Position numbers and translations under genes: made by a program
NCBI GenBank assembly: GCA_048270185.1
Contig: JBLWTJ010000002.1
Coordinates: 32,001 to 96,000 of the forward strand
DNA length: 64,000 nucleotides
Direction of reading: 5' to 3'
From: Bacteriovoracaceae bacterium
Lineage (GTDB): Bacteria > Bdellovibrionota > Bacteriovoracia > Bacteriovoracales > Bacteriovoracaceae
In this document: piece by piece, positions 1 through 64,000 of the stretch
How the letters are laid out: the number at the start of each line of letters is the position of its first letter
Numbering within the stretch: position 1 is the stretch's first letter
The notes under the pieces: generated by a model
What the model was told of the DNA's origin: nothing
The model's input: only the letters and a program-made list of their open reading frames with translations
Database searches by the model: none

Positions 1-32
1 CCTCTTTAGAAATTTTAATCATCTCAACCTCT

Positions 33-644
33 CTACTTAAAAAAGAATAACGCTGTACCAGCCGCTTTAGCACCTTTTTTGAAAAGACCGAGTCCTAATC
101 CATGTGGTTCTGGTCTAATTTTTGTGGCAAATCCATGTTGATAACAATAGTTGTTATTAATTTTAGCCTTCACACCAATCTTTCCAATTTTCTTTTGTAG
201 AAAGGTTTTAGAGGCGCCATTTGGATACTGAATTTGATCCCAATATTTAACAAGCGGCATGAGCTGATAAATATCTAGTTGAAATTCCTTATGTGAATAA
301 GACAGCTCTCGGTAGAAGCATCTCATGACTTTAACTGACTCAATATTTCCATCTGCTACATCACTTGTATAAAGATTCTCTAGTGCAGGAACGACTTTAT
401 TTAAACTTTCTTTGATTACTTTTTTTGCTTCAGGAGAAATCTGCATTGTACTAGAGACTTCAATTAGTTTATCCATTGGTTCTTTTGCGTAATCAGCAAG
501 GCCATCGTCATTTTGATCTACAAAAATTTCTTTTGATAATAGTTGTGAATCAACATATTCTTTATATTGCCCATATCCAATTGCACCAGCTACGACAATA
601 AAGACCAGTGCACCAAAAGTTATAAGTATATTCTTCGTATTCAT
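33..644 (-). CDS. Hypothetical membrane-anchored protein
   Basis: 203-aa ORF with an N-terminal TM helix, a DQNDDG (DxDxDG-like) loop and an SD-like GAGGGAG upstream. Confidence 0.7.
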   Translation of the reverse strand: MNTKNILITFGALVFIVVAGAIGYGQYKEYVDSQLLSKEIFVDQNDDGLADYAKEPMDKLIEVSSTMQISPEAKKVIKESLNKVVPALENLYTSDVADGNIESVKVMRCFYRELSYSHKEFQLDIYQLMPLVKYWDQIQYPNGASKTFLQKKIGKIGVKAKINNNYCYQHGFATKIRPEPHGLGLGLFKKGAKAAGTALFFFK

Positions 645-860
645 GAGACTCCCTCGACTATATTTGATAAAGACTATTCGACATGAGGGGCTAAAAACAT
701 GAACAATTTCAAGAACTTAAGAATTAATGAATATTACTAATCTAAGTAGCTAAAAATAAAGGTTCCTATAATCTTTTCGGAGTGAAGAAAACGACCACAA
801 CAAAGCCTTCTATAAATTATGCGAGTATATGCAGCCAAATTATCATCAGGTTGAATTTGA

Positions 861-899
861 TCTTCGCCTCTATCTCGTTTTACTTGATCAAGGCGAAGA
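861..899 (-). terminator. Stem-loop downstream of the RND gene
   Basis: Inverted repeat TCTTCGCCT (861-869) / AGGCGAAGA (891-899) just after the stop codon; long loop and no clear U-tract. Confidence 0.35.
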
Positions 900-908
900 C
901 CTGTATTC

Positions 909-3900
909 TTAAACTTCTTCTAAAATCTTTCTTCTTTCTCTAGCGATTAGAGAATAGAAACATGGAACAACAACTAGAGTAAAAATTGTCGAAAGGAAAA
1001 CCCCTCCAATGATGACAAGGGCCATTGGTCTTCTTGTTTCTGAACCTGCTCCAACGATAACTGCTGCCGGAACGGCCGAAGCAAGAGTCGTAAAAGTTGT
1101 CATGATAATTGGTCTAAAACGCGTTTCACAAGCCTCTAAAATTGCATCTTTCAAATCTTTACCCTCATCGCGTAATTGATTTGAAAATTCGACAATTAGA
1201 ATTGAAGTCTTCTTAACAATACCCATCGTTAAGAGAATACCAATCATTGAATAAATATTTAGGGTACTACCCGACAACCATAAAGCAATGAAAGATCCTG
1301 CAAGACCAAATGGAATAGCGAGAAAAACCGTAAATGGATCAGAGAAAGAGTTAAACTGGCTCGCTAAAACCATATAAGCAATAACAAGTCCAAGAATCAT
1401 AATGAGAAGAACACTAAAGAGTGACTCATTGAGATCTTTTGAGAACTTTAAGTAATAACCTTTTGGTAGAACTTTTGCTCCAAGATCTTTGATATAATCA
1501 ATGGCCTTACTTTGAGCAACTCCCGTATTTAAATTAGCATCGACTCGTACACCTCTTGATCTATTTTCACGGTAGATTGTTTGAGGACCAAAGGCATCTT
1601 CAATCTTTACAACTTCATCAAGAGTAACAAATTCACCACGATTATTTTGTAGAAGAAGCTCAGAGATATTCTCTCTGGTACGATCTTCCTCTGCAAGCTG
1701 GACGAAAACATCGTAACGGCGCCCGCCTTCAGTATATTTTGTTGCGCTAGAGCCAGCAACACCTACGTTTAGGGCCTCAGCAATTGTTCTTACCTCTACA
1801 CCACGTTGTTGTGCCTTAAGACGATCAGGTAGAACGTGTACTTCTGGAAGTTGTCCTATGTCATCAGAACGAATTCCAACCATTAATTTAGACTCTCGCA
1901 TCCCCTTTTCTAGCTCTTCATATAATTGAGCTTGTATAGCAGCATCAGGACCAGTAATAGTGAATTCAATCGGACTCCCTCTTCGTCCACCAATAGCAGA
2001 GCCCATACGGTCTCGAATTATGATCTTAATTCCTTTAATAACTGAAAGTTCCTTTCTGAGCTGTGCAGCAACTTGGAATTGGTCTAGCTTCCTTTCATCT
2101 CGGTCTTTAAGAATTAAAACACCAAAACCTCTATTTCCAGAAGAAGCACCACGCCCTCCACCAACTGCAACAATCATTCTTTGAATATTTTCGTTCTTAG
2201 CAACGATAGCTTCGTACTCTTTCACTTTTTCGTTAGTGTAATCTAAACTTTTTCCATCTGGAGCAATGAAGATAACAAACATGAAACTACGGTCTGATTC
2301 TGGTGCAAATTCTTTATCGATTCGATTAAGAGACAAGAAAGAAACAAAAATTAAAACAGTCGAAACAAGAAGAACCTTTAGACGATGACCTAGAGCAAAA
2401 GTCAGGATTCCCATATAAATCTTATTTCCAAAATCGACAGCACGATCAACCCAGCGATGTACGAAGATTCCCTGTGAAGTAACATTTAAAAATTGTGAAC
2501 ATCTCATTGGAGCAAGTGTCAGTGCTTCAAGTGAAGAGAGCGAAACCGCAATACAGATCGTCAGAGCAAACTCTTTAAAGAAGCGCCCTTCAATCCCAGG
2601 CATTAAAGTAATCGGCGCAAAGATCGCAATAAGAACGGCCGTCGTTGCAAGAACTGCGAAAGCAATCTCCTTACTTCCTTTAAAAGAAGCTTGGACTTTA
2701 TCGTGCCCCATCTTGGCGTAGCGGACAATATTTTCCAGCATTACAATAGCGTCATCAACAACAATCCCGATAGCAAGCGTTAGACCTAAGAGAGAGAATG
2801 TATTAAGAGAGAATCCCATTAAGTACATAAAAGAAAATGTACCGATGATTGCTGTTGGAATGGCCAAGAGAATATTAACAGTTGCTGACATCGAGTTTAG
2901 AAATAGCCAACAAACTAATGATGTTAGAACAACTGATAAGACAAGGTTTTGCAAAAGCTCATCAATTGATAAACGAATAAATGAAGTTCGATCAAAGTTT
3001 ACTGAAAGTGAAGTACCTTCAGGTAGGTTTTGTGAAATTTCTTTTACACGGGCCTTAACTCGATCAGCAACATCGACAGCATTTACTCCTCTTTGCTTAT
3101 AAATAGGCATTGAAAGAGATGGCTTTTGATTTACACGAGAAATACGAGTACGGTTTTCAACGCCAGCGTAAATATTTGCAACTTCTGATAGTCTAATTGG
3201 TACGTAATTGGCACGACCTCCACGACGACTAATAATCATGTTCTTAAAGTCTTCAACGGTGTGACCTTCACCTAGAACTCTTAAACTCTTCTCATCATTA
3301 ATTGTTTCAAACTTTCCTGCCGGAAGCTCCACACTCTCTCTTTGAAGAGTTTGTACGATATCAGAAAGAGTAAGTTGATAGGCTTCAAGCTTGTCAGCGA
3401 TAACATCAATTCTCATCATTGGGTCACGTGCTCCAAAGGCACGAACTTCAGATACTCCTTCAACAGTAGTAATCTGATCAATTACTCCATCTTTAAATAG
3501 AATATTAAGCTCTCTTTCAGAAAGAGTATCTGAAACGAGAGCAAGATATAAAATAGGATCATCTGCAGCATTAGACTTGGTAACAGTTGGTGTCTCAACA
3601 ACATCAGGTAGTTGTCTTTGAGCTCGTCCAAGTAGTGTTTGTACTTCTTGAAGAGCAAAGTCGATATCTTTATCAAGAGTGAACTCTAAGTTGATACGCC
3701 CTTGCCCACGGCCAGCAGTTGATGTCATATCTTTAATCCCTTGCATCGAAACAAGTATTGACTCTGCTGGTTCAAGAACATCTTTTTCTACAACTTCAGG
3801 TGTGGCACCCTCATATTCGTATGCGATTGATATTGACGGGTAATCAACATCAGGGTTTTCATTAATACCTAACTCTCTAAATCCAAGAATTCCAAAGAGA

Positions 3901-3965
3901 ATTAGAGAAAACATTAACATCCATGCGAAAACAGGATTCTTTATCGATAATGATGATAAACTCAT
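909..3965 (-). CDS. RND efflux permease, AcrB/AcrD/AcrF family
   Basis: 1018 aa with motifs PDVDYP, AIGIVVDDAIVMLEN, GIVKK and RFRPIIMTT. Confidence 0.95.
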   Translation of the reverse strand: MSLSSLSIKNPVFAWMLMFSLILFGILGFRELGINENPDVDYPSISIAYEYEGATPEVVEKDVLEPAESILVSMQGIKDMTSTAGRGQGRINLEFTLDKDIDFALQEVQTLLGRAQRQLPDVVETPTVTKSNAADDPILYLALVSDTLSERELNILFKDGVIDQITTVEGVSEVRAFGARDPMMRIDVIADKLEAYQLTLSDIVQTLQRESVELPAGKFETINDEKSLRVLGEGHTVEDFKNMIISRRGGRANYVPIRLSEVANIYAGVENRTRISRVNQKPSLSMPIYKQRGVNAVDVADRVKARVKEISQNLPEGTSLSVNFDRTSFIRLSIDELLQNLVLSVVLTSLVCWLFLNSMSATVNILLAIPTAIIGTFSFMYLMGFSLNTFSLLGLTLAIGIVVDDAIVMLENIVRYAKMGHDKVQASFKGSKEIAFAVLATTAVLIAIFAPITLMPGIEGRFFKEFALTICIAVSLSSLEALTLAPMRCSQFLNVTSQGIFVHRWVDRAVDFGNKIYMGILTFALGHRLKVLLVSTVLIFVSFLSLNRIDKEFAPESDRSFMFVIFIAPDGKSLDYTNEKVKEYEAIVAKNENIQRMIVAVGGGRGASSGNRGFGVLILKDRDERKLDQFQVAAQLRKELSVIKGIKIIIRDRMGSAIGGRRGSPIEFTITGPDAAIQAQLYEELEKGMRESKLMVGIRSDDIGQLPEVHVLPDRLKAQQRGVEVRTIAEALNVGVAGSSATKYTEGGRRYDVFVQLAEEDRTRENISELLLQNNRGEFVTLDEVVKIEDAFGPQTIYRENRSRGVRVDANLNTGVAQSKAIDYIKDLGAKVLPKGYYLKFSKDLNESLFSVLLIMILGLVIAYMVLASQFNSFSDPFTVFLAIPFGLAGSFIALWLSGSTLNIYSMIGILLTMGIVKKTSILIVEFSNQLRDEGKDLKDAILEACETRFRPIIMTTFTTLASAVPAAVIVGAGSETRRPMALVIIGGVFLSTIFTLVVVPCFYSLIARERRKILEEV

Positions 3966-3976
3966 ATTTAACCTTC

Positions 3977-5209
3977 TTAATTTTTAGGAATATTACCTAA
4001 GTAAGCATTAGCTTGATAATATAAAGACTTAACTTCTAAGGCCGACCTAATAGCTAATTTTTCTAAATCAATTACGTCATCAAGTGATCTAATAACCTCA
4101 ATTTGTGTTACTAAGCCTTTATTTAAGTCTTTCAATTGTTCTCGATAAGATGCTCGACTACGATAAAGTGCCTTTCTAAGGGTTATTAATTCATTCTTCT
4201 TATAATCAAAGTTTTTTACAAAAGCCGCCCAGCGATTCACTGTATTTCTTCGATTGAAGTCAATCTGGGCCTTATTAATTTGAGTAACAATATTCTTACT
4301 TGCAACTCTTGATTTTCTCTCACCAAAATCGAGGAGATTCATCGTGACATTTAAACTCACACCCCAATCTCGCTCACCGATAGGATTTTTATCAATATTA
4401 TAGCTAGCGCTTAAGTCAACTTGTGGATAGTAATTAGCTTTTTCAATCTTGGCCTCTGCTATAGAAGCTTCATAATCATACTTTAGACTCTTAAGCTCTG
4501 GTGTATTTTCAAGATCAACATTCATCGACAGTCTTAACTTTAATGGATCAACGCTATCCTTAACTTCTTCAATATAATCAAGGCCAGAGAAGTTAATAAG
4601 ATCAGTCATGGCCGTTTTAACTTGGGCCTTACTCTGAACAAGACCTGCCTCGAGGCGGTGGAGTTGCGATTCGAGTGCATATAAATCAGCTTTTCGATCA
4701 CGGCCAATTTTTGTTCGACTTCTTACAATACGAACCCTCTTGCGCAGGTTTTCAAGTAAGGCTTCGACTCTTTCTTTTTCCTCAATAGCCGAAGACATTT
4801 GAAAAAAGAGTGATGTAAATTGAGAGTAATACTCTGCGAGACTCTTATCTGTTAATGCTTCTGCTTGCTTTGGTACAATCTTATTGTAATCGTATAGCGC
4901 GAACTCGGCTCCTCCTTGAAAGAGCTTTTGTCGTAATGAAAGAAAAACTTCTGAATCGACTTCTTTATTTTGATTCGTAACAGAACTTGGATACTCATCT
5001 TTATAAGTATTAGTATTCGTAATATCTAAACTTGGGTACAAAGTTGATTCAACAGTTTCAAGATCTGAGACTGTTTTCTTTTGTGTTAAATTAAAGACTT
5101 CAACTTGTTTCGATTTCTTTAAAGATTTTAAGTAAAGCTCCTCAACAGAAGCAATAGTTAAACCTGGAGTTAATATAATAAATAATAGACCTACTTTAAA
5201 ATAATTCAA
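3977..5209 (-). CDS. TolC-family outer membrane efflux protein
   Basis: Signal peptide, duplicated YPxLD/YPQVD motifs, coiled-coil character, position in the RND operon. Confidence 0.85.
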   Translation of the reverse strand: MNYFKVGLLFIILTPGLTIASVEELYLKSLKKSKQVEVFNLTQKKTVSDLETVESTLYPSLDITNTNTYKDEYPSSVTNQNKEVDSEVFLSLRQKLFQGGAEFALYDYNKIVPKQAEALTDKSLAEYYSQFTSLFFQMSSAIEEKERVEALLENLRKRVRIVRSRTKIGRDRKADLYALESQLHRLEAGLVQSKAQVKTAMTDLINFSGLDYIEEVKDSVDPLKLRLSMNVDLENTPELKSLKYDYEASIAEAKIEKANYYPQVDLSASYNIDKNPIGERDWGVSLNVTMNLLDFGERKSRVASKNIVTQINKAQIDFNRRNTVNRWAAFVKNFDYKKNELITLRKALYRSRASYREQLKDLNKGLVTQIEVIRSLDDVIDLEKLAIRSALEVKSLYYQANAYLGNIPKN

Positions 5210-5598
5210 GAATTGCTCTCCTGTAAGTTTTGAACAAAGTTATCTAAAGTCGAAAGAGCACTCATTAATTTCTTAACTTCACTTGAACTCAGATGCTCTA
5301 ATTTCTCTAGAAAATGAAGGCTTGCTCCTGCTTGAACTTTCTCAAACTTCTTCTTACCCTTTTGTGTAATTTTTAGATGTGTTATTCTACGATCTCTATC
5401 GCAGACCTCTCGTGTAAGATACTTATCATTAACTAATGTATCCACAAGTTTAGAAGCCGCTGGACTTGAGACACAAGTCAATTCAGCTAAGTCGCTAACA
5501 GAACATATGCCCTTACTCACCCTTGAAAGAATACGATACTTTGAAAAGCTAAGCTCTGCTTCACTTTCTTGTTTGATATAAGATCTTATGATTCCCAT
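5206..5598 (-). CDS. MarR-family transcriptional regulator (true start probably near 5650)
   Basis: wHTH signature SVSDLAELTCVSSPAASKLVDTLV...DRDRRITHLKITQKGK; overlaps the tolC start. Confidence 0.9.
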   Translation of the reverse strand: MGIIRSYIKQESEAELSFSKYRILSRVSKGICSVSDLAELTCVSSPAASKLVDTLVNDKYLTREVCDRDRRITHLKITQKGKKKFEKVQAGASLHFLEKLEHLSSSEVKKLMSALSTLDNFVQNLQESNS

Positions 5599-5652
5599 GG
5601 TGGCAGGAATGACTTCAATGAACTTAAGAGATAATGAATCTTTGATAATACA

Positions 5653-5679
5653 TAACCTTGTTAATATTTAACTTTGTTA
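5653..5679. promoter_or_regulatory. Tandem putative MarR operators (TAAC-N3-GTTA, two copies)
   Basis: TAACCTTGTTA at 5653-5663 and TAACTTTGTTA at 5669-5679, directly upstream of marR. Confidence 0.55.
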
Positions 5680-5735
5680 CATATTTTACAAATTTATTTT
5701 TACATTTCAAATCGAATTCGTATGACGCAATTGTC

Positions 5736-6629
5736 TTATTTAACTAACCTAACTAAATACTCTAGCCCACCAATAATTGCCGCAACTTGGGCCTTCACAC
5801 AATCTTCATCATTCACTTTAGGACTGTCTGGATAAACTTCCGTTGTTGTACAAAACCTTGCCTTAGAAAAAGAAGCGCATAGATTGAGTTTTTTTAATGG
5901 ATAGTTAATGACACCCTCTTGCTCGATTGGCTCGCCTATTATTTTGCTATTCTCATCGGCAGGCGCAATATATGTAACGCTTCTCACGGATTCAATAATC
6001 GCTTGTTGAAATTCAGGTGTAGGATTTTCACTATCACCCACTAAGTAGAAACCATCGGGAATATCCCAAACATCTTGAGCGATACCGTCGCGTTTTTCAA
6101 GGGCCGGTCGAAAAACCGTGTTATCTGTATCTGTCGTTTCGTGTAGATCAAAGTGTGCAAAGATATCGACGCCTATATCTGCAATGGCCTGCATAACTTG
6201 ATTACATTCTTCGGCCGGGCCATCTTGAACAAATGAACGATTTGGGTCTAAGGCCAGCGGATTCCAGCGATTAATGGTTTCATAACCCCATGGACTAATA
6301 CAAGGTGTGACGATGAAATTAAATTGCTCTGTATAATTTAGGGCCTCTATATCTAAGAAACTAAGTGCACCATGAACACCACTTATCTCATAGCCATGCA
6401 CTCCCCCTGTCACGAGAATCGTCTTCTTTGAAGAATCAAAGTTCTTAGTCTTAATAATGAAAAGAGGATATTTTTCAACATCATAAGAGAGAGCACCATA
6501 CTGAGTGACTTCAAAGCGATCTCTAAGAGCATCGATTTTTGTCACAACTTCATCTAAGTATGATCGTTTGATTTCTTGTTCGTTTCGCCAATTGACTTTA
6601 TCGGCTTCGGTCCATGGGGTCTTTTGCAT
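5736..6629 (-). CDS. M14-family metallocarboxypeptidase (AstE/AspA-like)
   Basis: GGVHGYE, DPNRSF and DLHET zinc-binding motifs; catalytic TTEVYP. Confidence 0.9.
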   Translation of the reverse strand: MQKTPWTEADKVNWRNEQEIKRSYLDEVVTKIDALRDRFEVTQYGALSYDVEKYPLFIIKTKNFDSSKKTILVTGGVHGYEISGVHGALSFLDIEALNYTEQFNFIVTPCISPWGYETINRWNPLALDPNRSFVQDGPAEECNQVMQAIADIGVDIFAHFDLHETTDTDNTVFRPALEKRDGIAQDVWDIPDGFYLVGDSENPTPEFQQAIIESVRSVTYIAPADENSKIIGEPIEQEGVINYPLKKLNLCASFSKARFCTTTEVYPDSPKVNDEDCVKAQVAAIIGGLEYLVRLVK

Positions 6630-6675
6630 AGAAGTATATTAACATAAGAGAGTTTACACACAAAGTCCGTAGAGG

Positions 6676-7749
6676 TCATGAAGTGAAAATACAAAGATTC
6701 CCATTATCTATTTCAAGCGGTGCTTCCCAATCAGATGTCGCCAGCGTATCGCGGAACCACTTCTTTGCATTCCCCTTTGTCACGACAGTTACTTTCTTTC
6801 TTCTGCTTATGTTGAGAATTTGAGAAGTCATTAATTTATAAGTTGATTCATTAAATGGATCGTAGAGATAGAAGATATCGGCTTCAGGAAGAGAGAATGT
6901 CTCTTCAGATAAGTCTTGTACTTTAAATTCTAGACTATCTGATAGTTCTAAGGATTCGCATGCCTCTTGGGCGATTTCTACACGATGAGGAACAAATTCA
7001 TAGCCAACAATATTTAACCTAGGCTCTAAAATTGCACTCACTAGCCCGACACGGCCATAGCCACTGCCTAGTTCCACTAGTTGATGACCTTCTTCGATAT
7101 TTAAGTGATTAAGAGCAAGTAGAATTGTCGAATATCCCGATTGAACACCAGCGCCAGAATTACTAAAGATTCGTTCATTGTGATTTTGCGATGAAGTCAT
7201 TTTCTTATCTAAGCTATAATCGAGTTTAAAGAGTTCATCGAGGCGATCAAAAATACGATAAAGCTCGACTCCTCGGGTACTTTCAGGAGTGTGGTCTTTG
7301 CGCTTTTCTTCTTCGTAAAGATAGTGAACACTCATCTCATTTAGAGCATGATTTAAGAATTCTTTCTTAAAATCAGAATCTTTTAAACTAATATATTTTA
7401 TTAATTTCTTTTCTAATGAATGACTTTTCTTCTGTATCGACTTTAACTTTCTATCACCACTATTGATTAGTACTTCGTGTAAAAAATCAAGATGTGCAAG
7501 TTCATCAGCAAAGAAAGGATTCAGCATATCTTCATATGATAGCTTAATACCATCTTTCATCGACTGTTGTTTACTAAGCCAACATTGGTCTTGAATAAAT
7601 TCAACACTACTTTGTACCAAGGCCAAATTTAAATAGATATTGGCCAGCTGAACACTTGAGATTCCATCAAAGTCAAAATTAAACTTATCGAGAGAATAAA
7701 ATTTTATAAGTAATTCTTCTGAGATATTTACTTGTAAAGGAATAACCAT
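6676..7749 (-). CDS. Class I SAM-dependent methyltransferase (DOT1-like) with N-terminal helical extension
   Basis: ELGSGYGRV motif I, GYEFV motif II, ADIFYLYDPF motif IV. Confidence 0.8.
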   Translation of the reverse strand: MVIPLQVNISEELLIKFYSLDKFNFDFDGISSVQLANIYLNLALVQSSVEFIQDQCWLSKQQSMKDGIKLSYEDMLNPFFADELAHLDFLHEVLINSGDRKLKSIQKKSHSLEKKLIKYISLKDSDFKKEFLNHALNEMSVHYLYEEEKRKDHTPESTRGVELYRIFDRLDELFKLDYSLDKKMTSSQNHNERIFSNSGAGVQSGYSTILLALNHLNIEEGHQLVELGSGYGRVGLVSAILEPRLNIVGYEFVPHRVEIAQEACESLELSDSLEFKVQDLSEETFSLPEADIFYLYDPFNESTYKLMTSQILNISRRKKVTVVTKGNAKKWFRDTLATSDWEAPLEIDNGNLCIFTS

Positions 7750-8219
7750 TAGATAATGTGACCATTTACAATCGCTCTGGCGTTACTCATTGATGTCTCA
7801 TACGTATTTGAAACTTCTTGAACGAGACTTTTCATACAACTTCGAAGCATGTCCTCATCTTGTGTATTCAAATCATCTCGATTAGCTAATTTTGCAATAG
7901 TATTCAGAATAAACTCTAGATCAAGCCTTGTAACTTCATGATTATGATAATCAAGATTGAAGTCAAACTCACTACAATTAATCTTTTTTTCGAGATTATA
8001 TAAAGCCTTCTTTAAGTCATCTTCACATATTCCGATACGAGTATCCTGTAGATGTGAGATTGAAATAAATTTAGTAATCCCTTGTTTTTCAAAATGAATT
8101 TCAAAGAAGTCGCTAACTCCATCATACATTTTGAAAATACTTTTGATTTCCCCTACCCCTAGATCAAGAGAGTAAACCTTTGTTTTATTTTCAATATAAT
8201 CTTTCAAGTCAATAATCAT
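7749..8219 (-). CDS. Divergent CarD-family transcription factor
   Basis: N-terminal VYSLDLGVGEIKSI resembles the CarD RNAP-interaction domain (VYPxHGVGxI); C-terminal EDMLRSCMKSLVQEVS resembles the CarD C-terminal helices; 156 aa. Confidence 0.6.
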   Translation of the reverse strand: MIIDLKDYIENKTKVYSLDLGVGEIKSIFKMYDGVSDFFEIHFEKQGITKFISISHLQDTRIGICEDDLKKALYNLEKKINCSEFDFNLDYHNHEVTRLDLEFILNTIAKLANRDDLNTQDEDMLRSCMKSLVQEVSNTYETSMSNARAIVNGHII

Positions 8220-8248
8220 GCTTCCTCCTTTATCGAACTAATTGTAAA

Positions 8249-8273
8249 GGCGTCTATCATTAAAGAAGACGCC
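8249..8273 (-). terminator. Intergenic hairpin between the RRM and carD-like genes
   Basis: GGCGTCT/AGACGCC inverted repeat followed by TTT on the minus strand. Confidence 0.4.
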
Positions 8274-8292
8274 CGATTGTTCAGATAAAAAA

Positions 8293-8565
8293 TTAGAAAC
8301 GATTATCTCTTGTTTTCGATCTTGTTTTGGCTTGATTAACAATAAGAGCTCTTCCCATGAATTCCTTGTCATGTAATTCAGATATTGCTCTTTGAGCATC
8401 TTCGCTACTTACCATTTCGACAAATCCGAATCCTCTGGCACGGCCAGTATCATTCTCTCTGATAACATTGATACTTGCTACTTCACCGATATTTGTGAAA
8501 AGCGCTTTAAGTTCAGAATCTTCAATACTATATGAAAGGTTTCCTACGTAGATATTTGATTTCAT
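8293..8565 (-). CDS. RRM (RNP-1) RNA-binding protein
   Basis: RNP2 IYVGNL and RNP1 RGFGFVEM; start moved to the ATG at 8565, which follows GGAGG. Confidence 0.95.
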   Translation of the reverse strand: MKSNIYVGNLSYSIEDSELKALFTNIGEVASINVIRENDTGRARGFGFVEMVSSEDAQRAISELHDKEFMGRALIVNQAKTRSKTRDNRF

Positions 8566-8798
8566 TTTTACCTCCACGGTAACTGATGAGACAAAAGTGC
8601 CTCGAGCTCGCGACATTCATGAACAAATGTGCGAGTGATATTTGATTTTTGGTCTGGAGATGTTTATATAAAACAGTGATGATGAGCTACTGGAGCTATA
8701 AAGACGTCTTCTGACCTTATAACTATACACTACAAAGTCATTAATAACAAATAATGTTATTTAACCTATGATTACACCTGCTTATCACAAGTTGTTTT

Positions 8799-9647
8799 TT
8801 AATGAATTTGAAGAAAACTCCCAAGTGCAGAAGGACAGCTCTCATTCACATGACCCGATCTAAATTGATGAACTCGATGAATAAGATTTTCAAGTGAGCC
8901 TTTTCGCTCCTGATCCAATTGAGTTAGTTTTTTAGATACTGATTCCACAAATGGCGCATCTTCTTCAAGAGCATATTCAATGGCCACTCCCATAAGAGCG
9001 AGCTTATTGCGATTCATCCACCAATCTTTATAAGTTGTCGGTAACCTAAATTCACCAATGTCAGCGACTGTCTTTTTGTAGTCTTCAACATCAGCATAGC
9101 TTTCAAAATTATTAAACCACTCTCCAAGCCAAGCGGTATTATTTTTTTGGCCTTGATAATAAAAGTCCTTGTGATCATCCACAAGAATAACTAAATCAAG
9201 ATCATCAGTTACTAGTGAAATATCTTTCTTCCACTTATGAACGAAGCGTGAATCTTCGGGAACATTTCTGCGGTTATCATAGAGATGTTGTCTCGATAAA
9301 ACTTTATAAGAGATGTCGTGAAAACTTCGGCCACTGCCATCTGAAAGTTTTAGAGTTTTTAGAAGTTCAATATTTCGCTCTTCTCCACCACCGCTAAAAA
9401 ATGAAATGGAGACATCTTCTCTATGTGATAATTTTGTGATGAGTTCTTCGGCATACGGTAGGATTCGATAATTGATGCCTTGGATATTGATGACTCTTTT
9501 TGGATTGAATGTTTCACCCGCTTCAATTTCGGCCACGATAGTGTGGTCGATATCAAAGACAATATGCTTCAGGTGTGCCTCAGACTCGGCAGGCATCCTA
9601 AAGACTTGAGAACACGAAATAAATAGTAAGAGAACTAGAAATCTCAT
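8799..9647 (-). CDS. Exported HAD-superfamily (NIF/FCP1-like) phosphatase, probable lipoprotein
   Basis: Motif I VFDIDHT, motif II FFSGG, motif IV ILVDD; lipobox-like LFISC. Confidence 0.75.
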   Translation of the reverse strand: MRFLVLLLFISCSQVFRMPAESEAHLKHIVFDIDHTIVAEIEAGETFNPKRVINIQGINYRILPYAEELITKLSHREDVSISFFSGGGEERNIELLKTLKLSDGSGRSFHDISYKVLSRQHLYDNRRNVPEDSRFVHKWKKDISLVTDDLDLVILVDDHKDFYYQGQKNNTAWLGEWFNNFESYADVEDYKKTVADIGEFRLPTTYKDWWMNRNKLALMGVAIEYALEEDAPFVESVSKKLTQLDQERKGSLENLIHRVHQFRSGHVNESCPSALGSFLQIH

Positions 9648-9678
9648 CACTATCTTATCGACCGATTTTATTTATTAC

Positions 9679-10173
9679 TTAAAAGATTTCAGACACTTCT
9701 TCTAAGAGGGCCGCATGCTTATTTCGAAGCTCAATCGGATCTTCAAAGTGCATCGAAGTCTTCTTTTCAAGTAGCACCACAACCTCATCCGAATTAGGTG
9801 GAATATATTTAATAAAGGCAGCGCACTCAACATTTTCAGGATCGAGCAATTGCGTTTCAAGCGAGAGTTTAAGCCTAATTTCCTGCGAGAGCTTGCCTGG
9901 ATACTTCTTACAAAGATCAATAAGAAGTTTTTTAAGAGTTGGATTATCCCACTTTAAGGCCACCAGAACAGATGGTTCACAAGCCTCAACTCGATAGACT
10001 CCACCGACCATTTCACACTTAATACCTTTATCAGTCGATGTCTCAAGATAGCGATACGCAAAGTTTTCAAGATTGTGAATAAAAAGAGATGCAACCCCAT
10101 CAGATTCGAGCATCCACTCGCGATTCTTAGAGTTCATTTCCTGCGTCAGTTTTTCTTTATCTATATTTGTCAT
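9679..10173 (-). CDS. Hypothetical protein
   Basis: 164-aa ORF with no recognised motif. Confidence 0.7.
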   Translation of the reverse strand: MTNIDKEKLTQEMNSKNREWMLESDGVASLFIHNLENFAYRYLETSTDKGIKCEMVGGVYRVEACEPSVLVALKWDNPTLKKLLIDLCKKYPGKLSQEIRLKLSLETQLLDPENVECAAFIKYIPPNSDEVVVLLEKKTSMHFEDPIELRNKHAALLEEVSEIF

Positions 10174-10249
10174 ACATACATAATACTTGCCTAATTAGAT
10201 CAGTAAAGCGATTCTATAATTATAACTATTTATAACTAGAGGGAAGTAT

Positions 10250-12082
10250 ATGAGTAATGCTTATGAACCATCATTAAAGTCAAAGAAGGCCGGAATCGCC
10301 TTCGGTTTCGTCATCTCCATCGTACTCGGTGCAGCATTTGTTTTTTCAGCACTGAAGGCAGGAATCACTCCAGGGATTAGTCCCCTCGTGGTTTTATTCG
10401 GTTGGGTTGCTATGGGAGCTTTCTTTAAAGAAGATATGAAAGGTTTTCTAGCAATGGCACAGGTAACTGGTTCAGCAGGTGTAGCTGTAACGGCCGGTGT
10501 TGCCTTCGTTGCTCCAATCGTTCAGATATTAGCAGCAGAACTTGGTGTTGATGTTCCACCAGTGGATGTCTTTTCTCTAATCCTTGCTTCTGCATCAGGG
10601 TGTTTCTTAGGTTGGGGATTTGTTGGTCTTGCAACACAGAGATTTTTAACTGACCCAAAGCTTCCAGCTCCTGAAGCTGTTGCTTGTGACCGCCTAATTC
10701 AAACAGCGGCAGAAAATCCACAAGCTCGTCCACCACTTAAATTCTCACTTGTTCCAGGTCTACTTTTTGGATTTATCATGGCCTTCTTAAACCAAATAAA
10801 AGTTCTAAAAGCAAGTATCTATGATCTTAAGCTGACTCTTAGTGGTGTTGAAACAAAACTTCCACTACCAATTAACCCACTCTACTTTGGTATCGGTGCA
10901 CTTCTTACTGTTCCAACGGCAATTCTAATCTTCTTCGGAGGGTTACTAAACGCAGTTGTAAAAGGAATGTCTGCCGCTCAAGGAATGCCAGGGACAACTT
11001 TCCGTTGGGTTGGTGGAGCTGCAATGGTTGTTGCCGTTATCTATTCACTAATTGCCTATATCATTGAAGGACGTAAAACACGTAACGCCCTTGCCGATAA
11101 AGAAGCAGACTATAACGAAGAGCAATTAGAAATTCCTGCAGGAGTTAGAAAGCAACTTCTAGGATCTATTGGGGTTGGATCTATTCTTCTTATCGGTATG
11201 ATGATCTATTCTGGTGCAACTCTTGTTGGCCTTGTAGCACTTGGTGTTGTTGCCCTACTTCTAATCTTTTTCCTAAGTGGTCTTGGTGCTCTATTATCAC
11301 TACAAGTTGGATCATCGGCTTCACCAGTTTCAGGTACAGTATTCATGGGAATGCTTGTTCTAAGTCTTGTTGGTCTTGCAATTGGACTTGAAGGTATTGA
11401 AGGTGTTTACTTCCTTGTTCCAATTATCGTTGCCGCTTGTGTTGCCATCTGTGCATCAAATGATTCGTCACAAGATTATAAAACAATGCAATTTAATGGC
11501 CTAAAAGTTTCTAGCTCATTCATCGGACAAATCATTGGTCTTCTAGGTGGAGCAATTTCAGTTCCTCTAGCAGTATATGTTGCACACGAAACAGGAACAC
11601 TTGGTAGTGAAGCTCTTCCAGCTCCTCAAGCAGCTTTCTTTGCAACAGTTCTAAAATCACTATTTATTCAAAGTGATATTCCAATGGGACCAGTTCTTGC
11701 GGGTACAGGTCTTGGTGTAGTTGCTGTTATTGTTGAGATCATTGGTAAGCGTAAAGGAATCATCCTAAGCTCACTTGCCTTTGCTGTTGGGATCTATCTT
11801 CCATCATATATTGGTACAGGTATCCTTCTTGGTTCCCTTGCGAGACTTTCAGGAACTAAGTCACTTTCAAAAATCACTCACAGAGGGATTCTCATGGCCG
11901 CTGGTCTTATTACTGGTGACGCCCTATTCGCACTTCTATTTGGAATCCTTGCAATTGCAGGAATGGAAATCGCAAGTGTGAAAGACTTTGGATACCAAGG
12001 TACTCTAAGTGTCCTTTTCTTCGTAGGACTTCTTGTTGCCACAAGTATCAACTACGCTAGAACTTCTTCAATCGAGAAATAA
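10250..12082 (+). CDS. OPT/YSL-family oligopeptide transporter
   Basis: Many TM helices; LKAGIT, LPAPEAVAC, SASPVSG, SQDYKT and LPAPQA motifs. Confidence 0.9.
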   Translation: MSNAYEPSLKSKKAGIAFGFVISIVLGAAFVFSALKAGITPGISPLVVLFGWVAMGAFFKEDMKGFLAMAQVTGSAGVAVTAGVAFVAPIVQILAAELGVDVPPVDVFSLILASASGCFLGWGFVGLATQRFLTDPKLPAPEAVACDRLIQTAAENPQARPPLKFSLVPGLLFGFIMAFLNQIKVLKASIYDLKLTLSGVETKLPLPINPLYFGIGALLTVPTAILIFFGGLLNAVVKGMSAAQGMPGTTFRWVGGAAMVVAVIYSLIAYIIEGRKTRNALADKEADYNEEQLEIPAGVRKQLLGSIGVGSILLIGMMIYSGATLVGLVALGVVALLLIFFLSGLGALLSLQVGSSASPVSGTVFMGMLVLSLVGLAIGLEGIEGVYFLVPIIVAACVAICASNDSSQDYKTMQFNGLKVSSSFIGQIIGLLGGAISVPLAVYVAHETGTLGSEALPAPQAAFFATVLKSLFIQSDIPMGPVLAGTGLGVVAVIVEIIGKRKGIILSSLAFAVGIYLPSYIGTGILLGSLARLSGTKSLSKITHRGILMAAGLITGDALFALLFGILAIAGMEIASVKDFGYQGTLSVLFFVGLLVATSINYARTSSIEK

Positions 12083-12088
12083 TCATAG

Positions 12089-12144
12089 GGTGCCATGCTC
12101 CTTTGGTTTCGCAGATGCGAAACCAAAGGAGCATGGCACCTACA
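12089..12144. repeat. Perfect 24-bp-arm palindrome (REP-doublet-like or terminator)
   Basis: GGTGCCATGCTCCTTTGGTTTCGC-AGAT-GCGAAACCAAAGGAGCATGGCACC, ending in CTAC (GTAG on the minus strand). Confidence 0.85.
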
Positions 12145-12257
12145 TAAACTTTTCAAACTCCCAATAATTTTATTGAAAATATGCTACAAAGCAGTAGTTT
12201 TTAAATTCATACGTATATAAGTCATTAAAATTACATGATATGTAGTGAGAGGGATTA

Positions 12258-14966
12258 ATGAAAGTATCTAAAACACTAGCTATTTTAGCAGCTCTAACAG
12301 CAACCACAGCACAGGCCGGAATTTTTAACCATATCTTTAAGTATCGAGGTTATAAATTCGACTCTGAGAGCAAGACCTGTGTGAATAAGAAAGGTAAACG
12401 TGGCTTCAGTAAGAATTACTACGGGCAATGTGGTGACTTAACTGGATTTGATGCAAAGAAACTTGTTAAGAAAATCAACCGTAAGCATGTTGCAAAGAAT
12501 TCTCTCATCGGTTCAAAGCTCATGGGACTAGACCTTTCTGGAGCAAAGATTGAAACTGTTAATATGGCGTATACAGATCTTAGAGGTACTAATCTTAGTA
12601 AAGTAAAATTAAATTCACTAAAAGATCATCTATATATTAAAGGTGCAAAGTACGATGAAACAACTCTGCTTCCTTTCTCAGACTATACGGCCATTTCAAT
12701 TCACCAAATGGTAAAACTAGACTATAAATCGATAACGACAGTCTACCCTAACCCGATAGATATTTTTGAAGAAACAAATCTCTCAGCAGTGAGTGAAAAG
12801 CTAAAAACAATCGCTTCAATCACAAAGAGATATCATAATGAATTACTAGAGCTTGTCGAAGAAGTTGATTCTCTTTCATATGACCAACTAAGAATGATCC
12901 TTGAATCAACTTATGTAACGGCCGTTGAGTATCGAGAACTGGCCAAGCAAAGAGATATCGCTACAGGTAGTGAACTAGCAAGAGTAAATGATCTCTTAAA
13001 TGCCTATTCTGATCTTGGTGTTATCGTAAATAAAATCATTAATACTGCACTTCCTAAGTTAGAAGTTGAAGATAATATGGATCAAATTGTTGATCTTGTG
13101 CTCGATTACTTTCCAACAAAATACCACTCACAACTTCATAATGGCTTCTCTTTTATTTCTGAAAAGTTCGAGGCTCAGCTAAGTGATGGTGCATACTTGA
13201 AAGTTATTCAAATTCTCGACCATACAACTTATGGCAACACAACAGAATCGCTAAAAAATGCAGTTTCTGATTATATGAAACGTGAAGGAAAAGTTGTCTT
13301 CGCAGAGATTGCCAATGTACTTGGATTTATTGAACGTAATAATGAGCTAGTCTTTAATATTCTATTTTCAAAGTTTAATTCATTTACAACAAGTGAATAC
13401 CTATCTCTCATGAATAACTATCGATTCTTTAAATCATACTTTGAGAATCGTACAAAAATTTCTGATCTTACATTTTCAAATTCATTAGAATTATCAAGAG
13501 CATTTAGCTACTCAAGAAAAGATGTCATTTTATTTGAAGCTATCCAAAAACGTTCATTTGTTACTGTTAAAGAACTTGATTCAGTGATTAGAGAGCATGC
13601 TTATCGCCTATTTGATATTGCAGAGGCTTCATTTGATCTTATTACTGAAAACAGCGAAAGTCTTTCACATGAGCTAGCGGCAGCAAAGAAGAGTAACTTC
13701 AGTGATCTTATTCTTGCTCACTACTATGTCACAATGAAGAAGAGTATCACAATTGCAGACTACTATGCACTTAAGACAAATCTTAAGTCATTAAGTAATT
13801 TCATTAGCAACACGGCCAAAGTTGGTGTTGATTTTACAATCTTTGATATCATCGAGATTGCAGGAAAGATCAATGCTGATGCAAAGAAAGCGATTGTAAA
13901 AAGATTCTTTGAATTAGTTGGTACAATCACAACTGATGAAATTCTTCTTCTTTATGAGAAGACTGTCTTTGATCTTAAAGACCTAACAAGTAATCTTGCC
14001 AAGGTATCTGATCTTGATATTAAGAATACTGTTAAGATGGCCAGACACTTCAAGAATAATACAAGTGACGCAATCATCGATTACTTCATCAACAAATATG
14101 TTAAAACGACAGGTATTTCTGTTAGGGATCTTATTCTTCTTGCAGATGTTAGTTACAACGGGAAGAAATCAATTCTTAATGACAATCTAAAATTTGTTAA
14201 TAACTGGAGTGTTATCAACGCATCAGTTCTAATGAGTAACTCACCAAGTGAAATAAAAAATAGTATTGGTGAATACTATCTAACAAATATCGTTACTAAA
14301 GCATCATTAAGTTATCCAGAGATCTCAAAGATCATTGAATCAGGCTATAACTACTATGGTGGTGCCGATGAACTACTACTTAAGCACCTTGATAAGATTA
14401 GTGGGTTTAATTTTGAGATGATGCAAAAGGTAGCTTCAAAGTACTCAAGATCAAGTCGAGATATCGTTCTTAAGTACTACCTAGAGAATGAAGCAAAGCT
14501 TACAACAGTTAATCTAAGGGATGCGGCTTCACTTTCATATAATAATAAGTATGAGTTTATTAAAGAATATATTGGAAAAACTGTTGATCAATCAGCGGCC
14601 AACACAAAGCTTCTAGCTGATAATCTCTATCGCAGTCAAAAAGATGTCATTGTAAAAGTCTACCTTGATTCAGTTTCATCAATCTCGGCAACAGACCTAG
14701 TAACAGTTGCGACAAGTACTTATGGTGAACGTGATGCGCTTATTATTGCTAACGTATCAAAGGTATCAAACCTAAGCGTTGCCAACGCTATCTCGATTAA
14801 TACGAACTTATACAAGTACAGCAAGGATCAATTCCTATTAAATGCTGTAAGCTACTTAACTGACCTAAGTGTTAACAATATCTATGAATACGCATCAAAT
14901 GCATATTCAGGTAGCGCAAAAGATCAGATCTTAAAAACGGGATTAGAAGTTTTAGGACAAGAATAG
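12258..14966 (+). CDS. Secreted protein with pentapeptide repeats and a C-terminal ~30-aa helical repeat array
   Basis: Signal peptide (AQA|G), pentapeptides (LDLSG AKIET, TDLRG TNLSK), repeated S.x.N/D...Y..KD.I units. Confidence 0.8.
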   Translation: MKVSKTLAILAALTATTAQAGIFNHIFKYRGYKFDSESKTCVNKKGKRGFSKNYYGQCGDLTGFDAKKLVKKINRKHVAKNSLIGSKLMGLDLSGAKIETVNMAYTDLRGTNLSKVKLNSLKDHLYIKGAKYDETTLLPFSDYTAISIHQMVKLDYKSITTVYPNPIDIFEETNLSAVSEKLKTIASITKRYHNELLELVEEVDSLSYDQLRMILESTYVTAVEYRELAKQRDIATGSELARVNDLLNAYSDLGVIVNKIINTALPKLEVEDNMDQIVDLVLDYFPTKYHSQLHNGFSFISEKFEAQLSDGAYLKVIQILDHTTYGNTTESLKNAVSDYMKREGKVVFAEIANVLGFIERNNELVFNILFSKFNSFTTSEYLSLMNNYRFFKSYFENRTKISDLTFSNSLELSRAFSYSRKDVILFEAIQKRSFVTVKELDSVIREHAYRLFDIAEASFDLITENSESLSHELAAAKKSNFSDLILAHYYVTMKKSITIADYYALKTNLKSLSNFISNTAKVGVDFTIFDIIEIAGKINADAKKAIVKRFFELVGTITTDEILLLYEKTVFDLKDLTSNLAKVSDLDIKNTVKMARHFKNNTSDAIIDYFINKYVKTTGISVRDLILLADVSYNGKKSILNDNLKFVNNWSVINASVLMSNSPSEIKNSIGEYYLTNIVTKASLSYPEISKIIESGYNYYGGADELLLKHLDKISGFNFEMMQKVASKYSRSSRDIVLKYYLENEAKLTTVNLRDAASLSYNNKYEFIKEYIGKTVDQSAANTKLLADNLYRSQKDVIVKVYLDSVSSISATDLVTVATSTYGERDALIIANVSKVSNLSVANAISINTNLYKYSKDQFLLNAVSYLTDLSVNNIYEYASNAYSGSAKDQILKTGLEVLGQE

Positions 14967-14982
14967 TCCCGAAGGAATATAT

Positions 14983-15417
14983 ATGAAATTACTTAGCATC
15001 ATTTTCTTAATAGCTATATCAACACAAGCATCGGCCCGCCCGAGAGACGGTGCACTTTATTGTGGGAAGCATGAATCTCATATTAAAATCTACTTTAAGC
15101 AAGACTCTAAGCTATATTATTATATTGATAATACTGATTTGAGAGACCTTAAAGAGTATCGATGTGTTGAGTTCACACCAGAACTCCCTTTCTACGACGA
15201 AGTTCAAAGTGCTTATCTTGAAGCACAAAGTGATGTCGAGAAATTTAGTGACGCAGCTATTGCAGTCTATCGACTTGAGCATGATAAGCGCTACTACTGT
15301 GGGAACCCACAATCAGGGGGACTCTACGTAGCACGTACAAAAAAGTATTCTGAAGCACTATATCTTTACGATATTGAATCGAAAAAATTTGATACTTACG
15401 ATTGTATTAATCTTTAG
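14983..15417 (+). CDS. Small secreted hypothetical protein
   Basis: Signal peptide (ASA|R), 4 Cys, 16 nt downstream of the preceding gene. Confidence 0.75.
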   Translation: MKLLSIIFLIAISTQASARPRDGALYCGKHESHIKIYFKQDSKLYYYIDNTDLRDLKEYRCVEFTPELPFYDEVQSAYLEAQSDVEKFSDAAIAVYRLEHDKRYYCGNPQSGGLYVARTKKYSEALYLYDIESKKFDTYDCINL

Positions 15418-15447
15418 ATTTATAGATTTTTAGATTCCTAGACACTT

Positions 15448-18400
15448 TTACCACTTACTACTTAAGTAAGTATGTACTGATTGAATCATACTAACATCTG
15501 GTGTTTCACTCGTAATGATTACTTCATTGATTTCTCCAATGAAGTAATCTCCACTACCGCCACCAGTTGTACCTGTTAAGTAATTTGTTTTACCTGAGCG
15601 GCCCCCAAGTCCAATTGCCCCAGTCTTACCATTTGAAGGAAAGACTCTTGTTGTCGTTGAGGCAGAACCAATACTATTAGAGTTAACAACACACTCTAAA
15701 GAACCATTTGCACCGTCAGGCCCGGTATAATTTGTATAATCATACAGCCAAGAGACATGGTAGACAGAATCTGCACTTACATTAGTATTAATCTGAATAA
15801 ATGGCTGTGCCCCATCTCCATCATCGACAGTATTCCAGAAAGCACAATAGAGCTTTCCTTGATCAATATAGATATTCATCCCACGAGTTGATCCACCTTC
15901 TTCATATAGGACTTGAGTTGTATTAACATTGGCCCCTGTCTTAAATGAGATGGTAATATTTTTAGAAGTCGAAACGACATCATTGATACCCGCTTGAGTT
16001 GAAAGTCGATAATTTGTATCCCCAGCAAATTCGAGAGCATTCGTTGCTAAATTGTAATTTGCCCCTAGTCCCGATTGGATACTCCAATCATAGACCGTTG
16101 AGCTGGCAGATATATCCAGAAGTGTTGAGGCCACACCGCTAAACAGTGGATCATTTGCATCGTAGCCCGAAGGATCTAAGATACTAGCTAAGTCCTGGCC
16201 ATCGTAGTGTAGAATAGTTGCTGGTAATCCTACATTGGCAATATCGTAAACCTGCCAAACATCGGATGTGGCAATTAGTGAATCGTTATTACTCGTATCC
16301 ACTCCCTTAACTGAAATATAATAGTCAATGCCTTCACTTAGAAATAAAGAAATACCTGCAACTCCATCAATGGCCTGATAACTTGTAACAGTACCAATAT
16401 TGGTCCACCCTAAAATATCACTACCTCCAGCAGTAGTACCAATAGCAAATTCATAGTGATCAAGAGTAAAGTATGATGACTGAATGGGAGACCAACTTAA
16501 GCTCGCACTTGTAGTTGAAGTTGAATTATTTGTTAGTGCTAGGTTATTTGGAGAACTAAGTTCACTACCAGACCACTTTCCTCTTAGATAATCATGGATT
16601 GCATTTACTCCAGTTGCATCAGGAGTTGAAGCGGCAATAATAAGCTCTAAGATCCTCCCCTTAAAGAAGTTCGCTCTATTACTTGTATTTGCACCATCGT
16701 GATAATAAGAACTACTCGATTGAACCCCCAGTGCGATATCCCCAGAGTGTGAGAACAAGCGTGATGTTGTCGAGACGGCCCCAATTGATGAATTATTAAT
16801 ATAACATTCTACAGATCCATCTGCCCCAGCAGCACCTGTATAATTTGAATAATCTAGCGACCAAGTAACATGATAAGTTGAGCTAACAGCGATTGGAGAG
16901 CTAACTGAGACAAATGGTTGGGCGCCATCGCCATCATTATTAATATTCCAAAATCCACAATAGAGTTTGCCACTATCGATATAAATATTCATTCCGCGCG
17001 TGTTATCACCTTCTTCATAAATGACTTGTCTTGAAGAGATGTCATTTTCGGTCTTAATAGAGACCGTTAAGTTTTTCTCACTAGCAGTACTTAGATTTAA
17101 ATCAGTATGCTGTGGAATTGTTAAATATGAAGTCGAACCATTAAATTTGATATTCCCACTGATAAAATCTGGCGCAGAAGAGGCCGTAGCAACAGCATTA
17201 TGAATATTAATACTAGCTGATTTATCTTCCCAAGAAGAAACTAAACCATTAAAAGAAGGGTCATCTGCTGAGATTGCAAGATTATCTTTTACCGTTAATA
17301 AATCGGCACTATCAAGCCAAACTAACATATTAGGAAGAGAGTCTTCCACCGGAGTAATCTGCCATGCAGCTGAAGTCATAACAGTTGAGACGTTACCAGC
17401 ATAATCAACAGCTCTTACAGATGTATAATAATCGACACCAGTGTTTAAATTAACATTCATATTATTTAGACCATTTTGGGCCTGATAAGTTGTCACATTA
17501 CCAATATACTTAAATCCTGTTGTCACATCACTAGCTCCAGGACTTGTCCCAATGGCCAGCTCATAATATCTCAGGGCACAATTATCAGTTGCAGAAGACC
17601 AAGATGAAGTCGTGGCAACCGACTGAGACGCCTCTCCAGAAACAGAGATACTAGAAGAGAATACTGGGTTTGTATTATCGTAGCGGAAACCAAGCGTATC
17701 AGTGACAACGCTACCATAAGTACCACTTAGAGACTTAACTCTAGCACTTGGAAAAATTATCGAACATTCCACAATACCAGTGAGATTTGTGAAGCTATGA
17801 CTCTGGCCTGTTCCAACATTTGTAAAACTTGCGATACTATCACTACCGGCCGCTGCACCAAGCCCCACTTCAATTGAATCAAAGCTCTCAGCTGGATTTG
17901 TCCAACTAATTACTGGACTGTTAATCGGTGTTCCGTTTATCCACACAGAAGCACTAGCTAAGTTACTTACCCCACCTGTAATTGTACTTGTAAAGTTTAC
18001 TCCATTAGAAGTCAGGCCATTAAAGTGCGCAGAGACACTCGTTGAACCAGCACTAATGGCCGTAACGCCACCTGCAGAGTCTACTGAGACAACGCCAGTT
18101 GGTGTGGCCGTATAACTTGCAAAGCTTGTGATATCAATTGTCGATGAATCACTTAAACTTAAAATTGCTGACAACTGAGTTGTTCCTGAAACATCGAGAC
18201 TTGTCTGAGTTGATGACAAACTAATTGAAGTAAATGTTGGACATGTTAAATTAACATTTGTGATATCAGCACCAGAGATAACTCCCGATGTATTAGCAAG
18301 ACTACAGTTAATTGTAGGACTGGCCGTTGGAGTAGCAATAGTAATATTATATGTGTCAGTATCAAAAAGTTCTGTAGCAAATTGATAACTTGTAGCTCCC

Positions 18401-21400
18401 GCAGGAATTACAATATTTTCAACTCCATTTAAATTTAGAGTAATTCCACTATGAGTAAGATTTGCAATTGATCCACTAATCTTTCTTGAGTTAGGAATTG
18501 ATCCCCCCATCCAAGATAGAATAGGAGCTGTAAAAGTACCATGGCCCGCTAGATTATAGCCAGTATTTGGAACTCGCCACCCAGGGTTTGAAACAAAATC
18601 AAAACTTGTATAACTTCCAGCAGAGCTTGCTGAAGCCTGCGCAATAGGGCTTCCAAGAGTATTGAAAGAAGCGTCCAGGTTTTCTTCGATATAAAATGAT
18701 TGTGTCGTTGAAAGAGAGCCAGCATTTAACTCTTCTCCAAGAATGGCCCCCATTGTCGTCGGATCAAAGCTTGAGCCAGTATTTTGAGTAACGATACCGT
18801 GAGCGTAGACATCAGAGATTGAATCAAGAACGGTTGAGTTCACATACCCAACAATTCCTCCAGCACCTCCATCGGCTTCAACATTACCAGTACTAAATGA
18901 ATCAGTGATACTTCCTTCTAATTGATAACCAATAAGAGCAGAAATATTGCGCCCACTGGCCGTAATATCACCAGTAGCAAAGCATCCTCTTGTGTCTCCA
19001 CGGTGAAGACCAACAAGTGCACCAGAAGAGTTTCTTACTCCTGAAACATTCCCGGTTGCATAAGAGTTTTCAAGGTAGCCTCCTCTAAAATATCCAATTA
19101 GGCCACCAACATAGTCAGCCGTACCATTACTAATAGTAACGTCACCTGTTGAATATAGTCTTGTATATTGAGAAGTCCAAGAGTTGGCATAACCTAAGAG
19201 TCCACCGACATAAGACTTCGGAGTTGGGTTTGTGATATTAACTGCCGAAGTTGAATAAGAATCGCGAAACTCTTGACCGAAAAAGTAACCAGCGACACCA
19301 CCGACAAAAGAAGTTCTGGCATCAATTGTCCCCGTTGAGAAAACATTGTACATCACAGAGTTTTCACCATGGAAGCGTCCTGCAATACCACCAACAAAGT
19401 TTGATGCTGCATTGATATTCATCGTTGAGCTTGAGTCATGGATCGTCGAGTCTTCATTTAGGAGACCGACAATCCCTCCAATATATGAAGTTACAGAATT
19501 ATAGCGATCATCTAAGACTGTAATTGCACCAGAACTTGTTGTGTTCGTTATCGTTGCTGTATTCCCTGATCCTAAAATTCCCCCGACATGTGAAGAGCCA
19601 GCACTAATATTTCCAGAAAAAGTACAATTATCAAAGCTGACATTTCCAACAGCACGGCCGACAAGCCCTGCTACATGGCCATCACTTGCATCTTTTGGAG
19701 AAGTAATATCGGCCGACACTGTAACATACGAAATACTACCGCCAGCAATTTCTCCAACTAGTCCACCGACATAATTATTAATCGCAGCTACATTTGAATT
19801 AGAAGTAACGTTAGTAATAATTGTATTTGGTTCTTGAATTTGAGCGGCCAAGCCTCCAACATAACCAAGGCCATTAACTGTATTATTTAATTCAAGGCCA
19901 TCAAGATTAAGTCCTCCGTCGCTTGAAGTAACAATACCAATAACACCACCAGTATAATTATTCCCTTGGACATTAACTGTACTTGTAATATTGCTCATGC
20001 TTAAATTTGCACTTGAAGTAGCGACACCAATCATCCCACCAGTATTTAAGATACCAGTGACATTACCTTCAACAGTGATATTATCAAAAGTATTTGTACC
20101 ACTAGCGCTACCGACAATTGATCCAACTTTCATATATCCATTAATAGTAAAGTTTAAGAGATCAATATTTTGAACTGTGGCCCCACTCATTGTCTGAAAA
20201 ATTCCGACATTACTAGCTGATGGCCTATTAATAACAAAGTTTTTAACAGTAAAGCCTTTACCGTCTAATACTCCAGTAAAATTACCATTTAATGGATAAA
20301 TCGTACTACCGGCAAAATCAATATCATTTGCTAGTTCAAATTTTGCACTAGGGTTGACTTCAATATTCTTGAAGTGATTAGCATTACAGATAATATATGG
20401 AATGGTGTCACCATTTCCGCCAGTACTATAATTGGCATAGAGAGACCCGCTAGCACCACTATCACTGCATGAGTCACTGCTATTAGATTTATTAAGTGTT
20501 CGAGTAATGATTGGTGAAACGATTGTTCCTGTATCATCTCTTAATTGAGCATTGACTGTAATCGTACCCGTCGCTAACTCAGTGGCATCAATGAGTGCCA
20601 CCCAGCGATTATTGCTCTGACAAATTGTCGAAAGAGTGACCGAACCAGTGATACTGATTTCTTCTCCAACAACCCCACACTCTCCGTGAATTAACTTAGT
20701 CGTTGCAATTGGTGCACCGTTTGCTTCAGGATATGTGTATGAAATTGAATAAGTTCCTACTGTCACATTTGAAACAGGGTCAGTTGAAATGATAATTCCT
20801 AACTGTTCTGTATTAGCTGCAATGGCACTTAATGTCTTCTCTGAACCTATCCCGAATAGATTAGGTGCTCCTTCGCTAATTGGATCATCACTAAAAGTTT
20901 GAACTACGTTAAAGCCATAATTTTCCTGATTCATGAAATCAAAAATAGCGAAGCTATAATCTTGCGTCTCACCAGGAAGTTTGAAACCAGCACTAGGGAT
21001 AACCCAGTCATTTGTCTCAGAAAAACTAAAGCCTGCATAATTTAAGTCAACTCCCATTTCCTCAGTCGTTAACTGACTTCCATGAGTATTGATTCTCTCC
21101 ATTGGAAGAGCTGTGGCCATATCCGTAAATGAAGTCGAATCAATAAAATAGACGTTATTAATTAAACTAGGATTTGAGCTCGTTCCAAAGATTGGCCCAA
21201 AGATACTCTCATCTAGAGTTGAATCCGTTGACTTGTTAATACTACCTACCATATAAGCATTAGTAATCGATGTTCCATTATCGAGATACCAACCAGCGAT
21301 ACCACCAATATCCCCATCACCCTCTAAGTTGGCCTTAACAAAAACATCATTAATATTATTTTGAAAAGAAAGACCAGCGATACCACCAATATAGCGAAGT

Positions 21401-23295
21401 GATCCGCTAATATTTCCGCCTGCGTAAGCATATTGAATTGGAGTTTTTAAATACCCAGCAATACCGCCAATTAATGATCTTGCTCCAGTAATATTTCCGA
21501 TATTATAAACATTGCTGATACTTTGGGCCTCTACATAACCAAAGAGTCCCCCAACATTATCAGCAATCCCATTATTAAAATTAATATTCCCTGAGTTATA
21601 TAACTTATCATAAATTACATCAGCTTTTTTTGTATAACCTGCGATACCACCAATATAGGCCTTCGGAGTTGGATTTGTGATATTGATATTTGAATGTGAG
21701 AATGAATTTGTAATGGACTTCCCACCCATGAAGCCAACAAGCCCACCTACATTTGAAGTCATGGCCTCGATTGCACCAACAGAGTATGAGTTATCAATCG
21801 TTGTATTGGCCCCACCGAGGAAACCAACGAGACCTCCAACATAGTAGGCCGTCGCATTGATATCGATATGTGAATGTGATCCTGAAATTGTTGAGTCGAG
21901 ATTAATATTCCCAACAAGTCCCCCAACAAATTTTACAACACTATTATAATAGTCTTCATTAACAACGATACTTCCTCTGACATATGAGTTAGTAATCGAA
22001 CCAGATTGTAATCGTCCGATGAGTCCACCAGTGTAACTACCACCTGAAGTAATATTTGAAACAACGTTTGAATTACTAATTACGTGGCTTCCCTTAGCAA
22101 AACCAATAAGTCCACCGACATTGACATCAACTGCATCTTTTGACGTTCCAACAGATCCAATATGAGAAACATTATCAAAGCTTCCCCCAGTACCCTCTCC
22201 AATAAGGCCACCGACATTAACACCAGTACTTGTGATATTTCCTTTATGGTGAACATTAGAAAAAGTTTGGTTAGGCTCTAGAATTAACCCTGCAAAACCA
22301 CCAACATAGTCATAACCGACAACATTTGAATAGATGTCAGTATTACTAACATTTAGAAGTCCATTGTTCGTATTGATATAACCAATAACTCCACCCGTGA
22401 AACTATTTGAGTTAACATCAACTTGAATTTGAGAATCAGAAATACTAAGCGCGCTTGAGCTATTCCCAAGGCCTATGAGACCACCGGCCATCGTAATAGC
22501 ATTTACTTTCCCTGAAACTCTAATGCTATTAATAGTTCCAGCTCCACGCCAATCTCCAGCAAGCAGTCCAACGCGACTATTTCCTGTCACCTGAGCATTT
22601 TGAATATGTAGCTCGCTAATGCTTGCACCTGAGATATATTTAAATATCCCAACACTATTATCAGCAGCGCGGTTGATAATATAATTCTTTAGCGCATACC
22701 CTCGCCCATTAAGCTCACCAGAGAAGACAGTTGCAATAGGAACAATATTTTGACCTGCAAAATCAATATCTCTTGCTAGTTGAAATTTTGCACTTGGATT
22801 ATGTGCAATATTTAGAAATTGTTGTGAAGTACAAATTTTAAAAGGTGTTGAAGATCCATCGGCACTATCAGAGTTCGCATATAATTTTGTTAGGCTTGTA
22901 GAATTCTCACAGATATTATCCTGCTTAGAAAAAGTTCTAGAAACTAATGAAGAACCTCCACTCATATTCTTATCTTTTAATTGAACATTAACTGTCACAG
23001 TTCCTACGGCTGATTCTAATGCAGAAACTGGTGCGGCCCAGTGGTAATCGCTTTGGCAAATTGAGTAGAGACTTACGGCACCAGTTACTTCAATTGGAAA
23101 ACCAGGCTTTCCACAATGACCAGAAATAACACTGTATCCTGAAATCGAACTTCCATCTGAACTTGGCCTTAGGATCGTAATCTCAAAGGCACCAGGAGTG
23201 ACGGTAATATCCACTTCAGTTTCAAGCGAGTCGTCGCACGACACCACTGTCACTGCTAAAACTAAAAGAATAAAATTTAGAAAAATCTTGTTCAT
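15448..23295 (-). CDS. Giant surface lipoprotein/adhesin with GLUG-like repeats, Ig-like (Big_2), FN3-like and two LamG-like domains
   Basis: Lipobox VVSC; dozens of VGGLVG repeats; ELANDIDF and LDGKGFTV caps; YELAIGT..G.SD FN3-like motifs; duplicated QVIYEEG..TRGMNIYID domains. Confidence 0.85.
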   Translation of the reverse strand: MNKIFLNFILLVLAVTVVSCDDSLETEVDITVTPGAFEITILRPSSDGSSISGYSVISGHCGKPGFPIEVTGAVSLYSICQSDYHWAAPVSALESAVGTVTVNVQLKDKNMSGGSSLVSRTFSKQDNICENSTSLTKLYANSDSADGSSTPFKICTSQQFLNIAHNPSAKFQLARDIDFAGQNIVPIATVFSGELNGRGYALKNYIINRAADNSVGIFKYISGASISELHIQNAQVTGNSRVGLLAGDWRGAGTINSIRVSGKVNAITMAGGLIGLGNSSSALSISDSQIQVDVNSNSFTGGVIGYINTNNGLLNVSNTDIYSNVVGYDYVGGFAGLILEPNQTFSNVHHKGNITSTGVNVGGLIGEGTGGSFDNVSHIGSVGTSKDAVDVNVGGLIGFAKGSHVISNSNVVSNITSGGSYTGGLIGRLQSGSITNSYVRGSIVVNEDYYNSVVKFVGGLVGNINLDSTISGSHSHIDINATAYYVGGLVGFLGGANTTIDNSYSVGAIEAMTSNVGGLVGFMGGKSITNSFSHSNINITNPTPKAYIGGIAGYTKKADVIYDKLYNSGNINFNNGIADNVGGLFGYVEAQSISNVYNIGNITGARSLIGGIAGYLKTPIQYAYAGGNISGSLRYIGGIAGLSFQNNINDVFVKANLEGDGDIGGIAGWYLDNGTSITNAYMVGSINKSTDSTLDESIFGPIFGTSSNPSLINNVYFIDSTSFTDMATALPMERINTHGSQLTTEEMGVDLNYAGFSFSETNDWVIPSAGFKLPGETQDYSFAIFDFMNQENYGFNVVQTFSDDPISEGAPNLFGIGSEKTLSAIAANTEQLGIIISTDPVSNVTVGTYSISYTYPEANGAPIATTKLIHGECGVVGEEISITGSVTLSTICQSNNRWVALIDATELATGTITVNAQLRDDTGTIVSPIITRTLNKSNSSDSCSDSGASGSLYANYSTGGNGDTIPYIICNANHFKNIEVNPSAKFELANDIDFAGSTIYPLNGNFTGVLDGKGFTVKNFVINRPSASNVGIFQTMSGATVQNIDLLNFTINGYMKVGSIVGSASGTNTFDNITVEGNVTGILNTGGMIGVATSSANLSMSNITSTVNVQGNNYTGGVIGIVTSSDGGLNLDGLELNNTVNGLGYVGGLAAQIQEPNTIITNVTSNSNVAAINNYVGGLVGEIAGGSISYVTVSADITSPKDASDGHVAGLVGRAVGNVSFDNCTFSGNISAGSSHVGGILGSGNTATITNTTSSGAITVLDDRYNSVTSYIGGIVGLLNEDSTIHDSSSTMNINAASNFVGGIAGRFHGENSVMYNVFSTGTIDARTSFVGGVAGYFFGQEFRDSYSTSAVNITNPTPKSYVGGLLGYANSWTSQYTRLYSTGDVTISNGTADYVGGLIGYFRGGYLENSYATGNVSGVRNSSGALVGLHRGDTRGCFATGDITASGRNISALIGYQLEGSITDSFSTGNVEADGGAGGIVGYVNSTVLDSISDVYAHGIVTQNTGSSFDPTTMGAILGEELNAGSLSTTQSFYIEENLDASFNTLGSPIAQASASSAGSYTSFDFVSNPGWRVPNTGYNLAGHGTFTAPILSWMGGSIPNSRKISGSIANLTHSGITLNLNGVENIVIPAGATSYQFATELFDTDTYNITIATPTASPTINCSLANTSGVISGADITNVNLTCPTFTSISLSSTQTSLDVSGTTQLSAILSLSDSSTIDITSFASYTATPTGVVSVDSAGGVTAISAGSTSVSAHFNGLTSNGVNFTSTITGGVSNLASASVWINGTPINSPVISWTNPAESFDSIEVGLGAAAGSDSIASFTNVGTGQSHSFTNLTGIVECSIIFPSARVKSLSGTYGSVVTDTLGFRYDNTNPVFSSSISVSGEASQSVATTSSWSSATDNCALRYYELAIGTSPGASDVTTGFKYIGNVTTYQAQNGLNNMNVNLNTGVDYYTSVRAVDYAGNVSTVMTSAAWQITPVEDSLPNMLVWLDSADLLTVKDNLAISADDPSFNGLVSSWEDKSASINIHNAVATASSAPDFISGNIKFNGSTSYLTIPQHTDLNLSTASEKNLTVSIKTENDISSRQVIYEEGDNTRGMNIYIDSGKLYCGFWNINNDGDGAQPFVSVSSPIAVSSTYHVTWSLDYSNYTGAAGADGSVECYINNSSIGAVSTTSRLFSHSGDIALGVQSSSSYYHDGANTSNRANFFKGRILELIIAASTPDATGVNAIHDYLRGKWSGSELSSPNNLALTNNSTSTTSASLSWSPIQSSYFTLDHYEFAIGTTAGGSDILGWTNIGTVTSYQAIDGVAGISLFLSEGIDYYISVKGVDTSNNDSLIATSDVWQVYDIANVGLPATILHYDGQDLASILDPSGYDANDPLFSGVASTLLDISASSTVYDWSIQSGLGANYNLATNALEFAGDTNYRLSTQAGINDVVSTSKNITISFKTGANVNTTQVLYEEGGSTRGMNIYIDQGKLYCAFWNTVDDGDGAQPFIQINTNVSADSVYHVSWLYDYTNYTGPDGANGSLECVVNSNSIGSASTTTRVFPSNGKTGAIGLGGRSGKTNYLTGTTGGGSGDYFIGEINEVIITSETPDVSMIQSVHTYLSSKW

Positions 23296-23548
23296 CGCTT
23301 ACCGTTGTTTCCGTCTATTATTAAAGAATTATTGTTACGGATTAGATTCATACATTAGTCATTTTAGGTGATTACGCATTAACTCTAAAATATTCCTTAA
23401 TCTCTTCGTAATTCTATTTGTTTATGTTGAGTTTTTTCTGAACATCACCAATAAAAAAAATTGAAACCGGCAAAATTTGTTGGCGACAGATATCATGTTT
23501 TTGTAAAAACAGATACTTACAAAGATATTTTAAATAAATTATAATTAA

Positions 23549-24742
23549 TTAACGACGGCGTCTGCGCTTGTGATTTCTAGACTTGGACTTCGCCTTAGGT
23601 GGCGGGTATTCGTGATGAAATGGGTGGTCTTTAACGACCTCTATCTTCTTCCCAATGAGCTTTTGAATATTCCTTAGAAGTGGTAGATCCTTTTCACTAC
23701 ATAGTGAAAGTGCAATCCCTTCTCTTCCCGCTCTGGCCGTGCGACCGATACGGTGGACATAGTAAGTTGCATCTTCTGGCATATTGTAATTGATGACCAT
23801 ATCCACATCATCAATATCAATTCCACGTGAAGCAATATCTGTTGCGACAAGAACTCGCATGTCACCATTGGTGAAATCTTCAATGGCCTTATTGCGCTGG
23901 CCTTGTGTGAGGTTACTATGAATTTCACCAACGCTGATTTCACTGCGCTTAAGCAGCTCAACAATTTCGGCAACAGCGTACTTGGCCTTACAGAAGATAA
24001 TGATTCGTTTAGAGTTTTGGAATTCTGACAAAAGATTTAAAAGAAGGTAGTTCTTTGTTTCGGCCAGAGTAAAGTAGACCGCTTGTTTAACTTGATCCAC
24101 CGTTGAGGACTGAGCTGCCACTTCAACCTTGAGCGGATTTTTTAAAATCTCATGAGCGAGTTTTTCAATGGCCTCTGGCATGGTCGCAGAAAAGAGAATC
24201 GTTTGATGCTTGCGAGAGATATTGTTGGCTATCTCACATACACCATTATAGAAGCCCATATCAAGCATCATATCGGCTTCATCTAGGACAAAGACTTCAA
24301 CTTGACCAAGTTCTATAAAGTCCTCACTCATGAGATCTAAAAAGCGACCAGGTGTTGCCACGACAATATCCACACCTTTATTCATGGAAAGAATCTGAGG
24401 GTCTTTACTCACCCCTCCCATAATAACAATAGAAGTAATTTCGCTACCTTTTGCATATGAGATAATGCTCTCATTAATTTGTGACGCGAGCTCTCTTGTG
24501 GGAGCAAGGATCACAGCGCGACAATGATTAGGTAATACCTCAACCTTGTCCTTATTTCTTAAAAAGCGATCAATTATTGGTAGAGAGAAAGACGCTGTCT
24601 TTCCGGTTCCCGTTTGTGCAATCCCCAGAAGATCACGGCCTTCAATTAATGGCGGAATAGATTTTTCCTGAATTGGAGTTGGTGTCTTATAGTTAAGAGA
24701 TTCTAGATTTTTTAGAATAAGATGGTGGAGATTACTTATCAT
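23549..24742 (-). CDS. DEAD-box RNA helicase (RhlE-like)
   Basis: TPTPIQ, AQTGTGKT, PTRELA, DEAD, SAT, RGID and HRIGRTAR motifs. Confidence 0.97.
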   Translation of the reverse strand: MISNLHHLILKNLESLNYKTPTPIQEKSIPPLIEGRDLLGIAQTGTGKTASFSLPIIDRFLRNKDKVEVLPNHCRAVILAPTRELASQINESIISYAKGSEITSIVIMGGVSKDPQILSMNKGVDIVVATPGRFLDLMSEDFIELGQVEVFVLDEADMMLDMGFYNGVCEIANNISRKHQTILFSATMPEAIEKLAHEILKNPLKVEVAAQSSTVDQVKQAVYFTLAETKNYLLLNLLSEFQNSKRIIIFCKAKYAVAEIVELLKRSEISVGEIHSNLTQGQRNKAIEDFTNGDMRVLVATDIASRGIDIDDVDMVINYNMPEDATYYVHRIGRTARAGREGIALSLCSEKDLPLLRNIQKLIGKKIEVVKDHPFHHEYPPPKAKSKSRNHKRRRRR

Positions 24743-24777
24743 TTTAAAATTTTAACAGAAATACTAGGCGGGGAAAG

Positions 24778-24810
24778 AAAAAAAATAGTGAGACACTTGT
24801 GATGCCTCAC
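24778..24810 (-). terminator. Rho-independent terminator after the cold-shock gene
   Basis: Minus strand GTGAGGCA-TCACAAG-TGTCTCAC followed by TATTTTTTTT. Confidence 0.75.
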
Positions 24811-24820
24811 ATATTACGAA

Positions 24821-25015
24821 TTAAAGTGGTCTAACTTGAATAGCGCAAGGACCTTTGTTTCCTTCACCAATCTCGTATGAAACTTTTTCATCATTTGAAA
24901 GTGTTCCGTTTTCAACAGCTGAGATATGTACGAATAGATCGCTATTTCCATCATCAGGTGTAATAAATCCAAAACCTTTTTCATCATTAAAAAACTTAAC
25001 TGTACCAGTTGCCAT
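24821..25015 (-). CDS. csp: Cold-shock protein (CspA family)
   Basis: [15 protein letters not shown] and [16 protein letters not shown]. Confidence 0.97.
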
Positions 25016-25026
25016 AATTTCTCCTT

Positions 25027-25719
25027 CTAGACATCTTTCGATGTATATATTTTCAAATCACTGGAATGCAGGTTCATACTACATTGCCAAATGTGATTAA
25101 AGTTATGTTTCATAAGATGATCAACGCGATCACCTCGCATGATTAAATAAAACTTTTTATTTAATACTTTTCTACTAAGTTGTTCTAGTATCAAGAAGAG
25201 ATCTTCTCTTTCACTGAAGTCATAGATGAAATATACATCTGCTTCAGGAAGTTGAAAGTCACTTTCTAGAACATTCCTAAGTTCTATCTCAGAGTTATGT
25301 AAACCTAACTTAGAAAAAACTCGATTTCCTTCTACTTGTCTGGGCCTTACTATCTCATAGCCAGTAAACTTAGCTTCTGGTCGCAAGACACTTAATACAA
25401 GGCCAACGCGTCCATACCCTGCTCCAATATCGACAACGTGATCAATTTGAGCATCGTCGAGCTTTTTGAGAGCGTCATATATATCACAATAAGGAGTCTG
25501 TAGGGCCTGAGGGTGCAAGCCTATCCACGTTTGTGTTCCCTTATAGTGTTGCTTCCTATTTGAAGCATCATCATCTCGATCGTAAGCACGATATTTTTGA
25601 AGTAGCTTTACTTCAATTTTCGAGATTTTATATCCTAATAGTTTATCCACTGCTTTCGCATGTAATCGTGGATGTCTTTTCTCCATATTAGAGAAAGTAT
25701 GATTAGAGATTACTTCCAA
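25027..25719 (-). CDS. Class I SAM-dependent methyltransferase (DOT1-like), paralog of 6676-7749
   Basis: [17 protein letters not shown] and [15 protein letters not shown] start after GAGG. Confidence 0.8.
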
Positions 25720-26035
25720 AACTTTCTTCCTCTTATGGTGAAAATGAATTTTTGAACTAAATTTTACGATTGGTTTGACGACTTGACTTGGTAAAGAAAA
25801 ATGAAAAAACGAAAAGAAAAATCTTACTCTCGGTGCAACATATCACTTTAACAGAAAAATAGATACAATATTTATTCCTTTTTCTGAATAACCCCTATCT
25901 AACTGAAATTATGAGAGTCTGATTGTATAAATTATTCAATTTTCAAAAGAAAATTCGCGCTATTTATCTTTTCATAAAATTTAACTTGTTAAATTTGTTC
26001 TGAAAATCTAATTTCATCAAAAAATTGGAGCCTAT

Positions 26036-26836
26036 ATGAATGGATTGAGAATACTAGTTTATGCCCTATTACTTCTTTCTACTGCTAATACTTTGGCCAA
26101 TCAAGATGATCTTGTTGGAAGGTATGCCCATTACGATGTGGTTTCATATGAAGGCAAGCTCTTTGGCCCTATCAAATTAAAGAATAGAATCATAAGCTTT
26201 GGTATCACTGAGTTCTACTACGAAGGAGACAAGCTCTTTACGAAGGACCGTTTCTGCTTCTCAGAATATAAAGCAAATATCCCATTCCAGGCCAAAACAT
26301 CTGATGAATTTACGAGAGCTATTGAACCTGAAGTTGTTGAAATGGAAATTATGACAACAAATGGAGAGCTTCTTATTCACCGTCCAGAGACACCGACTCT
26401 TCTTGGGGTGGAGCTAGGCTCTTACACAGACGACTTTCCAACTGACCCAAATGATCCTCGCTTCATTGATGCCGATGAAGATGGAAGGCCAGGTGTTACT
26501 GTTAATCTAACCTTTGGGCCTTTTCTTAATGAAGAACTCTATATCGCGCGCAAGGAAATCTTCTCTTACGATTTAAAAAGAAGAAGTAATGGCATCCTTG
26601 CAGGATTCGTCCGCGACCGTTCTCAGCAATATATCATCTCAGCATCAAAGAAAGATCTTGTAACCGAGAGTAATCCAATTCAGAATCCTGATCTTGAGAA
26701 GAGTCCAATCTATCTCATTCCTCTAAAAGATGGTGATTATAATATCGATTGTGATGAACTTAAGGCAAAACGCAGAGAATACTTCCCAAGAAAAGATCGT
26801 GCCCACAAGAGTTTTTACCGCCGCTACGGTAAGTAA
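26036..26836 (+). CDS. Secreted hypothetical protein with a DxDxDG Ca-binding-like loop
   Basis: Signal peptide (TLA|N), DADEDGRPGVT, GGAG SD. Confidence 0.75.
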   Translation: MNGLRILVYALLLLSTANTLANQDDLVGRYAHYDVVSYEGKLFGPIKLKNRIISFGITEFYYEGDKLFTKDRFCFSEYKANIPFQAKTSDEFTRAIEPEVVEMEIMTTNGELLIHRPETPTLLGVELGSYTDDFPTDPNDPRFIDADEDGRPGVTVNLTFGPFLNEELYIARKEIFSYDLKRRSNGILAGFVRDRSQQYIISASKKDLVTESNPIQNPDLEKSPIYLIPLKDGDYNIDCDELKAKRREYFPRKDRAHKSFYRRYGK

Positions 26837-26843
26837 GAGAGAA

Positions 26844-26872
26844 AGTGGAATAATGATTTCAATTATTCCACT
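26844..26872. terminator. Hairpin between convergent genes (probably bidirectional terminator)
   Basis: AGTGGAATAAT / ATTATTCCACT 11-bp inverted repeat. Confidence 0.65.
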
Positions 26873-26891
26873 ATAAAATTTTAATTACTAT

Positions 26892-27119
26892 CTAGTGATC
26901 GTGATTATCTGACTCTTCACCGTGACCTTCACATTCACATTGTGTTTCAGGTTTCCCACATTCGTTACACATTTCAACTTTCTTACGACGTTTCTTTTTT
27001 ACTTTAGATTGTTTATCTTCTTTTTTTCCGATGATTTCATTTAAATCACTGTTAGCAAATGAACTCGATGAAAAGAAAAGAGAACTAAACGTTAGTCCTA
27101 TAATTAAAGTTAATTTCAT
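26892..27119 (-). CDS. Small exported Cys/His-rich putative metal-binding protein
   Basis: Signal peptide, basic tract and CNECGKPETQCECEGH...HDH; start overlaps the czcA stop. Confidence 0.75.
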   Translation of the reverse strand: MKLTLIIGLTFSSLFFSSSSFANSDLNEIIGKKEDKQSKVKKKRRKKVEMCNECGKPETQCECEGHGEESDNHDH

Positions 27120-30100
27120 ACTTCCTCCGTATTATCAGTATTAAATTTAAGAATCCATTTCTCTAAACTAGAGTAGAAAACTGGTATTACAATTAGGGTT
27201 AAAAATGTAGATGAAATAATACCACCGATAATAACGGTAGCTAGCGGTTTTTGAACTTCAGCTCCAAGGCCTGTGGCAATTGCCATTGGTAAGAATCCGA
27301 GGATATCAGTCAATGCAGTCATCATCACCGGTCTTAGTCGTAGTAAAGAGCCTTTCTTAATAACCTCTTCACCAGTTTCTCCCTTTGCTCTTAGACGATT
27401 GAAGTTATTAACAAGAACGACACCATTTAACACTGCAATTCCTGATAGAGCGATGAAACCGACTCCGGCGGATACACTAAATGGTATACCTTTCACAATC
27501 AGAGCGACAACTCCTCCAACGAGAGCAAAAGGTACACATAAGAAGATAAGCACAGTTTCAAATATATTTCTAAAAGCAGCATAGATCATTACAAGAACGA
27601 AGATCAGTGCCAGTGGCCCTAAGATTGCTAATCTCTTCTTGGCCTCATTTAAATTTTTAAAATTCCCGCCCCATTCCATGTAGTAACCAGGAGGTAACTT
27701 AATTTTCTCTTCGACGGCCTTTTGTGCGTCTTGAATAAATGACTCAGTATCACGTCCCCTTGGGTTGATTAAGACCGCGATTCTCCTCTTAGTTTCTTCA
27801 CGACTAAATGATGAGTAATTATCGACAAAGTGAATATTGGCGACTTGATTTAAAGGGATAGTAGAGCCACCTGTAAGCCCTACTGGAAGCTTTTCTATTT
27901 CACTTATATCATTTCGCTTTTGACCACCAAGTCTGACTATGATTGGAAATCGCTTCATTCCTTCATAGAAAATACCAACCTGATCTCCACCAATTGCTAT
28001 TCCTACGGTTTCGAGAACCTCTGAAGCAGAAATACCAAGCTTCTTTAAGACTTTATACTTTGGCTTAATCTCTAAGACCGTCATCTTTCCTTTGGCCTCT
28101 AGTTCAACATCTCCTGCACCTTCGATGCCTTGAATGACGGCAACAATCTTCTGCGCTTCCTCAGTAAGAACATCTTGATTCTCTCCGAATACCTTTAGTG
28201 AAACATCGGAGCGTGTCCCTTCCATTAGTTCATTAAAACGAAGTTGAATTGGTTGGCTGACAAGTATTCTCTGGCCAGGAGTTGTGGCCTCTAGTTCTTG
28301 AACAATTTCTGCCACAATTTCATCTTTGGTTCTGAGTTTACCATTAACTAGAGGCCTATCCTTCTCAGGCTTTAGCATGATATAGCTATCTGATATATTA
28401 GGGCCCATTGGATCCATTGAAATCTCAGCCGTACCGATGCGACTGAAGATATGACTAACTTCAGGTATTGATTTAATGATATTTTGTGATTTCTCTTCAA
28501 GAGCGACAGAGTGATTAATCCCTACACTTACAGGCCTAATCATTTGCACTGCAATTGAGCCTTCATTTAATGTCGGAAGAAACTCCCCCCCAAGTCTTGT
28601 AAAGAGTATTCCTCCTAGAACAATCGATAAGATCGCTCCTGCAAAGACAAGTCGCTTTGCCTTGAGAGAGAAATTTAAAGCTGGTGCATAAATCCTCTCA
28701 AGCCAGCGCATTAAAAGAGGTTCACTGTCTTTCACATTTCCCTGTAAGAGTAATGATCCAAGAGCAGGAACAAATGTGAAGGAAAGTGCGACGGCCGCAA
28801 GAATCGCAAAGATAAAAGTAGCTGCCATTGGAATGAACATCTTCCCCTCTATTCCGACGAAGGCAAAGACTGGAAGAAAGACCACAACGATAATCAATTC
28901 ACCAAATCCTGCCGACTTTCTAATCTCCATCGTAGCATCGTGTATCGTATCTTTTATCTCACGTGAAGTTAGTTTACGGCCAAGTGATTTTGCATTCTGC
29001 TGAATATGGCGTACACAATTATCGAGAACAATTACCGCGCCATCAATGATAATCCCAAAGTCGAGAGCACCTAGACTAACTAGATTTCCAGATATTCCAT
29101 ACTTTCTCATAAGAATAAATGTTATGAGTAATGAGATAGGAATAACGATGGCCGTAATGAGTGCAGCTCTTAGGTTTCCAACGAGTAGGAAGAGAATAAT
29201 GATAACCAGTGATGCCCCCGTAATGAGGTTATGCTTTACCGTATCAAGAGTTGCATTAACGAGGTCTGAACGATTATAAAGAGTTTCGATTTTATAACCT
29301 TTTGGAAGCCCTTTCTTAATTTTTTCGACTTGTTCTGCAACCCTTAGACTTACTTCCCTTGAGTTCTCTCCAAGTAGCATAAGGACTGTTCCTAGAACAA
29401 CCTCATTACCATTATGAAGAGCTGCTCCTGTGCGAAGCTCTTTACCATGTCCAACTTTTGCAATATCTGAAATTGTGACGACCTGTAAATTCCCAAGAAT
29501 TTTAACAGGAACATCTCGAATATCTTCGAGGCTTTCAAAGAGCCCAGTCGCTTGAACGATAAATTGATCTGCAGTTTGCTCAATATAGCCACCACCAGCA
29601 TTTTGATTGACCTTAGTAATGGCCTGTTCAATATCTGCAAAGTGTAAACCGTAGCGGGCCATCAATTCGGGATCTGGCTCAATATGATATTGCTTCTCAT
29701 AACCACCAATAGTATTAACTTCGGCTACACCTTTAATTGTTAAAAGCCTCTGTTTCACATACCAGTCTTGGATTGCGCGAATTTGCGTTAACTGCTCAAG
29801 TCTCTTTTCACCCGTTGCAACTTCTTCGGCCTCAATAACATAATGAAAAATCTCACCTAAGCCAGTACTAACAGGGCCAAGAGTTGGTTCAACAAAATTT
29901 GGTAATTGATTTGATATTGACTGAAGTCGCTCTGAAACAAGTTGTCGTGCTTGATAGATATCTGTCTTCTCTTCAAATACAACAGTAACTTGAGAGAGTC
30001 CATATCGTGTGATCGAACGAACCTGAGTAACTCCAGGAACACCATTCATTGCCGATTCGACAGGATATGTGACCGTTCGTTCAATTTCATCAGGGCCTCG

Positions 30101-30265
30101 GCCATCGACTTGTGTATTAACTTGAACTTGAATATTGGTAATATCAGGAACGGCATCAATTGGAAGGTGTTTAAAGCTCTCCCAACCAGCGTATGCTATA
30201 AGTGCCGTTAGCAATATTACGATCCATCTATTATCAATGGAAAATCTAACTAATTTTGAAATCAT
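27116..30265 (-). CDS. czcA: CusA/CzcA-family heavy-metal RND transporter
   Basis: LPIDAVPDITNIQVQ, SLGALDFGIIIDGA, GIEGKMF and GIAVLNG motifs. Confidence 0.95.
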   Translation of the reverse strand: MISKLVRFSIDNRWIVILLTALIAYAGWESFKHLPIDAVPDITNIQVQVNTQVDGRGPDEIERTVTYPVESAMNGVPGVTQVRSITRYGLSQVTVVFEEKTDIYQARQLVSERLQSISNQLPNFVEPTLGPVSTGLGEIFHYVIEAEEVATGEKRLEQLTQIRAIQDWYVKQRLLTIKGVAEVNTIGGYEKQYHIEPDPELMARYGLHFADIEQAITKVNQNAGGGYIEQTADQFIVQATGLFESLEDIRDVPVKILGNLQVVTISDIAKVGHGKELRTGAALHNGNEVVLGTVLMLLGENSREVSLRVAEQVEKIKKGLPKGYKIETLYNRSDLVNATLDTVKHNLITGASLVIIILFLLVGNLRAALITAIVIPISLLITFILMRKYGISGNLVSLGALDFGIIIDGAVIVLDNCVRHIQQNAKSLGRKLTSREIKDTIHDATMEIRKSAGFGELIIVVVFLPVFAFVGIEGKMFIPMAATFIFAILAAVALSFTFVPALGSLLLQGNVKDSEPLLMRWLERIYAPALNFSLKAKRLVFAGAILSIVLGGILFTRLGGEFLPTLNEGSIAVQMIRPVSVGINHSVALEEKSQNIIKSIPEVSHIFSRIGTAEISMDPMGPNISDSYIMLKPEKDRPLVNGKLRTKDEIVAEIVQELEATTPGQRILVSQPIQLRFNELMEGTRSDVSLKVFGENQDVLTEEAQKIVAVIQGIEGAGDVELEAKGKMTVLEIKPKYKVLKKLGISASEVLETVGIAIGGDQVGIFYEGMKRFPIIVRLGGQKRNDISEIEKLPVGLTGGSTIPLNQVANIHFVDNYSSFSREETKRRIAVLINPRGRDTESFIQDAQKAVEEKIKLPPGYYMEWGGNFKNLNEAKKRLAILGPLALIFVLVMIYAAFRNIFETVLIFLCVPFALVGGVVALIVKGIPFSVSAGVGFIALSGIAVLNGVVLVNNFNRLRAKGETGEEVIKKGSLLRLRPVMMTALTDILGFLPMAIATGLGAEVQKPLATVIIGGIISSTFLTLIVIPVFYSSLEKWILKFNTDNTEEV

Positions 30266-30285
30266 CGTTGCCTCTTCTTAATCAA

Positions 30286-30699
30286 TTAATGAGCACAAGA
30301 GTCAACTGTATCAGAGTTTAGATCTGCATCAGTCATTCTTAGAAAAGTGACACCAGTAATTGCAACTTCATCACCACTTTCAAGGTCTATCGATTTGATC
30401 GTGACAGTATCCTTAGTCTGACTTAGAACAGTAACTAAAACCATCGTGATCCAATTATCCCACTTTCGATAAACACCTGTTGAGTGCTTGATTCTAATAA
30501 GAGAAGACTTAGGAATTGTCCAAGGGCCACTTCCTTTGATCAAGCTAAAGGAAACACCTAAATTCTTTATGGCCTTATCTGATAACTTAAAGCCATCCTC
30601 TTCATTAAATGCTGTAACAGCTCCACCTTTCTTTATTTCAAAATTTGCACCTGAAGCAAGTACTGTTGCTCCGATTAAAAATGCTATTATATATTTCAT
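30286..30699 (-). CDS. Minimal CzcB-like periplasmic protein
   Basis: Sits between czcC and czcA; WTIPKSSL and LESGDEVAITG resemble the C-terminal part of membrane fusion proteins; only 137 aa. Confidence 0.55.
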   Translation of the reverse strand: MKYIIAFLIGATVLASGANFEIKKGGAVTAFNEEDGFKLSDKAIKNLGVSFSLIKGSGPWTIPKSSLIRIKHSTGVYRKWDNWITMVLVTVLSQTKDTVTIKSIDLESGDEVAITGVTFLRMTDADLNSDTVDSCAH

Positions 30700-30723
30700 A
30701 ATTTCTCCTCAAAAATTCTTCCA

Positions 30724-31980
30724 TCATACATATGGGATATTCCACAGTGATTTGACTGCTGTTAGCTCTCGATGATTTCGACTACGCAAATAACTTAATT
30801 TTTGCTTAAGCGATTCAAGAAATACTGAGCTTGATACAACACCCCTTAAGTATAGTTTTTCAATTCTAGTGTGCTTTTTTTCAATTTCTCTTTGCTTCAT
30901 TGTTTTCTCAAGAATTCGAACTGCACTTTCATAAACTTTTAATTGCTCAAATCGCTCATGATTCTCTTCGGCCTGTGTTAACTCAACATTCTTTTGAGCA
31001 CGAATTAATTCACTGCGAGCATGCTCCTTTCCTCCTCCATTTACTTGAAAAAGAGGGATTGGTATTGCCACATTTAAACCGATCATTGTCGTCTCTTTGG
31101 TTCCATCTCTTTCAATATTTAAAGATGGACCAATTTGTAAATTTGGCCATGCCTGAGACTTTTGATGTTCAAGATCAATTGCCGCTAATTGTGATAATGA
31201 CTTTAAACGCTTTACCTCAGGTGATGATGTACTACTTCCAGTATCTGTCAGCTTACGCCACTTTGTTGGAGTGCTCGGTAAATAGGCTTCAATCTCAGAA
31301 AGAGAGTGTCCAGTTGCAATATGGAAGAAGTGTTCCACTTTTCTCTCTTCTTCGTAGAGCTCGGATGCATTAACTTTTGTTTCTTCATAAGCAATTTCAA
31401 ATAGAGTCAAAGAAGCTTCTTGTTCCGCCGAAAGTCTTGGTAGTTTTCTTAACTGGCCAATAACTTTCTTAAATGCAGAAAGAGCTTCTTCAAGAACTTT
31501 CTTCTCATCGAGTATTTGTCTTAGGCGGTAAAGATTTAAAATAGTCTCAATTTTTACTTCGGCCTTTGTCACCTCAGTATTGGCCATTGCTTCTTTTACA
31601 GCAGCTTTTGCATATTCTTTTCGACTACTTCGCTTTCCCCCTAATTCAATTTCAAATGTTAAATTAGTTTCTAGCTCAGAGCTATCAACACCATCTTCTT
31701 GAGCTTCAAGATAGCGTGCCGATAGTGTTGGGTTTGGAAGTTGAGACGCCTTATCTTCAAGCATCGCACTACTTTCTAGATTCAAATTGCCTTTCTTGAT
31801 CCCTGGATGAAATTCTAAGGCGCACTTAATGATATCATCTGTCTTACTAGGTAACTCGCACTCTTCATGGACACCATGAATATGCTTCTTACCTTCGGCC
31901 TCGGAATGGGCCCCTTCTCTTGCCAGTGAAACCGTTACAGTTCCAAGAAGCAACAGAATACTTACATATATATTTTTCAT
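30724..31980 (-). CDS. czcC: CzcC/TolC-family outer membrane protein (3' end apparently frameshifted)
   Basis: Signal peptide with His patch; LPNPTL, IELGGKRSSR and IPIPLFQVNGG motifs. Confidence 0.9.
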   Translation of the reverse strand: MKNIYVSILLLLGTVTVSLAREGAHSEAEGKKHIHGVHEECELPSKTDDIIKCALEFHPGIKKGNLNLESSAMLEDKASQLPNPTLSARYLEAQEDGVDSSELETNLTFEIELGGKRSSRKEYAKAAVKEAMANTEVTKAEVKIETILNLYRLRQILDEKKVLEEALSAFKKVIGQLRKLPRLSAEQEASLTLFEIAYEETKVNASELYEEERKVEHFFHIATGHSLSEIEAYLPSTPTKWRKLTDTGSSTSSPEVKRLKSLSQLAAIDLEHQKSQAWPNLQIGPSLNIERDGTKETTMIGLNVAIPIPLFQVNGGGKEHARSELIRAQKNVELTQAEENHERFEQLKVYESAVRILEKTMKQREIEKKHTRIEKLYLRGVVSSSVFLESLKQKLSYLRSRNHRELTAVKSLWNIPYV

Positions 31981-32064
31981 TTTTTAAAACTCTTAATTTA
32001 AACTTATTAACAATACCCAATAGAGCAATGAGTGCTATTAAGTACTTTGCATATTAAATAAAAA

Positions 32065-32388
32065 TTAAGAAAAGAGTGGTGGCCTAAAGACCAAGTCAGG
32101 AAAAGGTGGATGGTAGTGAATATTGTAATTACAGTCTACTTTTGAAGAGATTGGAGAGCCGACACAAGAAACTTCGTCACTGGTCGCGATATAGAATGAA
32201 GAAATACAGGCGCTATGTTTCTCGCAGCAATTCTCTTCATCATTACAATCACTATGCTCTTTATGCTGATCATCCGCACAGTGAACCTTTTCGGCCTGTA
32301 CAGTATTAAATGCAATTTCTTTAACTTCAACTGCTGAAGCAGTTAAGATTGAAAAAATTGAAAATATGTAGATGATTCTTAACAACAT
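32065..32388 (-). CDS. His/Cys-rich leader protein with C-terminal RPP motif (CzcI/DUF2946-like)
   Basis: N-terminal hydrophobic helix, HCADDQHKEHSDC..CCEKHSAC, ends FRPPLFS; first gene of the czc operon. Confidence 0.65.
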   Translation of the reverse strand: MLLRIIYIFSIFSILTASAVEVKEIAFNTVQAEKVHCADDQHKEHSDCNDEENCCEKHSACISSFYIATSDEVSCVGSPISSKVDCNYNIHYHPPFPDLVFRPPLFS

Positions 32389-32466
32389 TAATCTAATATT
32401 ACCCAGAAACACGGTGAAAGACAATAGAAGCAATAAATGTGAGAGTTAGGATTTAAACTACTGAAA

Positions 32467-33375
32467 TTAAAAGAAGCTTAAATATCTCTCTCTGATATAA
32501 TTTCTTAACCACTGATGAGAAGAAGAGTTTTCGCGACTCTTATGCCAAACCATTTGATGCCTGAAGGGACTTACCTCAAATGGAACTTCAAAAGTCCTTA
32601 GATCGTAGTACTTAGAGACTCTCTTACCAAAAGCTTCTGGAACAATAGTGAGAAGATCTCTATTTTCGATAAGCATTGGAATCGAATTAAGATATGAAGT
32701 TCTCATGATTATTCTTCGACTCTCTCCAATACTTTGTAGGTAATTATCAATATCACTGCCAGGCTTCTCTGTTGGGGTATAAAGAACATGATCAGCTTTC
32801 AAGTATTGCTTAAGTGTTATCTTCTTGCGGTATTGCTTACTGGCCTTATTGGCAAGAATACAAAAATTATGAATACCAAGTGTTTCAATGCTGAAGTTAC
32901 TTATTTCATCGAGATTTCCGGCAAAGCTTAAGTCGATATCACCTCTTGTCATACGTTCTAAGAAGTCTTCTAAAACAATCCCCTTCATGGTGATGCTAAT
33001 ATTTGGAGCATCGTCCGTTAGAGAATTTAAAAGTTTCGGAACCCACATATAGGAATCAAATGCGGTACCAGAGACTTTAAAGTCCTTATTAGAGTTCGCA
33101 GCTGACCACCCACTTGACTCAAAAAGTCTACTCTCAAGATCACTTAAGTGGCCTTCCACAAATGAACCAAGCTCCATCGCCTTATCCGTTGGGATAAAAC
33201 TTCGGCCAGAGCGAATGAATAACTCATCATTAAGACTATCTCTTAAACGACTTAAAGCGTGGCTTACGGCCGGTTGAGAAAGGCCCAAATTAGTCGCAGT
33301 TTGACTTACATTTAAGGTATTAAATAAATCCTTAAAGATAACGAGTAGGTTTAAATCGAAATTCCTTATATTCAT
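32467..33375 (-). CDS. LysR-family transcriptional regulator
   Basis: FDLNLL...NVSQTATNLGLSQPAVSHALSRLR..LNDELFIR; divergent from the oxidoreductase. Confidence 0.95.
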   Translation of the reverse strand: MNIRNFDLNLLVIFKDLFNTLNVSQTATNLGLSQPAVSHALSRLRDSLNDELFIRSGRSFIPTDKAMELGSFVEGHLSDLESRLFESSGWSAANSNKDFKVSGTAFDSYMWVPKLLNSLTDDAPNISITMKGIVLEDFLERMTRGDIDLSFAGNLDEISNFSIETLGIHNFCILANKASKQYRKKITLKQYLKADHVLYTPTEKPGSDIDNYLQSIGESRRIIMRTSYLNSIPMLIENRDLLTIVPEAFGKRVSKYYDLRTFEVPFEVSPFRHQMVWHKSRENSSSHQWLRNYIRERYLSFF

Positions 33376-33466
33376 ATAACTAATACCTAAAATTAACAAT
33401 ATTCATTTAATTTATATAGCGAGAGAGAGTAAAATGCAATTCAAACGGGCATAAATGGAGAAAGTT

Positions 33467-34024
33467 ATGAAAGTATTAATTATAAATGCACACCCTGATC
33501 TTGAGAGTTTCACTTCAAAAATTGCACATAAGATTCATGAGACAAGTCTTACTCGAGGACAAGAGGCCCATCTATTAAATATTGCATCTCTAAAATTTGA
33601 TCCAAATTTTAAAGGCTTCTCTGATCGCCAAAAAATAGATTCCCTGGAACCAGATCTCGTGAATGCGCAAAAGCTAATAAAAGACAGTGATCATATTATC
33701 ATCACAACACCAATATGGTGGTCAACCTACCCTGCTATTCTAAAGGGCTTCTTTGATCGCACACTTCTACCGGGCTTTGCCTTCAAGTATCAAAAAGGCA
33801 AGATGTTACAAGAAAAGCTCCTAACGGGAAAAACTGCTAAGCTCATTCTCTTAAGTGATGCTCCGGTATGGTATCGACGCTTTATTCAACGAGATCCCGC
33901 GGCGCAAATTTTAAAAAGAGATATCCTTGGTTTTTGTGGCATCAAAGTCAATCGAATACAGCGCATCGGAAAAGTCGGAAAACTAGGTGCAGACGAGAGA
34001 GAAAAGATTATTGCAAGTTATTAA
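33467..34024 (+). CDS. NAD(P)H-dependent oxidoreductase, flavodoxin-like fold (MdaB/KefF family)
   Basis: AHPDLESF and PIWWSTYPAILKGFFDR motifs. Confidence 0.92.
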   Translation: MKVLIINAHPDLESFTSKIAHKIHETSLTRGQEAHLLNIASLKFDPNFKGFSDRQKIDSLEPDLVNAQKLIKDSDHIIITTPIWWSTYPAILKGFFDRTLLPGFAFKYQKGKMLQEKLLTGKTAKLILLSDAPVWYRRFIQRDPAAQILKRDILGFCGIKVNRIQRIGKVGKLGADEREKIIASY

Positions 34025-34124
34025 AAATTAATTCGAATAAACCTTAGGAGATGCTTCGCGTATTAAGCTTAGGCCTTGGCCAGTGTATGATGGTAATTCA
34101 ATCACAAATAAATGGAGGTATTCA

Positions 34125-34358
34125 TTGAGTGACAAACCAGAAATTACACCTAATATTCCGGAGCATCCAACACCTTCGCCCAAACCAGAGACTCCAAAGC
34201 CTCATAAAACACCTGAGACTCCAGAGATACCGCGCGAGGTTCCAGAACCACCGGATACGCCTAATAACCCTCCGGTTGAAGTTCCACCTGATGTTCCAGA
34301 AAGGCCACCAGTGAAGGACCCGGAAAAACCATTTGATCCGCCAAAGGCAGGGCCTTAG
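34125..34358 (+). CDS. Small Pro/Glu-rich disordered protein
   Basis: GGAGG SD, TTG start at 34125, PE/PD/PK repeats, terminator-like hairpin at the stop. Confidence 0.55.
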   Translation: MSDKPEITPNIPEHPTPSPKPETPKPHKTPETPEIPREVPEPPDTPNNPPVEVPPDVPERPPVKDPEKPFDPPKAGP

Positions 34359-34367
34359 AAAGGCCCT
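34349..34367. terminator. GC-rich hairpin between convergent genes
   Basis: AGGGCCT-TAGAA-AGGCCCT. Confidence 0.6.
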
Positions 34368-34377
34368 ACTAATTCAG

Positions 34378-34725
34378 TTACTTTCCAGTAAAATTTGCGG
34401 CAACAAATTCACCTGAAAGTTTTAAGAAAATATAAAGCTTTTTACCTTTAACACCTTTTTCATTATCAAATGTAACAACCCATTCAGTCTTCTTACCAAA
34501 AGTCTTTTTCACTGACTGATTGTATGTAGAGTTTTTCCAAGAGGCATCAATCTTGCCGGCCTTAATAAGTCTAATGATATGACCTTGGCCGATTTCAACC
34601 GTTTTCTCTTTAGAAACTGCCGGGACTCCATGAGAGTGACTATGACCATGGGAATGGCCATGTCCAGGACCAGCAAAGTTTGAAAAAGAAAAAAGTAAAG
34701 TTCCAATTAAAAATAAGTTTCTCAT
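34378..34725 (-). CDS. Exported His-rich protein (DUF6488-like)
   Basis: Signal peptide, GHGHSHGHSHSH, EWVVTF and LYIFLKLSGEFVAANFTGK. Confidence 0.7.
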   Translation of the reverse strand: MRNLFLIGTLLFSFSNFAGPGHGHSHGHSHSHGVPAVSKEKTVEIGQGHIIRLIKAGKIDASWKNSTYNQSVKKTFGKKTEWVVTFDNEKGVKGKKLYIFLKLSGEFVAANFTGK

Positions 34726-34735
34726 ATGTATTCCC

Positions 34736-35512
34736 CTATAAATTATCGTGTTTGATTTCATCAGTTTGTGATTCATTCATTTTCATATGATGGTGAAGAT
34801 GATTGTCCTCACTAAATCCAAACTCATCACTGCCAGTAGAGTGAAGGTAGCCATGTAATTGCATCAAAAGAAGCATAAACCCAGCTAACATAATCCCATC
34901 ATTAAAAACTCTTGAAAGTCTTGCAAATAAATGAAGCTTTCTCATTTGAGTAATAATTAAAAGCATTATAACTAGTCCTACGATTTGACCTAATTCAACA
35001 CCAATATTAAATGAGATAATTCTCACTAGCATTTCAAAACCTTTATCACCTAATGGCAGCTGTTGAAGACGAGTTGAAAGTCCAAAGCCGTGAATTAGGC
35101 CAAAGATAAAGACCATCCAAAGTAAGTTTGGTGATTTCTTTAATCCAAAATACTCTTGAAATCCTTTATTATTATCGAAACCCTTATAGATAACAGATAT
35201 GGCAATAACAGCATCAATGAGCCAGTAGTTGGCCGCAATTCCCATAAACGTTGCAAAGATAAGTGTAATACTATGGCCTAAAGTAAAGATACTTATAAAC
35301 TTAACGATATCTTTAAAAGTCTTTAAAAAGAATATGACACCAAAAAGAAAAAGTAAGTGATCATATCCTGTAATCATGTGCTCAGCACCAAGGATGATAT
35401 ATTTTAAATAACCACCTTCAATCATTGCACGTCTTGCTTCTTCACTTATTCCATGAGCAAATGAGTTTGCAGCATAGAAAGAAGTAAGAATACTTAATAA
35501 AATTTTAAACAT
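34736..35512 (-). CDS. HupE/UreJ-family Ni/Co transporter
   Basis: HMITGYDHLLF, FTLGHSITL, FGLIHGFG and FNIGVELGQ motifs; His-rich tail. Confidence 0.9.
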   Translation of the reverse strand: MFKILLSILTSFYAANSFAHGISEEARRAMIEGGYLKYIILGAEHMITGYDHLLFLFGVIFFLKTFKDIVKFISIFTLGHSITLIFATFMGIAANYWLIDAVIAISVIYKGFDNNKGFQEYFGLKKSPNLLWMVFIFGLIHGFGLSTRLQQLPLGDKGFEMLVRIISFNIGVELGQIVGLVIMLLIITQMRKLHLFARLSRVFNDGIMLAGFMLLLMQLHGYLHSTGSDEFGFSEDNHLHHHMKMNESQTDEIKHDNL

Positions 35513-35549
35513 AATTTCTCCAATTTTTAGTTTTAATGATTTTAAAAAA

Positions 35550-35930
35550 CTAAGAATGCATTGGAGGACGATAGATTTTACTTGGGTGAGGATTTGATAG
35601 TAATACTTTTTCAAGAAAGCCTAACTTAAGTTCTACAACAGTAACTTTTCCAAAGACTTTTACCGTGCGACTCAAGAGCTTAACTTCTGATTGCGTAACC
35701 TTTGAGTGATCATGATTGTGCTCATGTTCTTCACCATCCTCACTATGCTTATGCTTGTGAGTATGGGGACGCTCATCAATATTATCATGATGACTATTAT
35801 TATAATTTAAAAATTCTACGAGATGAGAGTTGAGCTCATTTTCACTATCAATGAGACTAGGCCCCGTCATAACTACGATGATAGCTAATGAAGAAACAAG
35901 AATAGCTTTAAAGAAAGCGTCTAGGGCCAT
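35550..35930 (-). CDS. His-rich leader protein with C-terminal RPP motif
   Basis: N-terminal TM helix, HTHKHKHSEDGEEHEHNHDH, ends IYRPPMHS; first gene of the hupE operon. Confidence 0.7.
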   Translation of the reverse strand: MALDAFFKAILVSSLAIIVVMTGPSLIDSENELNSHLVEFLNYNNSHHDNIDERPHTHKHKHSEDGEEHEHNHDHSKVTQSEVKLLSRTVKVFGKVTVVELKLGFLEKVLLSNPHPSKIYRPPMHS

Positions 35931-35997
35931 AATCTAATTATATTTATATTTCACTATATGTAAGTAAAAAAAGACACAGATCTTTTAATAACACTTA

Positions 35998-36393
35998 CTA
36001 TTTTTGGATTTCACCGCAAGTAAGCATTTTCTTTCCATAATATGGATTACTAATAGAAGAACCTTTCTGTATCCATCGAGCATTTGCCATCGGACATTTA
36101 ACGATTTTAAGATCGCTATTTTCAAGTGATTTTCCATTCTTAATATAGATTTCAGAAAGAAGCTTAAACGAATTTCTTAAAGCACTAATACTACTTAAGT
36201 TCTTGTCACAATCATCGTATTTATAATCTTTAGCATAGTGTCCAAGCTCTTTTTTACACATTGTTTTCCAAGACTTAAGTCCCTGACTTAGATCTTCCTC
36301 TACTAGTGACTTTTGAAGGCTTAAGTAATTCTGATATTCTAACTCATGGCAAAAAACGTTGAAAGATAATACCAAAGCTATAAGTAATTTCAT
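35998..36393 (-). CDS. DUF3347-like periplasmic metal-binding protein
   Basis: YLSLQKSLV, LRNSFKLLS and CPMANARW...NPYYGKKMLTCG. Confidence 0.8.
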   Translation of the reverse strand: MKLLIALVLSFNVFCHELEYQNYLSLQKSLVEEDLSQGLKSWKTMCKKELGHYAKDYKYDDCDKNLSSISALRNSFKLLSEIYIKNGKSLENSDLKIVKCPMANARWIQKGSSISNPYYGKKMLTCGEIQK

Positions 36394-36493
36394 GACTTTC
36401 TCCTATGAAAAGTATGATAATCATCATACCCCCCTAGGGTATATCGTAAAAAACATAAAATCAAATTAATTAAAGGTTCCTGGATACTTTTCG

Positions 36494-36510
36494 GGATGCG
36501 CAACAGCATC
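36494..36510 (-). terminator. Hairpin after the thermonuclease gene
   Basis: GGATGC...GCATCC inverted repeat abutting the stop codon. Confidence 0.45.
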
Positions 36511-36984
36511 CTAATTCTCTGAAGCAATCTCACGATTAGACTTACACCAGTCAATCTTCTTCTTGGTGCCACCATCATAAGCATAGGCCAGCCCATTCTT
36601 AAGAAGATAGTATGATAGAGACTTACCATCAATCTTTACATCGGCCACCACACGGAAATACTTCCCGCGAGACACATTCTCAAGATCGATTCTCTTGGCA
36701 TGCTTTAAGAGATTGGCAACGATCTTCTTGGCATCTCTGCCCTTACTTTTCTCACACTTATTCTTCGTTCGTATCTCAGGCGTATCCACTCCACTCACTC
36801 GCACATTAATTCGACTCCCAATGAGTGGATGTACATTTGGAATATCAAATGTCACGGTATCGGCGTCGTAGTTCTTCACATATTTAACACAGCGGAAGTT
36901 ACTGGCGTCGTGGGTGCAGTCTGAGGTCGCTAGTGTTGTTAGCTGGAGGAATGAAAATAAAAATATACAAATTATAAATCTCAT
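36511..36984 (-). CDS. Secreted thermonuclease (SNase family)
   Basis: YDADT, VRVSGVDTPE, GKYFRVVA and LLKNGLA motifs; signal peptide. Confidence 0.92.
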   Translation of the reverse strand: MRFIICIFLFSFLQLTTLATSDCTHDASNFRCVKYVKNYDADTVTFDIPNVHPLIGSRINVRVSGVDTPEIRTKNKCEKSKGRDAKKIVANLLKHAKRIDLENVSRGKYFRVVADVKIDGKSLSYYLLKNGLAYAYDGGTKKKIDWCKSNREIASEN

Positions 36985-37028
36985 ACGTCACCTATCGGAT
37001 AATTATCAAAATAAATTAGTTACAAAGC

Positions 37029-37319
37029 TTACTCTCCTACCTCCTCAAAACCACTAACATGCCTCTCCTTCAAAAATGTAACGATCACAAATGAATCTGG
37101 ATCACATAGGGCAAAGAACTCAATTTCTTTAAAGGTTCCATGATAACAGCTTAGAATGGATTTCTCCTCAAATCGATTAAAACGCCCGAGGTATTGAACG
37201 TCATCAAGTTGATACTTAAGCATCATTTGCATATGTCTTAGCTCTTCGACAGATATCTCATGACCATATCGAGAGAAGAATCTTGCTTGTGCATGCTTTG
37301 TTGTTATTTCGCTAGACAT
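37029..37319 (-). CDS. Small protein, possible BECR/RelE-like RNase fold
   Basis: N-terminal TKHAQARF..R and C-terminal VIVTF pattern; 96 aa; GAGG SD. Confidence 0.45.
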   Translation of the reverse strand: MSSEITTKHAQARFFSRYGHEISVEELRHMQMMLKYQLDDVQYLGRFNRFEEKSILSCYHGTFKEIEFFALCDPDSFVIVTFLKERHVSGFEEVGE

Positions 37320-37329
37320 GTATTAACCC

Positions 37330-37584
37330 TCACTTTGAAATATAATAAAAAAATGCAACCCCAGCTAATTCCACAATATCGCTTATCACCCACCTTAGAA
37401 GATAAGAATTCATCTTCTGGCCAAAAGGAAGTTTCAATTCGGCCCACTGATAGAATCTAAAATGCTTAGCAAATTTTTGAATTAGTGTTGTGTAGCCAAA
37501 TAGAACAATCGCAATACCTGCAAATTCCTCTCCTCCATTAATAAGAATGATAAAGTACAAAAGGATTACAATATTCTTTCTTAT
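37330..37584 (-). CDS. Small membrane protein (ATA or TTG start)
   Basis: Fills the operon gap; GGAGG precedes an in-frame ATA at 37584; hydrophobic segments. Confidence 0.5.
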   Translation of the reverse strand: MRKNIVILLYFIILINGGEEFAGIAIVLFGYTTLIQKFAKHFRFYQWAELKLPFGQKMNSYLLRWVISDIVELAGVAFFYYISK

Positions 37585-37592
37585 AATGCCTC

Positions 37593-37952
37593 CTAGGCCA
37601 ATACATCATAAATAATTAACATCTGCTGCGTTGATAAAACCATCCCTACAAAAGGTAATAGGAATACTATAGGTGAAATTTTCATATTACTTATGAGATA
37701 AGTTATAAATGCAATTGATACTCCATAGAGAAAAGAAAGTAGTGAGACAGCAATAGCAGGCCCCATGGCCTTTGGATCAGAAATATTCTGCAGTAGTAAA
37801 ATATAACCAATAATAGGGCCTAAGAAAGAAGCAAAGAGCGCTGAATTAATAATATAATCTTTGCGGACTTCTTTTTTTACAATAAGAGTCAATGCAATTA
37901 GCCCTAGAACAATTAATAATGAATACCAATCAACAAATATCATAAGATTCAT
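37593..37952 (-). CDS. Miniature MotA/PomA-like membrane protein
   Basis: FVDWYSLLIVLG and LLQNISDPKAMGPAIAVSLLSFLYG match MotA/PomA TM signatures; 119 aa. Confidence 0.65.
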   Translation of the reverse strand: MNLMIFVDWYSLLIVLGLIALTLIVKKEVRKDYIINSALFASFLGPIIGYILLLQNISDPKAMGPAIAVSLLSFLYGVSIAFITYLISNMKISPIVFLLPFVGMVLSTQQMLIIYDVLA

Positions 37953-37961
37953 AAGTCTCCC

Positions 37962-39515
37962 CTAGAACTCAAAACCAATTCCGATTTTGACTTCTTCTTC
38001 ATTAAAATTTCTGAACTCGTTTCTTTTAATATAGAGATTCAAGTAAGCATTCTTATCTCGATTACCATATTGAAACATGGTCATTCCCATATTGAAGTTA
38101 TAAGACTGGGCACTTCTTTGGGTTGCCGAGATTTCACTGTCATATCGATTATCATTGTAATAATGTGTCTTTTGCTCTTTTAAGAAACCATATCCTAAGT
38201 TAGCGTAGCCCTTTGCACTCTTATAAATAACGAGATTCACCCCAGACTCAGTGCGTGTAGTATCCTCAACCGTGTCGTCATCATTCTCGATTGAGTTGTA
38301 CTCAATTTCACTATAGACCCAAAGGTATGAGAAAAGCTTATAGTCGAGGCGTATTGGAAGTTGAGCAAACTCTCCCTTTCCTTCTCTGACAACAGCGGGA
38401 TTATAATTGATAATCCAATTTCCTTCGATATAAGGAGGAGTTTTAGATAGAGAGATTGTCTCCTCTGGCATGAAACGATTTGGCGTAAATTTTAATTGCC
38501 CCTCATAGACAACATAATCTTGCTTTACTAATTTTAGTTTCGACTCCTTGTCATAGCGAATAAGGATTGGTGTTACTCCTTTGTATTCATCATCAAGATA
38601 AACAGAAGCGCCGATTGGATTAGAGCGAATCATTACACGACTCTCTCTAGGTCGCATTTTCAAGTTAAGATCAAGGACCTCACTCTCTCCTATAGAAACG
38701 GGATAGATCATCGAGTAATAATCGGGGTGAGAAAGTGTAATTTGATGCTCAACTGACGCCTTAAGGGTTAGTCGATCATCATTACTTTTCTTACCATTTA
38801 CCTTAACCTGAGCATTTCGAGGATAAGTGCTTAGCTTAATCTTTCCAGTCGCTTCTTTTAAAATAATATTTTGAGAGATCTTGCCTTGAATTAGGATATT
38901 TCGAGTAACTTGCTGATAACCTCTTTTGTTAATTACCAGTAAGTACTTTCCATGTTCAAGAGAGACACTACAATTTGTCGTTGCATAGCGCTTTGAGTTC
39001 TTCTCAAGATTGATGATCTCAACATTTGCATCTGCTGGAGCAGTTGTCAGAGTCAAGACACTCTTTAGGGCGCGGTCACCATAGAGATTAAGAAGCTCAT
39101 CTTTATTTTGGCGACGTCTCTTCTCTTTCTCAATAGAAACCTTTGAGTAGCGAACTTGGCGGTAAACAATATAAGCACCATCCTTTGTTTTAACCGTTTC
39201 TTTAAATGGCGCAAGCCCTTCAATATTAATATTCTTATTTCTAAGCACAGAGCTTTCTTGAATCTGAGTTTCATCAAGGTCAGATAGAATTGAACTTGAG
39301 TACTCGAGATTGACCCCGTAATTATGAATAACAGCTTCATTAAGGGCATTGTAGTAGGCCTCTCTGTAAGCTTCATTGAGCTTCTTCTTCCCTTCAGAAA
39401 TTCCGACATAGTATTGGTAATCCTTATCCTCACTATAGACCTTGGAAGTCCAATCACCACTGGCAAGCAGTGATGACTGGAGGATAAGAAAGGCGTTGAG
39501 CCATTTAAAGAACAT
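37962..39515 (-). CDS. Exported LPP20-like + PEGA-repeat protein with probable C-terminal beta-barrel
   Basis: PEGA motifs (SNPIGASVYLDDEYKGVTP; TYPRNAQVKVNG); C-terminal IGIGFEF beta-signal. Confidence 0.75.
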   Translation of the reverse strand: MFFKWLNAFLILQSSLLASGDWTSKVYSEDKDYQYYVGISEGKKKLNEAYREAYYNALNEAVIHNYGVNLEYSSSILSDLDETQIQESSVLRNKNINIEGLAPFKETVKTKDGAYIVYRQVRYSKVSIEKEKRRRQNKDELLNLYGDRALKSVLTLTTAPADANVEIINLEKNSKRYATTNCSVSLEHGKYLLVINKRGYQQVTRNILIQGKISQNIILKEATGKIKLSTYPRNAQVKVNGKKSNDDRLTLKASVEHQITLSHPDYYSMIYPVSIGESEVLDLNLKMRPRESRVMIRSNPIGASVYLDDEYKGVTPILIRYDKESKLKLVKQDYVVYEGQLKFTPNRFMPEETISLSKTPPYIEGNWIINYNPAVVREGKGEFAQLPIRLDYKLFSYLWVYSEIEYNSIENDDDTVEDTTRTESGVNLVIYKSAKGYANLGYGFLKEQKTHYYNDNRYDSEISATQRSAQSYNFNMGMTMFQYGNRDKNAYLNLYIKRNEFRNFNEEEVKIGIGFEF

Positions 39516-39518
39516 GGC

Positions 39519-40097
39519 CTACTCCTGGCCAAGTTTAGTAATCTGTCCTTGAAGGTGGTTATCAACAGCGGCCTTGAACTCTTTCGATAGTCCTTTTTCG
39601 TGATTTAAGGCGTACTTCATTGCTTTCTTAAGCTTTGATTCTTTTAACGAGATAAGGCTATAGATCTTTAGCACATACTTTGGTGCCCCATCTTCATCAA
39701 AAGTCTTAACTTTTTCCCAGTACCTTTCTTCTTGGTAAATTCCCGAGCTGATATGCTTTGAGAACTCGTTACCATAGAACCTTGCAAGCTCTCCGGAATT
39801 CTCAACACCTTCCTCAGCGTTTTGGAAGATGAAGCTCATCTCATTAACAATGGTACGAGAAATTTCGTGACGAGCATTATTGTCTGCCACTCTTGCCAAG
39901 GCAGTAACCTTCGCATTAATTGAGGCTTCGGCTACACCAACACTATAGACCTTGCCTTCCTTTTTAAACATCGGCTTTGTGATGTCGGCCCATGCTGGTT
40001 TGCTCTCATAATTAGAGCTGTGAGAGATAACTTTCTCAGTAAATGATGAACATGAATAAATGATGAATAAAGAAAGTAAAATAATGTAGTTCCTCAT
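39519..40097 (-). CDS. LPP20-like lipoprotein
   Basis: Lipobox IYSC; KPAW..., YSVGVA...ADNNARHEIS, ERYWEK. Confidence 0.7.
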   Translation of the reverse strand: MRNYIILLSLFIIYSCSSFTEKVISHSSNYESKPAWADITKPMFKKEGKVYSVGVAEASINAKVTALARVADNNARHEISRTIVNEMSFIFQNAEEGVENSGELARFYGNEFSKHISSGIYQEERYWEKVKTFDEDGAPKYVLKIYSLISLKESKLKKAMKYALNHEKGLSKEFKAAVDNHLQGQITKLGQE

Positions 40098-40116
40098 ATC
40101 GTCCTCCTATAGACTC

Positions 40117-40149
40117 ATCATAGAAGAAGCGAATCCAAGAATATGAGAC
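40117..40149 (-). promoter_or_regulatory. Putative WYL-activated promoter, site 1
   Basis: Minus strand GTCTCATATTCTTGGAT-N10-TATGAT upstream of the lipoprotein operon. Confidence 0.65.
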
Positions 40150-40208
40150 TCTGCACTCAAGACATATATTTATAAGACTTTGAAATTACTTATATATTTC
40201 ATATTTAC

Positions 40209-40236
40209 TAAATAACCGACTCCAGTACTCCGATAA
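40209..40236 (+). promoter_or_regulatory. Sigma28-like promoter of the WYL gene (apparently leaderless)
   Basis: TAAA-N16-TCCGATAA ending 7 nt before the ATG; no SD. Confidence 0.55.
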
Positions 40237-40243
40237 AATCCTT

Positions 40244-41251
40244 ATGAGTTCGACAGTGGAAAAATTCTTTAATGTCATTGAGGCCATCCTTTGTCATAGC
40301 AAGGGGCAAATCAGTGAAGAAGAGCTTAAGAGTGTTCTAGGTGATCCACCAAGATCGACTTGGTTTAAGCATAAGAAAGAACTCATTAATGAGAATTATG
40401 GGCTTCTTGATGAAGTTAAGTCACCAGAAGGTCTGTCCTATTTCTCCCTTAAACCATTTAATAACCAATTTAATTATTTAGAGAAGAGAGAGCTCTATAT
40501 CATGGAAGCCTATAAGCACTTAGGCTTCCTTCTTGATGCAAATTTTGATTCCATTAAGTTTCAAAGCTCTCAAGATGTCTCGACAAAAGATTTAAATGAG
40601 TTGTCACGTAAGTTCTTCTATCTTTCAAAGAATCACGCAAAGGATACTTCAAAAGAACAAAAAGAAATTTATGAAAATCTAACGACGTCACTTCTTCAGA
40701 ATAAAGAAGTCTTCATTCACTATCCTTCTGCAAATGATATCGATGGGACAAGACTTCGAAGGGTTCGCCCTCTCACGATTTGCTATCACCTTGATGACCT
40801 CTATCTGCTCGCTAATGAAGAGAAAATCGTCGATGGAAAAGCGAGTTGGGTTGATCGAAATTTTAAGATGAGTCGAATCAAGTCTCTGACTCTTTCTAAT
40901 AATAGTTTTAATTATCCAAGTGCTACTAAGTGGAATCCAAAGAAGGAGTATGAAAATACTAGTGGACTCTATAAGGGTGAAGTCAGGGTGGCCACAGCAA
41001 ATATCTATGGGGTCCTGAGAAAGCTCTTAAAAGAGAAGAATATCATCAACTCATCTCTCATTAGTGAGCATGATGACTTTGATACATATGAATTTAAATA
41101 CACAGATGAAGTCGAGTTTCTTGGAAAGTTTTTAACCTGGGCCGATTCATTTGAAATTCTATCCCCCTTAACTCTAAAGGATCACTTCATCCAAAAGCTA
41201 GAAGCTGCAATAACTTTAAATAGCTCTAAGAAGCTAAAGAAAGCTGCTTAA
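40244..41251 (+). CDS. WYL-domain transcriptional regulator (HTH-WYL-WCX)
   Basis: N-terminal HTH, RRVRPLTI...DLYLLA...RNFKMSRIKSL, C-terminal WADSFEILSPLTLK. Confidence 0.9.
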   Translation: MSSTVEKFFNVIEAILCHSKGQISEEELKSVLGDPPRSTWFKHKKELINENYGLLDEVKSPEGLSYFSLKPFNNQFNYLEKRELYIMEAYKHLGFLLDANFDSIKFQSSQDVSTKDLNELSRKFFYLSKNHAKDTSKEQKEIYENLTTSLLQNKEVFIHYPSANDIDGTRLRRVRPLTICYHLDDLYLLANEEKIVDGKASWVDRNFKMSRIKSLTLSNNSFNYPSATKWNPKKEYENTSGLYKGEVRVATANIYGVLRKLLKEKNIINSSLISEHDDFDTYEFKYTDEVEFLGKFLTWADSFEILSPLTLKDHFIQKLEAAITLNSSKKLKKAA

Positions 41252-42713
41252 CGAGCTTCTTTGCGACCTTTTGAGAAAGCTTACTTGGCCTACAATTACT
41301 CTTGCCCTTATGCTGAACGACTTGAAAATCTCGATGAAAGTATTCTCTTCTAATCTCTATTGTCGAGCGCTCTCCTAATACCTCAAGGGATAAGATACGC
41401 GAACTTCCTGACTCAACTAAGCGATCATAACCATGCGTTCCCACACAGTGATCCATCTCCTTAGTCTCTTGTTCGAGATCAAACCTTGTTAGAAGCTCTC
41501 TTAACTCAACCTTCTCTAGGCTACTCACTGCAGACAAGTCCAGAGGCGTATTAAGCTTTGCATATCGACCTTTAAACTCTTCTGCTTCAATCAGAGACGC
41601 TAAGACATTGTACATCAAGTAAGGATTTATTCTCTGGGCCGGATACTGTTGGCATACATTCTTTAATGTCACAAAGAAGATATCTCCATATGTCTTTATC
41701 TGTTTCTTGAAAATAAAAAGGTCATTAACCAGTTCGTGAAAACATATTTCCGGGCGAGACAAGTAATTAGAAAATTCAAACCGTCCCATATAAGAGCTTA
41801 CAAAGTTTAACTTCTCTTTTGAAATGGCCTGTGGAAGAGTTTCTTGAAAACTATCAATACTATAATTTGATTTTTCAACGAGAAATGAAAAGACATCTGG
41901 ATAGGTCAAGAGATCGGCCATTCTTCTTACGAGTCCCTTAGGCTTTGAGTGATATAACTGCATACAAAAGTGCATAAGCCTTTTATCATCTTGGATGAGA
42001 GGATGAATCTGTCCTAATGGCATCTCTTCATTAACTTCACTAATGAGCTCGTTATACCCCGAAATACGCTCTTCACTTCGAACAATCATTCCCATAAAGC
42101 ACGAACCATAGGCTCCTTCAAAAGAGGCCATATAAGCTAAGGAGTTAATCTCATGCATGACATTCACATAGCACTCTTCTTCGCTCTTGGCCGACTTTAA
42201 GACATTAACTAAGGACTTATCAATATCCTCTTTTCTTTGAGGTGTCGCATAGACCTGCTTCTTCTTTTCAAAATCTGCAAATTCTGAGGTAGCTAGAAAT
42301 TGCCTCGAAAAAATATCGTAGGCAATTTGATGAGAGTTGATTGTTGCGCTCTTTATAATCTCATCGATTGGATTTCCCTTTGTCGAAAATGGCTTTATAA
42401 TCAAACCCTTTTGGCTATAAGACCTTAGAAAAACTGTTTCTTTACCGGCTCGATGAAGCTCACTTCGATACGTATGCTTATAAATCGTTAGGGTATCAGG
42501 AAGTGTTAACTCTCTTTTTAGAAATCCCTGATAGATCGTAAAAAGGTCTTCTCCTGTAATAAAAAAGCTAGAAGTTGGATTCTTCATTCGTAAGCGTTGA
42601 ATATCAAACTGGCCAGAGAAGATTCTAAGTAGCAGCTTCTCAAACGTCAGAGACTTTGATTGCAGCGTATTCTTTATGTAATTTAATTGTAGATGATCTA
42701 AAATCAGTCCCAT
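41226..42713 (-). CDS. PcfJ-domain protein
   Basis: C-terminal LEQETKEMDHCVG..Y...SRILSL...RSTIEI...VVQHKGKSN. Confidence 0.8.
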   Translation of the reverse strand: MGLILDHLQLNYIKNTLQSKSLTFEKLLLRIFSGQFDIQRLRMKNPTSSFFITGEDLFTIYQGFLKRELTLPDTLTIYKHTYRSELHRAGKETVFLRSYSQKGLIIKPFSTKGNPIDEIIKSATINSHQIAYDIFSRQFLATSEFADFEKKKQVYATPQRKEDIDKSLVNVLKSAKSEEECYVNVMHEINSLAYMASFEGAYGSCFMGMIVRSEERISGYNELISEVNEEMPLGQIHPLIQDDKRLMHFCMQLYHSKPKGLVRRMADLLTYPDVFSFLVEKSNYSIDSFQETLPQAISKEKLNFVSSYMGRFEFSNYLSRPEICFHELVNDLFIFKKQIKTYGDIFFVTLKNVCQQYPAQRINPYLMYNVLASLIEAEEFKGRYAKLNTPLDLSAVSSLEKVELRELLTRFDLEQETKEMDHCVGTHGYDRLVESGSSRILSLEVLGERSTIEIRREYFHRDFQVVQHKGKSNCRPSKLSQKVAKKLVKQLSLAS

Positions 42714-42734
42714 GACTTACTCCCCCTCTAGCGA

Positions 42735-42767
42735 ATAATAGAGGAAGCACGTCTAGGATATTGAGAC
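42735..42767 (-). promoter_or_regulatory. Putative WYL-activated promoter, site 2
   Basis: Minus strand GTCTCAATATCCTAGAC-N10-TATTAT upstream of the pcfJ-like gene. Confidence 0.7.
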
Positions 42768-42769
42768 TT

Positions 42770-43255
42770 TTAAGCTTTACAGAGAATTGGCCAACCAAAC
42801 TCTGAGCGAACGACATTTTCTACGAATACTCTCAAGGCCTTACTATCATCACTAACGTCAATATAGCCTTCAAGCTTATCCTTGAGGCACTTTTCATAAA
42901 TGACAGCATATTCATAATTAACTTTATATCGACCTAACGCCAAGCAGGCCGTCCCCTTGTAGCCATTTTCAGAGAAGTGGGCATTAAGCCTATTCTTAAC
43001 ATTCTTTGCCATGCCAAAATAATGAAACTTCTTACTCTCAATATTCTTTAAGCCAGAATTAGCTTTAATGGTATTAGGGATATGCACATGCTTACTTGCC
43101 TTAAGAGGATTCTGTTTTATCTTATTAAGTCCTATAACTTTTATTAGATACCATCCAGGCTTACCTTTGATACTTTCGAAACCATCACTCTTCATTTTCT
43201 TGATAGCATCTTCAACTTCTTCACGAATTATTGATCTTACTGTATCGAGGCTCAT
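42770..43255 (-). CDS. GIY-YIG-superfamily nuclease
   Basis: PGWYLI...YFGMAKNVKNRLNAHF, with a downstream E in VFVEN. Confidence 0.7.
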   Translation of the reverse strand: MSLDTVRSIIREEVEDAIKKMKSDGFESIKGKPGWYLIKVIGLNKIKQNPLKASKHVHIPNTIKANSGLKNIESKKFHYFGMAKNVKNRLNAHFSENGYKGTACLALGRYKVNYEYAVIYEKCLKDKLEGYIDVSDDSKALRVFVENVVRSEFGWPILCKA

Positions 43256-43429
43256 GTTATACTCCCTAGCTGTATTCTTAATAGCTTAACTCTTTAACCA
43301 CACAATTTATTGTCATAATTTTAGAGAACGCCACTATTAGTATATACCCAACAAGCTGTTTTTCCGTACAAAATATATTTCATTTAAAATCTTCCATCTT
43401 GACTGACATAAAAAGAGAGAGATTTAGAA

Positions 43430-44710
43430 ATGAAAGAATACACGCCAAAACACTTCTACACGATTTTTGATCCATTTTTAAAAGCCGAGTTATTCACAAA
43501 AGAAAATGAAAAGAACACTCAAGGCCATGAGTTTCAAAGGCAGCTCAAGGAGAAATACCAGAATATGAAAGATGGTGATAACTGCCTTCAGTATATGTAC
43601 TGGGGAAAGATCTCTGTCTCTCAAAAGGCTTCTAAATTGGGAACTGAGCTAAATGAGCTTGTTGAAAAAAACAGAAAGCATAATTTTACGACTCACCTAT
43701 TTATTAGTGACTTCAATCACCTCTGGGTCGCAAAGGTTGAAGAAGTATGCTTTGGTGACGATGAAGAGTTCTATGCAAATGCTTTGGACTTCTACCGAGA
43801 GTTTCAAGGTAAGGGGCAAATCGAAGCTTGGTTTAAGATCTCAGATATTGATCTCATTGGAAATAATGCTGAAGAAACTCATCAGTATATTTCTAGTCTT
43901 GAAACAATTATCAACTCGAATAAAGTTTATATCACTCCATACGTCAGTAACTTAAGATACCCTGTCATTGTCAAAGACTTCGCCTGTGTGGAACCAGTCC
44001 ACTTTGATACATCAAGGCCACTTGTACTGGAGAACTTAATCGAGAATGAATCCTTCTATGAGAAGATAAAAATGATCATTACAAAGTATAGTATTCCTAA
44101 AGAAGAGTTCGAAAAGCTTAAGCCAACAGTCCAAAAAGAAATCATTCGAACGGAAATGGACTTCTTTGATCAGAAGGCCAAGAATTGGAATAGTCTCTAC
44201 TTCTCATATTTTAAGGCCCTTGAGTGGCAGCTCAATCATGTGGTTCTAAACTTCCTTAAGTCAGAGTATAAAGATGGAGAAATTCAAGTTCTTAGAAAGA
44301 ATAATAATTGTGCGACTTTCTACTTTCCTGACAATCCAAATAATCAACCAGGAGATGAATGTATTCCACTAAATGAATACCATGGTAACTTCTCAATCAA
44401 GGTTATTATGAATTGTCTGTTTTCAGGAAGTAATAAGGTCGTCTCAAAGAAAGGTAACCGCCAAGTCTTCTCGGCCCTCCCTGGCCTCTATCAATATGTC
44501 TCAGAAGACTTAAAGAGTTTTCTCAATCTAAATAAAATCGTAGATACCAGAAATATCATTGTTCACAATGATTCATTAGAAGTTACTGAAGCCGACTTTA
44601 AAAAGATACGAAATGAGCTTCTAGGGATCGCAAAGACTGGGATTCTCGTGGAGCTTGCAAATTACACAACTAAGGAACAAAACAAAGCAAGACTCAAGGT
44701 TGCGGCTTAA
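43430..44710 (+). CDS. HP0729-like protein with C-terminal HEPN-type RxxxxH motif
   Basis: YWGKI, HLFISDFNHLWVAKV and EAWFKISD resemble the HP0729 family from memory; helical C-terminus with RNIIVH. Confidence 0.55.
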   Translation: MKEYTPKHFYTIFDPFLKAELFTKENEKNTQGHEFQRQLKEKYQNMKDGDNCLQYMYWGKISVSQKASKLGTELNELVEKNRKHNFTTHLFISDFNHLWVAKVEEVCFGDDEEFYANALDFYREFQGKGQIEAWFKISDIDLIGNNAEETHQYISSLETIINSNKVYITPYVSNLRYPVIVKDFACVEPVHFDTSRPLVLENLIENESFYEKIKMIITKYSIPKEEFEKLKPTVQKEIIRTEMDFFDQKAKNWNSLYFSYFKALEWQLNHVVLNFLKSEYKDGEIQVLRKNNNCATFYFPDNPNNQPGDECIPLNEYHGNFSIKVIMNCLFSGSNKVVSKKGNRQVFSALPGLYQYVSEDLKSFLNLNKIVDTRNIIVHNDSLEVTEADFKKIRNELLGIAKTGILVELANYTTKEQNKARLKVAA

Positions 44711-44816
44711 ATATCTGTAATCACAAAAGAGACAGAGGTTTGTGCTCAAGTAATTTCGCTTATGGCCCGAAAAGTAAAGATAGCTTGAAAAGTAATAAGA
44801 AAATAGGAAAGGATAT

Positions 44817-46544
44817 ATGCCATTACATATCTTAAAAACTTCTCCAAAGCTTGGAGAGAAGAAAGTACTTAAGCATATTGAAGAATTATATAAAGATGTT
44901 GAGCGCGATGTTTATGTCATCAGTGATAATCTTCTAAGTATTGATGAAGGTGTTTCTTTTAAGCCAGACTTTATCATTCTTGATCCAACTTACGGAATTT
45001 CAATTATTGAAGTAAAGAGCTACAAAGAAGATAGTATCGACAAGCTCGATAATTTTACCATCACATTCACTAATGGTGATACCGACTTATCCCCTTTCAA
45101 AAAGTGTCAGGACTATCGCTTTAAATTATCAGACTATTTAAATGCCAATGAACTAGATATTTCCATGAAGAAGATTAAAACACTTCTCGTCTTCACAAAT
45201 ATCAAAGAAGACCTATTTAGAGAATATGACTATGTGGAGTCTCACTATAAGAACTTTCAAGAAACTTTAAATCTTGAAACTCTATTTCCACAAACACCTA
45301 TTCAAAAGAAGAAGATAAACGATATCTACATGGCCATGAATCCAGTTATGTACTTTAATATTGAAACACAGGACACCGCCAGTTCATCATTTGATAAATT
45401 AGATGAAGACCAGCTCGACTTTGTAAAAAAGCCAATTGGTGGCCACTACCTAATCTCAGGAATTCCAGGAAGTGGTAAATCCGTCGCTGTTGTCTCTCGT
45501 GCAATCTATATCGCCAATGAGAAGCCTGATTGGAAAATCCTCGTCCTTTCTGAAAATAAGTTTTTAAAAGAGAAGAATGAGAAGGCCATTAGAGAGCGCA
45601 CAAAGAATTTTAATAAGCTTGGAAACGATACTGAGAATAATATCGTCTGCATGACCTTAATGAAGCTTCTCACAGACACTTCACCAGAAGAAGCTGACAA
45701 GTTTATGAAGTATCCTGACAAGGTCGACTTTCTAACCAATGCCATTCTTGATTCTGAAATTGTCGCGAAGTATGACGCCGTCTTAATCGATGAGTACCAA
45801 GACTTCTCAGATGATCATATACGCATTGCAAAGCTTGTCACTAAGAAGAAATCAACAATTATTAATAATGAAGAAAGGCTCATTGAAAATATCTTTCTAT
45901 CTGGAGACCGATTACAAAAGGTTAAAGAAAAAGGCAGTTCAGGAAATTGGATTGATATTGGTATTGAAATTTCAGGGCGCAGTAAGAAGCTAAAAGGAAG
46001 CTATCGCTGTGGACGAGAGATTATCGACATCGCCTTAAGCTTTTTAAAGTCTGCCGGAAAAGTCGTAAAAGACGAAGTTGAATCCTACTACGAAGGAACT
46101 GATACTATTGAGTATCTTGGAGACTTAACAGGAAGCTTCTCGACCTTCACAGGTTGGGATGATCTTGGAGTTGCAAAGATTCACAATTGGGTCAATGCAC
46201 TAACCTCAAAAGGTGTTCCTCCATCTGATATCTTAATTATCACACCTAATAATACAACCTTGGTTAATAAACTTAAGAAAGCATTTCACAATGAAGTCTC
46301 AGAAGGCCTACTCATTGGAATGCCAAGTAATATCAAAGGCCTTGAAGCAGGTCACTGCGCTATCTATAACTTTGATAGCATTGGTTACCATTCATCTTCA
46401 CAGTCAAATAAGTATAAGCAAATCTACATGTGCTTAACGAGGGCCAGATCAAGTATCTTCATCAACTGCTGGAAGGCCGGCAATGAAGACTTTGAGAAGC
46501 TTGAAGAAATTATCGCATCAAAGACAGATTTTGAAGCGGCTTAG
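44817..46544 (+). CDS. NERD nuclease fused to a UvrD-like SF1 helicase
   Basis: PDFIIL..GISIIEVK; GIPGSGKS, IDEYQD, GDRLQ, SYRC, KGLE and YMCLTRAR. Confidence 0.9.
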   Translation: MPLHILKTSPKLGEKKVLKHIEELYKDVERDVYVISDNLLSIDEGVSFKPDFIILDPTYGISIIEVKSYKEDSIDKLDNFTITFTNGDTDLSPFKKCQDYRFKLSDYLNANELDISMKKIKTLLVFTNIKEDLFREYDYVESHYKNFQETLNLETLFPQTPIQKKKINDIYMAMNPVMYFNIETQDTASSSFDKLDEDQLDFVKKPIGGHYLISGIPGSGKSVAVVSRAIYIANEKPDWKILVLSENKFLKEKNEKAIRERTKNFNKLGNDTENNIVCMTLMKLLTDTSPEEADKFMKYPDKVDFLTNAILDSEIVAKYDAVLIDEYQDFSDDHIRIAKLVTKKKSTIINNEERLIENIFLSGDRLQKVKEKGSSGNWIDIGIEISGRSKKLKGSYRCGREIIDIALSFLKSAGKVVKDEVESYYEGTDTIEYLGDLTGSFSTFTGWDDLGVAKIHNWVNALTSKGVPPSDILIITPNNTTLVNKLKKAFHNEVSEGLLIGMPSNIKGLEAGHCAIYNFDSIGYHSSSQSNKYKQIYMCLTRARSSIFINCWKAGNEDFEKLEEIIASKTDFEAA

Positions 46545-46560
46545 TAACTAGTTTAGAAGT

Positions 46561-47166
46561 TTAGACAAAGTACTTCTTATAGTGCTCTAGACGGTAGTCA
46601 TAAGTTGGCTTCTTCCCTGTATATGAAAGTTTCCAATTCTTATACTCTGCATTTCGCCCAATGCCTCGCGAAGCCTGCCCAGACGGTGAAATCAAAACAA
46701 CTTCAACAACCTGTCCGACTACATTCGGCTTAATATTTTCACAAAACCAATCTCTTACCTGCTGTGAAGTAAAATAGATTTTTTCGATTTTATTCTCATT
46801 AATAATATTCGCAAGTCCGTGATTCCAAGTTTGCTCATGAAGATCTGCATCTGATGCACTCCCCTTGTGACGCTGGCATGAGTGAATAACATCAGAGATA
46901 CCGATATTTCGTGCACTCAACTCTTCCTTAATCGCTTCCTTACTTGTAAGCTTTCGTCCGAAGCAATCCCCTAATAATCGCCAAAGAAGATTCTGATTTC
47001 CACCATAGTAGAAGTTAACCTCACCTTCATTGATCTCATCACTTCTTTCAGGATTCGTGAACTTTCCAATGGGAAATGATCCGACAATAAGCTTACGACA
47101 TCCTTCTGGAATATAGTCGCCAAATGGATGAACCTCTACTGGCCCTAAATCTAGTTTCTTACTCAT
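46561..47166 (-). CDS. Uracil-DNA glycosylase superfamily protein (MUG/HDG-like)
   Basis: HPF, LIVGSFP, FYYG..N.LWR, SASDADL and LISPS motifs. Confidence 0.85.
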   Translation of the reverse strand: MSKKLDLGPVEVHPFGDYIPEGCRKLIVGSFPIGKFTNPERSDEINEGEVNFYYGGNQNLLWRLLGDCFGRKLTSKEAIKEELSARNIGISDVIHSCQRHKGSASDADLHEQTWNHGLANIINENKIEKIYFTSQQVRDWFCENIKPNVVGQVVEVVLISPSGQASRGIGRNAEYKNWKLSYTGKKPTYDYRLEHYKKYFV

Positions 47167-47190
47167 TCATTCCTCCGAAAACTATCACTA

Positions 47191-47376
47191 TTATAACTTA
47201 AATATATCAAATGATACTAATCGATAGATTTTATTATAGATAAACCTCTTAGGTGACCTAAGCCATCCCCATCCCCTTGGCATCTTAATTCCAAGGCCAT
47301 GAACTGCCCTTCTCCTAATGGATGTCCTAGCTGATATCCTCTTTTTCAATGAAAACTTTCTTGCGCCAAACTTCAT
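47191..47376 (-). CDS. Small highly basic protein (phage/MGE-associated type)
   Basis: MKFGARKFSLKKRISARTS...GWGWLRSPKRFIYNKIY; start at ATG 47376 after AAGGGAG. Confidence 0.7.
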   Translation of the reverse strand: MKFGARKFSLKKRISARTSIRRRAVHGLGIKMPRGWGWLRSPKRFIYNKIYRLVSFDIFKL

Positions 47377-47396
47377 GAGTGATCTCCCTTTTTTAG

Positions 47397-47429
47397 AGTA
47401 TAGACAATGGAGGTCTCGGATTGTGAGAC
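47397..47429 (-). promoter_or_regulatory. Putative WYL-activated promoter, site 3
   Basis: Minus strand GTCTCACAATCCGAGAC (perfect GTCTC-N7-GAGAC)-N10-TATACT. Confidence 0.7.
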
Positions 47430-47460
47430 AAAAGTCATGCATAATACAATAACTAAACAC

Positions 47461-47488
47461 TAAATAAAACACCCTTATTAACCGATAG
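47461..47488 (+). promoter_or_regulatory. Sigma28-like promoter of the DUF2779 gene (apparently leaderless)
   Basis: TAAA-N16-ACCGATAG ending 7 nt before the ATG. Confidence 0.55.
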
Positions 47489-47495
47489 GATTGCT

Positions 47496-49493
47496 ATGAA
47501 GTATTTAACAAAGTCTAAGTTCAAGCTAGGTCTCGAATGTCCTACAAAGCTCTACTATAACGAAGATAAAGAGTACGCTAACGCCAATCTAGATGACCCA
47601 TTTCTTGCGGCTTTAGCAAAGGGAGGCTTTCAAGTTGGAGAACTTGCAAAGTGTTACTATCCTGAAGGTTTTGATATCGTTGAGTTAGACTATGAAACTT
47701 CAACATCTAAAACGAGCAAACTCATGGAAGCTCAAGATGTCACAATCTTTGAAGCAGCAATCCAATACAAGAACCTCTTTGTAAGAGTTGATATTTTAGA
47801 AAAGGTTGGAAATACCATCAACCTGATCGAAGTAAAATCAAAATCAGTTGACCCTGGTCAATTTGAAGACCAGCTCTGGAGTAAAACTGCGGCGAAAAAG
47901 GGAGAGCAAAAGCTTCTCTCAACATGGAAGTCCTATATTTATGACGTGGCCTTCCAAGCCTATGTCTTAAAAAAGGCCTTCCCAAATATGACGATCAATA
48001 GCCATCTCATGTGCGCAGACAAATCAACGATTGCCACAGTCGATGGCCTCAATCAGAAGTTTGTTCTTAAAGAAGAAAATGGACGAAGCTACGCTGAGGT
48101 CAATGGCGACATCAGTCCAGACGCCCTTGGCGAAGAGATCCTTTGTAAAATCCCTCTTAACGAGGTCGTTGAAATTATTCATAGTGAAAATGAGATGAGT
48201 GAACGCTTCAACGGACTTGGGTTTGAAGCAGCAATTTGGCAATTTGCTGACTCCCTTACTCAAGGAGAGAAGATTGAATCAGTGGTTTCTTCAAAGTGCA
48301 AGAATTGTGAATTTAGAGCAAGTGAAGAAGGCAAGAAATCAGGGTTTAATGAATGTTGGTCCCTCGCTCATGGCCTCTCACAAGAAGAACTCGAACAGCC
48401 TCTTGTCTTTGATGTTTGGAATTTTCGAGGTGGAGACAAAGCGCTTGAAAGTGGCAAAGTCCTACTTGAAGACCTCGATGCTACCGATATAAAAACAAAC
48501 CCAAGAAAAGACGGTATCGGACTCTCAAATGGAGAGCGCCAGCTTCTGCAAGTCGAGAAAGTTAAAGACCATGATGACACATCCTTTATTGATATCGAAG
48601 GACTTGCATTAGAAATGAACACATGGAACTACCCTCTTCATATGATCGATTTTGAAACATGTATGGTGGCAATTCCCTTTAATAAAGGACAGGCACCGTA
48701 TGAGCAAATTGCCTTTCAATTCAGTCATCATATCATTCATGAAGATGGTAAGATCGAACATGCAAATGAGTATATCAATGCAACTCAAGGCTTCCACCCA
48801 AACTTTGAGTTTGTCAGACGTCTAAGAGATGCCCTTGGCGACAAAGGTTCGATCTTTCGCTACTCAAACCATGAGAACACAGTACTCTGCCAAATTAGAC
48901 AGCAACTTCTTGATTCTGAGGAAAGCGATGCTGATGAGTTAATCAAATTCATCGAAACAATAACAAATAAGAAATCTGGAAAAGAATATGCCTGGAAGGG
49001 AGATCGCGACATGATTGACCTTTGTGAGATGGTTAAGAAGTACTACTACTCACCACTTACCAATGGCTCTAATTCAATCAAGTACGTACTACCTGCAATC
49101 CTAAATGAATCCAACTTCATTCAAGAAAAGTATTCTAAGCCAATCTACGGTAAAGGCCATGAGATCGAATCTAAGAATTTTGACTCGCATACTTGGATCT
49201 CACTAGACGAGAGCGGCGATGTCATTAACCCATATAAGACACTTCCACCAGTATTTGATAATTATGACTACGATGAACTTGAATTAGTTGGTGAGAATGA
49301 TATTGCAAATGGTGGAGCGGCCCTTACAGCATATGCCATGATGCAATTCACTCATATGTCAGATATCGAGCGAGAGAAAGTAAAGTCAGCGCTTCTTCGC
49401 TATTGTGAATTAGATACCCTCGCGATGGTTATGATTTGGGAGCATTGGAATCATTTAATTACGGAGTCTCAAACAGAGAGAGAGGCATCATAA
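47496..49493 (+). CDS. DUF2779-domain protein (RecB/Cas4-like nuclease plus RNase H-like domain)
   Basis: LTKSKF...CPTKLY, RVDIL..LIEVKS, DVAFQ, CKNCEF..CW, IDFET, PYEQIAFQFS, GSNSIKYVLP, YCELDT. Confidence 0.85.
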   Translation: MKYLTKSKFKLGLECPTKLYYNEDKEYANANLDDPFLAALAKGGFQVGELAKCYYPEGFDIVELDYETSTSKTSKLMEAQDVTIFEAAIQYKNLFVRVDILEKVGNTINLIEVKSKSVDPGQFEDQLWSKTAAKKGEQKLLSTWKSYIYDVAFQAYVLKKAFPNMTINSHLMCADKSTIATVDGLNQKFVLKEENGRSYAEVNGDISPDALGEEILCKIPLNEVVEIIHSENEMSERFNGLGFEAAIWQFADSLTQGEKIESVVSSKCKNCEFRASEEGKKSGFNECWSLAHGLSQEELEQPLVFDVWNFRGGDKALESGKVLLEDLDATDIKTNPRKDGIGLSNGERQLLQVEKVKDHDDTSFIDIEGLALEMNTWNYPLHMIDFETCMVAIPFNKGQAPYEQIAFQFSHHIIHEDGKIEHANEYINATQGFHPNFEFVRRLRDALGDKGSIFRYSNHENTVLCQIRQQLLDSEESDADELIKFIETITNKKSGKEYAWKGDRDMIDLCEMVKKYYYSPLTNGSNSIKYVLPAILNESNFIQEKYSKPIYGKGHEIESKNFDSHTWISLDESGDVINPYKTLPPVFDNYDYDELELVGENDIANGGAALTAYAMMQFTHMSDIEREKVKSALLRYCELDTLAMVMIWEHWNHLITESQTEREAS

Positions 49494-49531
49494 GATAAGA
49501 ATGAAGAAGTCTCTAAAAAAGGTAAACTGCT

Positions 49532-50806
49532 TTAAGCTGCAATTGAATTACTTTTGATGACCTTCTCTACACTAACAGAATCTATTTTATCGATTAACCT
49601 CAGAAAATCGGTATACTTGTGTATTAACTCTAGAGTCTCATAAAGATTTTCCATCGTTTTTGGAGATGCAAGTCGTCGTTTATTTCCTAGATAGCTCTTT
49701 GGATCACTAAGTATTCCACGGTATACATTCAAGGCCATCACTTCAAGAAAATTTATAATTTGGTCTCTTGGAATTTTTGAAGGAACGAGAATTCGCTTAA
49801 AGCTTCTCTTTCCATGATATTCATCTTCGATAATGAATGATAAATCACTATCAAGCTTGAGCTTCAGTTTCTTAGCATGGTGCCTAGGAGGAGTAATTAT
49901 TAAAGTTTTACTTCTTAAGGATTCTCTCGATTTTGGGTGTAAAGTCCATTGTCCTGGTACATCATCACTTTTTAAACGATTGAGGGACTCTGTGAAGCAC
50001 TCACCGAAACTCCAAAGAATATCTAACTTTGCCTCATGAATAATATCATTATTACTACCATTCTTATCAAGGCGTATATTATTGAGAGCATTTAAAAACT
50101 CTAAGACATTTATTAAATTCTTTACTCGTTTATTCTTAGTAGGATTTTTAAGATTTAATGAGTGTAGTATTTCAAGAATATCCTTAGTCCAAGACAATTG
50201 AACCCAATACTTTGCTTCAATTCCATCCTTGCCTGAATCGTGTGCTTTAGGAGGAACACCAAGCAAAGTTAAATAAACATACTCCTGGTACTTCTCACGA
50301 TAAAATACTTCATTAAAATATTTACGATAATAATATAATTGATCTTTGTGATTATGAGTAAATAGTTTATTTTCTACGACGAGTGTAAAACTATCCTTCT
50401 TATCTAAGTCTAGAAGGACTATATCGCACTGTCCATACTTATCCTTTGAATTGACGGCCCCCAATGGAAACTCTCTTATGACACCTGCATTAGTAATCCC
50501 GCGCGCTAGATCACTAACTGACTTTCGAGATGAATTTGTACGATGCTTTCTTAAAACTAACTTATTCTTCTTAGACTTTAGTCCGTTAGCTTCCTCAGCT
50601 CTATTCGCTGCAATTTTAGTAATAAACTTTTTTGGGAAGGAACTACCAAAATAGCTCTTTTCTCTCGAATCCAGTAAGGCCGCAAACATATTCGAAAACC
50701 ACTCTTCACTCATTGAAAAGTGAATCAAGTCCTGCCAATCTTTGTGATCTTTAGAAATTTTATCAAAAATAGCTTTTAACTTACTGAGATTACGTTGAGT
50801 CGTCAT
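49532..50806 (-). CDS. PD-(D/E)XK nuclease family protein (PDDEXK_4-like)
   Basis: EEWFSNMFAALLD, IREF, CDIVL..LVVENKL..DQLYYY, YLTL. Confidence 0.8.
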   Translation of the reverse strand: MTTQRNLSKLKAIFDKISKDHKDWQDLIHFSMSEEWFSNMFAALLDSREKSYFGSSFPKKFITKIAANRAEEANGLKSKKNKLVLRKHRTNSSRKSVSDLARGITNAGVIREFPLGAVNSKDKYGQCDIVLLDLDKKDSFTLVVENKLFTHNHKDQLYYYRKYFNEVFYREKYQEYVYLTLLGVPPKAHDSGKDGIEAKYWVQLSWTKDILEILHSLNLKNPTKNKRVKNLINVLEFLNALNNIRLDKNGSNNDIIHEAKLDILWSFGECFTESLNRLKSDDVPGQWTLHPKSRESLRSKTLIITPPRHHAKKLKLKLDSDLSFIIEDEYHGKRSFKRILVPSKIPRDQIINFLEVMALNVYRGILSDPKSYLGNKRRLASPKTMENLYETLELIHKYTDFLRLIDKIDSVSVEKVIKSNSIAA

Positions 50807-50842
50807 ACCTCCTTATCGGTATGACTAAATAAAAGTTAAGTG

Positions 50843-51403
50843 CTACCCCAGAATTAAGTTTAACCATCTCTCATCACGATCAGGCCTCTTATCCTCGGTA
50901 ATCCAATCTTTCTCTATCCTCAGATTCGAAGGCAAAAACTCTTTAATCGTCTCAAGAGTTTGATCATTGAAGAAGCGACCATTCCTCTCCCCTTCATGCT
51001 CTCCATATTTGAAAGAACAGTAAAAGACCGCATCGTCATTCATAAGGTTTGATATTTTTAATAAGACATCTTTAAGTTCGTTTGAGGGCACATGTAACAG
51101 AGAAGCACATGCCCAGATTCCATCAAATTTAGAATCAAGACTTACTTCCTGAAGTGTTCCGAGATGAACAACACAACCACTGTGAGAACGAGCAAATTGC
51201 GCGAGTTTCTCACTTGGTTCAAGACCTATAGCTTCATATCCATGATCTTTAAAATACTTGAGATCTCGTCCCGGGCCACAGCCGATGTCTAAGATCAATC
51301 CGCCATCCTTTACGTTTTCGAGAAATGGTTTGTAAAGATGTGACAGGTCTAAATCTAGAGTTGAATCAATGAATTCTTGGTTATTCTTATCGTAGTAATT
51401 CAT
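50843..51403 (-). CDS. Class I SAM-dependent methyltransferase
   Basis: ILDIGCGPGRD, FDGIWACASLLHVP, SFKYG. Confidence 0.9.
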   Translation of the reverse strand: MNYYDKNNQEFIDSTLDLDLSHLYKPFLENVKDGGLILDIGCGPGRDLKYFKDHGYEAIGLEPSEKLAQFARSHSGCVVHLGTLQEVSLDSKFDGIWACASLLHVPSNELKDVLLKISNLMNDDAVFYCSFKYGEHEGERNGRFFNDQTLETIKEFLPSNLRIEKDWITEDKRPDRDERWLNLILG

Positions 51404-51464
51404 AATACTAGATTACTCGAAATTTATAATCGCATCAAATCTATTTAGACGATATAATATCTCC

Positions 51465-52373
51465 ATGATCGAAGATTTTATCCAATGGTACGACAATATT
51501 AATAAGGCACGTGCAAAAGACTATTATGCGCCTCACAAGCCAATAACAATCCTATATGCACTTGTCAAAGCAGCGAAAAATGTACGCTGGATTGAATTCA
51601 ATAGAGATCGTGAAGAGCTTGAGTCTATTATTAGTGAGTTTACTAAGTATTCAACAAGGCCAAATTGTCTTCAGCCTCTTTGGCGACTTACAAATGACTC
51701 TAAAGCAATGCCTTATTGGACAACACAGCCTGCTAATATTGTTTTAAACAATAAAGGTGATATCCCTACTGGAACAGCAAAAGAGATTAATTTTAAAGCT
51801 GGCTTTAGTGACGAGATCTATAACAAGCTTAAAAATAATAAAGCTCACATACATGCTCTCATTCGCTATATAACTGAAGACAACTTCCCGGACAGTCTCC
51901 ATGAAACACTTTGGGAGCTACTTGGTGTCTTTGACCTAGAAGCTCAAGCTCCTTCAGAAGAAACTATCACGACAACAGTGACAAAAGTGAAGAGAGATCC
52001 AAAGTTTCCAAAACTTATTCTGTCCCTCTATGGTAACCAATGTGCTTGCTGTGGATTAAAGATTAACTTCAAAAATAACACCGCTCTATCAATGGAAGCT
52101 GCTCATATCAAGTGGAAAGCTCGCGGTGGAGACTGTAATGAGTACAATGGCCTAGCCCTATGTCCAACTCACCACTACACTTTTGATCGTGGTATCTGGA
52201 CACTTAACTCTGATTATAGAATTGAACTTAGTGACTCAATTTTAATTGACCGCAAAAATGACACTTTCTTTACACCCTATATTGGTAAATCTATTGGAAG
52301 GTTTATTCTAAATGAGGAGTTACTACCGAGTGCAGGGAATATTGAGTGGCATAGGAAGAATATTTTGAAATAA
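51465..52373 (+). CDS. Phosphorothioate-DNA-binding (SBD)-HNH restriction endonuclease
   Basis: APHKP and QPLWRLTND (SBD); CACCG..EAAHIKW..NGLALCPTHH.TFDRG (HNH). Confidence 0.85.
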   Translation: MIEDFIQWYDNINKARAKDYYAPHKPITILYALVKAAKNVRWIEFNRDREELESIISEFTKYSTRPNCLQPLWRLTNDSKAMPYWTTQPANIVLNNKGDIPTGTAKEINFKAGFSDEIYNKLKNNKAHIHALIRYITEDNFPDSLHETLWELLGVFDLEAQAPSEETITTTVTKVKRDPKFPKLILSLYGNQCACCGLKINFKNNTALSMEAAHIKWKARGGDCNEYNGLALCPTHHYTFDRGIWTLNSDYRIELSDSILIDRKNDTFFTPYIGKSIGRFILNEELLPSAGNIEWHRKNILK

Positions 52374-52374
52374 T

Positions 52375-53403
52375 TTAGTTAAACTCATGAAGAAATGAGT
52401 CTCCTATTTTATGTATATGTACAGTCCTCTCATACCCAAGCCTTAATTCATGAACTTTAACAACGATACAATTAAACATAAGTCTAGCATCTATAATATT
52501 AAAGTGATGACAGGTGTTCTTTGCAAGAGGATTACTGCTTCGTATTTGATTGTAGTAACCTTCTAATATTTTAACTTGCAGCTTCTCAAATACCAAAAAC
52601 TGCAGCGGAGAATGCCAGCCAGACTGAATACAAGAACTCGTTAAAGATGATATCTGTTCCAAACTAGAGTCTACAACATAACTTCTCTCTATTTTTTCTA
52701 CATCTTTTCTTTTTCTAACCACTTTCTTAATTCTTATATAGCGCTTAGATAAGTCGGAATGCACTTCATACAAAATATCCTTTAGTCCGCCTCTGATTTT
52801 TGTCTTTTCTATAAAATTCACTTTAGAAACAGCATATAAATAGTGGTCCCCATGTATAACTGCCAAATAAAACACCTTGTTTGCTTCTTCCTCTTCTTCA
52901 CTTCTAAAATCAATGAAGATTGGTTTATTTGATTTTTTCCAGTTTCTAAGGACTCTTAGATTAAAATCCTTCAGATCAATCACTTTTTCTTTAAGTTGGC
53001 TACACACTATGCTTAGATCAGATTGACATCGACTTCCATCAACAATCCAGACCATATTATGATAAAACTTCTCTCTTGCATGAATCTCTTCCTCATCTAA
53101 TCGAGAATGTTGTATTTCTATAAAGAAACCATCTGGCCTTTTAACATCTGCTATATGCTTTTCGCCATTTGCATCGAAATGTACAACCTCTTGCCATTCT
53201 TCATCATAATGATTCTTCCAAGCTCTATGCCATTCACTTTCTCGTTCCCACCAATCATCACATTCGTTTTTTGCTTTATGAGCCCAATGCCAGGCCATAA
53301 TTTTTCCACATTTGGCTATGAGTTCAGATTTACAATAAGAACAAACTCCTTTTAGCTTCGGGAGCGCTTCAGATTTTATTCCATCAACAAGTCCGAATTT
53401 CAT
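52375..53403 (-). CDS. CoiA-family nuclease-like protein
   Basis: CSYC..CG..WHWAH..C..ESEWH; ADV..IEIQHS. Confidence 0.85.
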   Translation of the reverse strand: MKFGLVDGIKSEALPKLKGVCSYCKSELIAKCGKIMAWHWAHKAKNECDDWWERESEWHRAWKNHYDEEWQEVVHFDANGEKHIADVKRPDGFFIEIQHSRLDEEEIHAREKFYHNMVWIVDGSRCQSDLSIVCSQLKEKVIDLKDFNLRVLRNWKKSNKPIFIDFRSEEEEEANKVFYLAVIHGDHYLYAVSKVNFIEKTKIRGGLKDILYEVHSDLSKRYIRIKKVVRKRKDVEKIERSYVVDSSLEQISSLTSSCIQSGWHSPLQFLVFEKLQVKILEGYYNQIRSSNPLAKNTCHHFNIIDARLMFNCIVVKVHELRLGYERTVHIHKIGDSFLHEFN

Positions 53404-54050
53404 TATTCGCTCGTTTTTAAAACTTTTATTAGTCTTCGAGCTTTTCCAGACTTCTGAATAATATCCATTTTAGGCTCTTTATACCCTATTCTTCCTGCAA
53501 CACGCTCTAAAGTAAGATTTGTCTCACCCAACTCTAGATACTCATTACTTGAGTTTTTACTAGTGTGAATGACACTTATTTTCACAAAATCTTTCTGACT
53601 ATCTACTTCGACAATATGATCGAGCTTTATATCTACTATCTGTTTAAAGATAGAATTCCATCGTTTACTATTTTCAATATAAAATTGTGTAAAAGATTTA
53701 TAATTTCGAAACGGAGGATAATTACTTTTATATAAAGAGAAATCCGAGAATAATGCGGTATAAAATGGTTCACCTAACTTATAACTATCAGGTAGTGAAT
53801 CTGAAATACATTGTAGATCATCTCTACGATTATTGATCTCAGAATCATCAATCATGACTATGATATCGGCTTCTTCTAGTCGACTTATAGGAAACCGTAC
53901 ATCTGCAAGCATCGAGTTTTTTGACTTATAACCAAAATACGCCGCCACTAGCTCATGAGCATGAGCTGCTTTTAACTTAATATCGTAATTTTCTTTAGTG
54001 AATGAGCGCAGTGAATCTGCACATTTTTTTGAAATCTCTTGAATAGACAT
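53403..54050 (-). CDS. Hypothetical MGE-associated protein (glyoxalase_8-like N-terminal HTH)
   Basis: KKCADSLR...LKAAHAHELVAAYFGYKS; GGAG SD before ATG 54050. Confidence 0.6.
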   Translation of the reverse strand: MSIQEISKKCADSLRSFTKENYDIKLKAAHAHELVAAYFGYKSKNSMLADVRFPISRLEEADIIVMIDDSEINNRRDDLQCISDSLPDSYKLGEPFYTALFSDFSLYKSNYPPFRNYKSFTQFYIENSKRWNSIFKQIVDIKLDHIVEVDSQKDFVKISVIHTSKNSSNEYLELGETNLTLERVAGRIGYKEPKMDIIQKSGKARRLIKVLKTSE

Positions 54051-54069
54051 CTTAAACTCCATTAAACGA

Positions 54070-54215
54070 GCTGGACTTAAATTTAGTTGTTATGTGCGTT
54101 CAATACAACTAAGCCAGCAATTTAATAAAGTATAAAAGTGCTTCTTAGAGTTTATATAACTATCGTCTTTTCGGGCGCACACACCTGAGGCAAATCGACT
54201 CCTTGGATCAAGGTA
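54070..54215 (-). ncRNA. Putative structured leader RNA
   Basis: Nested stem GCTGG/CCAGC plus TTAGTTGT/ACAACTAA; loop hexamer is complementary to 54176-54181. Confidence 0.35.
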
Positions 54216-54286
54216 TCTGATTCATATAAGATGAGCAAGTTAATTTTTTACTAACCGCTAGTACATATAATGGTGGACGTTCGACA

Positions 54287-54745
54287 ATGCTAGACGAACT
54301 CTGCGACTACGCGAATTATGTGCCTGTTATCATTACTCATTTCTTCAACAAACCCATTCAAAATTCGGAACTTTTGCGGAAACTGTACTTAGAAAAAGAC
54401 CTTTCTAGCTATGAAATTTCAAAATTAACAGGCTGGCCTCGCTCTTCAATAAGTGATGCAACTCGTGCCCTTGGATTCAAAAAAGAAGAAGTGAAAGCAC
54501 CTACTCTTCGCTTCGGTGAAAAGCTTATTGGGACTACGCGTGTAGTTCATAAAGGAGAACAAAAGGTAATTGAAAAGATGATTTCCCTTCGAGAGAAAGG
54601 TTATTCATTCAAGCGAATCTCTGAATACTTAAACGATAAAAACATACCAACTAAACTCGGAGGGTCATGGTACCCATCTACAGTAAAAGACATTGTTAAG
54701 CGAGAGCTTAAGAAAAGGGAGGCATATCATGCGTGCGATAATTGA
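54287..54745 (+). CDS. HTH plus large-serine-recombinase DNA-binding (Recombinase) domain, no catalytic domain
   Basis: RFG...EQKVIEKMISLREKGYSFKRISEYLN..IPTKLGGSWYPSTVKDI. Confidence 0.75.
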   Translation: MLDELCDYANYVPVIITHFFNKPIQNSELLRKLYLEKDLSSYEISKLTGWPRSSISDATRALGFKKEEVKAPTLRFGEKLIGTTRVVHKGEQKVIEKMISLREKGYSFKRISEYLNDKNIPTKLGGSWYPSTVKDIVKRELKKREAYHACDN

Positions 54746-54893
54746 GATAATTCTTGCGATAATTTTTACAGTGATTTCAGGAACCACGGTTTTGAATCTT
54801 TCAAGTAAGGCCATAAAAAAGGAAGCCATCATTAAAGTTCATATGGGACTTCCTTCGTTAGAGAGCTTTACTAAAAAGATGACGAAGAAATAG
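54729..54893 (+). CDS. Small membrane protein
   Basis: GGAGG SD then MRAIIEIILAIIFTVISG; 54 aa. Confidence 0.5.
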   Translation: MRAIIEIILAIIFTVISGTTVLNLSSKAIKKEAIIKVHMGLPSLESFTKKMTKK

Positions 54894-54902
54894 CCTCAAA
54901 AG

Positions 54903-55316
54903 CTAAAGGATCAGTGTGTTTTCTTTATTTGATGACATCTTCATTAAAGAGACTGAAATAAATATCCAAAAAACAGTGCGGACAGTCATTGCACCAACGG
55001 TTCTCATTTCATAGGGATTTCCTAAGAATATATGAACACCAAAGGCTATAAATACTAATAATGTTAATGTTGCTAAAGCAGAGGATAACTTTAAAGCCCA
55101 CTTGGTTCTTAAGCTGATACCTATTCCAGATATTACATAGAAAAATCCTGCAATAAAATTAAACCAGAGTACAAATGGGACATACTTACCAGCAAATTCT
55201 TTTCCATCTATACCACCAAAAAGAGCAAATCCCCCAGACTTTATCGTCATAACTCCAAATCCTATAGCCAGTAGGCCAAGAATTAAGACGATAATTTTTT
55301 CTCGTTTATGATTCAC
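54903..55316 (-). CDS. Four-TM hypothetical membrane protein
   Basis: YVPFVLWFNFIAGFFY and YEMRTVGAMTVR; overlaps the upstream stop. Confidence 0.8.
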   Translation of the reverse strand: MNHKREKIIVLILGLLAIGFGVMTIKSGGFALFGGIDGKEFAGKYVPFVLWFNFIAGFFYVISGIGISLRTKWALKLSSALATLTLLVFIAFGVHIFLGNPYEMRTVGAMTVRTVFWIFISVSLMKMSSNKENTLIL

Positions 55317-55588
55317 TTTAAAAACTCCACATGAAATTCAACATCACCCAAGGGCTCTATATGATGAGGAACTTGAGGCTCAACAACTCCAAATTTTTCA
55401 GGTGTTAGCTCAATAGCCTCTTGTGGTTCTGTCTCTATTGTATATAGTAATTTCCCTTTGGAGACACAAATTTTTCCCCATGTACCTTCTTTTGTTGTAT
55501 GCGCCTTTAGCAGCCCAGCGGGGACAGTTTTTTCATTAAAGTCAGGGGTGCGTTTATATACGCTTACATTTTCGGGTAGTTTCTTCAT
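55313..55588 (-). CDS. DUF1971 / TehB N-terminal-like cupin protein
   Basis: YKRTPDF..TVPAGLLKAHTTKEGTWGKI...VEPQVPHHIEP...FHVEF. Confidence 0.85.
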   Translation of the reverse strand: MKKLPENVSVYKRTPDFNEKTVPAGLLKAHTTKEGTWGKICVSKGKLLYTIETEPQEAIELTPEKFGVVEPQVPHHIEPLGDVEFHVEFLK

Positions 55589-55591
55589 ATC

Positions 55592-58500
55592 TTACTCCAT
55601 ATAGGTTTTTAAATATTCATCTGTTTTTCCAACAGTAAAATATAAATTAAGAGCTGTTATTTCATTTAAATAGTTTAGAGCTATAACTTGTAATGAACTT
55701 CGATCAAAGGTCTCTTGTAGCTTTACATAGTCTAATGTCGTAATCCTTCCGTTTTTAAACCTTTTATTTTCAGCTTTCAAAATACTAAGCTGCTGCTTTT
55801 TCATTTTTTCAAGGAATACGATCTGTTCTTTATTGGACTTTACTTTTTCTTTTAAAGTCTTAACTCCCTTAACAAGCTGAAGCTTTGTTTTATCTCTCCT
55901 ATAGTCGGCTTGCCTCTTACGACTCATCGCTGTCGCTTTAGCAGAATCGTTTTTCTTGGTTCCTAAGTCAAAGTCCCAAGTGATACCAGCAAACACCTCA
56001 TACTTATCTTGTGTGTTTTCACTAATTGAGTTGCTGAGGTCATCACCACGTCCAAAGCTCTTTAAAGACACAAAGAAATCGACATTTGATTTAGATTTTT
56101 CATTTTCAACTAAAACTAACTCATTAAAAAGTTCACTATTGTTTTGCATTTGTTTAAATGTAAGACCTGATTCTACTAAATTAAGTTCAGAATTATTGTT
56201 GCTGTTTAGAAGTGAACTTGATGCTTTCATTTTATCATTTTCGATTAGAACAGAAGATTCTAATTCTAAAACACTTTCTAAGCTTAATTTTTCCGTTCTT
56301 ATCCTTGACTCTAAATCTTTTAAAATTTTCTCACGACTGGTAATTTCAACCTCAGAGGTCAAGAACTCGGCTCTGCTAATAATTCCTGATTTCTTTTTCG
56401 TTACGTTTAACTTATGTAGTTCTTTAAATCTAGCAAGTGAGTTCTGAGCAATAATTCGCTCTTCTTCTAACTTAACAATAGACCAATAATACTTTACGGC
56501 TTCTATAATTAGCTTGTCTTTTAAAGACTTACTTTGAAGATTTTGAGTTTCCTTTTTTAAAACTGCAGCGTTTTTGTTTAAGTGATACTCCTGACTACCA
56601 AAATTTCGCCAAAGAGGAACTGCAAGAGTGGCCTTATATACACTATCCATAGCATCAAGACTAAATTGATTATTTGTCGGTACAGTTCCAAGCTCTTTAT
56701 CCTCAAACCCAACACCCAATCCAAGCTGAACACCAAATGAAGTCATTTTTTCATAATCAATACTAAGCCCGTATCCCTCTCTTTCTGAATCAAGAGAAAT
56801 TGGTGGGTTGGGATAGTTCACTGAGGAATACTTGAAAAGTTTTGATTTTAGTTTTGAATCAAGCATTCCATCAACAGCGTCAATGTCAAATTCTGACTGA
56901 CTCACAGACTCATTTTGAATTTTAAATTCATTGGTGTTTTCGACAAGCTCTACAATCCTTTTAATATTTATTTTTTCTTCAGCTTTAACATCTTGCGTAT
57001 GGAAACCGATTAATAAAGGAATTAATAAAACTGATAAATGTGCTGCCTTTTTGTTACCTTTAAATTTTTTTATAAAGTTCCCTATGTCATTACCAATAAC
57101 ATACATATTTGGCATAAAAATAAGAACGACTGTTGTTCCAAACAAAAGTCCATACAATATCGCCAATGATAGTGGAGACAACAGAGGATCATAACCTCCA
57201 ATAGCGTAGCCCGTTGGGGCCACCGCGAGAATTGTGCTTACTGTAGTCAGAGAAATTGGACGAAGCCGTTCTTTGGCTCCTTGAATAAGAATCTCCTTGG
57301 AGAACTTACCATTTTCTTTGAGAAGTTGACTTATGTGGTCTACGAGAACAATTGAATCATTAACCACAATTCCTGAAAGTCCAATTAGTCCGATTCCTGC
57401 AAACATTGAAATAGGTAAACCATGAGCAAAAAAGGATAAAAATATTCCAACGACTCCAAAAGGGATTACAGTCAAAATCAAAAAGGGTTTTGCATAAGAA
57501 TCAAACATCAAGCTCAAGATAAAATAGATTCCAACAATCGCAAGTAACGCTGCAATTTTTAGTCCTGAGAATATTTTTTCTTCTTCTACTGGTCGACCAC
57601 TTATTGTGTATTTTACGTTTTTATCCTTAACAAATTTTTCATTGAATTGCCCAAGCATTTCAACTGCTGTAATTTTCTGAGTATTTATATTTCCTGTAAT
57701 AGATGTTGAACGCTGACCATTAAAGTGCTTTATTTCTGCAAAGGATGGTCTTTGCTCATACTCAATCATTGTATTTAGCTTTATAAGCTGACCACGTTTA
57801 TTTGCTATTGGAAGGTTAGAAACAAAATCAAAATCACCCCTCGATTTTTTATTCAACCTTAATCGAAAATCATAAGTATTATTAATTGACGAATAATCTG
57901 TAACAACTTGGCCATCAAAAGCAATTCTTAAAGTTCTGATAATATCTGCTGGTGTTAAGCCTGCTTGTGCAACTTTTTTATAATTAAGTCTTAGGTTAAT
58001 TTCGTCTTTTCCTTCTATTTGATCGTCTTTCACATCTGAAAGCCCCTCAATTGTCTTTAGAAAGTTGGCAACTTTTAAAGATGAGCTTGCACGATTTTCA
58101 TTATTATTAGAAGAAACGATAATTTCAAATGGCTCACCAAGTGGGGGGCCAATTCTCATCAGATCGAATTCTAAATCATATCCTTTTTCTGTATAAAGTT
58201 TATAATGCCTATCTCGAAGCTCATTTACAATTTCTTGAGCCGTTCTGTTTCGTTCACTATATGGTGTTAAATAAACCATAAAGGCGACTAAATTTTCTTC
58301 GGTTCCCAAGTTTGTGAGAGAACTCAAACTGTGTGTACCAATTCTAGTCGTATAGCCTACAAGTTCGCTCTTTTTTAGATTTTGGATACTCTTTTCTAAT
58401 CCGCTGATTATTTCTTCAACTTTTTCAGGTGCATATCCTTTTTTAAGGATCGCTTTTATTGTAAACCCTTCTGAGGCCTCTTGAGGAAATGAGTCTTTTC

Positions 58501-60118
58501 TAACTTTGGTAGCTCCGATAAATACGCTAAAGCCAAGTATTAAAAGAAAGCCAAGCATCACAAAGTAACGAAAATCAATGAGCCTGCGAAGCATTTTTTC
58601 ATAGAGGTTTTCCCAGATTATAACAACCTTGCTTTTTTGGTATTGTCCTCGTTTACTAGCTCCGTGTGCTAAGTGAGCAGGGAGTAATAAATAGCAATCT
58701 ATTAAGGAAACAAATAGGGCCATCATAACAACCGTTGGCATTTGCCATATGAACTTCCCCGGAAGCCCACCAAGAGACAAAAGAGGCATGAATGCTGTAA
58801 TGGTCGTTAGTGAAGCTGCTAAAACTGGTCGCCAAAGCCTTCCAACAGCATTACTGGCCGCTTCCTCTGGGGATTGCCCATCTTCGATATTTACATCAAA
58901 TCTTTCACTTATCACCATAGCATCATCAACAATCATCCCAAGAACGATTACAAATGCCCCCATTGAAACTGAGTTTAGAGTCATTCCCATAGGAACAAAC
59001 ATAATCATGCTTCCAAAGACCGTGAAAGGAATTCCAAAAGCAGTCCAAAAGGCTGGCTTTCCACCAAGAAAGTAAAAAAGTAGTATTAAAACTAGAGTAA
59101 ACCCTATCAAGCCATTATTTTTAAGAAGTGAAAATTTACTTCTAGCATTATCAGAAACATCATTATTTAGCTTATAAGATACTCCATCGGGGAGTTCTTT
59201 ATTTTGTAAAAACTCTTTAATTTTATCAGAGACTTTCAATTGATCTACGCCGCTTCTGATGGCCACTAATATTGAAGCTCCGCGATTTCCATTGTTACGA
59301 ACAATGAGTTTTTCATCTTTTGGTCTATAGTTGATTTCAGCAACATCACTTAAATAAACACCTTGCCCGTCGGGAGACATTCTAATTACAGTATTTAAAA
59401 CATCTTCTGCTTTTTCGTATTTATTGAAAGAAACAATCTTTTTTTGAGACAAAAAAGATTCCAATGTTCCACCAGTTCCTACTTGATTTCTAGTATTGAT
59501 GGCAAAATATATTGAATTGAGATCAATTTCTTTTTCTTGGGCCTTCTGCGCATCTACTTCAATATGAATTTCTTCATCGGGCAGTCCAACCAAAGTAACA
59601 TTTGAGACACCTGATACTTTACGAAGATCATTTTCTATTTCATGTAAGGCATTTTTTAAGTGGTTATAATCTCCAGCAAAGGCAATCTCCATTATTGGGC
59701 GATCTTCTGTAGTGACACTGGTAATAATGGGTTGTCCTTCAATATCTGACGGAAAATCATCAATTTTGTCTACTTCAGTTTGTATGTCTGACAAAAGGTC
59801 TTTAAATTGAAGCTCGTTGAGATTATCGTCTGCGAATATTGTTACCCTCGAAACGCTTTCAATTGAACTTGAACGATATTCTTTAATATTTCCAATTTCA
59901 GCAATCTTCTCCTCTAACTTCGCTGTGACATTCAATTCAACATCTTTTGCCGATGCTCCCGGGTACTTAGTCACAATAACAACCTGGTTCATTGAAACCC
60001 CAGGAAAAGCTTCTTTAGGAACTTTGTATATAAAGTAACCACCAATAATAAAATTGAGTGCCAGAATAAAGTTCACCAATATTGGTCTTTTTATAAAATA
60101 AAGGGTTAAATTTTTCAT
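55592..60118 (-). CDS. RND permease fused to a C-terminal TolC-like domain
   Basis: About 1010-aa AcrB-like part (LGMIVDDA, SGIVVND, RLRPISLTT), then a signal-peptide-like linker and a ~460-aa OEP-like domain (VPLWRNFG, RFKNGRIT). Confidence 0.85.
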   Translation of the reverse strand: MKNLTLYFIKRPILVNFILALNFIIGGYFIYKVPKEAFPGVSMNQVVIVTKYPGASAKDVELNVTAKLEEKIAEIGNIKEYRSSSIESVSRVTIFADDNLNELQFKDLLSDIQTEVDKIDDFPSDIEGQPIITSVTTEDRPIMEIAFAGDYNHLKNALHEIENDLRKVSGVSNVTLVGLPDEEIHIEVDAQKAQEKEIDLNSIYFAINTRNQVGTGGTLESFLSQKKIVSFNKYEKAEDVLNTVIRMSPDGQGVYLSDVAEINYRPKDEKLIVRNNGNRGASILVAIRSGVDQLKVSDKIKEFLQNKELPDGVSYKLNNDVSDNARSKFSLLKNNGLIGFTLVLILLFYFLGGKPAFWTAFGIPFTVFGSMIMFVPMGMTLNSVSMGAFVIVLGMIVDDAMVISERFDVNIEDGQSPEEAASNAVGRLWRPVLAASLTTITAFMPLLSLGGLPGKFIWQMPTVVMMALFVSLIDCYLLLPAHLAHGASKRGQYQKSKVVIIWENLYEKMLRRLIDFRYFVMLGFLLILGFSVFIGATKVRKDSFPQEASEGFTIKAILKKGYAPEKVEEIISGLEKSIQNLKKSELVGYTTRIGTHSLSSLTNLGTEENLVAFMVYLTPYSERNRTAQEIVNELRDRHYKLYTEKGYDLEFDLMRIGPPLGEPFEIIVSSNNNENRASSSLKVANFLKTIEGLSDVKDDQIEGKDEINLRLNYKKVAQAGLTPADIIRTLRIAFDGQVVTDYSSINNTYDFRLRLNKKSRGDFDFVSNLPIANKRGQLIKLNTMIEYEQRPSFAEIKHFNGQRSTSITGNINTQKITAVEMLGQFNEKFVKDKNVKYTISGRPVEEEKIFSGLKIAALLAIVGIYFILSLMFDSYAKPFLILTVIPFGVVGIFLSFFAHGLPISMFAGIGLIGLSGIVVNDSIVLVDHISQLLKENGKFSKEILIQGAKERLRPISLTTVSTILAVAPTGYAIGGYDPLLSPLSLAILYGLLFGTTVVLIFMPNMYVIGNDIGNFIKKFKGNKKAAHLSVLLIPLLIGFHTQDVKAEEKINIKRIVELVENTNEFKIQNESVSQSEFDIDAVDGMLDSKLKSKLFKYSSVNYPNPPISLDSEREGYGLSIDYEKMTSFGVQLGLGVGFEDKELGTVPTNNQFSLDAMDSVYKATLAVPLWRNFGSQEYHLNKNAAVLKKETQNLQSKSLKDKLIIEAVKYYWSIVKLEEERIIAQNSLARFKELHKLNVTKKKSGIISRAEFLTSEVEITSREKILKDLESRIRTEKLSLESVLELESSVLIENDKMKASSSLLNSNNNSELNLVESGLTFKQMQNNSELFNELVLVENEKSKSNVDFFVSLKSFGRGDDLSNSISENTQDKYEVFAGITWDFDLGTKKNDSAKATAMSRKRQADYRRDKTKLQLVKGVKTLKEKVKSNKEQIVFLEKMKKQQLSILKAENKRFKNGRITTLDYVKLQETFDRSSLQVIALNYLNEITALNLYFTVGKTDEYLKTYME

Positions 60119-60747
60119 TAATCCACCTTCTTAATTCCTTGAATCACAATCTTCACTCTTTGCTCTATGGCCTCGTCTGTCGTAAGTTTTTTAGTTATTG
60201 CTTTCAGTCCGACATCGAAGACTTTATTTACTCCCAATTGGCCTAGGACTTCAGGTATTAAATTAGAAAGACCAATACTTCCTGCAATCTGCGTTAGAAT
60301 TAAAGGAATGGGAGCATCAATGATTTCACCTGATTTCTGGCAAGACCTTAGAGTTTTTACCAGAATCATAAAGTGCTTTCTCATCTTAGATTTAGCGAAC
60401 TTTTGAACGGCCTTTTCACCATTCAAAATATCATTGAGTAAAACTAGAATCAGGTGTCTGTTATCCCGAGCAAACTTGCCCATTAATGTCAATTGAAGCT
60501 CTAGGGTGCTAAGCTTTGATTCAGCTTCGACTAGCTCAAAGTCGGCTAAAAAGCTTTCGTATATATCCATTAGGATTTTTTCAATAAACTTATCTTTACT
60601 ACCAAAATGGTAGTTAAACATTCCAAGGTTAACCCCGGCCTTATCGCAGACTTCACGGACGCTAAAATTAGATGCTCCCTTTTTAATTAAGAGCTTACGT
60701 CCTTGGTCAAAAAGTTTTTTATCCGTATGGGTAGATTTTCTAGACAT
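60118..60747 (-). CDS. TetR/AcrR-family transcriptional regulator
   Basis: FSVREVCDKAGVNLGMFNYHFGSKD. Confidence 0.95.
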   Translation of the reverse strand: MSRKSTHTDKKLFDQGRKLLIKKGASNFSVREVCDKAGVNLGMFNYHFGSKDKFIEKILMDIYESFLADFELVEAESKLSTLELQLTLMGKFARDNRHLILVLLNDILNGEKAVQKFAKSKMRKHFMILVKTLRSCQKSGEIIDAPIPLILTQIAGSIGLSNLIPEVLGQLGVNKVFDVGLKAITKKLTTDEAIEQRVKIVIQGIKKVD

Positions 60748-60769
60748 CTATTTTCCTCATTGACTTTAT

Positions 60770-60799
60770 TACACACTTGTATAATTATACGACCGTATA
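60770..60799. promoter_or_regulatory. Tandem putative TetR operators (TAYAC-N4-GTATA, two copies)
   Basis: TACACACTTGTATA at 60770-60783 and TATACGACCGTATA at 60786-60799, in the divergent tetR/cytochrome gap. Confidence 0.6.
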
Positions 60800-60832
60800 G
60801 TAACTAATGCAATAATAAAAACTGGAGATGAT

Positions 60833-61246
60833 ATGAAACGTGCCACTTTACCCACATTACTGATATTACTTACTTTTTCAGCATTTTCTGCTGACAAGAT
60901 ACCTACTCTTAAAAGTGTTATGCAGGGCCTTGGAGATTCAATGGATGAGCTTAATCGAGGAATTTTTTATGAAGATTTCAAAGTCATAGAAAAAGCAGCA
61001 TTTAAAGTGGCCAATCACCCAAAGCCAAAAACTCAACTTCCTACAGTTATAAAAACTCTCAATATTAGAATGCCCAAGTTTAAAGCTTTTGATTCTAAGG
61101 TTCATGATTCAGCAATGGAAATTGTAGAATTCGCAAAGAAAAGAGATATGGACAATATTCTTAAGAAACATAAAGTAATTATGAACAACTGCGTTGCTTG
61201 CCATACTCAATTTAGAAGTGAAATTTCAAAAGCATTAGCTGAGTAG
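60833..61246 (+). CDS. Class II cytochrome c (cytochrome c'-like)
   Basis: Signal peptide, helical character, C-terminal CVACHTQFR heme motif. Confidence 0.85.
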   Translation: MKRATLPTLLILLTFSAFSADKIPTLKSVMQGLGDSMDELNRGIFYEDFKVIEKAAFKVANHPKPKTQLPTVIKTLNIRMPKFKAFDSKVHDSAMEIVEFAKKRDMDNILKKHKVIMNNCVACHTQFRSEISKALAE

Positions 61247-61460
61247 AAAGCTCTAAATATGAATTACACAAGGTAATACAATATATTAGGTCACATAAAA
61301 TTTATTCAATTTTAAACTTAAATATGCTAATATAAAGAGATGAGTTTTATAATCTTAAAACACATTCTACACCGAAATACAGCTTCACTTGTTCAAGTGG
61401 TTAAATAGCTGCTTTTAACCTAAACTCACATAAATAATTATTTAAAAATGGAGGTAATCA

Positions 61461-61862
61461 GTGGAAACTGATAGAATTTTAATAACAGAAAAAGACTATT
61501 TAAGACTTACAAATTTAATGGGAAGTAATACAAATCACAATTTTGAAGATTTAGAGATCGAGTTAGATCGAGCTTCTATAATTTCAGATCATGAAGTCCC
61601 TAACGATCTTGTAACTATGAATTCAAAAGTTAAGTTTTTAGATTTAAAAACTAATAAAGATTCAATTATTACTATTGTATATCCACAAGATGCTAATACA
61701 AATGAAGCTAAGATTTCAATTTTTGCTCCTTTGGGCTCTGCTCTAATTGGTTTAAAGAAAAATCAAAAAATAAACTGGAAGTTTCCTAATGGCAAAACAA
61801 AGTCTCTAAAGGTTGTAGAAATACTTTATCAGCCAGAGGCTGCAAAGGATTGGCACCTCTAA
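61461..61862 (+). CDS. rnk: Nucleoside diphosphate kinase regulator Rnk (GreA/GreB family)
   Basis: ITEKDYLRL, ELDRA, VTMNSKV, ISIFAPLGSALIGL and ILYQPEA. Confidence 0.9.
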   Translation: METDRILITEKDYLRLTNLMGSNTNHNFEDLEIELDRASIISDHEVPNDLVTMNSKVKFLDLKTNKDSIITIVYPQDANTNEAKISIFAPLGSALIGLKKNQKINWKFPNGKTKSLKVVEILYQPEAAKDWHL

Positions 61863-61872
61863 GAGGTTATAA

Positions 61873-62184
61873 ATGTCTATTAAGTTTAAAGCTATAATAT
61901 TGGCATTACTAATCGCTGTATCGAGCGGTAGTATATATTTCTATCTTGATAAACAAGTAGTCGAAATTGGTTGGGTCTATGGACAACTTCTCGATTCAAG
62001 TGACTCAAACTCTATTAATCTAGATGTTTCAGGAAAAGAGTACCATTTTATAAATAAAAATACTCCAAACAAAAAAGAACTAAGTAGCTTGTCTCGTGAG
62101 TTCATTAAAGTGCATTACCAAAAGAAGTTTTTTGATAAACTTCCTAAATCAACATTTTATTTAATATCTTGGGAGAAAATATAG
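61873..62184 (+). CDS. Hypothetical membrane-anchored protein
   Basis: N-terminal TM helix; GAGG SD. Confidence 0.6.
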   Translation: MSIKFKAIILALLIAVSSGSIYFYLDKQVVEIGWVYGQLLDSSDSNSINLDVSGKEYHFINKNTPNKKELSSLSREFIKVHYQKKFFDKLPKSTFYLISWEKI

Positions 62185-62186
62185 TC

Positions 62187-63350
62187 TTAATATGGTTTGC
62201 CGTCAGGCCTTTGAGTCGTTAGAGTTTTAAAGTACTTAATTATGAATATTCCAAAACCAAGCGTCCAAAGTCCACTAGCAAAATGTAAACTTCTTACGTA
62301 AATATCAGGGAAGAAAACAGGAACAAATACTCTTATTAAGCTACCCACAACTATTGCTGAGTATGATAAACAAGTCCAGAAATCTGCTCTAATTTTCCTA
62401 CCAGTATGCCCCAAACTAACTCTTGTCATTATCCCAATTCCCACAACTCCTAATCCTCCTGCCATTAGTAGATGTAGTGCCGCTTGTGTATAATGAACTT
62501 GGTCATTAAATAAACCTATCAACTCCATCAATAACTCAATATTTATTAGTGCTATTCCTATGTGTAACACATAAAGAATAGGAACTTTAAAAGTTACCCA
62601 AGGTTTCCACAAAGCCTGTCTCGAAACATTAGCTATAAGTGCTAAAGTTAATATTGCTCCAAGTACGAATCTTGGCACAGCTTCAGGCCAAGGAATAGCA
62701 ATTAATGCGACAGGAATTAAACTTAAAGGATTAATCCAATTCGGAAGATTTATGTCTATTCCCTTTATCTTCTTTCTAGTAAAAAATGGGATAACTCTGC
62801 CAGCGATCAAAAGAATGATAAATCGAATTAGACCAATTGCGATTTCTCTTCCTGAATTTTCAAGATAGTCCACAGAGTAAAGATAACCCCAACTATGGAG
62901 AACCTTAGCTACAGTTATCCCAAGTATTATTGGTATAAATATATTTCTCTGTTTTGGAAAATTCCTCAATTTTTTAAATAGCATTAAAGTTAAAATAGGG
63001 AAAAATAAATTCATTGCCAAAAGCTGAAGATGTTCACCATTAAAGATAAAGTATGAAAATCTTTCCACTAACCAGACCGTGATCAACAATAAAAGGCTAT
63101 TTCCTTGATATGGAGTAGAATTAGTCCAATTAGCACTAGCTGTTAAAATAAATCCTGCAATCAAAGCTCCTGTAAAGCCAAAAATCATTTCATGCCCATG
63201 CCAAAAAAGTGGATCAACAACTACGAGCGGAATTGACATTTTACCTAAATAATTAAGAATCCAAATGCTTGGATTAATAATCGCAATTAATGCTGCAAGA
63301 ATAAAAAATGGCCTGAAACTTATAGATAGTATTGGATTATTTTTTATCAA
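62187..63350 (-). CDS. nnrS: NnrS-family membrane protein
   Basis: FRPFF, WHGHEMIFGF, GFILTA..NWT, GRVIPFFT, RVSLGHTGR and RPDGKP. Confidence 0.95.
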   Translation of the reverse strand: MIKNNPILSISFRPFFILAALIAIINPSIWILNYLGKMSIPLVVVDPLFWHGHEMIFGFTGALIAGFILTASANWTNSTPYQGNSLLLLITVWLVERFSYFIFNGEHLQLLAMNLFFPILTLMLFKKLRNFPKQRNIFIPIILGITVAKVLHSWGYLYSVDYLENSGREIAIGLIRFIILLIAGRVIPFFTRKKIKGIDINLPNWINPLSLIPVALIAIPWPEAVPRFVLGAILTLALIANVSRQALWKPWVTFKVPILYVLHIGIALINIELLMELIGLFNDQVHYTQAALHLLMAGGLGVVGIGIMTRVSLGHTGRKIRADFWTCLSYSAIVVGSLIRVFVPVFFPDIYVRSLHFASGLWTLGFGIFIIKYFKTLTTQRPDGKPY

Positions 63351-63374
63351 AGTAGTGTTCCTTTTACTCTTTAG

Positions 63375-63908
63375 TTAACTACAGCTTCCACAACAACCAT
63401 CAACTTCACTTAAAGCTTTAGGAAATAAGATATTATTTTCTGTTCCAATATGTTCCATTAGTTCACGCTCTAGAGTTTGCGCTCCTTGGTATAGTGCATT
63501 CCAACTTCCACATGCATCATCTGGAATCTCAAAGTTGTGTGCCAATTTTCGTAATTCAAGCAGATTCTCTCCATGACTCACATGTTCATGGGTCATTACA
63601 GAAATCGGCCCTTGCGCCATTGAACCTTGACCTGATTTTATCATAGGGAAAAGTATTTTTTCTTCTTTTTGCATATGAGATTCAAGCTCAAATTGCAATT
63701 TCATTAAAAAATCTGAAAGTCCAGTTGGACACTCTGGTTTATCAGAGTGTACCGACTCAACTTTTTTAGCAAGAGGAATCAAATACTCTAAGTCCTCTCT
63801 GTGCTTTTTATGAAACTTTTCTAAAATTTCATCGACAAGAGTTCCAAGAGGCATTTTATCCCACAAAAGGCTATCACTATCCTTTGAGTTATTTCTTCCC
63901 AAGCTCAT
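63375..63908 (-). CDS. Hemerythrin-domain Fe-S cluster repair protein (Ric/YtfE-like, lacking the ScdA_N domain)
   Basis: FHKKHRE, HMQKEEKILFP, EH..HG, ACGSW..LY and HIGTENNILFP. Confidence 0.88.
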   Translation of the reverse strand: MSLGRNNSKDSDSLLWDKMPLGTLVDEILEKFHKKHREDLEYLIPLAKKVESVHSDKPECPTGLSDFLMKLQFELESHMQKEEKILFPMIKSGQGSMAQGPISVMTHEHVSHGENLLELRKLAHNFEIPDDACGSWNALYQGAQTLERELMEHIGTENNILFPKALSEVDGCCGSCS

Positions 63909-64000
63909 AAGGTTCTCCTTTTTTCTTTTAATTTTCAACCACCAACTCACCTTCAAATTCCGATTCGTCTGACTTTAATTTGTATAGACCCGTTTTATCT

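Follow-up and report, generated by a model that had tools for sequence, protein, structure and literature searches.

A candidate DriD-like WYL regulator and its predicted promoters in an accessory island of a Bacteriovoracaceae bacterium

Within the 64,000-nucleotide stretch of DNA analyzed here (the window), which comes from a predatory marine member of the Bacteriovoracaceae, a gene for a sensor-type WYL regulator is accompanied by three palindromic boxes, each placed exactly 10 nt ahead of a -10 hexamer, with one box facing two such hexamers on opposite strands. This geometry is fixed across related genomes, the boxes co-occur with the clade of the regulator, and the regulator is homologous to DriD of Caulobacter crescentus. 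In the reading that we consider probable, drawn from sequence and by analogy, a DriD-like WYL activator would read these boxes and co-induce four units of the island on a nucleic-acid signal.

Candidate promoters and the genes behind them

The first-pass annotation had proposed one palindrome at three promoters, and all three sites, with their 10-nt spacers and -10 boxes, are present at the positions given in Table 1. At each of promoters 1 to 3, a Shine-Dalgarno sequence follows and then an ATG 20-21 nt past the -10 hexamer, as expected from the proposal that an SD-led gene stands behind every site. The idea of a single shared palindrome is borne out by boxes 2 and 3, which take the top ranks in the genome, and less well by box 1, whose left arm is perfect and whose right arm is degenerate (two of five positions agree with GAGAC). 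The score of box 1 is below that of the weakest training site (17.1 bits). Located in the 146-bp gap that separates the WYL gene from the divergent lipoprotein gene, this box is weak alone and owes most of its credibility to the strong boxes that the orthologous lipoprotein-PEGA operon has in relatives. Box 3 ranks first in the genome on the minus strand (27.1 bits) and second on the plus strand (22.3 bits); judged from its sequence, it is usable in both directions and would serve two divergent promoters. The count of three promoters thus stands for those named and falls one short, the DUF2779 gene having a fourth via the plus strand of box 3.

Table 1. Features of the candidate circuit, in window coordinates
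Feature	Position	Strand	Remarks
WYL regulator gene, 335 aa	40244..41251	plus	wHTH, helical linker, WYL, WCX
Box 1, GTCTCATATTCTTGGAT	40133..40149	minus	15.3 bits, genome rank 13
-10 hexamer TATGAT, promoter 1	40117..40122	minus	exactly 10 nt past box 1
Predicted transcription start, promoter 1	near 40110	minus	
Box 2, GTCTCAATATCCTAGAC	42751..42767	minus	21.9 bits, genome rank 3
-10 hexamer TATTAT, promoter 2	42735..42740	minus	exactly 10 nt past box 2
Predicted transcription start, promoter 2	near 42728	minus	
Box 3, GTCTCACAATCCGAGAC	47413..47429	both strands	perfect palindrome
-10 hexamer TATACT, promoter 3	47397..47402	minus	exactly 10 nt past box 3
Predicted transcription start, promoter 3	near 47390	minus	
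-10 hexamer CATAAT, promoter 4	47440..47445	plus	exactly 10 nt past box 3
Predicted transcription start, promoter 4	near 47452	plus	
Operon 1, three genes	37593..40097	minus	gaps between genes 3 and 9 nt
Lipoprotein gene, 192 aa	39519-40097	minus	operon 1
PEGA protein gene, 517 aa	37962-39515	minus	operon 1; Pfam PEGA E 4e-20
Small MotA/ExbB-like membrane protein, 119 aa	37593-37952	minus	operon 1; Pfam MotA_ExbB E 2.8e-6
PcfJ-like protein gene, 495 aa	41226..42713	minus	Pfam PcfJ E 2.7e-6, 27.7 bits (cut-off 25)
Operon 3	46561..47376	minus	small basic protein and UDG-superfamily protein
Small basic protein, 61 aa	47191-47376	minus	operon 3; counted from ATG with Shine-Dalgarno sequence
UDG-superfamily protein, 201 aa	46561-47166	minus	operon 3; NCBIfam TIGR04274
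DUF2779 protein gene, 665 aa	47496..49493	plus	Pfam DUF2779 E 2.1e-25

A scoring matrix built from 33 sites, all of them from other genomes, was run over about 6.7 million positions of this genome, and its three best matches are box 3 on the minus strand, box 3 on the plus strand, and box 2. The six best matches outside the island (16.2-18.9 bits) all fall inside open frames of at least 225 aa. The perfect palindrome GTCTC-N7-GAGAC occurs in only two places in the 3.35-Mb genome; the full pattern of the first-pass annotation has three matches over the same 3.35 Mb, namely the three sites themselves, which makes that count circular. Taken by itself, the loose palindrome shows no enrichment within the window: at up to two mismatches it has 28 matches against 19.2 expected, and 4 of 100 shuffles reach 28.

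Several other elements near the boxes were considered and set aside. For promoter 4, an alternative -10 TACAAT (47445-47450) paired with a -35 TTGTGA does not rise above chance in the consensus scan, and sigma-70 consensus scans around boxes 1 and 3 likewise gave counts at chance level. Box 2 is ruled out as a hairpin terminator, its stem being only 5 bp with no T run after it. An imperfect palindrome at 40147-40163 has, by reading, 4 mismatches to the consensus at 12 positions and was not counted as a site; a weak match at 49466-49482, which lies within the DUF2779 gene and has no frame downstream, was taken as chance.

Operon 1 had been described as an LPP20-PEGA-miniMotA operon; the Pfam matches bear out PEGA and MotA_ExbB, and LPP20 is only a lead, the label coming from one Atlas cluster in which 14% of members carry it. 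Homologues of the lipoprotein and the PEGA protein adjoin the WYL gene in nine loci, most of them with strong boxes, and on these sequence grounds the lipoprotein-PEGA operon is the conserved partner of the regulator. The PcfJ-like gene is convergent with the WYL gene and has no homologue in the 14 related loci searched. In operon 3, neither the small basic protein nor the UDG-superfamily protein has a Pfam match; the latter resembles the TIGR04274 deoxyinosine glycosylase family at E 6.3e-11 and 42.6 bits, below the cut-off of 80. Homologues of the DUF2779 protein stand downstream of a box at the 10-nt distance in three related loci (L006, L007, and L014), and the one in L014 also matches Cas4 and RNase_H_2, suggesting that the DUF2779 protein is probably a Cas4-like nuclease. 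The cargo differs among genomes and includes PcfJ, UDG, and DUF2779 proteins, a double-AAA ATPase, PD-(D/E)XK nucleases, and TPR proteins.

The surroundings of the regulator look like a defense island. Defense-type genes in the window encode a NERD-UvrD protein (PADLOC C3a187, E 2.1e-29), an HNH protein, and a PDC-S26-like nuclease, with a PD-(D/E)XK protein and a methyltransferase as further neighbors; related loci carry GmrSD, HNH-EVE, and a methylase with an AAA_5 protein. In a synteny comparison aimed at the island borders, the left flank has counterparts in 9 of the 12 genus members compared, and the right flank has weak ones in only 3, never beside the left flank. The claim that the WYL gene is the only regulator of the island otherwise holds, with one qualification: a recombinase fragment (54287-54745) matches HTH_3 weakly. 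The only RNA run found is a polyA metatranscriptome in which 6% of the sampled words occur. It yields five contigs, 155-256 nt long, that span segments of the PEGA, WYL, and NERD-UvrD genes but are uninformative on starts and strand.

Box, spacing, and regulator in related genomes

In relatives of the WYL gene, the box has the consensus rTCTCA-N5-TGAGAy, with a core of TCTC-N7-GAGA. A box with a -10 at the 10-nt distance is found in 11 of the 13 loci examined initially, and 6 of 8 later test loci have matches of at least 19 bits, for which the best non-island match in this genome (18.9 bits) provides the reference level; the predicted co-occurrence of the motif with this WYL clade is thus observed. 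The spacing proposed to be identical at the three sites is also kept across genomes: TAnnnT stands at offset 10 in 27 of 84 oriented sites from the 13 loci, and each of the other 25 offsets has between 0 and 5. Single boxes with a -10 at this distance on both strands occur in five loci (L011, L012, L013, L014, and L017). The placement of the site where a -35 box would be expected is likewise supported, as 38 aligned promoters have no -35 element. Their 10-nt spacer is unconserved, there is no consistent TG ahead of the -10, and an A is found 7 nt past the -10 in 25 of the 38.

Co-occurrence was also assessed with the strict form of the motif in a sample of 201 family genomes, 19 with a full-length homologue of the regulator and 175 without a homologue. 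The 19 genomes hold 30 matches, with at least one in 14 of them, and 21 of the 30 are on the contig of the regulator. The 175 genomes without the WYL gene hold 32 matches, and a reversed control gives 32 in all 201; the strict motif is therefore at chance level in family genomes that lack the gene, rather than common in them. The regulator gene itself is patchy, being present in about 10% of the sampled family genomes and in none of 12 from the same genus. Three to seven candidate target promoters are found per regulator, within a few kilobases.

The regulator and its nearest relatives

The regulator is the sole Pfam WYL match in the genome (E 5.6e-6, above the cut-off); its WCX match (E 0.0019, 18.9 bits) is below the cut-off of 23.9, and it matches the PADLOC WYL model at E 6.4e-17. 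An AlphaFold model with a pLDDT of 82.7 places the wHTH domain at residues 4-69, WYL at 137-221, and WCX at 248-327. The linker is modeled at low confidence, and a three-helix bundle in it cannot be confirmed because its pLDDT is 50-71. From the palindromic box and by homology, we infer that the protein would be a homodimer formed through WCX. A profile search of the genome returned the full gene, a C-terminal fragment of 162 aa at a distance of about 51 kb, and nothing else. To footprint box 1, DNA was sought around two close relatives, P0002 and P0003 (81% and 79% identical); a single-protein scan of genome_contigs and two scans of metagenome_contigs returned no relative. None was found in viral_contigs or plasmids either, where it would have been a sign of mobile-element origin.

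By sequence profile and by modeled fold, DriD is the nearest solved relative of the regulator. A profile of 32 homologues matches DriD at E 3.8e-7 to 2e-6, PafBC at 5e-3, and BrxR at 0.5, with no match to CapW. Foldseek gives E-values of 2e-13 for DriD, 6.5e-10 for PafBC, 8.6e-7 for CapW, and 3.5e-6 for BrxR, with DriD at all of ranks 1-10 and full-length DriD chains at ranks 1-6. The suggested kinship to WYL activators is hence upheld, DriD and then PafBC being nearest rather than CapW or BrxR. The DriD ligand residues Tyr192, Arg204, Trp206, Arg207, and Arg210 align with Y187, R205, F207, K208, and R211, of which Y187, K208, and R211 are invariant in the 32 homologues.

DriD is a proven WYL activator that drives a DNA damage response independent of SOS. 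According to the accessible portion of PMC13004042, its sites overlap the -35 position at a single fixed distance from the -10 in promoters without a -35, and the driD gene, which is divergent, shares one of these promoters. The island regulator has the same domain order (wHTH-linker-WYL-WCX), and its candidate box also lies over the -35 position in fixed register to the -10, with no -35 element, as far as that portion describes DriD promoters. The arms are 7 bp apart in both, although the bases differ (TCTC-N7-GAGA here, CGAC-N7-GTCG for DriD), and the 15-bp core is 11 nt from the -10 in both by a hand count from the DriD oligonucleotides printed in the same source. The two differ in that sequence identity is only 16-20%, the island regulator gene is patchy, and several of its boxes appear to serve both directions. 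Whereas the DriD targets are chromosomal (didA, bapE, recJ, and dnaG), those predicted here are accessory island genes adjoining the regulator.

Other WYL activators share parts of this picture. PafBC of Actinobacteria, the second-best structural match by Foldseek, is described in the accessible literature as an ssDNA-sensing activator with a fixed element upstream of TAnnnT in promoters without a -35, and the accessible portion of PMC13004042 reports no binding to its site without polymerase; two tandem paralogues make up the PafBC heterodimer, unlike the one full-length gene and palindromic box found here. In Moraxellaceae, the homodimeric WYL protein DdaA activates DNA damage genes as well as anti-phage genes. 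Its motif, CGWCA-N5-TGWCG, has the same inner CA-N5-TG as the island box and has been reported about 50 bp ahead of start sites, and DdaA likewise controls defense genes; the likeness is by description only, and DdaA differs in being a core regulator whose regulon extends over the whole genome and which is said to have taken over from SOS. SiwR of Mycobacterium smegmatis, like the role predicted here, activates genes adjoining its own; its palindrome lies between the -35 and -10 regions, and its ssDNA-binding arginines are required. SiwR has one operon and one site and belongs to the PafBC-like branch, with dependence on the -26 region, whereas the island has four promoters with DriD-like geometry.

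Proposed mechanism, alternatives, and implications

From these comparisons we infer how the island circuit could bind DNA, activate, sense a ligand, and set its start sites. A dimer of the regulator would read rTCTCA-N5-TGAGAy at a box centered near -31, which overlies the position of the absent -35 and precedes the -10 by exactly 10 nt at four promoters. If the protein works as DriD does, WYL/WCX would bind a nucleic-acid ligand, of which ssDNA arising from DNA damage or phage attack is the likeliest, and the wHTH domains would be freed; the box-bound dimer would then hold housekeeping RNA polymerase at promoters equipped with a -10 hexamer only. Four units would be induced together: the lipoprotein-PEGA-small MotA-like operon, the PcfJ-like gene, the small basic protein with the UDG-like glycosylase, and the DUF2779 gene.

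The main competitor, which we regard as unlikely, has the same WYL protein act on the same boxes as a CapW- or BrxR-like repressor, with ssDNA releasing it from the -35 region and so causing derepression. CapW and BrxR share with the regulator the wHTH-WYL-WCX architecture, a defense-island location, palindromic sites, and, as predicted for it, ssDNA sensing, and they are the WYL regulators known from such neighborhoods and repress there; a box centered at -31 would likewise block polymerase. In one genome (G013) the regulator is a 52-aa remnant while a box and an intact DUF2779 gene persist, which fits repressor loss at least as well as recent activator loss. However, promoters of the island type should be weak alone because they have no -35 and no consistent TG before the -10, and an operator needs no fixed 10-nt distance, yet that distance is kept across the 13 loci, two-way boxes included. 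The BrxR repeats also differ, with 11-bp arms and a 5-bp spacer downstream of the -10, against 5-6-bp arms upstream in strict register here, and both repressors are far weaker matches than DriD.

Co-occurrence alone cannot identify the reader of the box, and the WYL gene could merely travel with boxes read by an unrecognized sigma factor or a stand-alone wHTH paralogue, an idea that we consider improbable. Five related loci do carry a wHTH-only paralogue of 86-111 aa after the PEGA gene, but this genome has none, and a palindrome suits a dimeric regulator rather than a sigma factor. The box geometry is that of DriD and DdaA, as far as the accessible sources describe it, and in a single locus (L015) all four arms read TCCTA and the recognition helix differs as well. 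That the three sites lack a common regulator, being either chance resemblances or duplicates of a single promoter, seems scarcely credible: the lack of enrichment of the loose palindrome in the window and the weakness of box 1 would suit it, but a matrix from other genomes gives genome ranks 1-3, the same architecture recurs at about 17 other loci, and the sites are not recent copies because their spacers and flanks differ.

Beyond the activator reading itself, the 33-bp unit of box, 10-nt spacer, and -10 may be a portable activator-dependent promoter that plugs new cargo into one ssDNA-sensing WYL activator, a suggestion that we put forward as possible though doubtful. Its conserved core output would be an envelope module made up of the small membrane protein, the lipoprotein, and the PEGA protein. 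If true, the circuit would tie intracellular DNA sensing to a change in the cell envelope, and it could give predatory bacteria a new kind of inducible defense, or a means of responding to the DNA of prey, as an activator-type counterpart to repressor-controlled defense islands. WYL regulators beside defense genes have so far been repressors and those of DNA damage activators (SiwR paper, discussion). DdaA is an exception to this split from a core genome; here, an accessory-island regulator has the look of an activator by homology and promoter layout. A literature search found, among the titles seen, no publication on WYL regulators in Bdellovibrionota and, among the papers listed, none joining the WYL domain with Halobacteriovorax, Bacteriovorax, the PEGA domain, or DUF2779.

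Sequence alone suffices to predict the regulon, and nearly all of its products, the conserved envelope module included, are of unknown function. It would offer a compact, testable system for DriD-type activation outside Caulobacter, a route into what predatory bacteria do on sensing ssDNA, and, in box 3, a test case for whether one palindromic box can fire two divergent promoters.

Boxes and promoters of the island

All three 17-bp palindromic sites that the first-pass annotation had reported on the minus strand are present in the window sequence exactly as described, and each is followed, as it had also proposed, by a gene led by a purine-rich ribosome-binding site, with the ATG 20 to 21 nt past the -10 hexamer in all three cases. 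The ATG behind site 3 lies at 47376 and opens a 61-aa basic protein, where the ORF tool instead lists a longer GTG frame. Only site 3 is a perfect palindrome; the right arm matches at four of five positions in site 2 and at two of five in site 1. The proposal of three island promoters holds for those three, but overlooked a fourth, which leaves site 3 on the plus strand toward a DUF2779 gene. A poor second palindrome shares 3 nt with box 1 and is oriented toward the regulator gene; read on the plus strand, it has AAGACT at N10. It may be autoregulatory or a product of chance.

Positions of boxes, promoters and regulator-related features (window coordinates unless a related locus, L, or a genome is named; G000, genome of the window)
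Feature	Position	Strand	Sequence	Predicted start	Genes following
Site 1	40149-40117	minus	GTCTCATATTCTTGGAT-N10-TATGAT	near 40110	operon: lipoprotein (192 aa), PEGA protein (517 aa), small MotA/ExbB-like protein (119 aa)
Site 2	42767-42735	minus	GTCTCAATATCCTAGAC-N10-TATTAT	near 42728	PcfJ-like protein
Site 3	47429-47397	minus	GTCTCACAATCCGAGAC-N10-TATACT	near 47390	small basic protein, UDG-superfamily protein
Promoter 4 (-10)	47440-47445	plus	CATAAT, N10 from site 3	near 47452	DUF2779 gene at 47496
Second palindrome	40147-40163	minus	GTCTTGAGTGCAGAGTC		
WYL regulator gene	40244-41251	plus			
C-terminal regulator fragment	G000 contig C2 20726-21157 (L008 8726-9154)				
Regulator remnant and orphan box, G013	L007 4347-4546				
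Variant boxes	L015 7546-7562; 12886-12902				
Two-way boxes	L011 4101; L012 263; L013 9222; L014 7159; L017 1900; 12383				
Boxes with ATG 0-6 nt past -10	L007 4363; L010 14493; L013 14547; L019 14837; L014 6277; 9963; 11932				
wHTH-only frames	L009 14435-14770; L010 14195-14506; L011 8675-8935; L012 4798-5082; L019 14530-14850				

A loose form of the palindrome, with at most two mismatches, is not enriched in the window (28 found versus 19.2 expected; 4 of 100 shuffles reach 28), and the full pattern of the first-pass annotation, with three matches in the 3.35-Mb genome that are all sites 1 to 3, yields a circular count. An independent test was provided by a position matrix derived from 33 sites of other genomes, ignoring the spacer, with which about 6.7 million positions were scanned. 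Site 3 takes the first two ranks genome-wide, with 27.1 bits on the minus and 22.3 bits on the plus strand, and site 2 comes third (21.9 bits); site 1, at 15.3 bits, ranks 13th in the genome and scores lower than any training site (minimum 17.1). The six top matches outside the island (16.2 to 18.9 bits) all lie within open frames of at least 225 aa, unlike the island sites, which are intergenic. We consider the original observation real and its interpretation supported.

The spacing between box and -10 is likewise a property of the related loci. Among 84 oriented sites from 13 loci outside the window, TAnnnT stands 10 nt past the box in 27, and at each of the other 25 offsets examined it occurs 0 to 5 times. 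When 38 promoters are aligned, five of them from the window (including one, at 49466, that we treat as chance), the box positions are almost invariant and the 10-nt spacer is unconserved, with no -35-like hexamer at the proper distance. An A at the expected start point, 7 nt after the -10, is found in 25 of the 38, which places the box center near -31. Six boxes in related loci are two-way: each lies between two genes and has, on either strand, a -10 at N10. Site 3 likewise has its -10 hexamers at N10 in both directions. At seven boxes, one of them that of the regulator gene itself in L014, the ATG follows the -10 by 0 to 6 nt with no ribosome-binding site; transcripts from these would be leaderless or nearly so.

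The regulator and its box across the family

The regulator gene matches the Pfam WYL domain at E 5.6e-6, with a WCX match below threshold, and the PADLOC WYL model at E 6.4e-17, and is the sole WYL match in the genome. Its AlphaFold model (pLDDT 82.7) comprises a helix-turn-helix of the winged type (wHTH; residues 4-69), a WYL barrel and a WCX domain; the helical linker is poorly resolved. The family is small, with 72 representatives at E <=0.001 among 1.84 billion proteins; one homologue, whose source names Halobacteriovorax, is 81% identical. Because the gene was found in none of 12 genomes of the same genus, and in full length in 19 of 200 further family genomes sampled, we regard it as accessory.

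Partial forms of the regulator also occur. About 51 kb away and outside the window lies a 162-aa C-terminal fragment (WYL-WCX part only) with 44% identity to regulator residues 189-332; the 20 kb around it contain neither a box nor a homologue of the lipoprotein or the PEGA protein. Similar short forms are present among the family representatives (P0023, P0037, P0043-P0047). Conversely, wHTH-only frames of 86 to 111 aa, without WYL or WCX, lie 3' of the PEGA gene in five loci and resemble the regulator's wHTH, and the three that were scanned have no Pfam match. The family profile (positions 2-89) also matches wHTH-only pieces in genomes G067, G126, G173 and G190, each near a full-length gene, and in G078 such a piece adjoins a C-terminal fragment. 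By competing for the same box, the wHTH-only frames might act as a brake through feedback.

The first set of loci around homologues comprised 13, two found separately and eleven from one alignment scan, the latter all from metagenome-assembled genomes titled Bacteriovoracaceae, Halobacteriovoraceae, Halobacteriovorax, Bacteriovorax, Bdellovibrio, Bdellovibrionota or Deltaproteobacteria. Boxes of the form rTCTCA-N5-TGAGAy, one to seven each, are present in 11 of the 13. There is no box in L018, a locus just 2.5 kb long, and L015 has the variant TCCTA-N5-TAGGA, in four of four arms, at two promoters of the same layout (N10, TAnnnT). The regulator of L015 reads KSQFYLYL in its recognition helix versus R..[FY]K in most, and TCCCA occurs in 4 of 14 arms of loci with the helix KSTWHRL. 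Small as the numbers are, these sequences hint that recognition helix and box arms co-vary. Among eight later loci that were kept out of the matrix, six score at least 19 bits, above the best non-island match of this genome.

Across 201 family genomes, the strict pattern TCTCA-N5-TGAGAC-N11-A-N3-T gives 30 matches in the 19 genomes that encode a full-length homologue (at least one in 14 of them; 21 of the 30 on the regulator's own contig) and 32 matches in the 175 genomes without a homologue, counts that are descriptive rather than a formal test because the genomes are related to one another. Since the reversed control pattern gives 32 matches in all 201 genomes, the box occurs at the level of chance in genomes that lack the gene. 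The motif is thus not common in strains lacking the WYL gene; the opposite outcome was the one that the first-pass annotation had named as refuting its proposal. One genome without a full-length regulator, G013, has an orphan box: what is left of the regulator there is a 52-aa remnant with a stop codon, and behind it come an intact box with TAGAAT at N10, a 51-aa frame and a DUF2779 gene that is intact and shares 71% identity with that of the window.

Kinship with DriD and direction of control

A profile of 32 homologues matches the activators DriD (E 3.8e-7 to 2e-6) and PafBC (5e-3) and the repressor BrxR (0.5); the repressor CapW gives no match to it. The identity of these matched entry codes was checked in papers. 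In Foldseek, ranks 1-10 are all DriD chains (E 2e-13 to 8e-11; TM-score of the C-terminal half, 0.80), followed by PafBC (6.5e-10), CapW (8.6e-7) and BrxR (3.5e-6). Homology by both routes thus points to the activators. Residues Y187, R205, F207, K208 and R211 align with DriD residues that contact ssDNA, and three of the five are invariant in the family.

The promoter layout matches that of DriD as far as the promoter passages of PMC13004042 describe it. There, the DriD site ATACGAC-N7-GTCGTAT overlaps the position of the -35 element at one set distance from the -10, in promoters that have no -35. One of the sites is in the promoter region that an operon and the divergent driD have in common, and here DriD activates the operon. 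By hand count on the oligos in its Methods, 11 nt separate the core CGAC-N7-GTCG (15 bp) from CAATCT, CAAGGT and CAAGCC, and an "optimized -35" variant has TTGACA 17 nt ahead of CAATCT; the core TCTC-N7-GAGA here is likewise followed by 11 nt. The box of the related activator DdaA, CGWCA-N5-TGWCG in the descriptions in PMC12392091 and PMC13010146, has the inner CA-N5-TG in common with ours. BrxR differs, reading repeats of 11 bp that are separated by 5 bp and lie past the -10, according to the site description in PMC9122601.

The same boxes could instead be bound by a repressor, as the neighborhood resembles a defence island, where known WYL regulators are repressors, and as the box and the intact DUF2779 gene persist in G013 beside a mere remnant of the regulator. 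We consider this unlikely, given that BrxR and CapW are weaker profile and Foldseek matches than DriD. The WYL regulator is probably an activator at the box promoters, a prediction in which we infer binding, activation, ligand and start points. The system appears to be a WYL regulator of the DriD type that has a box of its own, found so far only in Bacteriovoracaceae and relatives; a literature search, judged on its result entries alone, returned no published description of it.

Cargo and island surroundings

The regulator lies on an accessory island and would serve a local regulon, made up of several promoters whose cargo is changeable. The conserved core of the box-driven genes is the lipoprotein-PEGA operon, homologues of which adjoin the regulator in nine loci, most of them behind a box and often via a small membrane-protein frame; this conservation makes the weak box 1 more credible. 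DUF2779 stands behind a box in L006, L007 and L014, and a double-AAA ATPase of 745 to 772 aa is box-driven in five related loci, as are, in relatives, a PD-(D/E)XK nuclease, TPR proteins and many proteins without a Pfam match. The regulator itself lies behind a box in L011 and L012 (via a 311-314-aa gene), L013 (via a TPR gene) and L014 (directly). Because the PcfJ, UDG-like and small basic proteins have no homologue in the 14 related loci searched, we regard the cargo as variable.

The rest of the island (42770-46544 and 49532-54745) encodes GIY-YIG-like and HP0729-family proteins, a NERD-UvrD helicase (PADLOC C3a187), a PD-(D/E)XK protein (PDC-S26-like), a methyltransferase, an HNH protein, a CoiA-like protein and a short recombinase fragment, and there is no box at any of these genes. 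In L009, L010, L013 and L019, too, the regulator has HP0729-like and NERD-UvrD genes as neighbors. The flanks (27116-35614 and 55313-60118) are ordinary genes. Each flank has RND efflux pumps; the others are a LysR regulator and the flavodoxin-like gene divergent to it, DUF6488, HupE/UreJ and DUF1971. The only RNA run that turned up is a polyA metatranscriptome labeled compost, an unexpected setting for a relative of a marine genus. Five short contigs in it match the window at 39400-39510, 40938-41143 and 45701-46222; identity is near-complete over parts of the PEGA and WYL genes and 93-98% over parts of the NERD-UvrD gene, and the contigs may represent DNA carry-over.
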